Positions 1-64,000 of a stretch of DNA of 64,000 nt are shown in pieces. The DNA is taken from contig NW_026934771.1 in assembly GCF_032062105.1 (NCBI RefSeq), positions 310,001 to 374,000 on the forward strand, read 5' to 3'. Numbering within the stretch: position 1 is the stretch's first letter; the number at the start of each line of letters is the position of its first letter. Made by a program: the position numbers and the translations under genes. Source of the stretch: Saccostrea cucullata (Eukaryota). Under the pieces are notes generated by a model that saw only the letters and a list, made by a program, of their open reading frames with translations, had not been told where the DNA came from and did not search any database.

Positions 1-19
1 AATGCACGAAGAAAACTTC

Positions 20-93
20 TGGCTGGATCGGGAATGGAACCCGGGACCCCTGTATCTCTAGTCAGGTGCTCTACCAACTGAGCTATCCAGGCC
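20..93 (-). repeat. tRNA-derived SINE head / tRNA pseudogene
   Basis: Reverse complement reads GGCCTGGATAGCTCAGTTGGTAGAGCACCTGACTAGAGATACAGGGGTCCCGGGTTCCATTCCCGATCCAGCCA. It has A-box and B-box-like motifs but imperfect stems. A second, more degenerate copy lies at ~27723-27792 (+). Confidence 0.7.
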
Positions 94-959
94 GATATCC
101 ACGACCCTAACCATTACATTAGTATCTATAATTTTCTGCAATACATTCCGAGCCAGTATCAATCCCGATCATTTGTAAAGGGTGTTCGTAATGGTATTCT
201 TGCATCCTTCCAAGAAAACAATCAATTTAATAGAGGCTTCGTGAATATTACTCACTCTCGCTAATCGATGTCTGATATTTGTAGAACCGGTGAAATTAAT
301 GCGCTATTTGTCCTTCTGTATATCAGCAGCTGAAATTGATATTTCGTACAGAAGTTGGCGGAGAATAACATCTAAATGCGGCTCAAAGTGTATTCACTTT
401 GCACTCATGGGAGAAATTTCTGGAATGATTACAATTTATAGCAAATTGTTTTGTAAGCTCTTTAGCTCATTTTCGTAGGATACCAAAACTGCTATATTAC
501 AAACTTTTACAATAACTTGAAATATTTTATCGTTTAATTAATTTTCATGGGAATTAAATTCAGTAGAATTGCAATATAAAATTTCGCAGTTTGTATGTTT
601 GTACGTGCAAATTGTTTTTCAAGGAAAAATAATAAAATTACGGTAATACATTACGCTAATATAAAACAGCAAAATGATCACGAAAAAGTTTTATGAGATG
701 TTTTATAACTAATACCTCAAAAATGATATGGCATGTAGCTAAAACAATCGTATACATGCATACGAGAAATAACAAGCCAATTCAAAAATTGTGTGTTCCC
801 CTGCTGAAAGAAAAACGAAGAGGTTGAGCTGACCCGGGGGCAAAGGGGATGGGGAACTTAAAATTAAAGGAGGGCAGGAGGGGCATACTTGCATTGAGTT
901 ATTGTATAAAATTAAATTGCAAAAACTCACAAGCTTTTAGAGGTTTGCCCGGGAAAGTT

Positions 960-3900
960 TTACAAACACAATCGAACAGAATGTATGAATTTAGGACCTT
1001 GACCTTTAGATGTCAAAATCAATAGGGGCATTCCTAAGGCCATAGGGAGTTTTGGGTATTAAAATTCATTGCAAAAACTGAATGGCTTCTCGGGATATCG
1101 CGTGGAAATGAAAGTGATAAAACAGATTTTTTAATATATGACCTTCGACCTTCTGACTTCAATCAATAGGTAGCTGCAAAAATGTAGCCCTCTCCGATTT
1201 TTTTCATCTGATATTTTCTGGAGGAAATTATAGGTATTTTCCTCTCCCCACCCCCAAAAAAGGGAGAGGGCTACACTACTGCAGCTAATCAATAGGGGTC
1301 TTCCTTAGGCCTTTGGAAAATCATTGGAAAATCTCAAACGCTTCTTTAGATATTGGGCAGAAACGAAAGTGTTAAAACAGAATTTTTGACCTTGACCTCA
1401 AATCAATAGTGATCTTCCTTATGCCATAGGGAGTTATTGCGTAAAATTTGATTGCTCAAAGGCTTCTCGAGATATCGCGTGGAAACGAAAGCATTACAGG
1501 CAGAACTAGGGACGGACACACAGATGGTCGGACAGACAGACCAAAATTAATATCCCCCACTTTCTAGCGGTGAACAAATATCGAAATAATAAGATGTTTC
1601 CCTTTTGAGAAGAGCAATTGCAAATTTCATTGCAATTTTTAAAACTCAAAAGCCTCTTGAGACATCACAAAGAAATAAATGTGTAACATATGGCAAGCCA
1701 AATCCACAAAAATGAGATAAACATAGTTTCACAGTCGATAAACTAGGTTTATCGGTTGTAAACTATAGTTTACGGACTGTAAACTATAGTTAACAACGTT
1801 AATCTATATTTTACATTTGTAAACCATAGTTAACGCGAAAATCTATGTTTCACAACCGTAAACTATACTTAACATCGAAAACAATCATTTGCATGGCACA
1901 CCAAATTCACAAAAATGAGCTAATCATAGTTTCACAATCGATAAACTAGGTTTATCGGTTGTAAACTATAGTTTACGGACTGTAAACTATAGTTAACAAC
2001 GTTAATCTATATTTTACATCTGTAAACCATAGTTAACGCGATAATCTATGTTTCACAATCGTAAACTATACTTAACACCGAAAACAATCATTTGCGATTG
2101 AAAAACATCGATTATCTGATAAATACAGTTTCACGATTTGTAAACTATAGTGAAACTATGATTAACAACTCTTAACTATAGTTTACGATTGTAAACTATA
2201 GTTTACAAACGTGAATCTATGTTTATCAACAAAATCTATTATCAACGCTTTATTCAGACAGATAAACTTAGATTAACATTCGTAAACTATAGTTAACGAC
2301 CGTAAAATATAGTTTTACAGATGAAAACTATACTTAACGAATCGTTAACTATACTTAACGAATCGTTAACTATAGTTTACGGTTTGTAAACTATAGTTTA
2401 CAGTCGATAAACCTAGTTTATCAATTGTGAAACTAAGTTTATCTCATTTTTGTGAATTTGGCATGCCATACATTTGCGATTGCAAAACATAGATTATCTG
2501 ATAAATACAGTTTCACGATTTGTAAACTATAGTTTACAAACCGTTAACTATAGTTAACGATCTGATAAATACATGTACAGTTTCATGATTTGTGAAACTA
2601 TGATTAACAACCGTTAACTATAGTTTACGATTGTAAACTATAGTTTACAAACGTGAATCTATGTTTATCAACAAAATCTATTATCAACGCTTTATTCAGA
2701 CAGATAAACTTAGATTAACATTCGTAAACTATAGTTAACGACCGTTAAATATAGTTTTACAGATGAAAACTATACTTAACGAATCGTTAACTATACTTAA
2801 CGAATCGTTAACTATAGTTTATGGTTTGTAAACTATAGTTTACAGTCGATAAACCTAGTTTATCAATTGTGAAACTAGGTTTATCTCATTTTTGTGAATT
2901 TGGCGTGCCACACACAAATTTTATGAATTTACGACCTTGACATTTGACCTTTTGATATCAAAATCAAAAAGGGTCTTCCTAAGGCCTTAAGTAGTTTTAG
3001 TATTTAAAAAAAAATCCCACTGCAAAAGCTCAAAAGCCTCGCTTATCGCTAAAATACAAAAGTGTTAAAACAGACAGAAGTTTATACATGTATAAATATT
3101 TCACCTTAATCTTCGACATTATTACGGCAAAATCACTAGAGGTCGATCTTCTTCAGGCCATTAGCAGTTGTTATCGTATGTAAAATTTCATTGCAAAAAG
3201 CTCAAAGACGTCTTGGGATATATTGCATGGAAACAAGTGTTATAGACAGGCAAAATGTAGACTGACGGACAGACAAACTTAAATTAATACCCCCAACTTT
3301 CAGTGAAAGCAAGGGATAAAAATTGAGGCTGAGATCAAAAGTTAACTCACAAAATTTTATGGCCCATGGGCTTGGTACATGTAAATGGTAAGGAGAGTCA
3401 TGTATGTACATCTTAAAGAAGGTAGGCGATTTGCCTTACCAACCAACCAACCAACCAACCCCCCTGGATTTTTTTTTATTTATTCTGGAACCCCCACCCA
3501 CCTCTGAAGAAAATTCCTGGATGCATGCGCCTGTTTGGCAACATAGGTTAAACTTTCTCAAATGCAAATCAAACATTTGGGTACCCAAAGTAAGCATTAA
3601 ATTAAACAAGAAATATATTTGTGAAATATGAAAGCCCTAGCACCACCTGTTCAAAGTTATGCCCAAGGTTAAAGTTTTTTTCCACGGTCAAGGTCAATGG
3701 GTCTGAAGTTGTTGTTTTTGAAGACACAGAGAGACAGATGGACAGGGCATTCTCTATATAGGAACCTTTGAATTTTATGTCAGATTTGAACTTCTATTTT
3801 TTTAATTTGATAGACAATAACTAAAGGAAGATAATTTCTCTAAATAAAGCTTTACACCATTGCTTCATCCATGTTTAGGAGCTGCGGTAAGAAATTTATA

Positions 3901-4280
3901 TCTTATATGGCAATGTGTACTTTTCAGCTTGATGCCTTGATCTAACAATAATTCCAGTTTTTATTTATTTTATTTAAACATGCAAATTCAAAACATTGTG
4001 GTCCCCTGCTTTCAATGTCTTTGTGGGTGAGATGTTGTTATTTATGGCATATTGTGTCAAATATGAATGCCCTATCATATGTCATTCAAAAGTTATCCCT
4101 ACATTTGATTATTTTTTGAAAATCAAGTCAACATGAAGGTCAAGGGGTCAGAATTCAGCATGCTTAGGAATATGTAGTCACAGGTATTAAAAATACACAT
4201 CAAATATGAAAGCCCCATCTCTTCTCTACCAAAAATTATAAGGAAACAAATACATTTTTTGAAAAGTAGGTCAAACGTAA
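960..4280. repeat. Degenerate dispersed repeats of the 'gaccttgacct / ggtcaaggtca ... cagacagac' family (probable non-autonomous Helentron/HINE relatives)
   Basis: Recurrent degenerate units (gaccttgacctt...aatcaataggg...aatttcattgcaaaa) and acagac microsatellites at ~1510-1540 and ~3260-3275. The unit cut at 4280 resumes at 22978. Confidence 0.55.
1689..2912. mobile_element. Non-autonomous TIR element (aaactatagtt-rich MITE), with a second copy of the same family nested inside
   Basis: TIR tatggca(a/c)gccaaat(c/t)cacaaaaatgag at 1689 and its reverse complement ending ~2912. The inner copy 1892-2470 is flanked by a catttg duplication. Confidence 0.8.
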
Positions 4281-4961
4281 TGTAACGAGTAATGAATACT
4301 AACATATCCCCACTAACAACTATCTGAAACAACACGCACTTCTATTTAAGTATCGGGTAATTTCATTTAGACTTGGGAAGTGTGTGTTGTTAATGATTTT
4401 TTTTTTGTTTTTTTTTTTTTTTGTTTGTTTTTTTCTTTTTTTTTTTTTTTTTTTTGTTTCAAGGACAGACATTTACAACCACATGTTGTATTAATTAGCG
4501 GACGATGCATCAATACACATCACCCTGGCTTACACCTTGGTAAGATTGCTCTGCAAGTCGTCAAGTGATGGTGCTCCTTGTTATCAGCCGTTCTCAGTGG
4601 GGATCCTAACATATCCCCACTAACAACTATCTGAAACAACACGCACTTCTATTAAAGTATCGGGTAATTTCATTTAAACTGATATATAAGTGTGTTCTTG
4701 ACTAATTATAAAAGTAAAGGGTACATCCAGGTAAATATCTCTACCCAATACTCACTCAAAGTAAATAACAAAACTTTTATTTATTTATTTTATTTTTTTT
4801 TCTCAAATAATTATATATGTCAAGACATGAAATTGAAATACAAAGGGTGTTATTTAACAACATTAATTAATTATATAAAATATAATTGAGTGATCAGGTG
4901 ATCTTTTGAACAACTAGTATGTATTAAACATAAGCGTGTGAGGTTGACCACATCATATTCT

Positions 4962-6876
4962 TTAATTTGTCGGCTTAAAGGCTGGACTAAGTGAGGAAAA
5001 TTCTCCATGTGTTTTGTAAAATCCTTCAATTTCGTCTGTGTCTGCTGATAGATTGGCAATATTGCTTGCTAATGTGCTAGCATCTGTCAAGGTTTTCGTC
5101 CTGCTGTAATAATAAGCTGACCGTTCACTCGACCATCCGACATGCTTCATGAGTTCCTGGAGAGATGTCGCAGTGCCTGAGATCGCCATGGTTACAGCAA
5201 AACCTCCTCGTAGACTGTGTGGGGTTTCTCCTTCATAAATACCCAAAGATACCAGGTAAAACCGAAGCCGTTCATAAATTGCCGAGTAACCCAGCTGTTG
5301 ATCCAGTACTCGCCCTGATTCTGATACGGGCCTGAAGAGATATCCTAGACTCAAATCCACGTTATTTTGTTTGGACCAGGCATAGTAGTTTTCAAGACCT
5401 AAGACAGGACAGATTGACTTATCTTGGGACCTTTTTATGACAAAGGTGTTTGACTTTCCATCTCCACGTAATGTCTTCCCGTAGGTGTGTTCGAAAACAA
5501 ATCCGGAGTTATCCTGCAATTTTTTAACTTCCTGCGATAAAATATTGCAAACATCGCTGATTCTATCCCCGGCAAAGAACTGAATTTTGAATATCGCTTG
5601 ATCTCTAATCAAGACAAACTTTTCCCTTAAGGAAAGGTCAGGGCGAGCAAATTCTCTATCAATAAACAGGGTCATTTTCTTTATCTTTCCTAAAAATATC
5701 GGTCTGGCTTGTTTAGGTAACACATGGGACTTTGCCTGCTCTTCTTTACAGAATTTTACATAGTTTTTTTACTTCCGGGGACAAGCAGGGATTCCCTGAC
5801 TTAGTATGAACATCCCTAATCCCTGTTGAGATTCTGCTAGGCTAGATATTTGGACTGACGCCGTCGCAGAATCCCTGGACGACTACTAATAATTCATGTC
5901 TGGAAATTAAGTCCCAACTTCGGTCGACTATAGCAAGAATTATTCACCTTGACCACACTGCCGTTCGCTTCAATTAAGTCATTTAGTTGTTTATTTGACT
6001 CTCTGTCACTATTATTTCTACATAGCTTACCGTTTAGGCATGTAAATCCCAACATAAAAATATTCACTGAAATCTCAGTTCAAAATATGGCTCCCGTGAC
6101 GAAATTGTTTACCTCCTCGAATAAAAGAGTTCCTATAGTCTGTTTTTACCCTATGTGATTCTGAACCAAGTATAATGTGACTATTGAACATCACATAGGG
6201 TAAAAACAGACTATAGGTAAACAATTTCGTCACGGGAGCCATATTTTGAACTGAGATTTCAGTGAATATTTTTATGTTGGGATTTACATGCCTAAACGGT
6301 AAGCTATGTAGAAATAATAGTGACAGAGAGTCAAATAAACAACTAAATGACTTAACTGAAGCGAACGGCAGTGTGGTCAAGGTGAATAATTCTTGCTATA
6401 GTCGACCGAAGTTGGGACTTAATTTCCAGACATGAATTATTAGTAGTCGTCCAGGGATTCTGCGACGGCGTCAGTCCAAATATCTAGCCTAGCAGAATCT
6501 CAACAGGGATTAGAACATCCCATGATCGAGTTCTTCCATGTACATACAATATCTCAGATATCTGTTGAACCATATTATGAATAGTTCCTGCTGCGAGCCT
6601 AATAGGACATGTGCATTCAAATAAACCAAATTTACCCAAGTGTGGACACGAGATCCCGTGTATCTTCGTCTTCCCGAATCTATCACTCCATACCATAAAT
6701 CGGCACACGTCTTGTGGCGTCATACTTGTTAAGTCCGGAGAGGTTGGTAACTGCGATAAGAAAAGTCGTACCCTTTTTTCCAAGTTTTTCATCTTCTTTG
6801 TGGCTTTTTTATTGTCCTCGTTCTTTTCAAGCTGACTTTTTAAAACTCTTGTCAATAGCAGGAAGGTCAACTTCAT
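4962..6876 (-). pseudogene. DIRS tyrosine recombinase ORF, interrupted by a foldback MITE
   Basis: Catalytic motifs GDRISD, HSLRGG, HVGW and YYY-SR lie in ORF 4962-5723. The N-terminal part (ORF 6484-6876, ...RSWDV) joins HTKSGNPA... when 5817-6521 is removed. Confidence 0.88.
5817..6512. mobile_element. 696-bp foldback MITE with 9-bp TSD (Mutator/Foldback-like)
   Basis: Near-perfect inverted arms of ~300 bp (taatccctgttgag... / ...ctcaacagggatta) plus an inner hairpin. gaacatccc is duplicated at 5808-5816 and 6513-6521. Confidence 0.92.
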
Positions 6877-6920
6877 TATCTTCCATCTACAAAATAAGAG
6901 TCCGTAATTTTATTATAATT

Positions 6921-7650
6921 TCAGCTAAAATCCACTCTACATGCTTTAAGTTCCCATTTTAGTCCCAGTTTATCGGAAGTAAACCCTTTTTTGGATGGAA
7001 TAAGCAATACAGTTTTATCGCCTTGTCTACCTAACGTGAAAAGATTTACACAATGAGCACTCAAAAGTGGCCACCAAATTGGTCGCGGGTACATTATTGG
7101 CACAATAATTGTGCACTCTTTTACTTTTTGTTCTTTAAGGAGACACAGTACGGGGAATATGAGGTGAAATGGAGGAAACACGTAGGGGCGCTTCTCACTT
7201 GACAGATCTTGTGCAAATACATTAACACCCGCTGATTGTGGAGTAGGGTTTTGAGTGAAATGTCTCAATGGAACTCCAAAGTTGGATATCATTACATTCG
7301 TATCTGTCGCCATCAAATCTACTGTATGTGGTCCAAACATAGTCTCAACCCTCTGCCATGTTTGGGGATTTAGCATGCAATCTGTGTAAGAAATAGTTCT
7401 AGATGGAGCGTCTGCTGTATTTTCTGCTGAGGGCACATAGTGTAATCTCAATCAATATTCAATTTCCAGACTGTCTGGAATATATTTTTCATTATATCAG
7501 CCAAATGCCGGTCCCGTGACCTTTGATTTTCCCAAGCATGCAAGGCTGCGGTATTGTCAACATGGATGTCTAATCTGTGGTCTTTGATTTTCATCGCTAA
7601 GGACTTGAGGGCAATGTCGACAGCTCAGTGATGCTTCCTTAAGATGAATC
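6921..7650 (-). pseudogene. DIRS RNase H C-terminus plus DNA N6-adenine methyltransferase-like domain
   Basis: IHLKEA...HIDN...YVPSAENTADAPSR (DIRS RNase H), followed by TVDLMA...AGVNVF...YVFPPF...WWP (DIRS MT signature). RT and gag are missing. Confidence 0.85.
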
Positions 7651-8111
7651 GGTGATGGTGCTCCTTGTTATCAGCCGTTCTCAGTGGGGATCAGGCAATC
7701 GGCCTATACCATTTAAACGCTTGTGTGACCTGGAATAATGGAACAGTCCAGGAGCCTTTTCACCCCTGTTTGAATGGTATAGCCCTTTGCTATATAAATG
7801 ACTGCAGAGGCAGTCTCGACCTCTCTCTCTCTCTCTCTCGGAAACCCACAGAAGAAGCAAGAATCTGAAAAGAAGATTAAAGGTAGTGTAGTGTGATGTG
7901 AATGTGTAAGGGAACGAATGTATATGGAACCGCTTGTAAGTGCGCATGTGTGACAGAGTTGTCGTCTGTTCGTCGGAGAGAAAACACATGGTTGACTGAT
8001 TGAGAATATTCTTTGGTATATTTGTGTTATATGTGCTCCAGATTAAACATATATGAAAATTACCTCGGTCGTCAGTTAGTTTAATCTTGCATAGGTTATA
8101 TAACACTTCAC

Positions 8112-8125
8112 TGGCGCTGCGAGCA
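8112..8125 (+). promoter_or_regulatory. Primer-binding site of Gypsy B (tRNA-Ser-like)
   Basis: TGGCGCTGCGAGCA lies 1 nt after the 5' LTR and resembles the complement of metazoan tRNA-Ser(CGA/TGA) 3' ends. Confidence 0.7.
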
Positions 8126-8636
8126 ATCGATTCTGCACGAAAATTACTGTGTATTGAATTTCGTTGATATTTTTCTCGTGGCGGGAATCTGTCAAAGTCC
8201 CACACGTGTATATATATAGTAATTCTTGAAAATTTACTGACAATTTGAATTAAGTTATGTGAAATTCTATTTATTCATTAAGTTATAATCATTACGATTA
8301 CAAAGTCTGGCAGTATTATATTTTTGTGCATTTTGTTGAAACAAAAGTTAAACACGTGGCGAGGCTAATCACCGGAAGATCAAGATGCACATGGTCGACC
8401 ACATGCAGGGCCTGGGAAGGGGCCGCGCCACGCGCCATATGCGCATTCTGCCGAAAAATGGCGCACTGTAATGATGGTGCGCTGCGCCATGCGGCGCATC
8501 CCCAAAAATAATGTAAAATGCGCACACGCATTATTTCTACCATGTGATTTTATCGAGATCGACGTTATCGGTAATCTTCATCAAAGTTAGATGGAATTGT
8601 CCGATGAGTACGGAATGATAGAATCGGAACGCCATT

Positions 8637-10761
8637 TTTAGGTCACCTGAGTTACTCAGGTGACCTATTGCTATCCGTTTTCGTCCGTCGTCGTGTGTCG
8701 TGTGTCGTGCGTCGTGCGTCGTGTGTTAACATTTGAACATTTTCAGCTTCTTCTCTGAAACCACTGAACCAATTTCAACCAAATTTGGTATACAGCATCT
8801 ATGGGTGAAGGGGAACAAAAATTGTGAATTTTATGGTCCCCGCCCCCCTGGGGCCTGAGGGGTGGGGCCAAAACCACTAAAATTAGTGCATTCTTTGAAA
8901 ATCTTCTTCTTTATTCCTGGACATCAAGCAGGCAAACTGTTGGCATGAATGTAATGAGCATTGAGTCCTCTACCAAAATTGTGAAATTCATGGCCCCAGG
9001 GTCAGGGGTTCTAATAGTGCTAGGGCGGGGCTATATAGATTATATAGTGAAAATGCATGATTTCTTTGAAAATCTTCTTCTCTGCTCCTGGGTATTAAAT
9101 AAACTAACCAAGCACATAGTTATGATGAGCAAGAGTGCCTCTACCAAAATTGTGAATTTTATGACCCCAGGGTCAGGGGTTCTGGTGTTAGGGCGGGGCT
9201 CTATTGGTTATATAGTGAAAATGCATTTATTCTTTGAAAATCTTCTTCTCTACTTCTGGGTATCTAATACACTAACTAAGTATATAGTTATAATGAGCAA
9301 GAGTGCATCTACCAAAATTGTGAATTTTATGACCCCAGGGTCAGGGGTTCAGGTGTTAGGGCGGGGCTCTATTGGTTATATAGTGAAAATGCATTTATTC
9401 TTTGAAAATCTTCTTCTCTACTTCTGGGTATTAAATGAACTTACCAAGCACAAAGTTATGATGAGCAAGAGTGCCTCTACCAAAATTGTGAATTTTATGA
9501 CCCCAGGGTCAGGGGTTCAGGTGTTAGGGCGGGGCTCTATGGGTTATATAGTGAAAATGCATTTATTCTTTGAAAATCTTCTTCTCTACTTCTGGGTTTT
9601 AAATGAACTTACCAAGCACATAGTTATGAGGAGCAAGAGTGCCTCTACCAAAATTGTGAATTTTATGACCCTAGGGTCAGGGGTTCTGGTGTTAGGGCGG
9701 GGCTCTATTGGTTATATAGTGAAAATACATGAATTCTTTGAAAATCTTCTTCTCTACTTCTGGGTATCAAATAAACTAACTAAGTATATAGTTATGATGA
9801 GCAAGAGTGCCTCTACCAAAATTGTGAATTTTATGACCCCAGGGTCAGGGGTTCTGGTGTTAGGGCGGGGCTCTATTGGTTATATAGTGAAAATGCATTT
9901 ATTCTTTGAAAATCTTCTTCTCTACTTCTGGGTATTAAATGAACTTACCAAGCACATAGTTATGATGAGCAAGAGTGCCTCTACCAAAATTGTGAATTTT
10001 ATGACCCCAGGGTCAGGGGTTCTGGTGTTAGGGCGGGGCTCTATGGGTTATATAGTGAAAATGCATTAATTCTTTGAAAATCTTCTTCTCTACTTCTGGG
10101 TATTAAATGAACTTACCAAGCACAAAGTTATGATGAGCAAGAGTGCCTCTACCAAAATTGTGAATTTTATGACCCCAGGGTCAGGGGTTCTGGTGTTAGG
10201 GCGGGGCTCTTTTGATCATATAGTGAAAATGCATTAATTCTTTGAACATCTTTCTTTTGCTCCTGGGTTTTATGCCAAAGATCCAAGTATATATATTTAT
10301 GATGAAGAAAGGTGCATCTAGCAAAATGGTTATTTTTTATGCCCCCCCCCCCGCTGGGTGGGGGGGGGGGGGGGGGGGGTACAAAGTCTGAAAATAAATT
10401 AATGCTTTGAAATCTGCTCTTTGGTATTAATCAACCATTTTATGATAAAATTTGCAAAATTTTGAAATATGTGGCCCCAGGATCAGTGGTTCCTTTGGGA
10501 TGAGGTGCACAACTGGTTATAAAGTGGAAGTGCATTTTCTCTTAATGTTACTCTCAGTCTGATCTTCCTCTGGGTATTAAGTAAATAGAGTAAACATGCC
10601 AAGTCTTTAACACTGTTTAATTATGATCAGTAATGGTGCCTCTTTCAAAATTGTGAATTGCGAATGTCATGGCCTCTGGTTTAAAACACGAACCAAATTT
10701 AATTGTTTGAAAGTTGTTGCACAATACTCAGGTGACCTATAAGGCCCGTGGGCCTCTTGTT
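8637..10761 (+). mobile_element. HINE (non-autonomous Helentron) carrying a 168-bp tandem satellite
   Basis: Left end ttttaggtcacctgagttactcaggtgaccta hairpin plus (cgt/cgtgt)n microsatellite, then ~8-9 tandem 168-bp units. Right end ctcaggtgaccta..aggcccgtgggcctcttgtt. Inserted in a T-run. Confidence 0.85.
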
Positions 10762-11118
10762 AAATACTGACATGCCGCCGGCAAAGAAAATGAAGATTTC
10801 ACTTCCACGTGGCCAAAAGACACTAACCTCCATGCAGTTTCCAACCGGCTTAAGTTCAGAAATAGAATCGAGTCCCGAGGAAGGAGATACAGCAAATGTA
10901 AGAGGTGAGAATGCTGATGCAGAAGTGAACAATGACGAGACCGTCGGAGACCAGTAAAAGTGCTGATAAACAAAAAAGAAAATTTCACTCATCGTGGCTG
11001 AAATTGTGGCCCTGGATGATTTACGAATCGGAAAAAATGTTTTGCACTATATGTAAAGAAAGGGGTAAAGACAATATATTTACGCAGGGTTGTGGCACAT
11101 TTAAAACTTCGTCATTAA

Positions 11119-11275
11119 ATCGCGTGCAATTAAAATTACGCAGACAAAAAACATATGGCTGAACATATGGCAGAAAGCAGGTCATGTAATTAGGTCGGTT
11201 TTCACCGAAGTCCTAGGTAATACTACAGCTAGGACTTCGGTTAAATCAATAATCGCACAACAAAAGTTACGCGGT
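11119..11275. mobile_element. 157-bp MITE in the hAT transposase
   Basis: Short TIRs atcgcgt/acgcggt, TAA (or TTAA) duplication, and internal hairpin ccgaagtcctag...ctaggacttcgg. Removal restores ...TSSLRHENSQDH. Confidence 0.75.
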
Positions 11276-13316
11276 TAAGACATGAAAATTCTCAAGATCA
11301 CAGGGATAGTATACAAGCACAGTCACTTAGTAAAGAGATGAACGTAGCTGTAGCTAAAATGATGACAGACCACGATGCAGCTTTAATAAAGGCTATAAAG
11401 ACTGTACATTGGCTTGCCATTGAGAATTTACCACTGTCAAAATTTGAAAGTATGATGGATTTTCTTAAAGATGTAGGCACACCAAATCTCCATTTTTTAC
11501 AAGTTGGAAATCGAATTGATTATCAGTCGTACTATTCAGCTAATGAATTTCTACATGCAATTAGTGATGTGATAGAAGAGAAAACAACTGAAAACCTACA
11601 GAAGTCACCATTTGTAACAATATATGCAGATGAAAGTACAGACATTTGTAACAAGAAAAGAATGACAATGACAGCTAGGATAATTAACCCAGAAAATTCT
11701 AGAGCACAAACTGTATATTTGAGAGACATTGAGTATGAGAGTGGGACAGGGGAGGGATTGACTTCAGAGATAATTAAGGAGTTGAATTTACGACACATAT
11801 CGATATCAAAGGTCCTTGGTTTCGGATCAGATGGTGCATCAGTCATGACGGGGTTAGATAAAGGTGTAAGTGGAAGACTGAAAGAATTGAATCCTCACAT
11901 TTTAAACATTCATTGCATGGCACATAGATTAGCACTTTGCACTGCACAAGCAGCAGAAGGAATTCCTGCTCTGAAAAGATACCAAGAGTTTATGACAAAA
12001 TTATTCTATTATTTTAAAGTCTCAGCAGATAGGGAGAAGGAAGTTCACAAAGTTCAAGCTCTTTTGGATCATCCCATGCTGAAGTATAAAGAAATTCATG
12101 CTGTGCGCTGGCTCTCATTCTACGATGGATTGGAAACCATTTACAAAACTCTTGATCCTCTTTTAACTTACTAGTGCACAACCGAGAAGCCAAAAAAGAC
12201 CCTAAAGCCAAAGGACTCCTAAAGCAAATGGCCACAATGCAATTCATCTATATCACCTATCTAATGATGGATGTTCTTCCATGAGATTGTGTCTAACCTT
12301 TCAAAAGGATGACTTAGATGTTGCTCGTGCTAAGGTACATAATAAAATATTGTGCATTTTAATTTACAATATATACATGTATTACAAAAAAGCACAAATT
12401 GTAATTCTGTAAAATTTTATTTATAAATCCAACTTTTTACAAGACGTTTTAAAATTAGATTTCAGTTGACTCCTGTCTGAGTGAGCTGGAGGCTTTCAAA
12501 GAAGGAAAAACTTTCCACACTACATTTGTTGAGCAGTTTGCTTCAGATATTACAGAAGTTGATGACCATCCTGAATTCAAAGGACACAGAATTCAAAAAG
12601 TTCCTGGTGCAAATTTCCAGTCACTTAAGAGCCAATTTATAAATAGTTTGGTCTCAAATATTAGGAAAAGGTAATTTATTTGGTTATTCCACTCGAGTCA
12701 TAGACAATTACATACTGGTACACACTACTGTAATAGAAATAATTTTTTCTTCATTCTGTACATCAACAATAGACTAGACAGATAAGTTAGTCTTAAGAAA
12801 ACTTTCATTAATTGATTAATGTTATTGTTATTAAACAATACAAATTATTTGAAAAAAAATATCTTTGACTTCAGATTTCCACAGAAGTCCCTGATGGATG
12901 CCTTCTATGTTCTGTCCATGCGAGCCATTAATTTCAGTGATGTGGAGACATATGGTATTGAAGAAATAAATGAACTTCTTGACTACTACGGAACTTCAAA
13001 AGTAACTATTTCATTCTTCAAAATAATTTTATTTGTCAATAAAAAGATAATTTCAAATCAGTGGAAAAAAAATATGTTCATATAAATATACTTACTTCTA
13101 TTTAAATTGCAGTGTCACAAATCTGCCATCTCACAGCCGGTATTATGTGCAGAGAAAGTTAGAAATCAGTGGATGTTGGCCAAGCAGATTGTCAAGTCTG
13201 CAAGATACCCAACTGACCAGATGCAAGAATTATGGGAACTACTCACAAAACACCATAAAGAAGAATTGAATGAACTGATCAAGCTAGCACAGATTGCACT
13301 CACTTTGCCCCTGCAC

Positions 13317-14875
13317 ACTGCAAGTGAAGATCTGAGAGTCCTACCAGGTGTGGGTCAGGTCATAGCTGACCGTATATGGGAACTAAGAAAGCAAGGCCCC
13401 ATTGACTTGGAAACATTTGTGGGTATACCTAAACTAAGGGTCACACCAGAACTAGTTGAATGTGTAGATTTTCTACCACCATTGTGTATAGATCATAGCT
13501 ACGCCAAGCCCACAAGTGATGGTATGGAGGATTACTTCACAAAGTTCCAGGATTACGAGGATCATGGTGAAGTAAATACAGAGTATAAGACGAGTGACTG
13601 CACAGCAAAGCTGTCTACTCACCCTCAACACACAGCAACCCCTTTGTCGGAACCTAGGAGAACGCCATCATCAGGTGAAAGTAGCTGTGCATCGCACGCA
13701 TACAAGAGTGAATCGACACCGACGGGTACTCAGAAGCATTCTATACCTAACAATATGCGACCACATGGCAGTCACACTAATTACAGATCAGAAGAACAGG
13801 AAAATTCTTTGCATGACAATGAAGTGCAACGTCCAATTCCAGACCATATCAGGTTCCAGACACCTATGGTACAATGACACACATTGCCTTCACCTCAGTT
13901 GTCGCCAACTTTCGTACGACGTCGACCAACAGTCTCTGAGAGCCAGGGGCAACATGAATCAAAACCTGTGTATCTGCCCAAAGCCTTGCGGTATGATGGG
14001 ACCTCTAACTGGGAAGCCTTCTTTGTGAAATTCAGCAGATATGCAGATGTATCTCACTGGACAGCTACAGAGCGCAAAGATCAGTTATGTTGGTGTCTCG
14101 ATGGAAAAGCCAGCGAGTTTTACACCAGTATTGTGAACAGAGACTATGGCATAGACTATTTTGAGTTAGTTCGAAAACTAGAAAAGTGTTTTAACTTTGT
14201 GGATTTACCAGAAACTCTTCAAGTCCAGTTTATGGGAGCCCATCAGAACACAGGAGAAAAACTTGAAGATTGGGCTGACAGATTACTTTCCCTAGCAATG
14301 AAAGCTTTTCGTGACCTGCCAGAAGAACACGTATACTCGCAAGCTGTATGGAGATTCTGTCAGGGATGTTGTGATAAAGAGGCTGGTCAAAATGCTGCAA
14401 TGTCAAAACCAAAATCTATTGAGGACGCCATAGACAAGATCAAGTGGTACCAGCATACTACCAAAGCCATTTATGGTAAACCCATCAGATGCCGAGAATT
14501 TTCTGAAGATTCCGAGCACGAGATTGATTCTGTGAGAACAATTAACGCAGCAGTGAAAAGCGACAAGAATTTTTCTTCATCAGCACATCAATCAGATCAG
14601 CTAAAGTCTATGGAGGAACAAATCAAGATTCTTGTGGACAACATGCAAATGCTTCAAACTAAATTAAGCAGCATGGAGAATAAACAGAAAAGAAAACCAC
14701 AAAATACGGAGACCCGTACATGCTACAATTGTGACAAACCAGGGCACCTAGCAAGAGATTGCAGAAGCCTAAGAAGTTGAGGGCCCAGAATCAAAGCAGA
14801 AGTCAGAATACAAACGGGAGTTCACAGTCTGAGACGAGACCTTTAAACGAGGGTGGGCCGGGTCAACAGGCGTAA
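13317..14875 (+). pseudogene. Gypsy gag (N-terminal HhH motif, capsid-like region, CCHC knuckle), 5' truncated
   Basis: EDLRVLPGVGQVIADRI, YDGTSNWEAF and CYNCDKPGHLARDC. In-frame TGA at 13875 and an inferred 1-bp loss near 14765. Confidence 0.85.
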
Positions 14876-17800
14876 ATCCGACCCGAAATACTACAGAGCG
14901 CCTCAAGAAAAATTGTGCTTCAGAAGAAACGAGCCCTAAATCAATAAGACATACATCAAGGAAACGCAAGAAGCAAAGAAGACATAGAAGGAAAACATCA
15001 AATAGAAATCGTACTTCCTATTCTGAAGATAAAAGCGCAGATGTAGATAAAACAATGACCATCCTACAGTTGGGATCAGCTTCTATGTTGAGATTAAATG
15101 TAAAAGTGAACTCTACAGACATTACTGCAGTAATAGATACAGGAGCAGAAGTCACTATCATCTCAGATCGGGTGTATGAAAAGATGCAGATTAAACCACC
15201 TATTAAGAAACGCACTGTCATGCATGGTGCAGGGCGTGATATGAAAATGGATACATTCATCATTGGTCCAGTTGACATCAAGATAGGATCCAAAACATAC
15301 CCATCTGAAATATACGTAGCACCTATGGATGATGACATGCTCCTAGGCTTAGACTTCATGCAGGAAAACAATGTTATACTCGATTGCAGTAAGAACCAGT
15401 TCTCCATTAACTCTGAAGTTTTGCAGATGTCATATGGAAAGAGTCGGGAAGCTCCAACAGTTGCCAAAGTAACAGTGCCTGGTAAAACTGTAATTCCACC
15501 TAATTCAGCCATACATGTAAATGGTAAACTATCTCGACACATTGAGGGAAGCTACATTATAGAGCCTGAGGAAGATATTCCAGTTATGATGCCACGATGT
15601 GTATACTCTAAACAAAACTCACCTAGGCTATGTTTAGTAAATGCCAGTGACCGATACTTTACCATTCGAAAAGGCACGATAGTAGGAGAAGCGTTGTCAG
15701 CCGACCCAATGACTGTTGTTTCAGCATCGAAACCCCAAAGTGAACAACCATTACCGGAAATTCCAGAGCATTTGAGTTCCCTTTTCCAGAAATCTGCAAA
15801 CCTAGACCAAAGTCAGAGCAAATTATTGATGAATCCACTCAAGGAATATAAAGATATTTTTGCTGAGAATGATTTTGATCTTGGCACCTTTACAGAGATA
15901 GAACATTCGATAAACACTGGCTCTGCATCACCGATTAAGCAGAGGATGAAAATCATTTACGCACAATGCTGGACGCAGGTATAATTGAACCGTCAACCTC
16001 AGAGTGGGCGTCGCCGCCCGTACATGTGCGGAAAAGAGACGGCAAAGTTAGATGGTGTATAGATTACAGGAAACTTAACTCTGTAACAAAGAAAGATGTT
16101 TACCCTTTACCTCTAATTGAAGAGTGTATTGACACATTGTCTGGAAATGAGTGGTTTTCCAAACTTGATGCCAACTCAGCGTACTATCAGATAAAAGTCA
16201 AAGATTCGGACAAGGACAAAACAGCCTTCATAACAAAGTATGGGTTATTCCAGTTTACCCGGATGAGTTTTGGTCTTTGCAACGCTCCATCGACTTATGA
16301 TAGAGTCATGAACTTAGTCTTGCGCGGACTGACATGGAACATTGTGTTAGCCTTTCTGGATGACATCCTTGTGATGGGAAAATCATTTGAGGATCATCTG
16401 CGCAACCTGAAAATAGTCTTTGATAGATTTCGTCATTACGGTCTAAAGCTAAAAGCCAGGAAATGCCTTCTATTCCAGAAAGAAGTAGAATTCCTAGGCC
16501 AGAAAGTAAACAAAACAGGATTAGCTATAGGGGACGAGCACGTCGAAGCTGTGAAAGATTGGAAAACCCCAGCAACAACAAAAGAAATTGAGAAATTTCT
16601 GGGTTTTGCAAATTACCACAGAACATTCATCAAGGACTATGCCAAGATGGCAGCACCTCTTAATCGGCTTACAGGCAAGAAGCCGTATGTGTGGGGACCA
16701 GAGCAGCAAGACGCCTTTGACAGTTTGAAGTTGTCACTTATAACTACTCCAGTTCTAGCATTACCAAACTCTAAGGATTTATTCATCCTAGACACAGACG
16801 CGTCAGACTTTGCAATAGGTGCAGAACTCGTGCAGGTGCTGGAGGGTAAAGAGCGTGTTATTGCGTATGGCAGTTTTAGTCTCACCCCAGAGCAACAGCG
16901 CTATTGTACAACAAGAAAGGAGTTACTAGCAATTGTCCGTTTCACCAAACAATTCAATCATTATCTGTTGGGCAGAGAATTTGTGGTTAGGACTGACCAT
17001 AGCAGCCTTACCTGGCTCCTTAATTTTAAAAACCCACAAGGTCAGTTAGCCAGATGGCTGGGGTAAATTCACTGAAGATGTGGATGATGTCGTTCCCCTG
17101 GGTAGGACAGTAGAAACAACAGAATTACATGCTGCTTTATCCTGGTTATTTAACGAGAAGGGATACGATGACATGGAACTCGTTTGTCAAGAGTCAAGCT
17201 CAGACTTGCATCATACATCGTTGGAAATTTCCTTTACAGACCCAGATAAACCTACTCTCATTAGTATGGAGGAACAACAGTGTAATCAAGTCCGCACTGC
17301 TTCCCGTACTAGTGGGTTTGCAGGCATTGAATATTCACCCGAAGTCCTGAAAGAATTCCAGGAAAAAGATTCTGATCTTAGATTGATACTGCCTTATCTG
17401 GTGTCAAATGAAACCCCATCTGAAGATGAAATCTTTATAAGCAGCAAGGCAGCAAAGAAATACTGGGTTAATAAAGAGACGTTTTTCATTGATGGTGAGG
17501 GAATACTACGCAACAACCCAAAGAATGGTGGAGAACCAAGACTTGTGGTGCCAAAAACCTTGGTAGATGAAGTACTAGGACTATGTCATGACTTACCAGT
17601 TATGGGACATCAAGGTGTGTCAAGAACATATTTACGAGTGAAAGGGAAGTTCTATTGGTATAACATGAATCAGTCAACCAGAGATTTTGTAAGGACATGT
17701 GACATTTGCAGTAAACACAAAAAGGCCAACAGAAAAGCAAAGTGTCCCATGACAAAATACCAAGCTGGAGTACCAATGGAGAGAGTTCACCTTGATTTCT

Positions 17801-18640
17801 TGGGTCCTTTACCCGAATCTACCTCAGGCAACTCAAACATTTTAGTCATGGTGGACCAATTTACCAAATGGGTGGAATGTGTCCCATTACCATCACAAAC
17901 AGCTGAAGTCACAGCTAGAGCTGCTGTAAATGAATTTTTTGCTTGATTTGGTTTTCCCTTCAACATATTCACTGACCAGGGGAGAAACTTTGAGAGCAGG
18001 CTCTTCAAGACTATTTGTGATATACTTCAGATTCATAAGAGTAAGCATACCTGCTGACCTAGTTTTTCGACCACCTGAAACCATTGAATCCAGTGACCAT
18101 GAGGATTATGTGTCAAGATTACAAGAGTCTATAAGAACAGCTCATGAAGTGGCCAGAGATGCACTGAAAGCACATCAAGTCCATATGAAGAGAGATTATG
18201 ATGTTAAGATTCAAACCAGAGAATATGCTGTTGGTGATCTCATCTATGTGTTGGATAGCGCCAAAACTAAAGGTCGTTCTAAGAAACTAGATCCACCTTG
18301 GAAGGGACCTGGCATTGTTATTCAGAAAGTATCATCATATATCTACAAGGTCAAACTTCGAAATTCCGTGTTTATTACTAACCACGACAGATTGAAAAAG
18401 TGTTGTGACAGGAAAATACCTGACTGGCTACGCCAATGCCAGCATCGTCTGCGAAATGGAGAAAATATTCTCCAGTTGCAATCAATTGACACTTTTTGTA
18501 TATGTGACAAACCTGACGACGGACGTCTTATGATTCAGTGCGACTCCTGTGATACTTGGTATCACGGAGCATGTGTCGCAGTCACTGAAGAGTTAGCAGA
18601 TACCTTGAAGACGTATATATGTCCAAGGTGTCAAGTATAA
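14842..18640 (+). pseudogene. Gypsy pol: protease, RT, RNase H, integrase, C-terminal PHD finger
   Basis: IDTGA, WCIDYRKLN, FLDD, DTDASD, TDH, HHCC zinc motif, HLDFLGP and TDQGRNFE, ending in a Cys4-His-Cys3 PHD. Deletions at ~15950, ~17065 and ~18040, and a stop at 17944. Confidence 0.93.
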
Positions 18641-18696
18641 TATGTCTTGTACCTTTTACTAATGTTATGTTTGTGTTCAATTTTATTTTAGGTACA

Positions 18697-20184
18697 ATGG
18701 AAGAATCTGACAGAGAGTACATCACGGCAGATGAAGCCGACATCTCTGATTCTGATGAGTACCTCACAGATAATCACTGCCATCAAGAAACAGACGAAGA
18801 GTCGTCTGATGTTGAAGAGGGCCTACTACCCTTTAAGCGGTGACGGACATGTGATGTGCCGACACAGGAACTTTCACCAGATTCGAAACCTGCCAAGGAA
18901 CCGACCCAGGAGCTGGGACTGTCCACACAAAGACAGATACCTACTGAACGGGATAAACGATCAGCATGCCCTGTTCCTGGATGTCATTACCGCTCTAAGC
19001 ACCTCAAGCATCATGCTTGGGAGTATCATCTCCCTAGGTTGTTCTGGGATCGCCCCTGGAATTCTTTGGCAGCGCTGCCGGAATATCACACTTTGAGAGC
19101 ATCGTGTTTAAATGTGTTAGGTCAGTACGTCTTGGGACCAACTGCGACAATCGACGAGTTAGTGGTGCACGTCAATGAAGAAATCCCACTGCCCCGAGAA
19201 TACCCAATTATGGGTAGGACCTTTGTCCAGATGGGTCAGCTGACCCGTACGATGCGGTGGCCCTTCGTGAACCGCTTCACCATGAGTCCAGTAAACAGCC
19301 CAGTGGTATTACTTCACTGGAGAATCCTTCTGTCCCTAGTTTGTAACTTATTGGAGGAAAAGAGACGTGCGTTCAAGAGTTGGGGCAGAAAGGAGCTCGC
19401 TGAGCTCGAAGAAAGGGTCAGAACCAGAAGGTCACATGGAGTCGGAGCACCACAGGAGACCCACAGACGTGTTGAAGAACATGATGAGATCGAGTGGGAA
19501 GTTCTGGATGAATGCGGTAGTGAAGAAGATGTAGCAGATAAAGACAGCGATGGAGATAGCAGTAGTGAGAAAGAGGACACCCCTTATGAAGTTATTGTCC
19601 TCCAAGCAGGTTACGAGGAAGACTTCCCAAGCCTAGGAAAACGGAAAATGGGAAGTAGTATTACTCTATTAAAAGGATCGATGAACATCATAGTTGACAC
19701 GGGAAATCCTTCAGATAGACAATACTTACTGTCCCGCCTCAGTGAACAGGGTTTGGCAGTTGAGGACATAGAATGCTGTGTGACGACTCATGGTCACTTG
19801 GACCACATGGGAAACTTGAATGTTTTCCCTAATGCCTACCATGTTGCAGCTTCTCAGATGTGTGTTGGTGATCTACACCACTCCCATGACTTCAAGTTGT
19901 CATTCTGGATCAATGATCAAATAGAAGTCGTACACACACCAGGACATACCTCAGAAGACATCTCCATACTAGTCCATGCATCCCAGATGGGAACAGTAGC
20001 TGTCGTTGGTGATCTTTTCCACAGCATGGAAGACTTGGAAGATGCATCAATTTGGAGGAGGTTCAGTAGGAATGTGAACGACCAGGACAAGAATAGGAGA
20101 AAGATCCTTGATGTAGCAGAATACATTGTCCCCGGCCATGGTCCGATGTTTCGAGTTCCGGGACGAGAGCGAAACATTATATAA
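18697..20184 (+). CDS. Gypsy accessory ORF3: acidic N-terminus, C2H2-like/unknown domain and MBLAC1-like metallo-beta-lactamase-fold hydrolase (one in-frame stop at 18841)
   Basis: ATG 18697 follows a polypyrimidine-AG and is in frame with ORF 18856-20184. Motifs VDTG, THGHLDHMGN, TPGHT, VVGDLF and IVPGHG. It lies between integrase and the PPT. Confidence 0.85.
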
Positions 20185-21420
20185 ACTGTGCTGTTCTATA
20201 TTGTAATAGATAATTGAATCCTGATATTGTTCATTTTAGTTATAGTTGTAAGTATATGCAAGAGATGCGGCAGAATTCATTATGTTTAATAAGTGTTAGA
20301 ATTTCTGATGATTCTTTTGTATCATTCGTCATTCCTAAATTGTCATATAATTGTGCTATATTGATTTCATGTCGAAATTTTTTTTAGCCTGTGTATGTGT
20401 TATTATTGCATGTAGTTTGAGTGATTGGATGGAAGTGTAAGTCTCATTATCAATCATTTTTTTATAGTTATATTCATATTGTTGATATAATGGTAATATT
20501 TATCATTGAGATCTCATAGTGAATTTAGAAATAATTTGTATCTGGATTCAGCATGGTTTATTGTATGTGAACTCAGGTAAAATGATTTAGAGACTGTATG
20601 TTGTGAACATTATCTGAATTGTATGTAATACCACTGCTGATATTCAGTTTATCTGCTTCACTTTATCATAGAATCTTTAAGGATCACTGTTTATTTTCAC
20701 AATCATATAAGTGTTTGGTTGATATTTACATAAGGTACAGGAGTACCTTCTTTTTTCAAAAGGGAGGGGAGTGTAGTGTGATGTGAATGTGTAAGGGAAC
20801 GAATGTATATGGAACCGCTTGTAAGTGCGCATGTGTGACAGAGTTGTCGTCTGTTCGTCGGAGAGAAAACACATGGTTGACTGATTGAGAATATTCTTTG
20901 GTATATTTGTAAGTGTTATATGTGCTCCAGATTAAACATATATGAAAATTACCTCGGTCGTCAGTTAGTTTAATCTTGCATAGGTTATATAACACTTCAG
21001 TAGTAATACAAATTAGAAGTATTTAAAGGGAAAAGGAAAGATAAGGCTAGGGTACAGAGCACCGGTCTGTATTTAGCCAAGGAATTGAATTGAAGCACAA
21101 GGTGTAGTAATCCTGAGTAAGGGTGAGGCACCGAGTGCTCAGTTCAATAGAAACTTGGTTACGGAACCAGGTGCAAGGAACCCAGTCACAGTACCCAGTT
21201 ACAAAGAACTAACCTCGGCTTGTAGATCCCGGTGTTTAAATAAAAAAAAAATAATAAACAAGGACAAGTATCCCATGAAAATAATAAATAATCATACTTG
21301 TACATAATTTTAATTCCCAGTATTAATTATAGGCTCAGATAGAGCCAGAGGAAAAGTTTATATATATTGGACCCTGTATCTCCTGAAAACGGACCCTAAA
21401 TTTGGTTACACGTTACATTT

Positions 21421-21438
21421 TGGTGGCAGCGGTGGGAT
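21421..21438 (+). promoter_or_regulatory. Primer-binding site of element A (tRNA-Leu)
   Basis: TGGTGGCAGCGGTGGGAT, complement of the tRNA-Leu(AAG/TAG) 3' end, 3 nt after the LTR end at 21417. Confidence 0.85.
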
Positions 21439-21528
21439 GCCTAAATGGCACTCTGATTATCAGTTTGATTATACTGTATAGTAAATGTTCTTTGCTAAGT
21501 AAGCAATGTTTTTTTTAAATTTCAGATC

Positions 21529-22167
21529 ATGTCATTGACGAAAGTTACCCCCCGGAAACCCGGCGTTCTATGTCCCATTTGCCTTTCCCGACTCTCTTCA
21601 CAAGAGGAATGGAAAGAGCATCTTCTAGCATGTGCTACTGATGACATAAATAAACGAAAATTTGAGTGTAACCAGTGTGACAAAGCATTTGCTAAACATT
21701 TCCTTCTAAGGAGACACCAGAAGAGGTTACATTCAACTACTGGTTTGCAAGGTGGAGAAAAAAATGAACCATCGAACTCCAAATCCGTTGATAACCATGA
21801 TGATGATTCTGACTGGCAAGAAGACCCAGGAGATCTTATTTATGAGACAGGCCTTGAAGTTGGTAGAACCATCAGGAAGAAAACATCGCCCAGTCTCCCT
21901 GGAGTCAAGCGCAAAGCAGACGAACTTGTAGAAAAGATGCCTGACCAATCTGCAGACAAAGATTCAAGCATGGTGGATGATGGTAAGGATCATGAGGCGC
22001 CCATGGTTTTACATCACTGCCCCTGCTGTAGGGAACATGTTACTAGGTTGAATGCCAGCACTCAGACGGATACCAGTCGTCACCAGAAGACCGTCAGAGT
22101 TGTAAGAAAGTACCAAAAGGATGGTGAATGTGTGGAGAGCGTTGAGGAAGACATTTGGAATGACTAA
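21529..22167 (+). CDS. 212-aa zinc-finger protein, the only substantial sense ORF of LTR element A
   Basis: CPIC-x12-H-x3-C and CNQC-x12-H-x4-H fingers, followed by acidic/basic segments and a CPCC motif. Uninterrupted, and preceded by a tttcag acceptor-like site. Confidence 0.75.
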   Translation: MSLTKVTPRKPGVLCPICLSRLSSQEEWKEHLLACATDDINKRKFECNQCDKAFAKHFLLRRHQKRLHSTTGLQGGEKNEPSNSKSVDNHDDDSDWQEDPGDLIYETGLEVGRTIRKKTSPSLPGVKRKADELVEKMPDQSADKDSSMVDDGKDHEAPMVLHHCPCCREHVTRLNASTQTDTSRHQKTVRVVRKYQKDGECVESVEEDIWND

Positions 22168-22356
22168 TTATAGGGATGTACTTTGAAAAAGAAACAATGT
22201 ACATAAGTCTATTGTTGTAAATACTTGAATAATTGTGTAACTGGGTATAAGAAAGGAATTCTTAACCTCGTTTTGTCGATCTTTTCATTGTCTAAAAAAA
22301 AAAAAAAAACATAACTAATAAACATGTGGGACGCAAGTGTACAGAGGCATGGGTAG

Positions 22357-22973
22357 TGTAACGAGTAATGAATAAGGCAGTCGGCCTATACCATTCAAAC
22401 GCTTGTGTGACGTGGAATAATGGAACAGTCCAGGAGCCTGTTCACCCCTGTTTGAATGGTATAGCCCTTTGCTATATAAACGACTGCAGAGGCAGTCTCG
22501 ACCTCTCTCTCTCTCGGAAACCCACAGAAGAAGCAAGAATCTGAATAGAAGATTAAGGGTAGTAATACAAATTAGAAGTATTTAAAGGGAAAAGGAAAGA
22601 TAAGGCTAGGGTACAGATCACCGGTCTGTATTTAGCCAAGGAATTGAATTGAAGCACAAGGTGTAGTAATCCTGAGTAAGGGTGAGGCACCGAGTGCTCA
22701 ATTCAATAGAAACTTGGTTACGGAACCAGGTGCAAGGAACCCAGTCACAGTACCCGGTTACAAAGAACTAACCTCAGCTTGTAGATCCCAGTGTTAAAAT
22801 AAAAAAATAATAAACAAGGACAAGTATCCCACGAAAATAATAAATAATCATACTTGTACATAATTTTAATTCCCAGTATTAATTATAGGCTCAGATAGAG
22901 CCAGAGGAAAAGTTTATATATATTGGACCCTGTATCTCCTGAAAACGGACCCTAAATTTGGTTACACGTTACA
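22357..22973 (+). repeat. Intact 3' LTR of element A with TATA box and (CT)n
   Basis: TGTAAC...GTTACA termini, gctatataaa at ~22471, and AATAAA motifs at ~22800-22845. Confidence 0.9.
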
Positions 22974-22977
22974 GTAA

Positions 22978-23430
22978 AGGTCAAGAAGTAATAAAAGAAC
23001 ACGGGGTCAAAACTCATTATAGGAAAGTCTTGTCACAAAATATACACGTGAAAGCCCTAAATCTTCTCATCAAAAAATTATAACCAAGGTTAAAGTTTTT
23101 GAAATGTAGGATGAGCTTTGAAGTCAAGGTCACAGGGTAAAAAATTATAGTGTATCTAGAAAGGTCTTGTCACAGGTAATAATTGTGTCTAGTATGAGAG
23201 CCCTTTCTCTTCTCATTCAAAAGATTTGGCCAATTTAAAGTAATATAAACATTTCTAAAAAAAAAAAAAACAAAAAAAGGTCTTTTTACAGAAAACACAT
23301 ATCTTTTATGAAAATCCTATCTCTTCTCATTCAAAAGATATGACCAATATTAAAGTTTTTGTGACAGACAGACTGACAGACAATAAAATGTTATGTCCCC
23401 TGGCTTTTGTGAAAGCAGGGGACAAAAATA
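22978..23430. repeat. Continuation of the ggtcaaggtca-family repeat interrupted by element A
   Basis: aagtaggtcaaac|gtaa|aggtcaag junction. It ends with a cagacagac microsatellite and a tcccctgg...cagggga hairpin. Confidence 0.65.
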
Positions 23431-23860
23431 ATTTTCCTAGGAAAAAAACATTATTTTAACTTAAGATAATTACACTATACTTGTATGTTTCACTTATCCA
23501 AGATTTTTTTAATTCAATTCTGACCCTTGGTGTTTTGGGATGAGGTCATCAAATACATAAATGTTCATGAATAAAATATTTAAAATTGCTATAGAAACAT
23601 GTTACTTAAGTGACTTTGCCAAGATGAGATGTAATTTAAAAACTTTTGTTCAACTTTATCAATAGGACACCCTAGAATGCCACAAAAAGAATACCATTGG
23701 TATCACATGAAGCAAAATTTATTTCACATTGGTAACAAGTTTATAATTAGGAATAATTTACTGGTATACAATAGGAATAATTGTATAATATATTTTATAG
23801 AACAAATAATTTAAGCAGTAAAAAAGTAAAAAAAAATATTGGAATTAGCAAAAGATTTTG

Positions 23861-26800
23861 TCATTGGTTTGCTTTTTCACAGAATGAAATAACGGACCAA
23901 TTTCCATCTACCATCCATTTCTTGTCCTGTTTTTCTACCGTTTCTTTCTGTCCTGGGCCCAATCCTGCAATCAGGTCAGCTTTACAGGCCCTGAGGGCAC
24001 ACAAAGGAGCTGGGTGAAAACCCCTCAGACTGACCTCAAATGGTGTGGTTGGATTCCAGTTCAAATCCCCAAGGAGTTTCCTGTAATTCAAGTCCCCTTT
24101 GAAAAATATTATTCTTGTGTCTTTAAAACTTTCATACAGACTAGATGCTTGAGTTTTCATTTCAGCGAAATTGTAAGGAGTTGTCCAGAAATCTTCACAA
24201 GTGAGCCTCCAAGAACCGTTTTCTAACCTCTGACACCACTGTCTACCAAAGTGAGCCATGGCTGGCCTTGGAGATATACAAAGAGAATCGAGCGTCCACT
24301 TAAAATCTCTTTCCGTGACATCAGAGACGAACCAAGGCATTGCTTTCCCATGCATTCGAATACAATCCGCCCATCCACATGCTAACAAAATCTCGGCTAA
24401 ACAGAGATCAGTAATGAGTTCAAATCCTGCATTGTCCAGAACTATGTCAATGTTTCTACTTCTAGAGCTGGATCTGAGACAGTGTAAGACTTGCTTCGTG
24501 TCATTAATTAGAATATTGGGCTCTAGATGGTGGAGTTGATCTAGAATGGATTCTGTCTGGGAATTTTCCTGGGTGGCTGATATAGAGAGATCACAACGAT
24601 TTCCCCATAATGCAATCTACAAAATACATGTAAATATTTTTATTATAATTATATTACTCACAAAAATAGTACCTGGACTGGTATAAAATGAAACATAGGT
24701 AATCAAAGATATCATGGAAGCTAATTGCCCTCGACGAATGTTATCTCTAGCATATATAAGTAATGCAAATCTCACATCATATTTTCTTAAATATTTAGTA
24801 TTTTACTCCCAATAACAATATTGGCAATACGCAAATTGTGTTTAACCCCTTACATGGCATATACACATTTCTATGCGTGTAGCGTGAAAAACATGTATAG
24901 TGTAAACAAATATTCATATACTGTTAATACTGCAGATATCAAGGACTTCAAGTTCTTTTGCATTCAAAAAAATTGTTCCAAAAACTTAAACCTGGTCTAT
25001 GACCTGCAAAAATATCTGTAACAGATCCAGCATCCGAAGCAAGTCTGATAGTGTCTTCCTTAGATGCATTATCCATGCAAATTTGGTTTCAGAACCAGTG
25101 AAGGGCTTACAGTTACTTGGGATTGAAAATGATAATTCATGTAACACTTTCCGAAGCTAAAAGTCTGGTAGTGTACATCCCTAGATACATCATCCATGCA
25201 AGTTTGGTTTAGCTAGGGCTTATAGTTACTTCAAAAAAAATGAAAATGTAGGTCAGCAAATTACTTTTCCAGCTTAATTCCGAAGCAAGTCTGATATGTC
25301 CATCCCTAGATTTTGCATCAACCATGCAAAAGTTTTCCAGGTTTATAGATAGTTCCTTGGGAATAGACCTGCTGCGATACATGTAAAACTTTAACCTGGT
25401 CACTCAACTGGAAAATGTACCCTCCCTCTCTGATCCAGCATCCGAAGCAAGATTTGTAGTGTCCTTTCCTAGATGCATCATCCAAGTTTGGTCCAGGTTG
25501 GGCTTATAGTTCCTTGGGAATAGACCTGCTCCAAAAACTTTAACCTGGTCACTCATCTGGAAAATGTTGCAAGAAAACACATCCGAAGCAAGTCTGGTAC
25601 TGTAAAACAGATGCATCATCCATGCAAGTTTGGTCCGGGGTACAATTTATAATTCCTTGGGAATGGACATTTCTGCTCCAAAAACATTTTTAACCTGCAA
25701 AACCTGAAAAACTTTTTTTGGTCACTCATCTAGAAAATGTAGGTCAGATCCAGCATCCGAAGCAAGTCTGGTAGTGTACATCCCTAAATGCATCATCCAT
25801 GCAAGTTTGGTCCCGGTAGGGCTTATAGTTCCTTGGGAATGGACCTGCTCCAAAAACTTTAACCTGCTCCAAAAACTTTAACCTCGTCACTCATCTAGAA
25901 AATGTAGGTCAGATCCAGCATCCGTAGCAGCACCTCCTGACTAGAGATCTGGTAGCTGTACATCCCTAGCATTGCATCATCCATGCAAATCATTAAAATA
26001 GGTAGGGTTTATAGTGCGACCGTTGGGGCGAAGCGGTTATTTACAATCAAAACCTTTACACCTGGGACGCCACTGCCTATCGCCAACACCGGGGGTATAG
26101 CATAAGCTCATTTCGACTTCGTCGAGGTGAGCTAAAAACAGAGAGATGAATGTTCCCTTACAGAAATTTTGAATTAGAATATATCATGGCAAGAGATAAT
26201 TGCCCATTCAATAATTTTTATCTCTATGGTGCATATATAAGTCATAGCATCAATTAACTACACGTTGTTTGCATTTTTTTCACTGTAAATAACTATTTCT
26301 ATGTATTTTACTGTTTGTGACCGCAAAGGATTATTGGCAATACATAAAATTTTTTTATTCCATTACTAATAATAACAGAGATTTTACCCAAATTTCCTTT
26401 ATTGCAATGAAAACTTTGCTCATGCAATAAAATCTGTATAATATACATGTATCCCATTAATAGAGATAAAAATTAAAATGCGTATCATAATAATTCTTAA
26501 GCATTCAAAAAAATTTAATAAAAAAGAAAAAAAGAAGTATTTGACCTGCAAAAATTCTGTAACATATTCATCTTTATCCTCCTCTGTCGCTGTTACTATT
26601 TTCTCTGTAATGCCCTGTAGGTAATGTAACAAAACCTCAATGGCTTCTTCAGAACCGGTGAAGGCCTTCATTTTCTGCTCCTCAAAAGGATCCAATTCAT
26701 GTAACACTTTACTGATGACATAAAAATAAAACAATTTTCAGATAATTATTCTCTTGAAAACATTAGATTACTAATATTGCGGAGGACAACATTATTGCAG

Positions 26801-28876
26801 CTAATTAAATAGATACATACAATTAATTTCATTAAAAAAAAATATTAAAAGGTAGGTCTGACATCCTGGTGCAAATTACTTTTCAACTTAATTCTGAAGA
26901 ATGAAAAAATGATATTTCTAAATCAATAGATTTTAAAACTAACAATGCAAAACATATTTCCATGTTTATAGAGAGCCTTACCACTGGAGGATTGCCTCCA
27001 TGATCCTGCGATACATGTAACACTCCACGTACAGCCAGGGGGACACGAACCACTTTGGAGGTTCACCCTCCCTCTCTGTTTCAGCAGCTATGGAAGCATT
27101 CCAGATCTCAGTGTCTGGGGCATTATCCTGTAATGGTATAACAGCTTTGTTGGTCTGGAGTTCATTTCGTAGTTTGGAGATGCACCCAGCAATGAACTTC
27201 AACTCATCAAAAGTAGCATCCTAATAATGCAAGAAAACACAGTGGAATATCTTAAACTTAAAACAAATGCAGCTAGAATGACGTTTAAAAAATTATCCAG
27301 TACTTTTACAATTTTTTATGCCATATGAATGACCATTTCTGTTTCATAAGATAACCTACATTTATTAAAAATCAAAACCTGAAGATGACAATTTTTTTTT
27401 TGTCATTGAACCTAAGGAAAAAAATAATTTTAATTTACCTTAATTATTTAAAATTATTTTCTTCAATTTTGAAGAATCTTCATTCCTGCATCAAAGTTAA
27501 TAAACGGAAATGACAAAACAGATTTACCTCCCCATGGCTGTCCTTTATGGCTAGTTTCTTTCTGTAAACTGTGTCAGCCACCCTCGACAAAATAACAGGA
27601 AGTCTGTCTCTGATCGTCAGGTAAGCAAATGAGCTGAGGAGAAAAAATAAAATAAAGTTCATTCATACTCCCACAAGAAAGATAACTCTTAAAGATATTG
27701 TAATGAATTGGACCATAGATATGGGCCCTGATAGCTCTGTAGAGCACCTGACTAGAGATGCTGGGGTTACGGCTTTGATTCCCGCTCCAGCTATATATTT
27801 CCTCTTTTCCTGTTACAAATCATTAAAATAATATGTTCTACAGTGCGACCGTTGGGGCACAGTTATTTACAATCAAAACCTTTACACAGCTTTTACTTGC
27901 ACTGCCTATCCGCAATTCATTATAAAAAAAAAAGAAAAAAAAAGGAAACACTTCTTTAGTTGCCATATCGAGTTTTATATAATCCATATAATTTCATGTC
28001 TAAGTTTCCGACAAAATGAGTGAAATATGATTTTTATGTGATTTTGGCATGATATGACGTCAAATAAAACGTCCTGTTGACTTAGAACGAAAACGATAGG
28101 TTTGTGGCATGGAGATTGCATAAAATCGTTGTTTGTAATTTTTTCAAGTAAGTTATTGCTATGTTTTAGCCACCATGTTGCTATGCACCGCAAAGGATTA
28201 TTGGGAGTTTGTAATTTTTTCACGTGGTACGATAAAAATTTCTTGGAACAATGTGCAGATTTTAACCCAAATTTCCTCTGTTTGTACACGTTAGTCTATT
28301 GAGCTCACTACGCGAGCGAAGCGCCGCCTCGCTGCGCTCGCTATAATTGTCTGTCATTGTCTATTAATATTCCTTTATAAATTAGTCAAAAACTGAAATG
28401 TATTTTTGTCGTGATCATCAGATATTCAAATGAGCTGAAAGAAGGAAACTTAAATGCTGCAACTTGGTTGAATGGAAAGTATACATGTATTTCAATCTGT
28501 AGCAAATTCAAAGACGGCCAGACAGACAGATAAATGAAATCGACAAAACTTTCAGATTAAGTACTGTCAACAGTTGGGGTTTAACAGTTTAAGTAAAATG
28601 AGCCTATGGCTTATACAGCTAGCAAAAGTTGCCTACAAGCACTTTTCACTTATTAGCATAGTTTTTAGTGAGACTTCAGAGACTGACAGCTGACTGAGTG
28701 AAATTGTTTGTTAATGTCAGTGTCTGTCTCTTTCGTATCTGACATCAAACATGTGATATCACTTTAAAAGCAAGCTATTCTAGTTGCGTTTCCCTTAAAA
28801 ACAAATTCAAATAGAACTGTTCACAGTTAGTAAACCTTTTATCTCGTGCAGACAGCGGTTCTGGTAGTTTCTCCAT
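23861..28876 (-). CDS. ARMT1: Damage-control phosphatase ARMT1 (DUF89), 5 exons
   Basis: Exons ~28836-28876, 27528-27633, 26982-27220, 26546-26710 and 23861-24616. Motifs [40 protein letters not shown] and [10 protein letters not shown]. Confidence 0.93.
24690..26140. repeat. HINE-like tandem-repeat insertion in ARMT1 intron 4 (consensus appears contaminated)
   Basis: Repeated units ...gatccagcatccgaagcaagtctggtagtgtacatcccta... and a terminal agctca...cgacttcgtcgaggtgagctaaaaa hairpin. Confidence 0.65.
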
Positions 28877-29054
28877 GTTGCATCGATTTCATCGATGTTG
28901 TTTGAGGACGTAAAATTTACTGCGAAAACACGCTTAAAAAAGCATAAAGCACTCTTAGAATAAGAGTCAGCAATTCAAATCTTGATTGTATAAACGCTTC
29001 AAACAGAGCGTTTTTAGTATTGAATTAAAATGTTCGAATAATTGACATTGAGAA
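28877..29054. promoter_or_regulatory. Probable bidirectional promoter ARMT1/NAA80
   Basis: Only 178 bp separate the two divergent start codons. Confidence 0.7.
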
Positions 29055-31885
29055 ATGGAAAAGTTGCTCGTTTTGCATGAAAATAAAGAGTACTTTAACG
29101 AATGTGCTGATATTCTAAATGAAGAATGGAAAAGAAGTACAAACGCAAGGTAAATTAATGCAGTGCCAGTAAAATAATAAAACCTGAAAAGTAGATTATT
29201 CTAGAAATTGAGAAAAGTGACAAAATAATCACATCGTTCTACTGTTGTTCAATAATGTTTCAGGAACTGAGAAAGTTCTTATTTGTAACTAGCCTAACCT
29301 TCAGATCACCTGAGCCAAATTCTTAAGTGAATTAATCTGAAAAAAAAATTGTATGTTGTCATTGTAAAGTTCACCTTCTCCAGAACCACCGGAATATTTT
29401 CAATCAAACTTGGCACAAGGGATAGACATTAACTTTATATTCTCTTGTCCTTCGGGCAAGTGAACATTTTGACTTGTCCGAATGTAAAAATTGGTTGCCC
29501 CAAATTTTTAAAGAATAAAATACCAGTTACTGCATTTTAATTTGTTGTCGAAAATATTAAAGAGTGACAAATATATTTCTATTTTGAAGTTAACTTCCAC
29601 AAAAAATGTTGATATGATGGTGATGCTACATTTGTAAATATATGTAAACCACTTTCCTGTCATTTACCATCCTGAAAACACACAGAGTACTTACCCCTGC
29701 AGGAATATTATTTTCTTACGACTTTTTTTCCCCAAAATTAATATTTTTCCCTTAAAAATTGAGGTTACGCTAAAGGGAAAACAGTTGCCATGTTTTGAAT
29801 CAAGATACACCGTGCACCGAGAATAACTGTTGTTCTTTATTTTCCGTAAGTAAGTAAATATATTTAAACTATTCTGTAATATCTATTTCATAATAATTCA
29901 TTAGACTGTAACGTAAGTTGGCAGATGGAGAGTGTATTTTTGTAAACATTGCATTTTTTAATAACAAACCCGATTTCTGAATAAAGGTATGGTCCAGAAA
30001 TGCTAAAAAGGGATTCCGAATGCAAAAATGTGTTCAATTTATTGTGTTGTTTATAAACTTATGTAAGATTAAAAAAGTGTTTCTATCAGAAATATCTACC
30101 TGCCGAATCAGACAACGTCATCGACAGTTTCACTTGCCCGAAGTGAGAATTTGCTTGTCCCTGGCAATCGAACAACTGCTAGTGTCGATCCCTAGGCACT
30201 GGGCATCATTGATTTGTACGTCTCACCGGTGAAAGAAGTTCGCACAAATAAACCAGAGAGCTACAGATCCAATTATTGTTAAAAAAAAAAACCTTCATGC
30301 CAAGTTATATCGAAATCAGACCAAAACTGTAAGAGGAGTAGTATTTTGATGAAAAAAATTGTTTACAGACAGATGGACAGACAGAAACTAGACAGAGGGA
30401 CGACCATGGACACATTACCAGGGTACCATCACATAAGCTCTTCTGTTCTGTGACCAGTAGAGCTAAAAATATGCTGTTCACAGTCAGGAAGTAAAAATGT
30501 TTTAATTTTTTTGTTCTTTTTTAACAGGTTACATTCCCTACAGAAATCATGCGATAGTTTCCCCACCTGTTTAATTATTGTAAGGGACATTGGTGGAGTG
30601 AAAACTGTTGTAGCTCACAGCAGATTATCAAAAGTTCAGGGGAAAGCCAACTCATGTTTAGTGGAATCAGGTATAACTTCTTGGAATTTTTCTTCTATAA
30701 AAGAGGCATTTTTCACAAATAGAAGAGAACTCTTTCTTACAGTATGCATCATTTAATGACATGTACTTTTAAATGGAAGTATATTAACATGTTTAATGTA
30801 GCCATTCAGTGACTAAAAGTTGGAGCTATTCATTAAGTGCCATATTTTCAGAATAGCTCTTTACATCAAGTTTTGTAAAGTAAGTTTACACAAATATTTA
30901 TTTGCAGTTGTTGTAAAGAAAAGTCTACGGGGCAAAGGATATGGAAGGAAAATTATGCTTGAAACGGAACAATTTGCAAAGAGGTAAGGAAAGGACATGA
31001 ATGTTATTCTGCGGAGCATGAAATATTATAAATAAGGGTGTGATTTAGTCTGTCATGTTTCACCGATTTTTATTGCAGCAAAGGAATCAAAACAATATAT
31101 CTGAGTACCCATGACAAGCAGAACTTCTACAAACATTTAGGATACGCCTTCTGTGACCCTATAGTCAGCTTTGGTGTAAATACAGATATTTTACCAGAGG
31201 GTTTTGTAAGTGTTAAGCTAATTTTTTTTCTTTTATAGTTTCACCTAAATGTTATGACATTATGTTATACTTTGGATTCATTAGGTGTTGATGTACATCA
31301 TAAGAAATTAATTGTATACTACATATTAAATATGCTGTAATAATGTATAAGTCAAACTTTATCATTGTCAGTGTATAAAGCTATGTACCTTTATTGATAA
31401 TTAAATTTTTAATACGGTACAAGCTTTGTTTTTCTACTTAATGAAGTTAACGTGTACATCATCACTAAACATTTATATATGTTCATGCACTCAATTAAAA
31501 AATCCAGTAGCAAATTTGAATTATTTTAACCTATTTTTATTGTTCTAAACATATTTTTTTAAAAATGTATAAAATTTTGTTAACTTCATTGCAGATTTTT
31601 CAGAACAGAAAAAATTGCTTAAAATGATTGTTTATGATTAAAATTCTGTGTCTTTAATTTTAGTTGCAAAAGTTTCTACCAGACAACTCATCAGCTGAGA
31701 GAGAAAGTGGCAAAAGTTCTGAGAATACCTCCATTCCTACTTCAGGGTCACCTGTAGTGCCCCCCTCTGCAGCCCCACCCCCACCACCCCCTCCTCCCCC
31801 ACCCACAGGGGTCACCCAGAAAGAAAGACCAGATATAGTTAGATGGGATCCTAGTGCAATATCGTGGATGAAAAAAGATATTTAA
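29055..31885 (+). CDS. NAA80: N-alpha-acetyltransferase 80 (actin N-terminal acetyltransferase, NAT6), 5 exons
   Basis: Exons 29055-29149, 30528-30670, 30908-30983, 31079-31205 and 31664-31885. Motifs CADILNEEWKRS..RLHSL, RGKGYG, LSTHDKQNFY, a polyproline tract and C-terminal WMKKDI. Confidence 0.92.
29417..30194. mobile_element. Non-autonomous TIR element in NAA80 intron 1
   Basis: Ends aagggatagacatt / agtgtcgatcccta, subterminal cttcgggcaagtgaa / ttcacttgcccgaag, and ggcac duplicated on both sides. Confidence 0.65.
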
Positions 31886-32314
31886 TGTGAGAGATGCATG
31901 TAATTTTTTGTATTTTATGAATTTATAGAATTTTTTACCCCCTGCTTTATTATATATGTTTTAATCCCTGTGCATTTCCGTCCTTAAACTATAGTAAATT
32001 ATATTTTGTATTTGTAAATTTCTTACCCCTTAATTGTGCAATATACAGTAACAGGTAATATGTTTCAAACAAGTGAAGGCACTTATTTTTTTTTTAGTAA
32101 TCATGTAATAGTTTTTTTACAAAACTTTTCAAATAGGATGCTCTGTGTCATCTGATTAAAGAAAAATAGAATAAATGATATTTCAAAATCAATATTTTTA
32201 AAAATTCTTTATACATGTAATCATAACATGTGTTTCACCTTAACATCATACAATGAGATCTATTCAAAACAAATGTGAGATTTCATCCTCTGAAACACAC
32301 AAGAGCTTATATCA

Positions 32315-35250
32315 TCAAATCAAAAAATCTTCACAAAGTTTTAAAACTTCGGCTTCCAATTCAAATAGATGAGGGTCTTGAACGTGGGGAGAAATTTTGC
32401 GAACAGCCTCGGCAAGATTCAAGAGGTACTCTGTATTCTTGCCACTGGGTCCCACAGAATTCACGATTTGATTGGCTATGTCTTTGACAGGTGCTGGGCC
32501 AAGGTAATTAGTATTGGTCTCGGTGGCCATGTATATTGTCACTTGGAATGGCTCCACTGTATCTTCATCAGGGTGAAATAACTCTGTCACACAGGAATAG
32601 CCTCCCTTTTCCCTGTGGTCTAGATGAGCTCTCACAGACTCGGCATTCTCTGGTGCAATTTGATATGCCACTCCCCATACTTGTTCCTGGCAGAAGTTAA
32701 CAAAAATACGTATAAGTAGTTGTACCCAGTTAACCTGTTTTTTCTTTTTTGTCTGTTTTAATAGCATCTATACATTTGAATTCTGTTAAAAGCAGAATGT
32801 GATGTTAGTATAATGATATTGAGATTAAAAAAGTTTTGAACATCTTTAACTTGGGTCCAGGGGCCTGTAATGTTGTGACATGTACCGTAATTAGAATTAA
32901 TAACTTACCTCTGGATCTGTCGATTTAACTAAGGTTACTACACGACCTGGCTGTAATGTTCAAAAAGAAACAAAAATTATTGTTAGGGAACAAATATCTT
33001 AATGACATTTAAAAATTACTATCCTACAGCAGGTATAATGAGAAAAGATAGAACTGAATGCAATTAATGTAATAAAGTAATGGAAATAGTCCACATTATT
33101 AAAAAAAATATTTTGTTGGCTTAACACTCATATATGCTATGTAACTAATACTTAATTACCTGTAAATATTAAATTATTTTCAACCTTCAAATGCTCTCAG
33201 ACAAATTTGATGTACCAGTATTGTCATAGTATGGGGAACATAATAAACATAGTGAACATGTATATGTATATAAATAATACAGATAAAATAAAAGATTTCA
33301 TTTACAAGACATTGCCCCATTTGCCATGCACTAGTGCCCGAACGTTGGTTGATCGGTGTCTTCCCACTTAGCCAAAATTCTGAAATTGATACAGGTGACT
33401 AGTTTTGGCTAAGTGGGAATGGTGTACAGGTAAGGGCAGGGAGAGGACAAAAGAAATTAATTACAGGTGTCCTATAGTCTGTTTTAGAATGACCAGTGCT
33501 ATGAATTGTTTTAAATTCTTCATTTATCATTTGTTTCTAGGTAATATTTTAAAGTGATGTAAAATATTAAATTGTCTTTTCTATTATTTAATTATATGTT
33601 TTTTTTTTCATTTTTTTTTTAAATTCTAATTTGAAATTACAAGGTTTTTTTGTGTGTTTTTTAAAATTTTTTTTTTTGAAAAGTTCATTGATTTTTTATT
33701 GATTCAGCTAAATTAATACATAAAGAAGCATGTTTTATTTTTTTAATGAACAATAATTGCTTTAATCCTAGGATTTCAAACGGGATTAATAACAATTATG
33801 TCCTTTCTGGATTCATTAATTACATCAATTATCAAATAGAATTTTTTTAATAGATACCAACATAGGAAAAGCATCACAGGGCACTCTTGTTTATTTTATA
33901 GGCTGTATTTCATTTCCAGAATTTTCGGTAATTATCAACTTTTCATTTTCGACATTTTTTAGCTTTCATTTCCGACATTTTTTTGTTTTCATTTCCGATA
34001 TTTTTTAAAAATATATGTAGTACCTATATTAATAGATTTGATAACTTTACTTGTGAAAAATTTAAAGGATTAAATAATAGATAAATCATTAAAATCCAAT
34101 TTTGTATATATGTCAGTAAATATGTCAGTGACTTGGACATAAGTGTGGTGCTGTCACTGACAATTAATTTAGTGCACATTAAATGTGATGAAAAAGTTTC
34201 ATGCTCATTGAACACTTTCACCTAGACTTAGTGCTACATGTATGCATATATGTATAGATGTTTTTTATTAATATTTTGGTATAAATACTTTTAAAATTCC
34301 TTTTCTTAGAAAACATTGAATTGCCGCACAGGTAAATTCCGGAAATGATAAGAAAATTATGTCGGAAATGAAAACAAAAAATGTCGGAAATGAAAAGAAA
34401 AAATGTCGGAAATGCTATGCATATTTCCGGAAATGAAATGCAATATATTTGCATTTTGTTTATTTATCTCTGGTTTGATAATTATCAGAAATTTATTTTT
34501 TCTGTAAAAACTTTTTCACTTTTTTTTATTTGACATTTATTATTTTTTTTTTTACTGTTTTATTTATTTTAATTATTTATTTATTTTATTTATTTATTTT
34601 ATTTATGTATATAAATAAATAATTATATAATTTATTTAATATATGTATAATTTATTTAATATTTACTTATTTATTTTATTTCATTATTTTTTTGTTAATA
34701 CCTATATATAATATAAGTATATAGGTAAATATATACATCTCAGGTGAAAATTACAGGTAAATTACAGGTAATCAATCTAAAACAGACTATACACAGGTGA
34801 CCACTCAGGTATGAAAATAACAATTTTGGCTATGTGGGAATAAGAATTTCAGAATTTTGCCTAAGTGGGAATAAACCGGTTGATCTCATACACATGGACA
34901 AAGGGAAATAACTCTTGTAAATGTAAAACAGCTGACTATTCATTCAATAACGCAATGAGGAAGTTTGTAGAATTTTTTGTCAGTATTTTATCGCATTGTT
35001 TTATTTTCGGCAAGGTTGCTTTTAAAGACTGTTTTATATACTTAATGACATTTAAAGGCTTGAAAAAATAATTTAAAAAATACAAGGCATGTTTCCGTTA
35101 TAAAACAATAGAGACCTTCCCTGGCACTCCTCTATGATCCGTGCTCCCTTGCCAGAATTTACGATGGTAGCCTTTTATATACCCCACAACTTGTCTGTGA
35201 ATTGGAAAATCAACTTTCCAAATAAGAGATCCATATCCGAATACCCACAT
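32315..35250 (-). CDS. CHAC2: Glutathione-specific gamma-glutamylcyclotransferase (ChaC family), 3 exons
   Basis: Exons 35116-35250, 32909-32950 and 32315-32686. Motifs [40 protein letters not shown] and GPSGKNTEY. The CHAC2 versus CHAC1 call rests on the lack of an N-terminal extension. Confidence 0.88.
33355..34877. mobile_element. Non-autonomous TIR element with 8-bp TSD (GG termini, Merlin-like) in CHAC2 intron 1
   Basis: ggttgatc at 33347-33354 and 34878-34885. TIR ggt.t.ttcccacttag.caaaattctgaaatt. Inner inverted tttcatttccgacattttt arrays at ~33900-34445. Confidence 0.8.
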
Positions 35251-35464
35251 CTCTCTCTTTCAAGTCATTTATGAGACAAATCTGTGTTCATTGAATAATT
35301 AAATGAATGCATTGTTTACTATCATCAGCTGTAGTCTAGGTCACGTAAGTTCTTTAAGCACTGGGAGATAACAAACATGTCGTTGACCTTGACTACCATC
35401 AGCTGCTCTTTCAAAATGTACCCACAATATTGTCCTGTCTTTTAACACTTTTTAAGTATCATAG

Positions 35465-35552
35465 TAGTCTCGTTCAACCAGACCCTCGGCTGTCTACGTA
35501 AATCTCCGACCACCCACCCAGAGACAGCCGAGCGTCTGGTTGAACGAGACTA
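35465..35552. mobile_element. 88-bp hairpin MITE, TAG...CTA termini, 9-bp TSD (Academ-like)
   Basis: TIR tagtctcgttcaaccagac, with gtatcatag duplicated at 35456-35464 and 35553-35561. Confidence 0.85.
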
Positions 35553-37036
35553 GTATCATAGTATGAGATAGACAGACAATGCCAGTCTATTTAAAAAAAA
35601 TGAAAATACGATCTATGAATATCGTTTCGACTCCAATCTAGTTGGGTCCTGGATCATTTCTAACTTTTTCTTTGTTTTTAACCCCTAGAATTGTATAAAG
35701 AAAGTTTTTTTTTCGACACATGAATTATCTTTGACTGAAAGAATTTAATTAACAGAAACGATTCCAAAATTTGATATGAGGAAGACTGATTAGGCAGGGG
35801 TTGGTACCTACATTATGGACCCTCTGTGGGCATCAGTGTCTGTCAGCCTACATCCGCGACTGTGGGTCTTGGGCTAAATCCTGCATCTACATCCATGTAG
35901 ACGAAAGCCTGTCCACTTCTCTAAAGTGAAGAGGGCATAGCTCCTTGGGGACCAGGGCCATGGCAAAACCACCGTATTACAGACAGAACTAGATTGACAG
36001 CACGAATTAAAAGAAGATATGCCTCCTTGTCATAATTAATGATTAAAAAATTTATTAACTTCTATAATTTTTTTAAGTTCTATAGGATAAAAGTTGAAGA
36101 AAGAATTAAGCCGGCCCCTATGTTTATGACAAAAATACAGATATAAAGCCTCTTAATTATACCTTTTTATTTAAATGCACTCTGTAGCTTCAATAATTGA
36201 TACGTTTTAGGAGGGACTTATACACTAGTAGTATAGGTATTAGTACGTAGGTCCCTGAATTTAGCGCACCAGCTAGCCAAATTCCACCCCCTAAATCCGC
36301 CACTTAAAGGACTGAATATATGTTTCAATGAAAATTCAGGAATTCGATCAGGGATTTTATTGGGTATACGTGTATAAAAATTGATCTTGATATTGTAGGC
36401 TAAAAACTTTAATCAGGTAAACAGGCACATGTTTAGTCTCTGTTCAAATTCGTCTGCATTGACGTTTGAGTCGGAGGGGGGGGGGGGGGGTGCTTGTTAT
36501 AACAACTTTTAAAGTGTAAGTAGATTCAAATTTATATTAATTTATTTTGAACTATGAACAATCTGAAAGGCAAGCCCCTGTGGTTTGAATAGGTTCTGCT
36601 GTCCGAGTGAATAAAAAAGCTCTTTATTCTTCCTTTTGTTTCTGATTTGGGTATGGAAGTTCGTCCCTGTACTAATGTGATTAGCACAGGCGGCAGTTTA
36701 AAATTTCAGAGTAAAAATTACGGGGAAAGAAGTCCACGTTGTTATAAAAAAAACAAGTCAGTCCTAACAAACGATAAGAAATATTAAAAAAAAAAAAATA
36801 CACTCATGGTTATTTTCAGTGATCGATTTTTGAAAGGGGGGGGGGGCAGCCATAGAAAAAAAATTTCAACTTACTGTACCTGACAAAAATCTTGACATGC
36901 ACAAAAAAGGAAAATTGTCCAAACTCGAAAATTCTATTACGTAGAGGGAGAGGGGAAGAAGCCAACCTTTCTTTCCATGTCATTTCTTTTAACCCAGACA
37001 TACTACATTAACCTTAATTTAAACGTACTGAAACAG

Positions 37037-37067
<31 letters not shown>

Positions 37068-37564
37068 GTGGGGTGGGGGGGGGGGGGGGGGGGGGGGCAA
37101 CCGGACTCTCAAATGAACATTTACTATAGTACAAAGCTATGTCTGGGACCCCCCCCCCTCCACTTCTTGCTGCTTGCCTGATTTTGGAATTAATTTAATT
37201 ATATATTTTCTTGTCAATCTAATTATTTGACACGCAATATTTAATTATAAAACGTTAGGAGAAACAAGAATGTCCCGTCTAGTCAGGGACCCATTATTGA
37301 TCGTTACTGTTTAGAAGACATTCTCGCTATCATTGGACTATTATTCTGTGTGATTGATGATAGTACATTTAAAGTACCCCTATTTTCTTTACCTATTGAT
37401 TTAAGTAAGGAATTTAATTTAGGTTTATACTGACGATTTAGCACTGTGTTTAAACTGCGGCTATAAAATCGTCACCATTTAAATGCGATCTAACTTGTTG
37501 CACAGGACTATTTGTAAAACAGGTCCATATTTGTTTATGTGTGCTATAATTGCAGGAACCAGTG

Positions 37565-39226
37565 ATGATCCAAGCATGTCGGATTCTCTGCCGATGTCGG
37601 AGGGGGGTGAAGTTCGTGACCCGCCTGATGGCTCTGGGGAGCATCCTCTGTCTGCTGTACTTTACTTTGATGACCTTCACAGTGACGGGTTTATCATGGT
37701 TCGAAATCTTACCAAACCTTTATAAACACAAACCCGACGTTATTAGGACCCACAAAATAGTGATAGCTTTCGTCTTTATGAATGCTATGGGAAACTGTAT
37801 CCTTGTTCTTGGGACGGATACGAGTATACGCAGATTTAACAAAGAATTGAAGAAAAAGGTGCTAAAAACTAAAGAATTCAAGGACTGTGGCGTATGTCAC
37901 GAGACTGTTCCCGTCCGTACTCATCACTGCTATCTTTGTGAGACCTGCATTCTAAAACGAGACCACCACTGTTTCTTTATGACTGTTTGTATAGGACATT
38001 TCAATCACAAGTACTTCGTGATGTATTGTTTTTATATGATGGTGGGAACGTTCTACGGCATGTTTTTAATTGTTCTATACCTCAAGAAATTGTTCAATAC
38101 AACATTTTATGGGCCACAGACATTCATTACCATTATATATGACCTTATTTGGGGTTTTCTCACGGAGAATTATCCGCACGAGAAATACTTTTTCCTGGTG
38201 GTCATGATGTACGGGGGCCCACTCGATTGGGACCCTTCTTATTCCAGAATTACCATTCTGTCTGCTCGATTGGTTTGGTAGGGTAGACTTAGAAGGCCTT
38301 CTCAGCCTTCCACATCAAAGATAGAAGGATTTTAATATCATAGCATTCTAATATGGCGTCCAAAGGGTTGGTGAAAACTTTGGGGATTTTAATTATTGTA
38401 AATAAACCAAACTTAAAGCAAACTACAGTAGCAAAATGTATTTTTATAATGTATGAAGGGCAATTCTGTTAAGAAGCATTTTTCTGCTATGTAATTGCAG
38501 TAAAATCAACCATTGAACACAGTTTTAAATGATTTACCATGTAATTTGGGGTGGAGATTTGAGCCATAAATAGGTCCCTGATTTGACCATATACATAAAT
38601 TACATAATTATTTTAAATTTTTTTATTCATGTACTAGTAATTTAATATTCTTCTGTCTAAGGCACTTGATGTTTTACCCTTTCTTTACATAATTAAAAAA
38701 AATTTCCAATACTATTATATAAAAAAAATTCACTCTTAATTATCTCTATAAGTTTCCCTTTCGAACTAAAATTTAATGCTTTTTAAATTAAAGGATTCAA
38801 ATTCTTGAAAAACAACTATACTGCAGTAATTCAAAACATTGCAGATAATGTTCTATCCTATTCAATATCCTTCTGAACACTCGATTTAGACATACATATT
38901 CCAACCCTTCCAACATCCCCCTCTGCTTCTAGAAGGGTCCCAATCGAGTGGGCCCCGGGTGTCTGACGGCGGGGATGATAGCAGCCTCGCTTTGGTTCTG
39001 GAACATGCTTCTCGTGATATCTGGGCAGACGACACACGAATCTAGAAAAGGAATCGCCAGACATACGGGAAAATCATTCTTCAGGAATTTTTTGGACGTT
39101 TTTGGAAAATATTGGATAATATCAATATTCTTGCCAGTGCCTTTGCCAGTTTCTAGTGATGCTTTGTTTGAAGATTTTCATGAATGTAAAAGTAATTCAA
39201 AACATAACGATTGTAAAAAAGATTAA
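37565..39226 (+). CDS. DHHC palmitoyltransferase (ZDHHC22/24-like), single coding exon interrupted by a MITE
   Basis: C..C....P.RTHHC..C..CILKRDHHCFF...CIGHFNHKYF and GQTTHE. The frame is restored when 38215-38958 is removed. Confidence 0.88.
38215..38955. mobile_element. 741-bp MITE (PIF/Harbinger-like, 3-bp TSD) inside the ZDHHC coding sequence
   Basis: Perfect TIR gggcccactcgattgggacccttct, with CGG at 38212-38214 and 38956-38958. An alternative reading is CAC..GTG ends with a GGCC TSD (Chapaev-like). Confidence 0.85.
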
Positions 39227-39809
39227 TATATTACAGAAGTGAATCTATATTTAGGAATAGATTTTAACACAGGGAATAGTATCCATTTTAGATGGATTTG
39301 TATATGTTGCAGTTTCCATGACTTAAAAGAGAGACATGATACACGACAAAATGTTAAAGTACAACATGTCATTTGACAGTCAGTAAGATCTTGGGCAAGT
39401 ATTTGACATTAGCGCTTGTCAAGCTGTTGCACCTTGCCAATGTATGCACCAAAACTAACCTTTGAACACAGAAAGACATTAGGAGTGGTAAATGTTAAAT
39501 CGATTGATTGAATAGATCAAGCTGTTTCGACTTTGTTCAAATCTAATCCGATTACTGAATTGGTCAAGTTGAAATTGAAGGCAAGCTGACGATGGGGTCG
39601 AAGAAGTATTCGGTAGCGCAAAGCACAAAAATAAATAATTTCAACAAAGCAATTATTGTTCTGTAATTTATTGATTTAGGCGTTAAGGAAGATACTTTTA
39701 AATTAGTTTTTTTAATGCAGCATAACTTTAAATATTGAATTCTCGTCTCTTTGTATAATTCAGTTAATACAAAAAGCAAAGTCTGTATTCAGAATGGCCC
39801 ATTCATATA

Positions 39810-40754
39810 CTATTTGGGTAATTCTGAATCCGCTTGAAGATAAGTTGGTTTATTTCCACCTGATGTAAATCCGCCGGCTGACGAAGATTCGTTTCCTAAA
39901 ACAGTGTACGGCACGTCCGGTGTCACCCTTTTGGTTCCGTTTTGATGCTGTGGAGTTGGAAGTGCAGTTGGAGACTGTATGAATGATGGATGCAAACCCG
40001 GCACTGTATGGGTGTACGGTACAGTAGGCGGGCCATTAGGGGGGATTGCGGTCGGCAAGAGGATACGCTGACCCGTGATATGAGGACTAATGTCACTTTG
40101 CTGATGCAAGTCTGTAAGCGTGGGAGGATATGGGAGATAGTTCAAAGATGTTCCAAAAGCAGGCGACTTGACACAAGTTAACGGAAGACCCGGAAGAGCA
40201 GCAGTTTGGAGAAGCGAGTTGGTGATAAAGGAATATGGTGAGAGACCTGATCTGAGAACAGCTTCCCTGAGCATTAGGGATTCCTGTATGACCCCAGGGT
40301 CAAAGGTTGTAGGTGAAATCCCTTGGTCGTCATCATACCTTCTCTCAATCGGAGACCGATCCCTGTCACGTGATCTGCCTCGTTTTCGATCTTCGTACCT
40401 GCCTCTGTCCCTCGGTCGGTGTCTCCTTTGCTCTGGAAAATCCCTGGGGTCTTTTTCTCTGTCTTTTTGATCTCTCTCCATTTTTACAATTTCATTTTTA
40501 GACAGTTGAACTTTCAACTTTGACCCCAGTAAGGAAGTGCCATCCACTCCTTTAACCGCTTCTTCCGCATGTTTAGGTTCGAAAAAAGTCACAAAGGCAT
40601 AACCTCTTGATAGAGGATTTCGAGCAATCCAAACGGTTTTGACGAGCCCAAACCTTTCAAAAATTTCCTCTAGGTGATGTTTCTCAACATTTTCAGCTAA
40701 ACCTCCAACATATACTTTGGCAATAGTTTTTACGACATCGCTATCCTTACTCAT
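39810..40754 (-). CDS. Intronless RRM protein with SRSF3/SRSF7(RBP1)-like RRM, short R/D/S tract and Pro-rich tail
   Basis: KVYVGGL (RNP2) and VWIARNP..RGYAFVTF (RNP1) in a 314-aa uninterrupted ORF. Confidence 0.8.
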   Translation of the reverse strand: MSKDSDVVKTIAKVYVGGLAENVEKHHLEEIFERFGLVKTVWIARNPLSRGYAFVTFFEPKHAEEAVKGVDGTSLLGSKLKVQLSKNEIVKMERDQKDREKDPRDFPEQRRHRPRDRGRYEDRKRGRSRDRDRSPIERRYDDDQGISPTTFDPGVIQESLMLREAVLRSGLSPYSFITNSLLQTAALPGLPLTCVKSPAFGTSLNYLPYPPTLTDLHQQSDISPHITGQRILLPTAIPPNGPPTVPYTHTVPGLHPSFIQSPTALPTPQHQNGTKRVTPDVPYTVLGNESSSAGGFTSGGNKPTYLQADSELPK

Positions 40755-41365
40755 TTTGATTAAATGGAATCGCCTGGTAAAGTGAAGTCCGAAAATAGAT
40801 GAAGTTGAAGACCCAAAATAATCAGGGATTTGGCTTGATGGAGTAAGTGTAGTGATGCCAAAGAAGCAGCAGGAAACTGGAAGGAAAAGCAGATTTTAAA
40901 GACAAAGTAGAAGAAGCACTTCCTATTTGAAGCTGTCGACAATTTTTTTTTCATACCTTCAGTAGGAGTTATAAGAAGACATCCTTACCGCCCTATCGTC
41001 TGAAGTACAAATGAATTAAGCATTCGTATAAGTCGTTGATGTAGAGAGGCGCTTGAAGGTGGATCAATTAAAACTTTGTGATATTTGAAACAGATGTTAG
41101 ATAATCGGAAAAAATTAGCCGAATAACAGGAAAAAAAATCGACTTTTTTATGGTCAGTTTCACACTGCTGCGCTCGAAAATGTACATAACTATAGGAAAA
41201 GTCGATCACAACTCCATTTGTCGATTGACGGATACTTGGACAAATTCATCAATATAATATTACAATAAGTATCATCATTGAAAAAAAATATCTTTAAAAT
41301 ATGCTGTATTTATTTAGTGAGGTCTGTAGCAACCCTTAAGGCAAAAAGAGATCCTTTATTGAAAA

Positions 41366-42046
41366 CAACAAGATGTATTTGTAAAACACTAATATCCCCG
41401 TATGGTAGCTTATATAGCAAAGGTTCAAGTTTCTCAAATGCAAGTCAAACTCCAAGGCCAAACAAGGTCAAACGATAAAGAATATTGTTACCCAAAAAAG
41501 ACTTGTCTCAGTGAATATACTTCTCAAATATAAATTCCCAATGTAAACTTCAAAAGTTATGACCAGAGTTAAAGCTTTTAAAAGGTCAAGGTCAGAGGTC
41601 AAAATAAATGGAAAGGCTTTTCACAAGAAGTACGTAGAACAACCTAATAACAACTGTTCAGAAGATATGGGTAAGGTTAAAGTTTTCCAAAAGTAGGTCA
41701 AACTTCAAGGTCAAGATCAAAATTATTGGTATTCAAAGGAAGTCATATCATAAATTAGGAATACGCATGTGAAGTAAGCAAGCCATAGCACCAATTACAA
41801 CTGTTCAAAGTTTGGAAATTTTTGGCAAATGTGGGTAAAACTCTAACGTCGAAAGGTTAAATATGTTGGTACACAAAGACAGGTCTTGTCACAAGGAATA
41901 CACTTGTAAAATATGAAGGTTATAAGTTCATTCAATCAAAAGTTATGGCCAAGGCAAAAGTGTTTGCGGACAAACAGTTAGGCGGACAGACAGGACAAAA
42001 CCTAAATACCAGTATCACCGAAACTTCGATTATGGGAGCATAAAAA
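41366..42046. repeat. ggtcaaggtca-family HINE-like repeat; a short inverted, internally deleted relative lies at ~43070-43246
   Basis: aacaagatgtatttgtaaaacacta... start, degenerate tandem units, ggacagacag, and ...gcataaaaa end. Confidence 0.6.
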
Positions 42047-45000
42047 TATGAAAGAGTTATTGCATTACCTTGGCTTTAGTGCAGACTATTTTCTTTTTAC
42101 AAAAAATAGGGACCTAATGCTTGCTGTTTACGCCACGGGCCCGTTTTAACTTAAGTTGATTATAAAATTAATTATTCTTTTTTGAAATAGTTACCATAAA
42201 AATATTCTAAATTCTTTTCAAAAAGAATAAAACCGTTTTCAAATTTATGTAAAATAGAAAGTTATAAGCAAAATTAAATTTTGGTCTTAGTCGTAAGTTC
42301 TTTTGTAAAACGTTCCCCAGGGTTTGATTTGATCGAAGCAATAATTAAAATTAATTTGAGCTTTTAAAAAAAGGTTTCGTAACATAATTTTGAAAATTTC
42401 GTCGATATGCAAATAATAAATTCGTTTGGGTTTGTTAAATGGGAAGTAGATTTTAAAAGAATATATTATATATTTTGGAAGTAAAATCAAAGTCAGTAGT
42501 AGTAGTGGCCGCTCGAAATTAAACAAAAAATGTACGAGTAGTCATCTTACACAGATTTTAAACTCTTATTCCTTATTCTACCTTGTCGGAATTTAAGATT
42601 GTAGATAAGACAGGGTGAGACATGGGCAAAGTTTTAATACTAGATTTCTAATTACGCCAAATGTATTACTGAATGAAACGAAAGACAATTTTTTGCAACC
42701 CCCATCGTAAAATAAACATACATACTGAAATCGATAAAGTTCTCACGTTTTTCTGTATATACATATCTTTAAAACTGATTAATTTTCGATGAGAAAGATT
42801 CAAATGAGTGAATACCAAAATGCAAGGAACCTATACGCTGTTGAAACTATCTGAACAGACACACTAGCTTTACCAATTTTTCAAAACAAAAATATACTTC
42901 GTATTAGCTATCGTTCTTATTTTAGAGGGGATGTGTGTAAATAAGCTCAGTTGCCTGTGATTGAAACTAAAAAGGTCTCTTGAGTCATCTATTTATTAAA
43001 CGGATTATTAGTGCAACTGTGGAAATATTTCAGAATTATTGAACGTTACCCAAAAATCATTTCGCCTAATTTTTATGCCCCCGGATCGAAAGATCTCGGG
43101 GATACACTTTTTGCCTTGTCTGTCTGTTTATCTGTTGTCAACTTTAACCTAGCCCATAACTATTGCGCTGTCAAGGGTAAGTATATACCACTTCAGTCTA
43201 CATCCCACTCCAGCGGGGGCATAGTGTTTCACAAACACACCTTGTTTTTCCTGTAGTCTTGTAAACCTCTAACAAAAGCTATTTCGATTTGCATTGGACT
43301 GGCACACGGTACGGTAATTTGCGTGTGACATCTTGTTATCAGGTCGTTCATAATTATTGCTATATGTATAAAGAGTCAGCTGAATAAATGATGTCAATAT
43401 CTTACAATGTTTTTATTTATTTGATTTTGGATCTTGTTGATTTATCCTTGGGAACATAAAATAAAACGACTTGTGCTTGATTTTTATATTAAACATCTAA
43501 TTATAATCAAAGTAGTCCATCTTGTATTCTGCTCCCCCCTTTCCCTCCATTAATTAGCCCGGAGTGGTAAGTCTTTGATACCCAAAATATGCTCCTAGGG
43601 TGAAAAGTCTACCTAGGGGCTGATTAGGAAAACAACATTTTCTACAGAAATCCACTTACACCTAAAACTGTAGTCATCTTTTTAACAATGATTAGTTGGT
43701 GGTGTCCTGTGGATGTACTGCAAGGTTTCAGATAGTCCAAAATCATTTCTCTGCCCAAACTTGGCTCCTAGAACTCTTACATGTTACACAGTAGACAATC
43801 TTTTTAAATGATTGATGTTGTCTTGCAATATACAATGTGTTTCATAATTTAATTTTCAACCTGGAGACCAAATGTTAATTCTACAATATGTATCATATGG
43901 TACATGTACAAGTATATTCTACATGAGTGGGACAATTATATTGTTGCTTCTTGTGCAAATAATCAGGTACAAATAAGAGTAAATTTAGAGGCAAACATTT
44001 TCACATGGGTAGCATTTTTTCATCTTCAATTTCGAATTAAACTTAAAGGAATCTTGATCAGAGACTGACTTTCCCACCAAAACAAAAATATACAAAGTAT
44101 CTTTAATTTATTCAAATTTGATGAAATTTGGTGAACACCTGCAATTGACAAAACAATTAAGAATAGATTTTCCAAAGTTGGACATACATTAATAGAATAA
44201 TTCATTTATAGAGAAAGTCATTAACAGCAATGGTACATGTATGTCAAGAGTCAACTCGGCAACAAGGAGCAAAGGATTCAACCAATACATCCAGTAACTT
44301 TGTCCAATACACCATGTACTTAGACAAAACATCATCTTTATATTTTTCATCCATATACACATATGGATTTCTTTTCAATAAATTCTCTGTTCTTCAATAC
44401 AATTCCATGATGTACAGTCAGGTATAAACAGTTAGACCATTTGGTTTATACACATATGGGAAATAAATAACTTTACATCATGAAAACTGGAATATACATG
44501 TAGTAACAATCGGATGCTGCCAATATTAATATTAATCATATATTAACATCAACAAATATTTAAATACCATAGCTCTCCTTTATATAATATTTTTTTCTGT
44601 AACACATACGCCACAATCTTCGTACATGTATATTAGATTAAAAAAGCAATGCATATTAGCCCAGGGTTTTCAATCTTAAAAGCTAAAAGGAATAGCGGAA
44701 CTTTGAATGCAATAATCAGGTAAAAATGAAAATTCGATCCCCATCTGAATACACTCTGAAGAACTGTCCTCCAGATTTCAGAAAAATCATCCAAAGTACA
44801 TAATAATACATACAAACACTCATTCACATCATTAAGTTCCTCACAATATACACACACAAATAAATCATAAGAAGACTGAATTCTGTTACAAATATCACAA
44901 TTTCAGCATATCACAAAAACAAACAGCTCTTCAGAGAGCTGCTAGCACTCTCTAGATGATCCATATTATGACTAGCCATTCCTTGTTACACAGCCACCAT

Positions 45001-45081
45001 CCAAATTGTGGTCACAGCGGCAAAATCCATGTAGTCACTTCATAAACTGGAATTCATATTACCTCTATCGCACTACATATG

Positions 45082-45566
45082 CTAGCAAAATCCATCCTCT
45101 AAGACGGAATTTGAATTCGAGTCTGTGATTAAGTTTTCTATCGCCCCCATCTGTGAGCTGTTCATTGCTGAGGACAAGGCGGAGTCTGTGGAGAAATGCA
45201 CCCCCTGGGGGTCGATGGTCTCTCCCCCCTCCTCATCTTCTAGCCCCTCCGGTGGCTTCATTTTGGCAATCTCTTCTCGTAATTGGTTATAGTGTCGCTG
45301 TGATTGAAAAAATAAAAGTTTTCTTAATGGTTTTGTTACCAATGTCCTTACAAATTTAATCAGCAACGCATGAAATAAACGCTTTTAATGCTTTACATGT
45401 AGATATGATAATTTGGCTGATTATTATGTCCATGATTAAACTGAAATGATACTATCTATGGAAATAAAATTTTACCGAGTAAACTACAAAATTGACAAAA
45501 ATTAGTGCTTAATGAAAAATATTAAAATCTCAGTATTTTCTAAAAGAGATATGGAAAATATCTATT

Positions 45567-45602
<36 letters not shown>

Positions 45603-46758
45603 CACCGTGGCTAGGAAAAAGTAGAAATTGGTTTATTATTGCAAAGTTTAAATCCAAAAGTAGTCCCATGACCAATCATGGCTTTGCTATTCTTGAGAAG
45701 AAGATTTTTAAAGAATTTTCCTACATATTTCTATGTAAAACTTTGGTTGGCCATTTTGGCCCCGCCCTACCCCTGGGGGTCATGATTTGAACAAACTTTA
45801 ATCTACACTACTGTAGGATGCTTCCATATAAGTATGATCAATTATGGCTTTGTTATTCTTGAGAAGAAGATTTTTAAAGAATTTTCCTATATATTTCTAT
45901 GTAAAATTTTGGTCGGCCATTGTGGCCCCGCCCTACCCCCGGGGGTCATGATTTGGACAAATTTGAATCTACAGTACCTGAGGATGCTTCCATATAAGTT
46001 TCATCCTTCCTGGCACAGTGGTTCTTGAAAAGAAGATTTTTAAAGAATTTTCCTATATATTTCTATGTAAAACTTAGGTCGGCCATTGTGGCCCCGCCTT
46101 ACCCCCAGGGGTCATGATTTGAACAAATTTGAATCTACACTACCTCAGGATGCTTCCATATAAGTTTCATCTTTCCTGGCACAGTGGTTCTTGAGAAGAA
46201 GATTTTTAAAGAATTTTCCTATATATTTCTATGTAAAACTTTGGTCGGCCATTGTGGCCCCGCCTTACCCCCGGGGGTCATGATTTGAACAAATTTGAAT
46301 CTACACTACCTCAGGATACTTCCATATAAGTTTCATCCTTCCTGGCACAGTGGTTCTTGAAAAGAAAATTTTTAAAGAATTTTCCTATATATTTCTATGT
46401 AAAACTTAGGTCGGCCATTGTGGCCCTGCCCTAACCCCGGGGGTCATGATTTGAACAAACTTGAATCTACACTACCTGAGGATGCTTCCATATAAATATG
46501 ATCAATTATGGCTTTGTTATTCTTGAGAAGAAGATTTTTAAAGAATTTTTCCTATATATTTCTATGTAAAACTTTGGTTGGCCATTGTGGCCCCGCCCTA
46601 CCCCCGGGGGTCATGATTTGAACAAATCTGAATCTGCACTACCTGAGGATGCTTCCATATAAGTTTCATCCTTCCTGGCACAGTGGTTCTTGAGAAGAAG
46701 ATTTTTAAAACATGCCACAAAATTTTTATTAATTCCCAATTATCTCCCCTTGAATGAA

Positions 46759-46814
<56 letters not shown>

Positions 46815-46858
46815 GCAAGTTTGGTTGAAATTGGCCTAGCGGTTCTTGAGAAGAAGTC

Positions 46859-46889
<31 letters not shown>

Positions 46890-49800
46890 AGCTAGACAGA
46901 CGGACTACAGACAAAATGTGATCAGAAAAGCTCACTTGAGCCTTTGGCTCAGGTGAGCTAAAAATACATGTCTGAAATTCTTTTTTTGAGTACCATGGTA
47001 CTCTAGTCTACTTTGTATTCAGTATCTTATAAAATAATAAGTTCTCACTTTAAGTGCTAGAGTACTGTGAGCTATCGTCCTCCCTGTTCGTTTATCATTG
47101 CTGTAGGACTCCATCTCTGCTATCCAGTTCTCGCACTGTTTTAACACCTCGTGCCTCTTCAGCCAGAAGTGTTTGTGAATGACCTCCCGGAAGCAGGGGG
47201 TGGGGTTCTTGATTTGTTCTAACATGGCCCACTTAACAGTGGCTTGTCGGATGTTGGCGTCGTACTCTCGGGAGCTGGCAGTGCCCGATGGCGTGCCTCT
47301 TGATCGTTCGTATCCCGGCTCATTGAAGTAAGGTTCTGAGACTAGAATCAAGGACTGTATAGACACCAAAACCTGTACACATAACATAGATAAAATATTA
47401 AATTTAAACTTTATTATATCAAATTTAATTTACATGAAGTCTGTAAAAGTAAAGTAAACTACGTTGGTTAACACTAAAACATTGAATGTAGATGTGTTAG
47501 CTTTCTAAATTTTTGTGTGTTTACTCAGTTAGCAATTATGATGTATACATGTATACTGTACCTGTAGAAAACTTGAAGTTTGAGCATTCCATTTTTCTTC
47601 TGGTCTACCATGCCAGGTGTTCAACACACTTAAGCACACCTATAAAGTAAAATATTCTCATGAGAAAAATATTTAAAAAATTCATGCTGATCTATATATT
47701 TACCTTGAGAAAATACATTTATCTTGAATAAATAATGTCTCAGAGAAGATAATTTCTGAACAAACATACATGAAAAATGGGCCACTAAACCATTTAAATC
47801 TCGCACAGCAAGATTCACAAAAAAAAATCTTATCTTACATATTGTCAAATGCATGTAGGGATACACTTTGCCCTGTACAGCAATATGTTCTTAATTAGAT
47901 ACTGACCTTTCCATCATTATAAAGATTTGGGTTGAATCTAATAGTGTGGTTTCCTGTGGTCTCCAGATTAATTAGGGGTGGAGATGTGGGGTAGTCTGGT
48001 GGGAAATACACATCAAACTCAAAGCAGCCGTTCTCATACGGAGTGTCAGAAGGACCCGTTATCATCACCTTAAATGATCAAATGCAATGTCTGAATACTT
48101 CATGAATATCTTTTTTTTTTTTACTACAGATATTGTATAAAGCTTATTTTACATAGGCCAAATGATCTTTAATTCTTTGGCATTAAATTTAAAAAAAAAA
48201 TGTGTCAAGAAGAATTTTTATTTTCAGTGAATTTTTGTTTTTAACAATGACAAAAGAATAAATTTCTTTTCCAGCTTCAAGCAAAAGATTTCAATATGAA
48301 AGCATTCAGCCAAATGCAATGTCCCTGAGATACAAAGTCTTAATATTTTAAGAAGCCTAAAAATTCCTTCCGTTTCTGTTGTTGTACATATTGGAGGCTC
48401 CTTAAACTTTCAAATTGTTGTACAAACATCCTGAAAAATACCTTCATGATGTCGAGTCTTTCTTCATCACACCTGACAAACACACTGCTGCCAGCGGAGA
48501 GGGGGAGTGAGGTAGATAGGGTCGTAGCTTCCTGAGCGAGGCGACGTGTTCGAGAGGCATTGCTTACTTCACCTGCCGCCTTCACATTATTCTCGTAGTG
48601 ATGAGAACAGGTGAATTTAACGGCACTTGAATCGTCCAACACAAACTCAAAAGATCCTAGAAAGGAAGTAAATTCTTTGTACATGTAGTTGATAACATAT
48701 ACATGCACATAAATACATACATACATACATGTAAATACCATTCATTACAGTATATGCATTTCCTTTGTACTGCAGTTATATGCATAAAAGACTTCTCTGT
48801 TTCTCAGGCCAAAAATTGTGAAATATTAAAATTTTAAGCACAGAAGTTTTCTTTTTGAGAAGGGGAATGACTACATTGTTTTTCTCCAGTTCTGTCAATA
48901 ATATTGGTCAATGCATTAGTGTTCAGCTTATTGAAGTGGTGCTAGAGATATAAATTTAAATTTTCTCCTTTAATTGTCCACTCACCAAACTGCTCCTCCT
49001 GCATGATGGTCATGTAATGCTCCTCTGCACTGGCCTGACCAGCCTGCCCCGATTTATCTTTACCGGCTTCTTCACTGGCTCCCTCTGTTTCTGACAAAGT
49101 GAAATTAAGACATACAGCTTCAATTATATTTTTTCAAAACAGTATTGAAGTTATATGAGCAATGGAAGAAATTTCCATCAACTTCATGTTTTTTGTTACA
49201 GTAATACATTGAAACCTGTCTAATTGAGACACCATTGGTTCAATAGAAATTGGTCAGATTAAACAACATTCTGGATTTTAAACAATTCAATTAATTTGAA
49301 GGGATTAAGGATTATTATTGAAAAGACAAGATTTCAGATAAAACAGCATCCAGGTTCGATAATTTAACTGTATAAAATTACAAAAAAATCTCTTTAAGGA
49401 TTAAATTGGATACCCGTGGATTTCTGTAGTCTCTCTGTGGCGATCTTGACAATTCTAGCCGTCTCCTGTATGTTGGGGATCAGCATGGCTAGCCCCTCAT
49501 TCTCCTCCTCTTCTGCTACACTGCCATTCTCATTCTTGGCTTTGTTAGATCTTTAAAAAAGTTCACCCAAGATTTCAACTAATGCGCATTTGATTGTTTG
49601 TCTTTAAAGAATAAGAAGCTGTAAGAGCTATAAAATTCTTAAGATTTCATACATATCACCATTGTTGGATAAAAGTTGTGTTTCTGAGACATGTATTTTT
49701 TCAAATATTTTTTCTATATCCCATACAAAGTTTTCATAAACTTTAAAATAAATAAGACAATGTATCAATTTATATTTACTTTAATCTGCTGGCGTATGTA

Positions 49801-52800
49801 TCCACACACACTCTCATCTTGTCCAGCAGCACCCCTACAGAAGTGGCCGATTCAGGTCCATTGTCCTTCTCCAGTGGAAGCAGGAGGGGCACTAGGGAGG
49901 GGGTGACGGCTATCCCCCTCAGTAGCTCCAGCAATGCCCGGTACAGAGGAATGTGACGTGCCATGTCTAACACAGAGTCATTTCTGAGATAGGAAGATAT
50001 GGCGGGGACTATACAAGACTGACTTAACAGTTCATAAATCACGTCAGGGAGCAGGGATTTCTCGGCCGGGGAGGTAAAGTTTTCGGACTCAAACTCTTTT
50101 GGGATATCACCTCCTGGGTTTACATAGCTGGCAAGAACCTGCGATAATGAGTTAGAATGTTGCAAATTCAAACAATTCAGCATTTGAAAGCATTTATTCA
50201 TTTTATTGACAGGTTATAATTTTTTTTCTGCTTTTCTGCAGCTATTACTGTGCTTTTAAACTGCACCACACTGGCAATGGATTATAACCATAATACACTA
50301 CTACACTATGTATCCAGTATGATGAACAATATCGTAGATTTCTTTACACACTCACCTGTAACAGACAAGCTACATGCTCCTCCTCACTCTTCTGCCTCAT
50401 CAGCGCCTGTTCCGCATCCCAGCTGGAGGTGGTGGACCCGGTCCCGAACCCCGTCCCTTTGGCCCAGTACTGCTGGGATTTCTCCTCAGTCTGGGTCTGG
50501 ACCGGGACACTAGCCGGGGTGTTAGCTGACTGCATGGCAGACAAGATCAACTGGGCCTGGAAAAAATCAACAAGTATACTGTGTTAACTAAATACACCAA
50601 AGCTTACAGTGTACTTTTTATTCATTTAAGTTTATGAAAATTGGACAAGTAGACCAATTTTCAGGGACACACAGAAATAAAATATAAGAATATTTTTTCA
50701 TATGAAATAAAAAATTCCCATAAATTGTCTTATAATAATGACTTCAAATTATTTAACTATGAGTTCCTTATTTATCTATTTACATGTACTCCAACTTCAC
50801 CTTAAACAGAAAATCATAAAATTTGAATTTTATCCCCATTCTCACTGACCTCTTGTTGGAAGCCTTGGACTGGTACCCTGGGGGCGTGGTGACTGAGGAC
50901 AGACAGACAGGCCAGGATCAGGTGTATGGCCCAGATATCCAGGGACATCCTCCTCAGCAGCACCCCGTCATCTGTAGTCAGGGGGGAGCTGTCATACAGA
51001 GACTTCAGGACCAGGAATGGCAGGGTGGGGAGGGAGCAGGCGATGGGGGATGTCAGAATGTGACCTAAAAATGGAAATTATATTGCAAATGTAGATGAGA
51101 CATTATGACCAAATAAATATTCTGTTAAAGGAAACTTTTCAATTGAAATATGTGCATGTATTTTGTGGATTATTCAAAACTCTTATATTTATTAAAAGTA
51201 TTTTTTTCAGCTGAATGTCTGGGGAATAACTTTAGTTAAGAAAGATGACATTAATAAAATAAATGTTTTTTCCCTAAAATGTTCATTTTAACAATGAATT
51301 TGTGTCATATTTTACCATGTATGGTATATCTATTTCCTTGAAATTACATTTTTTCTGCATCATTAATTTTGAAATTTGTCATTAGACAATGATTGCATTT
51401 TAGTAAATAGAGGGTCTATAAATGTACCTTCAGGAAGCGTCTCAAGAATTAATCAATTATCTTATTTGTTAATTATAATTACCTCCATCTCCGTCATCGG
51501 TGACTCCTAACACCAGCCTCAGCAGACACTGGGCCTTCTTCCTCTCCTTCAGCAGGACCTCAGCGTATCCAGGAAGTCGAAGGAACAAGCCAAAAGCGAC
51601 CAATGAATGAGGAGGAATGGTCGGCAAGGCAACAGGAGGGTTGCTGGTTTTGGCTACCAGTGGCTGAGAGAGTTCATAATGCTAAAATAACAATTTTCAT
51701 AATTGAATAAACAAATGTTTTGATACTGTAAATGACAACATTTTGGTTACAACTTTTTTTGTATTGGGTGGTATTTATAAGCAAGACAAAATTTTCACAA
51801 AATCTGGATACTGCTGAATGTAATCAATATCAATAAAAACTCATGATAAAAAATAACATTTTCTTCAGCAGACTCTTCCCATAATTACAAGAAAATAAAT
51901 TTCTTGCAAAATTAAAGTGAAGAACAGTTTACATATCAAGCCGAAATAAATTTCCATTAATTTCAAGTTTACATATCAAGCCGAAATAAATTTCAATTAA
52001 TTTCAATCAGACCCATCAAAACTCTACATATACAACTGATTACCCACCTCATAGAAGTCCTCTGGGAAAGGTTCAATCATGGACCACTCCTCTGCTATAG
52101 ACATGTTCTTAATCATGTTGTCCAGGCCTGACTCCTGCATGATGGACTGTCTAGAAACCTCGGGGTACAGCAGGGGCAGGTGCTCAGCTAGGAGGGCCAG
52201 GCCCCCCACACTGGCGAACACCTGTAGGGAGGTAGGGAAGGGGGACACAGTGGTCAGGGCCTGATCCTCATCCAAGTCCCCCCAGCCATCTCGCTCACCT
52301 GGAAATCATAAGCATTGTGAGAAAGATGTATGAAGAAATCTGTGTTTCAGAATCCTTTCTTTAGTTCATTTATTAAGTTTATAATTCACAGACTTATAAG
52401 AAAAAAATGTGTAAGACTATCAGTGCCAACTTCACTCCTAAAGTTAAGCTTGTTATTACAAATTTATGCATTTTTTCACTTGCTCTTTCATATTGAAAGA
52501 AATCTGCCATGTCTGGATTAATATTGATCTGGTAAGTGATGACTCCAATCAGCTAATCTGTTTTGTGACCAATACTTACTTTGATCTGGCTGGTTGCTGT
52601 CCTTGTGACCAATACTTACTTTGATCGGGCTGGTTGCTGTCCTTGTGACCAATACTTACTTTGATCTGGTTGGTTGCTGTCCTTGTGACCAATACTTACT
52701 TTGATCTGGTTGGTTGCTGTCCTTGTGACCAATACTTACTTTGATCTGGTTGGTTGTTGTCCTTGTGACCAATACTTACTTTGATCTGGCTGGTTGCTGT

Positions 52801-55800
52801 CCTTGTGACCAATACTTACTTTGATCTGGCTGGTTGCTGTCCTTGTGACCAATACTTACTTTGATCTGGTTGGTTGCTGTCCTTGTGATCAATACTTACT
52901 TTGATCCTGGTTGTGGCTGGCTGTCCTTGTGACCAATACTTACTTTGATCTGGCTGGTTGCTGTCCTTGTGACCAATACTTACTTTGATCTGGTTGGTTG
53001 CTGTCCTTGTGACCAATACTTACTTTGATCTGGCTGGTTGCTGTCCTTGTGACCAATACTTACTTTGATCTGGCTGGTTGCTGTCCTTGTGACCAATACT
53101 TACTTTGATCTGGTTGGTTGCTGTCCTTGTGACCAATACTTACTTTGATCTGGCTGGTTGGTGTCCTTTTTCTCGTCTTGTTTAATGGAGAACTCTAGGA
53201 CATTAAGTCCGTGCTGCAGTCCTCTCTGGTGTAGGACCTGTAACAGCTGGGATAGAGTTAACTCCCCTGGCAAGGAGGTGTCTGGAAAGGGAATTTCATG
53301 ACAATGTTAACAAAATAATGCTCTGTACAGTACAATGGTCAACAATAAGTCATGTATCAAATGCTTTACTATATAGGGGGAAAATAACTCGCGGTGTAAA
53401 TATTCACTATATTCACGGTGTTAATAAATCTGTGAATTCAAGAAACAGTGAATAAGTCTTTATTAAAAAAACATTTTTTTTCTTCAATATGAGTCCAGCT
53501 AGCGGTAGATACTAATATGCAAATGCAAACATGTAAATCACATACTCGTTTCGTAATTAAGAGTGGAACTTGATGTTTAATTATTTAATTTCTTTTCATT
53601 CAGATCGCCAGATAATAACCCAAATTTATCGTTAAAACACCTGTTACAAATAGCCAATTACCTGTTTGATCAATAAAAACATGTCAGTCAAGATTACCCG
53701 TGCGTCACAATGACCTCGGGCGCTTTCCGCATAACAGCAATGTAATTGAAGATTCATTCGAATTTTTTATTTCTGTTTTCTTTATTGAATAAGGTTGTTA
53801 TTTGAATATGTACATGTTACAGACGTTACATAATAAATGCAATCGAAATTGAATTCGTCACTGAACCAGGCTAACAAATTCCATTCACTTAAACCACTAA
53901 ACCAGCACTTTTAAACGACTGAATGATCACATCCTTTTGATCGACTAGTTTGTTGATGGAATTCACAATCCACTGTGCATGTTTTTCTTTAATGTAGGAC
54001 AGTTTCAGATTCACTTCTAAATCCTCAAAACCGACTTTTTCCAGTGATTTTTCAATTTCTGCAGCGTAGTATTTTTGAAACTCGTTTCGTAAATGCTGTT
54101 TAAATAAGTTGTTGGGAATCAAATCTAGCGGTTGTATTTTATCCGTACACGCAGCAGGTACAAAAAGGACTCAGATTCTTTTTCTTGCAAGATAATCCAG
54201 GAATTCGTCACTATGATGAGCTGTGAAAACGTCGAATATACACAGACCTTTCTGTCCCAAAGGATAGTCATTTTCTTCTCGGATTTTCTGTAGATACGGG
54301 ATAATTATTTGGTCAATGTAGCGAATCATTGTAGAAGTGTTTGACCAGTGGTTTTCGCTGTGATAGATGTCATATTCCTTCGGAAATGGAAACCTTGGGT
54401 GGCATGTGTCTGTTTTACCTTGATAGAGCAATTGTGGAGGTAGGACTGCACCACTCCTCGAAATGGCTAGCAGGGCTGTCATTTGACGTTTGTCGTCGAA
54501 GCCCTTTAAGGGGACTTGTTTTGATCCTACAACAAAAATTTGTTTTAATACACATTTCCTTCATTTCATTTTCAAACAATATTCATTTATCAAATAATCA
54601 TAAATAATTTGAAATTAAAAAATAAATTTACCTGTTTCGGCCATGGTCCATTTTCCGCATGGAACAAAATTTACTCCCGTTTGATCCCAGTTGATGATCA
54701 TTTCGTCCGGAATAGAATCCTCCTTTACGACGTCCTGGAAGCGTTTAATAAAAGAGTTTTTAAGGTCATCAAAGTCACTTGGAAGAGATTTTACTCCTTT
54801 GGTGGCACGGCGCGTAGATAATCCCATTCGTTTCATAAGTGATTTAGCCCATTCAGTTGTCAGTTCAATATGACCTCCGTTTTCAGCCAAAATAGATTTG
54901 TTATGGTGTGAAATAATTCCTCTTGCAGCCCCGATCACGACAGATGAATTTACAGCTGAGCCTTTTAATCTAAGTTGATGTATGTACGCCTGTATCATCT
55001 TGTCATAAAATCCAACTTTTAATGGGCGGCCTCTTGGTGAACGGGGTAACGATGGAGGGGTATTTTTGTTTTCTGAGTTCGGTGTTTTAACAGCCTTTAA
55101 ATAAGCTTTTCTTATGCTGCGAACTGTACTCTCATTTACCGTATACGCCCTAGCTGTTTGGAGAAATAACGGGCTGTTTTTGCTGGCCCTGAATCGATAT
55201 AGTATCGGGCCATTTTCCCTCTAGTTTCTGGAGAATACTGTCCGTAATCTTCTCTTTTTCTTTTTTTGGACGAGCACTGACCATTCTGACTTTCAGGCGC
55301 AGAGTCCGATGCCGAGTCAGCGGAACGCTGAATTTCATTTACTAATTCATTTGCTGAAGAAAACGCGCAAGCTTCCTCATTGTCAGAACACTCCCGCGGA
55401 TCGGGGAGTAAATCTGATGGAGGGGGTTTAAAGTTAATTTTTCCGTATTTCAGCCAGTTTAGCATGGTGACTAAGGAGTGAATAAATCTATACTGAACAC
55501 TTTATTTAAACCACCCTTGAGTATAGCTCATAAGTAAATACATCTCACTGACGTTCTCTGGTTTTCAACATAACAATAGGAGTTGTCGTTCATGCTAAAA
55601 CGGTGCAATATTACATACAAAGGGAGGTAACTTTTAGAAACAAAAAATCCGCGAATTCAAGAAACCGCGATCGTGTCAGATGAGAGAAAACCGTGAAAAT
55701 TACAATCCGTGAAATTAATCCCCTATACAGTATTCCCCCTGACATTTTAATCAGGAAATTATTATTAAGGAATCTGTTATCCGCAAATAATACTCTGTAA

Positions 55801-58800
55801 CCAAAATCATAACAATGAAGTAGATGCACACTGTGTTCTTTTCAGGCACAGTAATTTAAATTTTACAACATGTACATGTACATTAGTAGACTATACTGTT
55901 AAGTACATGTAAATGCCGATATCTACTTACTTGGCATGGATTTGTGGCAGATGCCTAGAGTGGGAAGTGGCATCTGTGAGCTGGAGTTTCCCAGGTTCTG
56001 CCTCCCTCGGCGAGTTGGGGGTCTGGGGGGTAGAGATGTCTTCCCAGACTTATCCTCTTTCTCTCTCTTCTCCTTTGCTGCCATACTAGCTGCTACTAAA
56101 GGATAATAACAAAACGTCAAATCTGTGCAGACTAAGGCACCATCCTTTACATTTTGACTTTAAGAAAAGCATATTAGCAAAGGTGTAGAGATTACTTAAA
56201 TTTTGCTATTTATTCTGCATCAGAGGTAACCATCATGTCTCTATGCACAATAAAATTGCTAAAATTACTTCTCGCTAAAATTAAGTACTGAGTTTTAAGG
56301 ACTAATTGCTAAATTTGTGTCTCACTAAAAATTTTACTTACTGGGTATACCATATCTTTCAATATCCATGTTAAAATGAATGATGTGATATGCATGCGCT
56401 ACATATACATACCCACAGAACTGGAAAGATAGCTGGCCATCTCTGTATAATTACTCAGGTTGTCTTTCTTGGATTCATCACTTTTTTCTGATGCTTTCTC
56501 CAGGAACTGACCAGGAAGGAGAGGAAGGTCTGAAATTGTTAAGCAAGTAAGATACTTTAAATTTAATTGACCAATATACGTTTTTCATATCTAGCTTGTA
56601 ATAACTTATTTGATTTGGTTAGAAAGCATGGACTAAATTTCTATACACCTGATTTGAGGGTTTATGGAAATAAAACCCCGGGTAAATACCTGTACACCCT
56701 GAAGTGGACTTGGTTAACTAATAATTTACTCCAAATTTCCAATATAGAGTAAAAGATATCCTTGTAAAAATCTTTACAATAAAATAATATGGATAGTGGA
56801 TCCTATGATTTTATCTCACCTGTGACTTTGCTTGTTATCTCGCTGATCGTTGTGTGAAGACTGACCAACATCACCTGGGTGTTACGTCCCCCAGTAAAGC
56901 GGGGGTGATGTACACCGTTGTTTAATTTGGGCTGCATCATGATCTTCCCACTCTGTTGGCCAGACTTCAGCACTACCAGGACCTTCTCATCCTCCAACAA
57001 GGCCTGAAGGAACAAACACCTGGTGAATCCCGAGAGGGGGAAATTCCCCAACAGCTGACCTGTTAAGAAAAATATACATGCATAACACTATATACACATG
57101 AACAAAATGTAAAATTGATGGGATACATTAAAATTACTAAAATTAGTTTTTTAAAATTTTCCTGTATTGAACTATTTATTCTAATTTTTCACAACTGTGC
57201 ATGATATAAATTAATTTTAATAGTCATTACGTTGTTACAAGAGACAGAGATGGGTCTGCACTATCTACTATAAATTTAATAAAATACTCAAAGATTTTTT
57301 TTTGGATGAATATGTACATAGTGTACCATGCACAGCACAATGTGGTATAATTTATGTATCCATATAATATTTGTTGGATACAGCTTAATCTCCATCTCAA
57401 ATGTTACCTGATTTTGAGGAGGAGCTCTGCTCTTTAATAACCTCTGATAAGACTTTGGCAAACAACAGCTGGTTAATGATGTGACAGGACATGACTTGTG
57501 TGAAGAAACAGACAGCAGCTGACTCAATGCTTCCTCGATTCTCCATCGTCATGATCTAAGAACAGGAGATGAAAAAAATCAAATCAGGAGTGATGGAATA
57601 ATCATTTTCTTTTTATACAACTACATGTACATGCATCTTTATCAAAAGCAAAAATTGAGTCTTTTTTATGTACACCCCCCCCCCAATTTTACGCTGTGTA
57701 AAAACATTATAGAGTACGTTTTTTACTTTATGTTGCAATATACATGTAGTTGTATTACAGTGTAAAACCAATCAGTAACACTGACCCCTTCCCTGGGAAT
57801 GCTGGCTGGAGCTGTAGTGGACTGTATGGGTGTATTACACAGCATGGTCAGTAGGGAGGGCCAGAAGATGTTCCCCTCATGTCCCCCCAACCAATCTTTC
57901 ATCAGCGGCTCAGTGGAAACCTTGGCCAGGAAATACAGAACAGAGGGCACCATGTCTGCTGTTATCCAAAGGGCTTTGTCTGAAATAACCAAAATCAGTA
58001 TTTCAATGATTTTTATACATAAAAGAAAAGTATAGGTTGGTATATTGTGAAATCAGATATTTTCGTGGGGTTTTTATTTTTATTAAATTTTCTCCACCTA
58101 TGAAATTAAATCCCTTTGAACCAGTATTTTTTCCTCAATCCACAAAAATACATGTAAGTGAATTTTTAGTACTTTTTTCTTTATTATTTTTAAATAAGCA
58201 TTCTTGACATGAATTACTTTTCACATTACAGCTGACCTTGTTTAAAAAAATATCTTTACTATTATATTGCAAGTACCTTTTAAGTCAAAACCGCTAAAAC
58301 ATTGTATACTTAATTCTATGACTTACCTGACACAGTCCTGGACATGGATCCCAGCACTGACCCTGAGGCCCCACCCTCGTCACACATGGACTTGTGGGCA
58401 TCGGTCATTCCCTCTGGAGGTGAATAATTCTCCGTGAACTGAAATATCACTTTGTTACAGAACTCAAACAAGCCCTGGGCCAGCACGGCCGGAAATCCTG
58501 AATCTAGTAACTGTTTAATGGCCACAGCAGACTGACAGGTCAGAGCGAGGGTGGAGAGACAAGACTCCTCCAGGGTGATGTGATGGAAGTCCTGGGGGAA
58601 CCTCTCCTGGGTCTGAGACCGCGGTCCCTCCTGGGCACTGCTGGCCTCCTTCGAGTCGTCCGTCATGGACCGGTGGTGGCGGTTGTCCTTGGAGTCGTCC
58701 GTCATGGAGCCCTGGTGGAGATGGGAGTTGTCTTTGCGGTCGTCGCTGATGGAGGCCGACAAACTGTTTTCTCCGGTCACAGTGATGCCCATCCACAACA

Positions 58801-61800
58801 GGATCTGGGAGAAGTACTCGGGGTTGATGTGACAGATAGCACACAGTATGTAATCTACCGACTGCTTCAAGTTATTGTCGGTTTTCAGAGTTGTGGACCA
58901 TTCATAAAGGAAACTGAAAAATGAAAAATTTACAGCAATTAGACTTCCCCCAAAATTCCATGCAATTTCTGGTAGTTTTTCTATTTTTGAAATAATGCTT
59001 CAACTAGAGAGATGATCAGAGGGTAGAAAGAGCTTAAAAAGACTCATTTTTCACACTATTAAATTTGGAGAAATTTCCCTTATACGTATTCCTGTACCTG
59101 ACTAGCTCCCTGGTAACAAGACCACCGAGATCATACTCCACAGGTAGATCATTGCTCTGCCACAAAATGGCCGACACCACTTGTATGTGGGAGGGGGCGG
59201 GACTAGGAAGGGAAGATAACTCCTGCTGAACTCTCCTGTATCCTTCAGAAGTGGAGAGTGAGGACCTCTGTAGGGCCAGTCTGGCACTGTCCTTCAGCCA
59301 GCTCAACAAAGCCTGAACTCTGTAAACACAAAACAACATTGTTTATATGTATAATCTGAATGATAAATATTGTGTTCTTAGTGGGCTTCATATTTAAGCT
59401 ACTTTATCAAAGACAAAACTGTGCATGAATACCCTCAATAGTATTGTCTACAATTCTGGTCAATTAATACAATAACATACAATATAAAGCACACATGTAT
59501 GTATAAGTGGCATTGATTCATGATTATGCCAAACACTCAATACCCAAAGAATTATATCAATTCATGAACAAATACTTTTCTTTTCTTTTCTTTTTTAATT
59601 CTATTAGTTTAAAGTTATCTCTTTCTTCCTTCCTTATGTGATTTATTGTGTAACACATACCTTAATCTTGTTCCATGGTCTTGGACCATTCCTAGCTGAT
59701 ACAGCAATTCCACAGTGGATTCATTGGCCTGGCCACTAACTTTTCCAAGGTATGGCATACCAAAACCTTTTAAAACAATTAATTCATGAATTATCACACA
59801 TACTTAACTATATCATTGTAAAATCAATTTTTTGTGGTTTGAGGTAATAAGAGGTTTTAAGGGATTTGATTTCATGGTTGAAGATTAGTTTTATGAGTCT
59901 CTTAATGAAAATTTAACCCTCATAGTACTTGTATAAACTTAGCAAAAATGTTCTGTCTTCTTCTATGGATAATGTTAAATTCACTTTCACTTCTGACATC
60001 GGAGACCTGTACCTGAATTAGCCCTGTTGCTGGGACTCCTGAGTATGTTGTCCACAAGAGCCAGCCCCATGTCTACGGAGTGGAGTCCCAGACACAGCAG
60101 GACCTCCTCAATGTTAGGGACGTACACACTGGATATAGGGGAGACCAGCAGGGCCGAGCAGGTGTTCATCAGATTGGGGATCTGAGCCGCGCTGTTAGCT
60201 ACAGCTTCCTCCACCTCCTTGTAGGCTGTCAGGCAGTGATGTAACAATCGGATCCAACGAACACTGCAATAAATCATAAATACATAAAAACAAATTTCTA
60301 TCTTTAAACATTTACACCCCCCCTCAAAAATTAACAGTAGATTTTCCACTCAATATTGAAAAGACCAACAAAATTTATAAACATGCATCTTATAATCCAC
60401 TAAATTATCCATTTAAATGACACAAACCTTGACCTGGCAACATAATCCTCGTTTGGCATGAACACATTCTGAGGTGCTGAGCTGGAGTCTCCGAAGGCAC
60501 TGTAGCCCATCAGCATGATCTGTGACAGCCCGATGGTCATGGAGTCCCGGGCCTTGTGGAGCCTGATGGTCACCATGGTGGCTATCTGTGGCCGCTGGAA
60601 CTGCAGCTTGATGAAGGCCAGACTGCTGGTCATCAGGGGGTGACAGAGGGGGGTAGAGGTCACTCCGTCATGACTCAGTTCTAATGACACACTTGAGGGA
60701 CAGGCTAAAGTAGGAGAGTATCAAATCCAGATTTTACTATAAATTCTATCTCTCATATTTGCAATACAGTAAAATGTACTTATAGCAAAATGTCAGTGAC
60801 AGACAATTTTGCCTAATTCATTATGTTCCTTGTGAATACATTTTAAAACCACTGGGAATAAAAATCACTTTGATATAAATGTAAATTCCTTAGAAGCTAT
60901 CTTGAAATTGTAGAACATTTCTCCATTTGAACCCTGTATTTAAGTATCAATTAATAAATGATTACACATTACTTACTTGTGAGTGATGTACCATGGGGCT
61001 GTATCTGGACCTCTTTGAGTAAGACAGCAAAAGGCAGCTGAATTGTTAGATCCACCCATGCCTCGTCAGGGTAGAAGTGGTAGGACCAGGCGGCCGAGCG
61101 AGCTCTCCTGTGTGGAGGAGAGGATTGTATCAGGACCTCGGCCGGACTGGCAGTGGGACTACTGGAGCAGATGTATCCTAAAAATAGAACAGCATGTTTA
61201 CTTGAGCAAATGTATCCTAAAAATAGAACAGCAGGTGTACTGGGAAACCCCCTGATCAGGTGTCTTAGATTTCTTTGCATCATTGAACACTAATAAATTC
61301 TTTCAAAAAATTTGTTTAGAAATAAAGTTGATTTTTTTTTCACATTTGTAAATGAAAATAATAGTGTGTAGTTACCTAGTGGAGCAAAGTTTTGTAAGCC
61401 ATCTGGGGACTCAAAATCACTGTTCTTTTTCTCTAAGCGAGATCGGCCATTGAGGTTCTGCATTATGGTAGATATCAGACTAGGGTTTGTGCTTATTATG
61501 CGACAGTTACAGTTGACTAGATTTTGACAGATTATAGATATTCCACCTAGAGAAGCAAAAAAAAAAATTCATTAAAAAGTTTCTTCAATCAGTTCACAAT
61601 ATACACATACTGTACACATACTATAAGATTATAGTAAACCTAGAAGAAATTTCTTGATGTACTCTACATTCATGAAAAGTAAATAGTCTCAATATCTGAA
61701 AAAAATGTGGCTACTTTGGATTAAATCTATTCTAAATATTAATTGAACATGTATGTGGCACTTACCCATTTCTAAGAAGGTATTAATTGATCTAGCACTA

Positions 61801-64000
61801 TCTAGAACTTTGAGTATGAACCACAGGAGAGGTTCAGAGAGTTTGTTCAGGGACTGCTGTGTTCTGACGCTGTATGAACCGGACAGGTACTTGTACAGGG
61901 ACTCAATCACACACCTGCTGTCCGAGCACAGCCTGGTTAAGGTCACCAGGATCTGGTATATCCCGTCCCCCACCGAGATCGGTTCACCCCCAGTAAACGT
62001 CTCCTGCATGTTGCTGGAGATTCCTCGGCTTCCCAGAATCATAGCCATCGTGTTACTGTTGCAGTAGCTCAGGGCCTGTATCAGATTGCACATAATTTGA
62101 TGGTGGCCCAGGATTAAGTCTGTGACATAGGCCTGAGTGTTGAGAGTTTCTGTCTTCTGTTCGTCGGTCTGTTGGCTCTTTTCCTCATCCGACAGCCTTA
62201 CCCCTGGGGTCGGGGTAGAGGTGGCCAGGGCCTGCTCCAATTTGGCAGAATCTGGGACGGGTTCTGACATGCTGATGTTTGTGGGCGTCATGGGTTCCAC
62301 GGTAGCTGAAGAGTCCATGGCCACAGAGGATCCACGGGCATTCCTGGGAGAACTACACTGAATCTGAATCAGATTGTTTACAAGTTTCAGAAGACTACAC
62401 ATCAGGAGGTCCCTGCTGGCATCGGAAGTCTTCGAATCGCCACCCCGCAGGAAACTGGCAAAAAGTCCCCCAAAACAGGACCTGGCATTGACAGAGTTCT
62501 CTGAGGTACTCCTACAAGAAACTTTCTCCTGACACAGAATGTGTTGGTGGACTAAACTGCTAATAGACTCGATAACACTGATGGCATTACTCAGGTCTAC
62601 ATTCTCATATGTCTGATCCAAGATAAAGTCCATGAATTTACACTGAGCATCTAGTGGACCCAGACCACAATGGAAAGCCCCTCTGTAAAGATGAAATTTG
62701 TGTATTAATCTGTCAAGCAGCATGACATAGCTGACATTTCAAGGTGACAAAAGAGAACAACAATTTACCTTTCAGCACTTAAAGTGTAGACTAATTTCAG
62801 CATCAGCTCTTTTAATTTCTGATGATAGTCTTGAGGACATTTTCCCAAAAGTCGTAATAAAAATTCATAGAATGCTTTGGTAGCAGCAGGACCAACCTAA
62901 AACAAGGAGAGAAAAATAAAAATTCAAACTCACATTATTTACTCCATCATTTTTCAGGAGACAAAGAAACCAAAATACAAGATAACTCACAGTTGAGAAC
63001 TGAACAGAAGAAGCAGTAGGCCCATTATCTGACGTCCCTGACAAAAACTTCTTGATGACACTGATCAAGTTAGGATCAGACAATAAAGGAACAATCATGG
63101 ACACCTCCCCCACCTCGCTGAGACCGGGAATCCTCTGATTGGCTATAAGGGTGAGGCTCTGGAAGGCCAGCACCCAGGAACTGATGGGGAGACTGGGGAT
63201 AGCCGTGAGGACCTCGAGGAGTGTGGACACTGAGGAGGAGCTGAGGAGAATCAGAGGAGTCCTGGAGGAGTCGAATATAGGGCCCCCCGAGGCGTCGGTA
63301 TTGCCCTCACTGTTCAGGGTCAGCCAGAGCTGTAGGAGGGAGTCCAGGTTAGAACACTGAGGGAGGAGGTGACATAACAGGTTGTTGTAGCAGGAACTCA
63401 ACATCTCAGCTGAAGATACCTGAAGCATTGAATATTAATTATAACTATAAAAGCATAAAGTAATTTCAGGTGCTCTTATTCAAAATTGCTTTTCAAACAC
63501 AATGCACTAAATACTGTACAATCCATTATGTTTCTTTTTTTTATTCAGAATGTTGCATACAGATTGGAGAAAGAGAGACGGAAGAAATTTTGTTTCCAAA
63601 TATCTCTTTATAAAGGTCCTAAAATGAAGCAAGAAAATTGGCTATCAATATACATCTGTACAATACCTCTGACTGTGAGAATGAAGCGGTGGCCTGTGAC
63701 AGTTCATCATCAGTGGGGGGCGGGGCTGAAGACAGGGAGTGACCTACATAGGGGGCTGGTGGGAGGGTGTTACTAAATGCCTGCTGGACCCCCTCAGTAT
63801 GCAGTGACAGCATTACCTACAACAGAAATAAGTAACTTAAAATCGATTTTAAAAATCCTCTTAATACACACACATTTATTCACTACAACTTTATTGTCAG
63901 TGACAGATTGACTTCTGTGATTTTCTGTGATCTGTACTTTAACTATCAAACAAAGAAATCATTGCATACCTTTAACCTGAGTTCAGCCTGAGTTTCCAAA
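45082..64000 (-). CDS. BIRC6: BIRC6/BRUCE/Apollon, 3' portion (~29-30 exons, including the UBC E2 domain); continues beyond the window
   Basis: [92 protein letters not shown] and [19 protein letters not shown] exons run from ~63816 to the stop at 45082. Confidence 0.96.
45568..46962 (-). mobile_element. HINE carrying a ~167-bp satellite array in the last BIRC6 intron
   Basis: aacaagaggcccatgggcc...gctcacctgag at one end, and (acag)n plus an agctcacttgagcctttggctcaggtgagctaaaa hairpin at the other. About 6 tandem units. Confidence 0.88.
52563..53167. repeat. 40-bp minisatellite (~15 copies) spanning a BIRC6 exon/intron junction
   Basis: Unit ccttgtgaccaatacttactttgatctgg(t/c)tggttgctgt, containing minus-strand AAA|GTAAGT. 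Confidence 0.95.
53369..55730 (-). mobile_element. pogo/Tigger-like Tc1-mariner DNA transposon, near full-length, inactive
   Basis: TA-flanked TIRs ct(a/g)tatagggg. Transposase 55465-53889 has an HTH region, INWDQTG, IFDVF and IQPLD. Intron at ~54528-54630, frameshift at ~55145 and stop at 54171. Confidence 0.88.

What the first reader, a model, noticed from the sequence alone, without database searches (positions are those of the whole stretch)
18491..18640. Integrase ends in an H3K4me3-reader-type PHD finger rather than a chromodomain
Seen: pol terminates with TFCICDKPDDGRLMIQCDSCDTWYHGACV...YICPRC. Known: the aromatic residue before the first Cys, the M of MIQCD and the W of WYH are cage residues in H3K4me3-binding PHDs (TAF3/DIDO/BPTF/PHF2 class). 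Chromoviruses use an integrase chromodomain in this position to guide integration. Inference: this lineage may target active promoters through its own histone reader.
Basis: partly seen in the sequence, partly recalled or inferred. Interest (0 to 1): 0.8.

Follow-up and report, generated by a model that had tools for sequence, protein, structure and literature searches.

The report
Gypsy integrase carrying a PHD finger
A dead copy of a jumping gene (a Ty3/Gypsy retrotransposon) belongs to an old, abundant family of marine invertebrates whose integrase ends in a conserved histone-reading PHD finger of the type that binds the active-promoter mark H3K4me3; whether this steers where the element lands is still untested.

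Summary
Window 18497-18631 encodes a canonical PHD finger (Pfam E 1.5e-11), followed two codons later by the stop that ends the pol frame.

The window copy (7887-20999, 4-bp duplication GTAG) is degraded. A premature stop and a ~200-bp deletion separate the PHD from the integrase core.

In other copies the PHD lies in one unbroken frame with PR-RT-RNaseH-IN:
- at least 6 diverged families in this genome
- at least 126 PHD matches genome-wide
- more than 100 public protein clusters from molluscs and echinoderms
- several elements with identical LTRs

The cage residues are nearly invariant (aromatic 103/106, Met 106/106, Trp 106/106). dN/dS is 0.12.

The nearest solved structures are all H3K4me3 readers: CFP1, Spp1, PHF2/8, BPTF, DIDO, TAF3. 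The predicted fold fits them at about 1 Å.

So [quoted passage not shown] is supported. Promoter targeting is still only inferred. A CpG proxy on 14 insertions was inconclusive (p = 0.39). Two of 15 insertions sit at the 5' LTR of other elements.

PHD-transposon fusions are already published as a general phenomenon. I found no description of this lineage. Its elements also carry a third ORF with a TatD domain, replaced in the window's family by a metallo-beta-lactamase-fold domain.

First readers of this scan flagged the same thing on five other pieces of this genome.

The parts
7883..7886 (+). Target-site duplication, left copy (GTAG)
   Evidence: Same 4 bases at 21000-21003. The uninterrupted paralogue of the target at 22559-22563 has them once.
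7887..8110 (+). 5' LTR (224 bp, TG...CA)
   Evidence: Self-BLAST pair with 20772-20999, about 98% alike; ends read.
8112..8129 (+). Primer-binding-site-like TGGCGCTGCGAGCAATCG, one base after the LTR
   Evidence: Read. The same motif follows the 5' LTR in the C7697 copy.
8406..13324 (.). About 4.9 kb absent from the related C7697 copy, including a 168-bp satellite (8887-10346): a secondary insertion in the leader/gag start
   Evidence: BLAST of the window against C7697; repeat family D1.
13107..14780 (+). gag (PNMA-like capsid, CCHC knuckle), split by an in-frame stop at 13875-13877
   Evidence: ORF pieces; Pfam zf-CCHC and PNMA. The C7697 copy has one 520-aa frame.
15055..17066 (+). pol: protease (15055-15984), then RT and RNase H (15966-17066), in two different frames
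   Evidence: Pfam gag-asp_proteas, RVT_1, RT_RNaseH; frame change near 15945.
17080..17946 (+). Integrase N-terminal part (H2C2 zinc domain and first half of the rve core), ended by a premature stop at 17944-17946
   Evidence: Pfam Integrase_H2C2 E 7e-18; rve matches only profile positions 4-59 of 102; stop shown.
18043..18496 (+). Integrase C-terminal SH3-like (GPY/F-like) module and two-helix linker, read in the frame of the PHD. It begins just after the ~200-bp deletion.
   Evidence: weak Pfam SH3_Tf2-1 and MLVIN_C; AlphaFold model with beta-barrel 9-62 and helices 70-89.
18497..18631 (+). PHD finger (Cys4-His-Cys3). Cage candidates: F (18494-18496), M of MIQCD, W of WYH. Stop codon at 18638-18640.
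   Evidence: Pfam PF00628 E 1.5e-11; PDB hits; Foldseek; conservation.
18697..20184 (+). ORF3: a conserved N-terminal module (CxxxC...HxxxH, LLHWR) plus a metallo-beta-lactamase-fold domain. Interrupted near its start in this copy.
   Evidence: Pfam Lactamase_B E 5e-15; N-module homologous to the ORF3 of TatD-bearing families.
20758..20771 (+). Polypurine tract AAAAGGGAGGGGAG
   Evidence: Read, directly before the 3' LTR. Similar tracts occur in the other families.
20772..20999 (+). 3' LTR (228 bp)
21000..21003 (+). Target-site duplication, right copy (GTAG)
22372..22973 (+). Uninterrupted paralogue of the target: the 3' LTR of a small LTR element whose 5' LTR (7690-7886 plus 21000-21417) was split by this insertion
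   Evidence: Self-BLAST; PBS-like TGGTGGCAGCGG after 21417.

Best explanation
The PHD finger is a real, selected, C-terminal module of the integrase of an old Ty3/Gypsy lineage. Its elements run LTR, gag, PR-RT-RNaseH-IN-PHD, ORF3, LTR, and they make 4-bp target duplications. The lineage lives in molluscs and echinoderms.

Shown:
- The finger is in frame with pol in many diverged copies with long open frames.
- Its zinc ligands and the K4me3-cage positions are kept under purifying selection. These are an aromatic cap, Met and Trp, plus the acidic residue after the third Cys that holds H3R2 in BPTF.
- It is most like the CFP1/Spp1/PHF2 class in sequence and predicted fold.

Inferred:
- The finger binds the H3 tail trimethylated at K4 (my estimate about 0.7).
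- By doing so it tethers the intasome to H3K4me3 nucleosomes, biasing integration toward 5' ends of active transcription units, including promoters of other elements (about 0.45).

This would be the euchromatic counterpart of the chromodomain-H3K9me tether of chromoviruses. The window copy itself is a decayed insertion and makes no integrase.
For: Domain and frame:
- Pfam PHD hits in the window and in five long pol frames.
- The motif is conserved in 16 own-genome copies from at least 6 families.
- At least 126 PHD matches genome-wide, many in open frames of 1300-2700 aa.

Selection:
- dN/dS is 0.046/0.377 = 0.12 between two subfamilies.
- In 106 public clusters the cap is aromatic in 103, Met is present in 106, Trp in 106 and the Asp after Cys3 in 93. 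The positions between them vary.

Class:
- phmmer against the PDB gives CFP1 6e-14, Spp1, PHF2, BPTF, DIDO and PHF8 at the top.
- The AlphaFold model has pLDDT 91.7.
- Foldseek fits K4me3-bound BPTF, DIDO, PHF8, PHF2 and Spp1 at 0.9-1.1 Å with 43-46% identity.
- The PHF2 cage is defined in PMC8166343.
- The window type (aromatic, Asp, Met, Trp) equals the CFP1/Spp1 pattern in the alignments.

The lineage is alive elsewhere:
- 7 of 11 external elements have 100% identical LTRs.
- All 13 external loci share the gag, pol-PHD, ORF3 architecture.

Precedent for the mechanism:
- A PHD fused to the LEDGF integrase-binding part moved HIV-1 integration to TSSs: 50.3% against 3.8% within 2.5 kb (PMC4176367).
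- Chromodomains direct chromovirus integration (cited in PMC6673714).

Anecdote: 2 of 15 delimited insertions lie in or within 175 bp of the 5' LTR of another LTR element.
Against: - No binding data exist.
- The window family has Asp where BPTF and PHF2 have a second cage tyrosine. CFP1 and Spp1 share that Asp, and both were crystallised with H3K4me3.
- The CpG o/e proxy for unmethylated, promoter-like DNA was not significantly higher within 500 bp of 14 insertions than at 1.5-4.5 kb (9/14 higher, Wilcoxon p = 0.39).
- One young insertion sits in a satellite (L055), and several lie among other transposons.
- Surviving insertions are filtered by selection, so they are a poor record of target choice either way.
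- Grau-Bové et al. note that aiming insertions at active chromatin should be costly.
- Poly-A RNA reads of the window family were almost absent: 8 and 3 reads.
Confidence: 0.6

Rival explanations
1. The finger binds the H3 tail or H3K4me3, but its role is not target choice. It could give general chromatin or mitotic tethering, or nuclear retention of the pre-integration complex. It could also bias the element toward chromatin where a new copy stays expressed, without promoter-level precision.
For: The insertion contexts seen are heterogeneous, including a satellite and other TEs, with no significant CpG signal.
Against: Every well-studied integrase-linked chromatin tether, natural or engineered, changes site distribution: the chromodomain, and the LEDGF-PHD fusion. 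A K4me3-specific cage is more than a general tether needs.
Confidence: 0.2
2. The finger recognises something other than H3K4me3. Candidates are unmodified H3, another methyl-lysine, or a non-histone protein with an H3-like N-terminus. It might also act in integrase multimerisation or nucleic-acid binding.
For: PHF2's PHD also binds the H3-mimic N-terminus of VRK1 (PMC8166343). The window family lacks one of the four cage walls of BPTF/PHF2 (alignment).
Against: All of the best PDB neighbours by sequence and by fold are K4me3/2 readers. Met and Trp of the cage are invariant in 106 clusters, and the R2-anchoring Asp is kept in 93. CFP1 and Spp1 have the same three-wall pattern and were solved bound to H3K4me3 (titles).
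Confidence: 0.12
3. The finger is not part of the element. It would be a chance zinc-motif match, a host exon next to this copy, or an assembly chimera.
For: In this copy the finger is out of frame with the integrase core, and the copy is broken in several places.
Against: The finger lies inside the LTR pair and upstream of ORF3, PPT and the 3' LTR. It is present in frame in many long pol frames here, and in 13 loci from other assemblies including an annotated Pinctada genome. Pfam E is 1e-9 to 1e-11 each time.
Confidence: 0.01

Closest known systems
Chromoviruses (Ty3/Gypsy elements with an integrase C-terminal chromodomain, e.g. MAGGY)
   Same: Same superfamily and pol order. A small histone-methyl-lysine reader is appended after the integrase SH3-like/GPY-F module. 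The presumed job is to tether the intasome to marked nucleosomes.
   Different: The predicted target is therefore active rather than silent chromatin. Whether the RT belongs to the chromovirus clade was not tested. This lineage has a TatD or MBL ORF3.
PHD-transposon fusions surveyed by Grau-Bové et al. 2022 (10.1101/2021.11.30.470311), including PYGO-like PHDs in cnidarian retrotransposons
   Same: PHD co-occurs with RT and integrase domains in predicted proteins, with an H3K4me-reading type of PHD. The general idea of reader capture by TEs is already published.
   Different: Here the finger is nearest CFP1/Spp1/PHF2. PYGO is not among the 60 best PDB hits. The hosts are molluscs and echinoderms. 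The lineage-wide conservation, fixed C-terminal position and element anatomy are not described in that text.
Chlamydomonas LTR elements with PHD (REM1; Gypsy-7a_cRei)
   Same: Ty3/Gypsy-type LTR retrotransposons with a PHD inside pol. Gypsy-7a_cRei is active in laboratory strains (PMC9940879).
   Different: In Gypsy-7a_cRei the legend lists PHD between RNase H and integrase, not at the integrase C-terminus. The host is a green alga. The REM1 paper could not be read.
CR1-like non-LTR retrotransposons and Rehavkus DNA transposons with PHD (Kapitonov and Jurka 2003; cited in PMC8557442)
   Same: A PHD finger is an accessory domain of a mobile element.
   Different: The transposition machinery is different (target-primed reverse transcription or a DNA transposase), with no retroviral-type integrase.
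Engineered PHD-LEDGF(IBD) tether for HIV-1 (reviewed in PMC4176367)
   Same: A PHD finger coupled to a retroviral-type integrase complex. It moved integration to TSSs (50.3% against 3.8% within 2.5 kb).
   Different: It is artificial and acts in trans through a host cofactor. Here the finger is part of the integrase polypeptide and evolved naturally.
CopiaMBD elements of arthropods (PMC6673714)
   Same: A retrotransposon captured a host chromatin or DNA-mark reader. Functional binding was shown, and integration guidance was proposed.

Membership tests
Ty3/Gypsy (Metaviridae) LTR retrotransposon | Paired LTRs with TG..CA-type ends, flanked by a short target-site duplication | tested here: met
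   Window LTRs 7887-8110 and 20772-20999 with TSD GTAG and an empty-site paralogue. 4-bp TSDs in 14 other delimited elements.
Ty3/Gypsy (Metaviridae) LTR retrotransposon | PBS after the 5' LTR and polypurine tract before the 3' LTR | tested here: met
   TGGCGCTGCGAG... at 8112 and AAAAGGGAGGGGAG at 20758-20771. The same layout is seen in relatives. The primer tRNA was not identified.
Ty3/Gypsy (Metaviridae) LTR retrotransposon | gag with CCHC knuckle; pol order PR-RT-RNaseH-IN | tested here: met
   Pfam on the window pieces and on five long frames.
Chromovirus | Chromodomain at the integrase C-terminus | tested here: not met
   Pfam finds PHD and no Chromo domain in the window or in five long pol frames. 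None of the listed public relatives carries a chromodomain family.
Chromovirus | RT/IN phylogenetic position inside the chromovirus clade | not tested
The integrase tree held only this lineage and its nearest PHD-less relatives.
H3K4me3-reading PHD fingers (CFP1/Spp1/PHF2/BPTF/DIDO/TAF3 class) | Cys4-His-Cys3 zinc ligands with PHD spacing | tested here: met
   Full-length Pfam PHD match. C95, C97, C109, C112, H117, C120, C136 and C139 are invariant in 82 aligned sequences. The public set was partly picked with a Cys/His pattern.
H3K4me3-reading PHD fingers (CFP1/Spp1/PHF2/BPTF/DIDO/TAF3 class) | Methyl-lysine cage: aromatic cap before Cys1, Met (or aromatic) two residues before Cys3, and Trp two residues before the His | tested here: met
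   The window has F, M and W at the positions aligned to PHF2 Tyr7, Met20 and Trp29 (PMC8166343). Lineage counts are 103/106, 106/106 and 106/106. The fourth wall (PHF2 Tyr14) is Asp here, as in CFP1 and Spp1. It is Trp or Tyr in 40 of 106 relatives.
H3K4me3-reading PHD fingers (CFP1/Spp1/PHF2/BPTF/DIDO/TAF3 class) | Acidic residue for H3R2 (BPTF Asp27, just after Cys3) | tested here: met
   QCD is present in the window. Asp occurs in 93 and Glu in 6 of 106 relatives. The role of BPTF D27 is as stated in PMC8166343.
H3K4me3-reading PHD fingers (CFP1/Spp1/PHF2/BPTF/DIDO/TAF3 class) | Fold superposable on K4me3-bound fingers | tested here: met
   The AlphaFold model (pLDDT 91.7) fits BPTF 2f6j, DIDO 4l7x, PHF8 3kv4 and Spp1 6j2p at 0.9-1.1 Å over about 50 residues. 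This is a prediction, not a solved structure.
H3K4me3-reading PHD fingers (CFP1/Spp1/PHF2/BPTF/DIDO/TAF3 class) | Measured, methylation-dependent binding to H3K4me3 | not testable with these tools
   Needs peptide binding assays.
PYGO-like PHD retrotransposon fusions (cnidarians) | PHD orthologous to PYGO1/2 | tested here: not met
   No Pygopus chain appears among the 60 best of 74 PDB sequence hits. The best are CFP1, Spp1 and PHF2.

The most novel reading that the evidence does not exclude
This is a widespread, still active 'PHD-virus' lineage of marine invertebrates and the mirror image of chromoviruses. Its integrase reads H3K4me3 by itself and aims insertions at the first nucleosomes of active transcription units, including the LTR promoters of other elements. 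A nuclease-type third ORF (TatD, or MBL in the window's family) is a second lineage-specific accessory. It would be the first natural retroelement known to target active-promoter chromatin through its own histone reader.
Probability: 0.35. Interest if true: 0.75.

Novelty: new variant of a known kind. Interest (0 to 1): 0.55.

Why it matters
How retroelements choose their landing sites is known in mechanistic detail for only a handful of systems: chromodomain-H3K9me, MLV IN-BET, HIV IN-LEDGF, and Ty1, Ty3 and Tf1. All known natural routes to promoters go through host adaptor proteins.

A natural integrase with its own H3K4me3 reader would be a direct, testable case of euchromatin targeting. 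It is conserved across two phyla and sits in elements with identical LTRs. It would also serve as a natural template for the PHD tethers engineered for gene-therapy vectors.

It matters for annotation too. Fragments of these elements are filed in public databases as 'COMPASS component SPP1' or 'NYNRIN-like', and as bacterial genes in symbiont MAGs.

If the finger turns out not to bias integration, the finding shrinks to one more accessory domain in a well-populated list.

Tried and rejected
1. A large insertion-site survey of the lineage in this genome. Only 15 delimited insertions could be studied: 4 here and 11 from other assemblies.

2. CpG o/e of flanks as a stand-in for unmethylated promoter DNA. 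No significant difference was found. The proxy is weak in mosaic-methylated invertebrate genomes.

3. A target sequence motif. The TSDs are 4 bp and mostly AT-rich, with no consensus.

4. Expression. Poly-A raw reads hardly touch the window family: 8 and 3 reads at 90% identity or more. The 'metatranscriptome' contigs cover it but may contain DNA, so this says nothing firm.

5. Single origin of the finger. The integrase tree needs at least 5 changes, 3 of them decayed copies. With no root, gain and loss cannot be told apart. The mixture-model run did not finish, so the tree is LG+G4 'quick'.

6. Literature. Nine full-text searches found no description of an integrase-terminal PHD in mollusc or echinoderm Gypsy elements, and none of TatD in LTR retrotransposons. 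Repbase could not be consulted, and the REM1 paper is not held.

Copies were only compared.

9. The large representative-protein search was not used, because the word search already gave over 100 relatives.

Full report
THE OBSERVATION

The ORF at window 17930-18640 (+) ends ...TFCICDKPDDGRLMIQCDSCDTWYHGACVAVTEELADTLKTYICPRCQV, followed by a stop. Pfam's PHD model (PF00628) matches residues 190-234, i.e. nt 18497-18631, end to end (profile 1-47/47). The E-value is 1.5e-11 and the score 44.6 bits against a cut-off of 24. The neighbouring ORF pieces carry gag (CCHC, PNMA-like), protease, RT, RNase H, the integrase H2C2 zinc domain and the first half of the rve core.

THE ELEMENT IN THE WINDOW

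Self-comparison shows LTRs at 7887-8110 and 20772-20999, about 98% alike. Other features:
- A TGG... primer-binding-like site starts one base after the 5' LTR.
- A polypurine tract (AAAAGGGAGGGGAG) lies directly before the 3' LTR.
- The 4-bp target duplication is GTAG.

The two outer flanks (7690-7886 and 21000-21417) are joined in an uninterrupted paralogue at 22372-22973, where GTAG occurs once. That paralogue is the other LTR of a small LTR element. The split copy is that element's 5' LTR, because a TGGTGGCAGCGG primer site follows 21417. The PHD-bearing element therefore inserted into the 5' LTR of another element.

THE COPY IS DEAD

Compared with a related copy on contig C7697, the window copy shows:
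- a 4.9-kb foreign segment with a 168-bp satellite at 8406-13324
- an in-frame stop in gag
- a frame change near 15945
- a 178-bp gap at 17058/59
- a premature stop in the pol frame at 17944-17946
- a ~200-bp deletion at about 18042 that removes the second half of the rve core and shifts the frame

As a result, the first ~37 residues of ORF 17930-18640 are out-of-frame junk. Real integrase C-terminal sequence starts at about 18043. RNA-library contigs from the same species carry the sequences missing at 17058/59 and 18040/41, which confirms that other copies are not deleted there (table 7).

IS THE FINGER PART OF POL IN BETTER COPIES?

Yes. A six-frame search of the whole 1.17-Gb genome with the integrase C-terminus found two groups:
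- about 11 copies of the window's family, 86-96% identical
- several families only 45-53% identical whose long open frames end in the same finger (1317, 1323, 1329 and 1449 aa, and one of 2706 aa)

Pfam on five such frames gives PR, RT, RNase H, Integrase_H2C2, rve and PHD in that order. A search with the finger alone gives at least 126 matches at E of 1e-6 or better. Many lie in open frames of 1300-2700 aa, including families I had first taken for PHD-less because their linkers differ.

First readers of this scan flagged the same kind of finger on five other pieces of this genome.

BEYOND THIS GENOME

The word-index protein search returned more than 100 clusters of pol proteins carrying PF00628. 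Named ones come from two phyla:
- Molluscs: Pinctada imbricata, Mytilus galloprovincialis, Pecten maximus, Haliotis rufescens, Nucella lapillus.
- Echinoderms: Lytechinus pictus, Diadema setosum, Diadema antillarum, Anneissia japonica, Acanthaster planci.

The ESM Atlas holds an 80-member 'Integrase zinc binding/PHD-finger/Integrase core' cluster, commonest in Mollusca.

The finger lies within 0-14 residues of the protein's end in nearly all of them.

Thirteen loci fetched from other assemblies all show gag (HHH_3, PNMA, CCHC), then pol ending in PHD, then ORF3. Eleven have LTR pairs, seven of them 100% identical, and all have 4-bp duplications. The lineage has therefore been active recently in those species.

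SELECTION ON THE FINGER

Between the window's subfamily and the C7697 subfamily, the 46 finger codons give dN 0.046 and dS 0.377, a ratio of 0.12. Between families dS is saturated.

In 106 public fingers with the canonical spacing:
- The residue before Cys1 is Tyr or Phe in 103.
- The Met two residues before Cys3 is present in 106.
- The Trp two residues before His is present in 106.
- The Asp after Cys3 is present in 93.
- Most other positions vary freely.

The Cys and His positions were part of the pattern used to pick the fingers. Met, Trp, the aromatic cap and Asp were not.

WHAT KIND OF PHD

phmmer against all PDB chains puts CFP1 first (6e-14). Then come Spp1, PHF2, BPTF, DIDO1, PHF8, PPS, TAF3, KDM7A, EBS, PHF20, Alfin-like, PHF13, PHF23, KDM5A/B, MLL5 and ING4/5. 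These are K4me3/2 readers.

An AlphaFold2 model of the last 141 residues, built from an 82-sequence alignment, has mean pLDDT 91.7. It shows an SH3-like barrel, two helices, then the finger.

Foldseek superposes the finger on K4me3-bound structures at 0.9-1.1 Å with 43-46% identity:
- BPTF (2f6j)
- DIDO (4l7x)
- PHF8 (3kv4)
- KDM7A (3kv5)
- Spp1 (6j2p)

PHF2 (3kqi, 7m10), TAF3 and Drosophila Cfp1 also appear among the hits.

In PHF2 the trimethyl-lysine sits in a three-sided cage of Tyr14, Met20 and Trp29, capped by Tyr7. R2 contacts Glu22. In BPTF R2 is held by Asp27 (PMC8166343).

The HMMER alignment maps the window's residues as follows:
- F matches Tyr7
- M matches Met20
- W matches Trp29
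- the Asp of KPDD matches Tyr14
- the Asp after Cys3 matches BPTF Asp27

CFP1 and Spp1 have the same Asp at the Tyr14 position, and both were crystallised with H3K4me3. In 40 of 106 relatives that position is Trp or Tyr, giving a full four-wall cage. One Mytilus fragment of such an element is even annotated 'COMPASS component SPP1'.

The class assignment is as well supported as sequence and predicted structure allow. Binding itself was not measured.

POSITION RELATIVE TO CHROMOVIRUSES

The finger follows the integrase C-terminal SH3-like module (WKGPG..., the GPY/F-like motif) by about 60 residues. That is where chromoviruses carry a chromodomain. No chromodomain is found. Whether the lineage branches inside the chromovirus clade was not tested.

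An integrase tree of 76 sequences (LG+G4, quick search) shows one strongly supported clade of 62 in which 58 carry the finger. The other four end in decayed or truncated tails. A second clade mixes a PHD-bearing subclade with PHD-less lineages. Without a root, one gain with losses cannot be told from two gains.

DOES IT STEER INTEGRATION?

This is inference. In favour:
- Chromodomains direct chromovirus integration (cited in PMC6673714).
- A PHD fused to the integrase-binding part of LEDGF moved HIV-1 integration to TSSs: 50.3% against 3.8% within 2.5 kb (PMC4176367).

For 14 delimited insertions I compared CpG o/e within 500 bp with that at 1.5-4.5 kb. Nine were higher. The medians were 0.67 and 0.60, with Wilcoxon p = 0.39. 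That is inconclusive, and the proxy is weak.

The individual cases are mixed:
- The youngest own-genome insertion (C12679, LTRs 99.5% alike) sits in a local CpG-rich patch, 1.0/0.8 against 0.3-0.4 further out. A CCAATCAG motif lies 13 bp from the 3' LTR.
- L055 sits in a satellite.
- Two of 15 insertions lie in or next to the 5' LTR of another LTR element. The window copy is one. L060 is the other, 175 bp inside the leader of a small BEL/Pao-like element.

That last pattern is what a promoter-mark tether might leave after selection has removed genic hits. It is post hoc, and the number is two.

The TSDs are 4 bp and mostly AT-rich, with no consensus.

PRIOR KNOWLEDGE

PHD fingers in mobile elements are not new:
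- CR1-like LINEs and Rehavkus transposons, and REM1 and other Chlamydomonas elements (PMC8557442 and PMC6673714).
- Gypsy-7a_cRei, with PHD listed between RNase H and integrase (PMC9940879).
- Grau-Bové et al. found Chromo and PHD to be the readers most often fused to RT and integrase domains across 172 genomes. They singled out PYGO-like, H3K4me-reading PHDs in cnidarian retrotransposons (10.1101/2021.11.30.470311).

The two main surveys of mollusc LTR elements do not mention a PHD. I found no text describing this integrase-terminal CFP1/PHF2-type finger, its conservation, or the TatD ORF3. I therefore rate it a new variant of a known kind. The idea is published and the lineage appears undescribed. 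Repbase and Dfam were not checked.

VERDICT

The domain assignment and the analogy of position are supported. Promoter targeting is plausible but untested. Interest is moderate: 0.55.

One experimental step is referred.

Noticed in passing
window 18697-20184; L035:1-2118, L036:7835-10000, L040:1286-2989, L041:1-2037; L050-L061: The lineage has a third ORF after the PHD. Its N-terminal module (CxxxC...HxxxH, LLHWR) is shared between families (E 9e-10 and 4e-8). The C-terminal domain is TatD DNase (PF01026) in 5 of the own-genome ORF3 pieces scanned and in 12 of the 13 external loci (the ORF3 of the thirteenth, L056, runs to the contig end and was not looked up). In the window's family it is metallo-beta-lactamase fold (PF00753). 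No paper with TatD in LTR retrotransposons was found.
   Followed up: partly
L037:3232-9999 plus L038:3-1349 (G000 C12715): In one family gag, pol, the PHD and the ORF3 N-module are read in a single open frame of about 2700 aa. Here the PHD is internal (residues 1849-1893) and no hydrolase domain follows before the LTR.
   Followed up: partly
proteins P0118, P0120, P0128-P0132, P0134 (public relatives): The PHD-less sister lineages end instead in an acidic tail followed by a conserved basic motif of the type T-R-[SA]-G-R...R-x-P-x-H-L-x-[DG]-[YF]. This might be a different kind of chromatin or nucleosome anchor. It was not examined further.
   Followed up: no
window 7690-7886 plus 21000-22973: A small LTR element has ~600-bp LTRs, a PBS-like site at 21421 and one 222-aa ORF at 21499-22164. 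Its 5' LTR is the target of the PHD-element insertion.
   Followed up: partly
window 8406-13324: A 4.9-kb segment is absent from the related C7697 copy. It holds seven-plus copies of a 168-bp satellite (8887-10346) and an unexplained 278-aa ORF (11338-12174).
   Followed up: no
G000 C7697:180926-190581 (L031/L032): A 4.83-kb tandem duplication (99.7% alike) of the 3' half of an element gives a series LTR, internal, LTR, partial internal, LTR, with two identical PHD-bearing frames 4827 bp apart.
   Followed up: no
proteins P0151, P0163, P0044, P0069, P0087 (public databases): Fragments of these elements are mis-annotated: 'COMPASS component SPP1' (Mytilus), 'NYNRIN-like' (Pecten), and bacterial 'DDE-type integrase' in Thiodiazotropha and Sedimenticola symbiont MAGs. 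The MAG cases are probably host DNA contamination.
   Followed up: no
protein P0083 (JGI metagenome): One PHD-bearing pol also carries a TPT1/KptA RNA 2'-phosphotransferase domain (PF01885), another accessory domain in this lineage.
   Followed up: no
window 13317-13480; L051, L052, L056, L060 gag genes: Gag of this lineage begins with a helix-hairpin-helix motif. Pfam HHH_3 or HHH hits occur in four external gag genes and in P0042.
   Followed up: partly
L055:5452-6102 and 19595-19848; L051:5479-6806 and 18152-19302: Two young external elements with identical LTRs are embedded in or flanked by tandem-repeat arrays.
   Followed up: no

What the first reader, a model, noticed from the sequence alone, without database searches (positions are those of the whole stretch)
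18697..20184. Gypsy retrotransposon with a third ORF encoding an MBLAC1-like metallo-beta-lactamase-fold (putative ribonuclease) fusion protein
Seen: between integrase and the PPT/3' LTR (the env position) is a 495-codon frame broken only by one TGA in a cgg-tga-cgg context, probably CpG decay. It has an acidic N-terminus, a CPVPGC-x7-KHH-x4-H zinc-finger-like motif, a ~150-aa unknown domain, an acidic linker and a complete MBL domain (~19585-20170). All metal ligands are present (HGHLDH, TPGH, GD, PGH). It is intronless and follows an acceptor-like ttttattttag. Known: the motif pattern matches animal MBLAC1/SWIP-10, and human MBLAC1 is reported as an endoribonuclease in replication-dependent histone pre-mRNA 3' processing. 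I know of no described LTR lineage carrying this enzyme. Inference: the element captured a host nuclease as an accessory gene expressed from a spliced subgenomic RNA. It could process element RNA, counter small-RNA defence, or alter histone supply.
Basis: partly seen in the sequence, partly recalled or inferred. Interest (0 to 1): 0.92.

Follow-up and report, generated by a model that had tools for sequence, protein, structure and literature searches.

The report
Mollusc Gypsy element with nuclease ORF3
A decayed mollusc Gypsy retrotransposon carries, after its integrase, a third gene that joins a conserved zinc-finger module to an MBLAC1-type metal hydrolase; relatives join the same module to a TatD nuclease, which points to an apparently undescribed, swappable nuclease accessory gene in this group of elements.

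Summary
Window 7887-20999 is a Ty3/Gypsy element with 98%-identical LTRs, a 4-bp target duplication, a PBS and a PPT. ORF3 (18697-20184) lies between an integrase that ends in a PHD finger and the PPT. It has one in-frame stop. Its C-terminal 202 residues are an MBLAC1-type domain with all eight metal-site residues.

ORF3 is not private to this copy. The same pol-ORF3-PPT layout occurs in a complete Magallana gigas element and in several public contigs.

- The N-terminal module (a CCHH finger plus a basic helical domain, absent from Pfam and PDB) defines a mollusc family of at least 339 cluster representatives. In 60 of 92 long members scanned it is fused to a TatD nuclease, and none of the 92 has an MBL domain.
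- Sister Gypsy elements, one with all three ORFs open, carry the TatD version as ORF3. One lineage carries the module alone.
- A contig whose integrase is 87-97% identical in DNA to the window's has an ORF3 only 45-69% identical, with five metal-site residues replaced. This indicates that ORF3 was exchanged as a cassette.

Splicing and nuclease activity remain inferred. I rate this a new variant of a known kind.

The parts
7883..7886 (+). Target-site duplication, left copy (GTAG)
   Evidence: Same 4 bp at 21000-21003. The unoccupied paralogous site at about 22540-22575 has it once.
7887..8110 (+). 5' LTR (TG..CA)
   Evidence: 98% identical to 20772-20999. Its first 9 nt are the same in the LTRs of L001, L003 and L012.
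8112..8129 (+). Primer-binding-site-like sequence beginning TGG, one base after the LTR
   Evidence: The 20 nt after the LTR (8111-8130) are 100% identical to the matching place in the M. gigas element L001.
8130..13106 (+). Unusually long leader between PBS and gag. It includes a 168-bp x 7.7 tandem array (8954-10252) and an unknown 278-codon ORF (11338-12174).
   Evidence: TRF and repeats. The M. gigas relative has only about 440 bp here. No Pfam family of note.
13107..14780 (+). gag (PNMA-like region and CCHC knuckle); broken by one in-frame stop
   Evidence: Pfam PNMA and zf-CCHC. The upstream half is 41% identical to L001. The intact relative L013 has a single 602-codon gag.
15055..18640 (+). 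pol in the order PR, RT, RNase H, IN (H2C2 and core), PHD. Broken: at least 3 frame changes, 1-2 in-frame stops and about 64 integrase residues missing, compared with uninterrupted relatives.
   Evidence: Pfam. Counts against L001, L002 and L012 ORFs. Frameshifts could partly be assembly errors.
18497..18631 (+). PHD finger at the C-terminus of integrase
   Evidence: Pfam PHD at E 1.5e-11. Found by Pfam in L001, L002, L003, L012 and L013. In L004, L005, L006 and L008 the same IN-PHD region is matched by tblastn.
18641..18696 (+). pol-ORF3 spacer with a T-rich tract ending in AG (18681-18691), 5 nt before the ATG; putative 3' splice site
   Evidence: Sequence. A pyrimidine tract plus YAG lies in the spacer in all five lineages, immediately before the putative ATG in the window, L002, L001/L006 and L012. 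L005 has the tract but no ATG right after it. Function inferred.
18697..20184 (+). ORF3 (495 codons plus stop); broken by one in-frame stop, no frameshift
   Evidence: Homologues P0001, P0002, P0003, P0079 and P0080.
18952..19437 (+). N-module of ORF3: CCHH zinc finger (18967-19029) plus a basic helical domain
   Evidence: AlphaFold pLDDT 70-90 for most of it. A profile of it finds 339 cluster representatives at E<=1e-3. The CCHH residues are at least 90% conserved over 82 sequences. No Pfam, PDB or fold match.
19438..19575 (+). Acidic, disordered linker
   Evidence: pLDDT below 50. 18 D/E in 45 residues.
19576..20181 (+). MBLAC1-type metallo-beta-lactamase-fold domain with all metal-site residues present
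20185..20757 (+). 3' untranslated region
   Evidence: No ORF. Diverged from L003 except next to the PPT.
20758..20771 (+). Polypurine tract
   Evidence: Abuts the 3' LTR. The region is about 90% identical in L001 and L003.
20772..20999 (+). 3' LTR
21000..21003 (+). Target-site duplication, right copy (GTAG)
21000..22973 (+). Neighbour: a repeat-bounded unit of about 2 kb into whose left terminal repeat (7690-7886 plus 21000-21417) the Gypsy element inserted. The right repeat is 22372-22973. The internal 212-codon ORF (21529-22167) has a C2H2 finger.

Best explanation
Shown:
- The region is ORF3 of a decayed copy of a mollusc Ty3/Gypsy lineage. Its integrase ends in a PHD finger and it carries a third, modular accessory gene.
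- The gene has a constant N-module (an acidic tail, a CCHH zinc finger and a basic helical domain) followed, after an acidic linker, by a metal-dependent hydrolase domain that differs between lineages. The domain is a TatD nuclease in most relatives and an MBLAC1-type domain in the sub-lineage the window belongs to. One lineage has no such domain.
- The whole ORF3-to-PPT segment has been exchanged between lineages.

Inferred:
- The MBLAC1-type domain entered once, from an animal (probably mollusc) MBLAC1 gene, into an ORF3 that already had this layout.
- The protein is made from a subgenomic mRNA spliced onto the conserved AG just upstream of the ATG.
- The basic zinc-finger module brings the protein to nucleic acid or to a nucleoprotein partner. 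The attached enzyme then cuts or trims single-stranded RNA or DNA ends that arise during the element's own RNA processing or reverse transcription, or that the host would otherwise sense or use against it.

The window copy itself is dead: gag, pol and ORF3 are all broken.
For: Element boundaries and ORF3 position.

The same layout elsewhere:
- M. gigas L001 is a complete element with 97% identical LTRs, a 4-bp duplication, an identical PBS, RT 84% identical to the window's, and ORF3 with N-module plus MBL.
- L002-L004 have IN-PHD followed 66 nt later by an open 467-codon ORF3. L003 reaches the PPT and the LTR start.
- L006-L010 are broken copies with N-module plus MBL.

MBLAC1 identity and preservation: (48 of 51 host-conserved columns kept).

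Single origin: the element MBL clade has 86% bootstrap support.

N-module family:
- 339 cluster representatives at E<=1e-3 and 148 at E<=1e-10.
- 60 of 92 long members have TatD_DNase and none has Lactamase_B.
- 22 columns are invariant across MBL-type, module-only, TatD-type and stand-alone members.

TatD version as Gypsy ORF3:
- L012 has IN-PHD, then N-module plus TatD, then a PPT and the same LTR start as the window.
- L013 has gag of 602, pol of 1443 (with PHD) and ORF3 of 626 codons, all open.

Cassette exchange: window versus L002 is 87-97% identical in DNA through integrase and 45-69% from the ORF3 start onward. The downstream sequence resembles L003 again only at the PPT.

Putative acceptor conserved in five lineages, immediately before the ATG in four.

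The N-module helical part has pI 10.0, and the protein has no signal peptide (acidic N-terminus). The most hydrophobic 19-residue stretch is borderline (1.63 against a threshold of about 1.6) and falls in a conserved helix of the N-module.

Precedents:
- Human MBLAC1 is a histone pre-mRNA 3'-end endonuclease (PMC6303110).
- A DEDDy exonuclease serves as ORF3 in bdelloid rotifer Gypsy elements (PMC5408684).
Against: - No RNA evidence for splicing or expression was available.
- No activity data exist for any member.
- A lineage with near-identical integrase (L002 type) has replaced five of eight metal-site residues and keeps only 39 of 51 host-conserved columns. Its ORF3 is nonetheless open in several near-identical copies.
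- The L005 type ends after the N-module and exists as at least 7 open 311-codon variants. The enzyme domain is therefore dispensable for some lineages.
- dN/dS on single uninterrupted blocks of two M. gigas-type copies gave about 0.5, 0.13 and 0.56 from a few substitutions each, which is inconclusive.
- The C. elegans MBLAC1 orthologue is linked to copper homeostasis rather than RNA (PMC11441482), so nuclease is not the only possible chemistry.
- The element+mollusc grouping has only 52% bootstrap support in a simple NJ tree.
Confidence: 0.6

Rival explanations
1. The N-module is the working part of ORF3, for example a nucleic-acid- or chromatin-binding regulator or chaperone. The attached hydrolase domain would be an optional, often non-catalytic appendage (a scaffold or pseudoenzyme), so the MBLAC1-type domain contributes little or nothing enzymatic.
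For: - The N-module is the only part shared by all versions.
- The L005 type has no enzyme domain and is present as several open near-identical copies.
- The L002 type has lost five metal-site residues but stays open.
Against: - The window and M. gigas-type copies keep all eight metal-site residues, and 48 and 45 of 51 host-conserved columns, despite about 45-50% overall divergence from every host sequence and from each other.
- The module is joined to a nuclease-family domain in at least 60 of 92 long relatives, and the swap partner is again a nucleic-acid hydrolase family.
Confidence: 0.22
2. This element lineage captured a host MBLAC1 gene outright as a new accessory gene, and the protein acts, like human MBLAC1, on replication-dependent histone pre-mRNA and so alters histone supply.
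For: - Best sequence and fold match to human MBLAC1.
- The element MBL clade sits next to mollusc MBLAC1.
- MBLAC1 has a reported role in histone mRNA 3' processing (PMC6303110).
Against: - The ORF3 scaffold predates the MBL domain and normally carries TatD. This argues for a generic nuclease role rather than a histone-specific one.
- Nothing in the sequence speaks to substrate.
- The donor lineage has only 52% support.
Confidence: 0.1
3. ORF3 is not part of the element. It would be a host gene or retrocopy that happens to lie inside the element, or the product of a misassembled LTR pair.
For: - M. gigas annotation names related pieces as host 'MBLAC1(-like)' proteins.
- Stand-alone N-module plus TatD genes exist without pol nearby.
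Against: - ORF3 lies inside LTR, duplication, PBS and PPT boundaries in two independent complete elements (window and L001).
- It directly follows IN-PHD in nine further contigs (L002-L006, L008, L012, L013).
- The unoccupied paralogous target site confirms a clean insertion.
Confidence: 0.02

Closest known systems
Human MBLAC1 (PDB 4V0H), a histone pre-mRNA 3'-end endonuclease (PMC6303110); animal MBLAC1/SWIP-10 family
   Same: - Same fold: model against 4v0h gives TM 0.82 and E 1e-20.
- Same metal-site residues.
- 36% identity in the structural alignment.
- 48 of 51 family-conserved columns kept.
   Different: - Here it is the C-terminal domain of a 495-codon retrotransposon ORF, behind a zinc-finger/helical module.
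- It forms its own clade apart from host genes.
- Substrate and activity are unknown.
Bdelloid rotifer Gypsy elements (Juno, Vesta) with enzymatic ORF3: DEDDy exonuclease or GDSL esterase (PMC5408684)
   Same: - A Gypsy element with a non-envelope third ORF after pol that encodes a hydrolase or nuclease of a family acting on RNA or ssDNA 3' ends.
- ORF3 types are shared and exchanged between elements.
- Some versions lack catalytic residues.
   Different: - Different enzyme families (MBLAC1-type and TatD, not DEDDy or GDSL).
- Different host phylum.
- Here a common N-module is kept while the enzyme domain is swapped.
TatD-family nucleases (Pfam PF01026)
   Same: The usual C-terminal partner of the same N-module, including as ORF3 of sister Gypsy elements.
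   Different: The window's ORF3 has no TatD domain. An MBL-fold domain occupies that place.
Envelope-carrying Gypsy elements (errantiviruses; PMC13524379)
   Same: A third ORF between pol and the 3' LTR, with a probable splice acceptor before it.
   Different: - No signal peptide; the N-terminus is acidic.
- The most hydrophobic 19-residue stretch is borderline (1.63 against a threshold of about 1.6).
- No envelope-family hit in Pfam and no viral glycoprotein fold match.
Chromoviruses (Gypsy elements with a chromodomain after integrase)
   Same: A chromatin-reader-type domain fused to the integrase C-terminus.
   Different: The domain is a PHD finger, not a chromodomain. A PHD domain in a retrotransposon has a precedent in CR1-like non-LTR elements (Kapitonov and Jurka 2003, as cited in PMC5408684).
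Orchid Ty3/Gypsy elements with a captured m6A RNA demethylase domain (PMC9289625, abstract only)
   Same: A Gypsy lineage that fixed an extra host-type enzyme domain acting on nucleic acid.
   Different: A plant host and a different enzyme. I read only the abstract.

Membership tests
Ty3/Gypsy LTR retrotransposon | Paired LTRs ending TG..CA, flanked by a short target-site duplication | tested here: met
   LTRs 7887-8110 and 20772-20999 are 98% identical. GTAG is duplicated. An unoccupied paralogous site is present.
Ty3/Gypsy LTR retrotransposon | PBS next to the 5' LTR and a polypurine tract next to the 3' LTR | tested here: met
   A TGG-initiated 18-mer at 8112-8129, identical in the M. gigas element. 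Purine tract at 20758-20771. The primer tRNA was not identified.
Ty3/Gypsy LTR retrotransposon | gag with a CCHC knuckle; pol in the order PR-RT-RNase H-IN | tested here: met
   Pfam hits in that order. The intact relative L013 has the same order in one ORF.
Ty3/Gypsy LTR retrotransposon | Placement of the RT in a named Gypsy clade (GyDB/Repbase) | not tested
   No reference set of named animal Gypsy elements is offered by the tools. I did not fetch such elements by accession.
MBLAC1 subfamily of the MBL fold | [quoted passage not shown] | tested here: met
   AlphaFold model with MBL part at pLDDT mostly 85-97. Foldseek to 4v0h gives TM 0.82 and E 1e-20.
MBLAC1 subfamily of the MBL fold | Metal ligands: Asp of motif 1, HxHxDH, His, Asp, His | tested here: met
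   All eight present in the window copy and in M. gigas P0002. Five replaced in the L002 type.
MBLAC1 subfamily of the MBL fold | Closer to MBLAC1 than to other MBL subfamilies | tested here: met
   PDB search: 4v0h at 6e-30 against 2.6e-9 for the next hit. The named animal hits of the domain search are annotated MBLAC1 or unnamed. A few bacterial MAG proteins of the same family score equally well.
MBLAC1 subfamily of the MBL fold | Orthology with the host MBLAC1 gene | tested here: not met
   The element domains form a separate clade (86%), outside a mollusc host clade (78%). It is a derived paralogue carried by the element, not the host gene.
MBLAC1 subfamily of the MBL fold | Endoribonuclease activity on histone pre-mRNA | not testable with these tools
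   Known for the human enzyme only (PMC6303110).
Envelope-carrying Gypsy elements (errantivirus-like) | ORF3 encodes a membrane fusion glycoprotein with a signal peptide and a transmembrane anchor | tested here: not met
   - The N-terminus is acidic.
- The most hydrophobic 19-residue window scores 1.63, at the usual threshold, and falls in a conserved helix of the N-module.
- No envelope family in Pfam.
- The viral fold library returns only MBL hydrolases.
Chromoviruses | Chromodomain at the integrase C-terminus | tested here: not met
   A PHD finger is there instead.
Gypsy elements with an enzymatic ORF3 (bdelloid Juno/Vesta type) | A third ORF after pol encoding a hydrolase or nuclease domain rather than an envelope protein | tested here: met
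   PMC5408684.
Gypsy elements with an enzymatic ORF3 (bdelloid Juno/Vesta type) | ORF3 homologous to DEDDy exonuclease or GDSL esterase | tested here: not met
   Pfam finds only Lactamase_B here and TatD_DNase in relatives.
Mollusc N-module plus nuclease proteins (family defined here) | CCHH finger (C-x4-C-x9-H-x4-H) followed by the conserved helical domain | tested here: met
   Profile search. Ligands at least 90% conserved in 82 sequences. 22 invariant columns over six divergent members.
Mollusc N-module plus nuclease proteins (family defined here) | C-terminal TatD domain (the majority architecture) | tested here: not met
   The window ORF3 has an MBL domain in that place. None of the 92 long relatives scanned has Lactamase_B.

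The most novel reading that the evidence does not exclude
Mollusc Gypsy elements of this clade carry a dedicated, exchangeable nuclease cassette: a nucleic-acid-targeting N-module plus TatD, an MBLAC1-type domain, or nothing. Its job would be to remove nucleic-acid species that expose the element to the host, such as abortive reverse-transcription products or small-RNA precursors. The stand-alone N-module plus TatD genes of oysters, mussels and abalone would be host-domesticated descendants, or the source, of that cassette. Bdelloid DEDDy ORF3s would then be a convergent solution to the same problem.
Probability: 0.15. Interest if true: 0.85.

Novelty: new variant of a known kind. Interest (0 to 1): 0.66.

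Why it matters
LTR retrotransposons are usually described as gag-pol, with or without env. Enzymatic third ORFs are known from very few lineages.

Here a whole mollusc clade combines three features:
- an integrase ending in a PHD finger;
- a conserved domain that Pfam and PDB do not contain;
- an interchangeable metal-dependent nuclease.

Independent recruitment of three different families that act on nucleic-acid ends (DEDDy in rotifers, TatD and MBLAC1-type here) suggests a recurring, still unnamed need in the Gypsy life cycle. That is a concrete question which expression and distribution data can address.

Two practical points follow:
- Several M. gigas proteins annotated as MBLAC1 or MBLAC1-like are transposon ORFs.
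- Molluscs have stand-alone genes built from the same module, which are candidates for domestication.

Tried and rejected
- **Other copies in the window.** tblastn of ORF3 against the window finds only itself.
- **N-module identity.** Nothing turned up:
  - Pfam down to E 5 gives no hit for the window or L002 N-modules, and only DUF6459 at E 0.09 for the L013 one.
  - A PDB profile search gives only chance BMP-2 hits at E>0.2.
  - The N-module-alone AlphaFold model was poor (pLDDT 53) and its fold search was empty.
  - The viral fold library returns only MBL hydrolases.
- **dN/dS.**
  - The intact families are too young: copies differ by only 1-5 residues.
  - The cross-lineage pairs are saturated.
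  - Single uninterrupted blocks of two M. gigas-type copies gave about 0.5, 0.13 and 0.56 from a few substitutions each, which is inconclusive. Blocks were not joined.
- **Spliced transcript among public contigs.** All contigs that reach upstream of ORF3 continue into pol, so they are unspliced RNA or genomic DNA. Run types are unknown.
- **Conserved splice donor.** The leaders of the window and L001 share only the PBS, so no donor was proposed.
- **Species of the window.** An exact-protein look-up gave NCBI assembly GCA_032062105.1, contig JAVVLV010016908.1. No paper mentions it, so no species name.
- **Literature.** I searched MBLAC1, Lactamase_B, metallo-beta-lactamase and TatD, each with retrotransposon, Gypsy or ORF3 terms. 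I also searched inside three mollusc or Gypsy survey papers. None describes this architecture. Repbase and GyDB entries themselves could not be searched.
  - ORF3 was never read through its stop as one query; its pieces were searched apart.
  - No named animal retroelement was fetched by accession, so there is no RT tree against named clades.
- One search printed gap-column counts per 150-nt bin, which roughly localises an indel in pol. In my working I also looked at the sequence context of the ORF3 stop.
  - One search was a wrong-frame coordinate error, corrected.
Full report
**1. What is in the window**

Direct repeats at 7887-8110 and 20772-20999 are 98% identical and run TG..CA. They are flanked by the 4-bp duplication GTAG. 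A second copy of the target repeat at about 22540-22575 shows the unoccupied site. One base after the 5' LTR comes an 18-nt sequence starting TGG. A 14-nt purine tract abuts the 3' LTR.

Pfam finds these domains between the LTRs, in order:
- gag (PNMA-like region and a CCHC knuckle);
- protease, reverse transcriptase and RNase H;
- integrase (H2C2 and core);
- a PHD finger at the very end of integrase.

This is a 13.1-kb Ty3/Gypsy element. It sits inside the terminal repeat of a small repeat-bounded unit.

The copy is dead:
- gag has one in-frame stop.
- pol, compared with uninterrupted relatives, has at least three frame changes, one or two in-frame stops and about 64 integrase residues missing.
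- ORF3 has one in-frame stop and no frameshift.

Some of the frameshifts could be assembly errors. I give no places for the breaks.

**2. The observation**

Section by section:
- An acidic tail.
- A zinc finger whose conserved spacing is C-x4-C-x9-H-x4-H.
- A basic helical domain.
- An acidic disordered linker.
- A 202-residue MBL-fold domain.

The MBL-fold domain is MBLAC1-type on four lines of evidence:
- Sequence: human MBLAC1 4v0h at E 6e-30, the next PDB hit at 2.6e-9.
- Fold: TM 0.82 and E 1e-20 against 4v0h.
- Its relatives in the large protein database are annotated MBLAC1 or belong to the same family.
- All eight metal-site residues are present, and it keeps 48 of the 51 columns conserved among 33 host-type and bacterial family members.

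**3. ORF3 belongs to the element family**

- A Magallana gigas chromosome locus (L001) holds a complete relative. It has 266-bp LTRs 97% identical, the 4-bp duplication ACTG, a PBS identical to the window's, RT 84% identical in protein, a PHD-ended integrase, then ORF3 with N-module plus MBL, then PPT and LTR.
- Public contigs L002-L004 hold integrase-PHD followed 66 nt later by an open 467-codon ORF3 (P0001). L003 continues to the PPT and the LTR start.
- L006-L010 are broken copies with the same two ORF3 domains.
- Several M. gigas proteins annotated MBLAC1 or MBLAC1-like (P0002, P0003, P0268, P0269) are pieces of such ORF3s. P0268 groups with P0002 at 100% bootstrap inside the element clade.

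**4. The N-module and its usual partner**

A profile of the N-module, searched against 1.84 billion cluster representatives, finds 339 proteins at E<=1e-3 and 148 at E<=1e-10. Pfam scans of 92 hits of at least 300 residues show TatD_DNase C-terminal to the module in 60. None has Lactamase_B. Every hit that carries an animal species name is a mollusc: Ostrea, Mytilus, Mercenaria, Haliotis and Magallana. Two hits carry bacterial or metagenome labels instead (see noticed in passing).

Context splits into two kinds:
- *Element-borne.* L012 has integrase-PHD, then 25 nt, then an open N-module plus TatD ORF. About 150 nt further on come a PPT and an LTR with the same first 9 nt as the window's. L013 is a 9.1-kb contig with gag (602 codons), pol (1443 codons, with PHD) and ORF3 (626 codons, N-module plus TatD), all open.
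- *Stand-alone.* These are single-exon genes with no pol within 10 kb. Examples are in Ostrea edulis (1102 residues, two N-modules plus TatD) and Haliotis cracherodii, and as tandem copies on an ENA contig.

A third ORF3 type (P0080 in L005) stops right after the N-module and is followed by AT-rich non-coding DNA. An alignment of MBL-type, module-only, TatD-type and stand-alone members has 22 invariant columns, 21 of them in the N-module. The enzyme domains begin after a variable linker. The N-module has no match in Pfam, in PDB sequences or by fold.

**5. History of the MBL domain**

In a neighbour-joining tree of the domain (202 columns, 200 bootstraps):
- The element sequences form one clade (86%).
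- Mollusc host MBLAC1s form another (78%).
- The two join in 52% of replicates.

This fits a single acquisition from an animal, probably mollusc, MBLAC1. The donor is not firmly placed.

ORF3 type tracks integrase relatedness to the window:

| Lineage | Integrase identity to window (protein) | ORF3 type |
|---|---|---|
| L002 type | 79-93% | N-module + MBL |
| M. gigas type | 72-79% | N-module + MBL |
| L005 | 69% | N-module only |
| L012, L013 | 50-56% | N-module + TatD |

I infer from this that the MBL version is derived.

**6. Cassette exchange**

Window and L002 are 87-97% identical in DNA across integrase. Identity falls to 45-69% from the ORF3 start onward. The 3' UTR is also unrelated, until the PPT. 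For comparison, window versus M. gigas shows about 26% protein divergence in integrase and about 46% in ORF3. Faster evolution alone therefore cannot turn 7% integrase divergence into about 50% ORF3 divergence. The pol and ORF3 segments of these two elements have different histories.

**7. Is catalysis kept?**

The evidence is mixed.
- For: the window and M. gigas types keep all metal-site residues and nearly all family-conserved columns.
- Against: the L002 type has replaced five of the eight and keeps 39 of 51. It still exists as four open variants (three of 467 codons, one of 466) that differ by 1-5 residues, so it is a young family. The module-only type is likewise young and open.
- dN/dS could not settle the matter.

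**8. Expression**

All five lineages keep a pyrimidine tract ending in YAG in the pol-ORF3 spacer. In four of them (window, L002, L001/L006, L012) it lies within a few bases of the putative ATG. In L005 no ATG follows it directly. This is what a 3' splice site for a subgenomic mRNA would look like. No RNA evidence was available, and no donor was sought by guesswork.

**9. Mechanism**

What is shown is the anatomy, the distribution and the exchange. The mechanism below is inferred:
- The basic zinc-finger module targets nucleic acid or a nucleoprotein.
- The attached enzyme cuts or trims RNA or ssDNA ends.
- The protein comes from a spliced mRNA.

Three things support a nuclease reading:
- the choice of swap partner (TatD);
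- the reported RNase activity of human MBLAC1 (PMC6303110);
- the DEDDy exonuclease ORF3 of bdelloid Gypsy elements (PMC5408684).

Three things weaken it:
- the two lineages that do without catalysis;
- the copper-homeostasis phenotype of the worm orthologue (PMC11441482);
- the absence of any activity data.

**10. Comparison and novelty**

The element is a Gypsy member by every structural test run here. It is not errantivirus-like, because ORF3 is not an envelope protein. It is not a chromovirus, because the integrase ends in a PHD finger rather than a chromodomain. The nearest known kind is the enzymatic-ORF3 Gypsy elements of bdelloid rotifers, from which it differs in enzyme family, host phylum and the constant N-module.

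I found no description of an MBLAC1-type or TatD ORF3 in LTR retrotransposons in the searchable literature. Repbase and GyDB entries could not be checked, so prior annotation there remains possible.

Verdict: real, not chance, a family-wide feature, and a new variant of a known kind.

**11. Limits and slips**

- Source: NCBI assembly GCA_032062105.1, contig JAVVLV010016908.1. The species name was not obtainable.
- The trees are simple NJ trees.
- Run types of the public contigs are unknown.
- ORF3 was searched in pieces, never through its stop.
- One search printed per-bin gap counts that roughly localise an indel in pol. In my working I also looked at the context of the ORF3 stop. Neither is repeated here.
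- One search was a wrong-frame coordinate error, corrected.

Noticed in passing
window 18497-18631; also L001, L002, L003, L012, L013: The integrase of this whole Gypsy clade ends in a PHD finger where chromoviruses have a chromodomain. This suggests chromatin-mark-directed integration.
   Followed up: partly
window 8130-13106: The leader between PBS and gag is about 4.9 kb, against about 440 bp in the M. gigas relative. It holds a 168-bp x 7.7 tandem array (8954-10252, 93% matches, spanned by a 374-codon frame) and an unknown 278-codon ORF (11338-12174). It could be a lineage-specific expansion or a nested insertion; undecided.
   Followed up: partly
window 7690-7886 + 21000-22973: The Gypsy element inserted into the left terminal repeat of a unit of about 2.2 kb bounded by roughly 600-bp direct repeats. 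Its 212-codon ORF (21529-22167) has a C2H2 finger and, as seen in the sequence, an A-run before the right repeat.
   Followed up: no
L011 (Ostrea edulis OX387706.1), L014 (Haliotis cracherodii), an ENA contig: Stand-alone, single-exon genes made of one or two N-modules plus a TatD domain, with no pol within 10 kb. On one contig they occur as tandem copies. They may be domesticated ORF3s or the source of the cassette.
   Followed up: partly
P0002, P0003, P0268, P0269 (Magallana gigas): Proteins annotated as MBLAC1 or MBLAC1-like host proteins are pieces of the retrotransposon ORF3. No oyster MBLAC1 of host type appeared among the 120 best of 160 hits.
   Followed up: partly
L013 (Logan SRR29726839, 9080 bp): A sister element with gag, pol and a TatD-type ORF3 all open, a PBS-like start and a PPT at its ends. 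I described it only.
   Followed up: partly
P0111 (NCBI MES9882213.1), P0148 (JGI): Proteins labelled as bacterial TatD, one from a Sedimenticola MAG, carry the mollusc N-module. This is probably host DNA binned into a symbiont or metagenome assembly.
   Followed up: no
P0126 and cluster (Mytilus edulis / M. galloprovincialis, 2000-2600 aa): Long gene models with the N-module in the middle and EF-hand (PDCD6-like) ends. They look like chimeric predictions that swallow an element ORF.
   Followed up: no
window 4965-5723 (-): A 253-codon ORF with a tyrosine-recombinase (Phage_integrase) domain. It is probably a DIRS- or Crypton-like element.
   Followed up: no
window 20-92 (-): ARAGORN calls a tRNA-like sequence with a four-base anticodon loop assignment (tRNA-???). 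It may be a SINE or a pseudogene.
   Followed up: no
window 23864-24388, 32318-32767, 37550-38278, 39813-40754, 58319-58870: Host-gene exons lie around the element: ARMT1-like, ChaC, DHHC palmitoyltransferase, an RRM protein and BIRC6. The element therefore sits in gene-bearing DNA.
   Followed up: no
P0245, P0247, P0255 (Nitrospirae MAGs): Bacterial MBL proteins of about 200 residues are 48-51% identical to the element's MBL domain, as close as mollusc MBLAC1. In the tree they sit outside the animal-mollusc group.
   Followed up: partly
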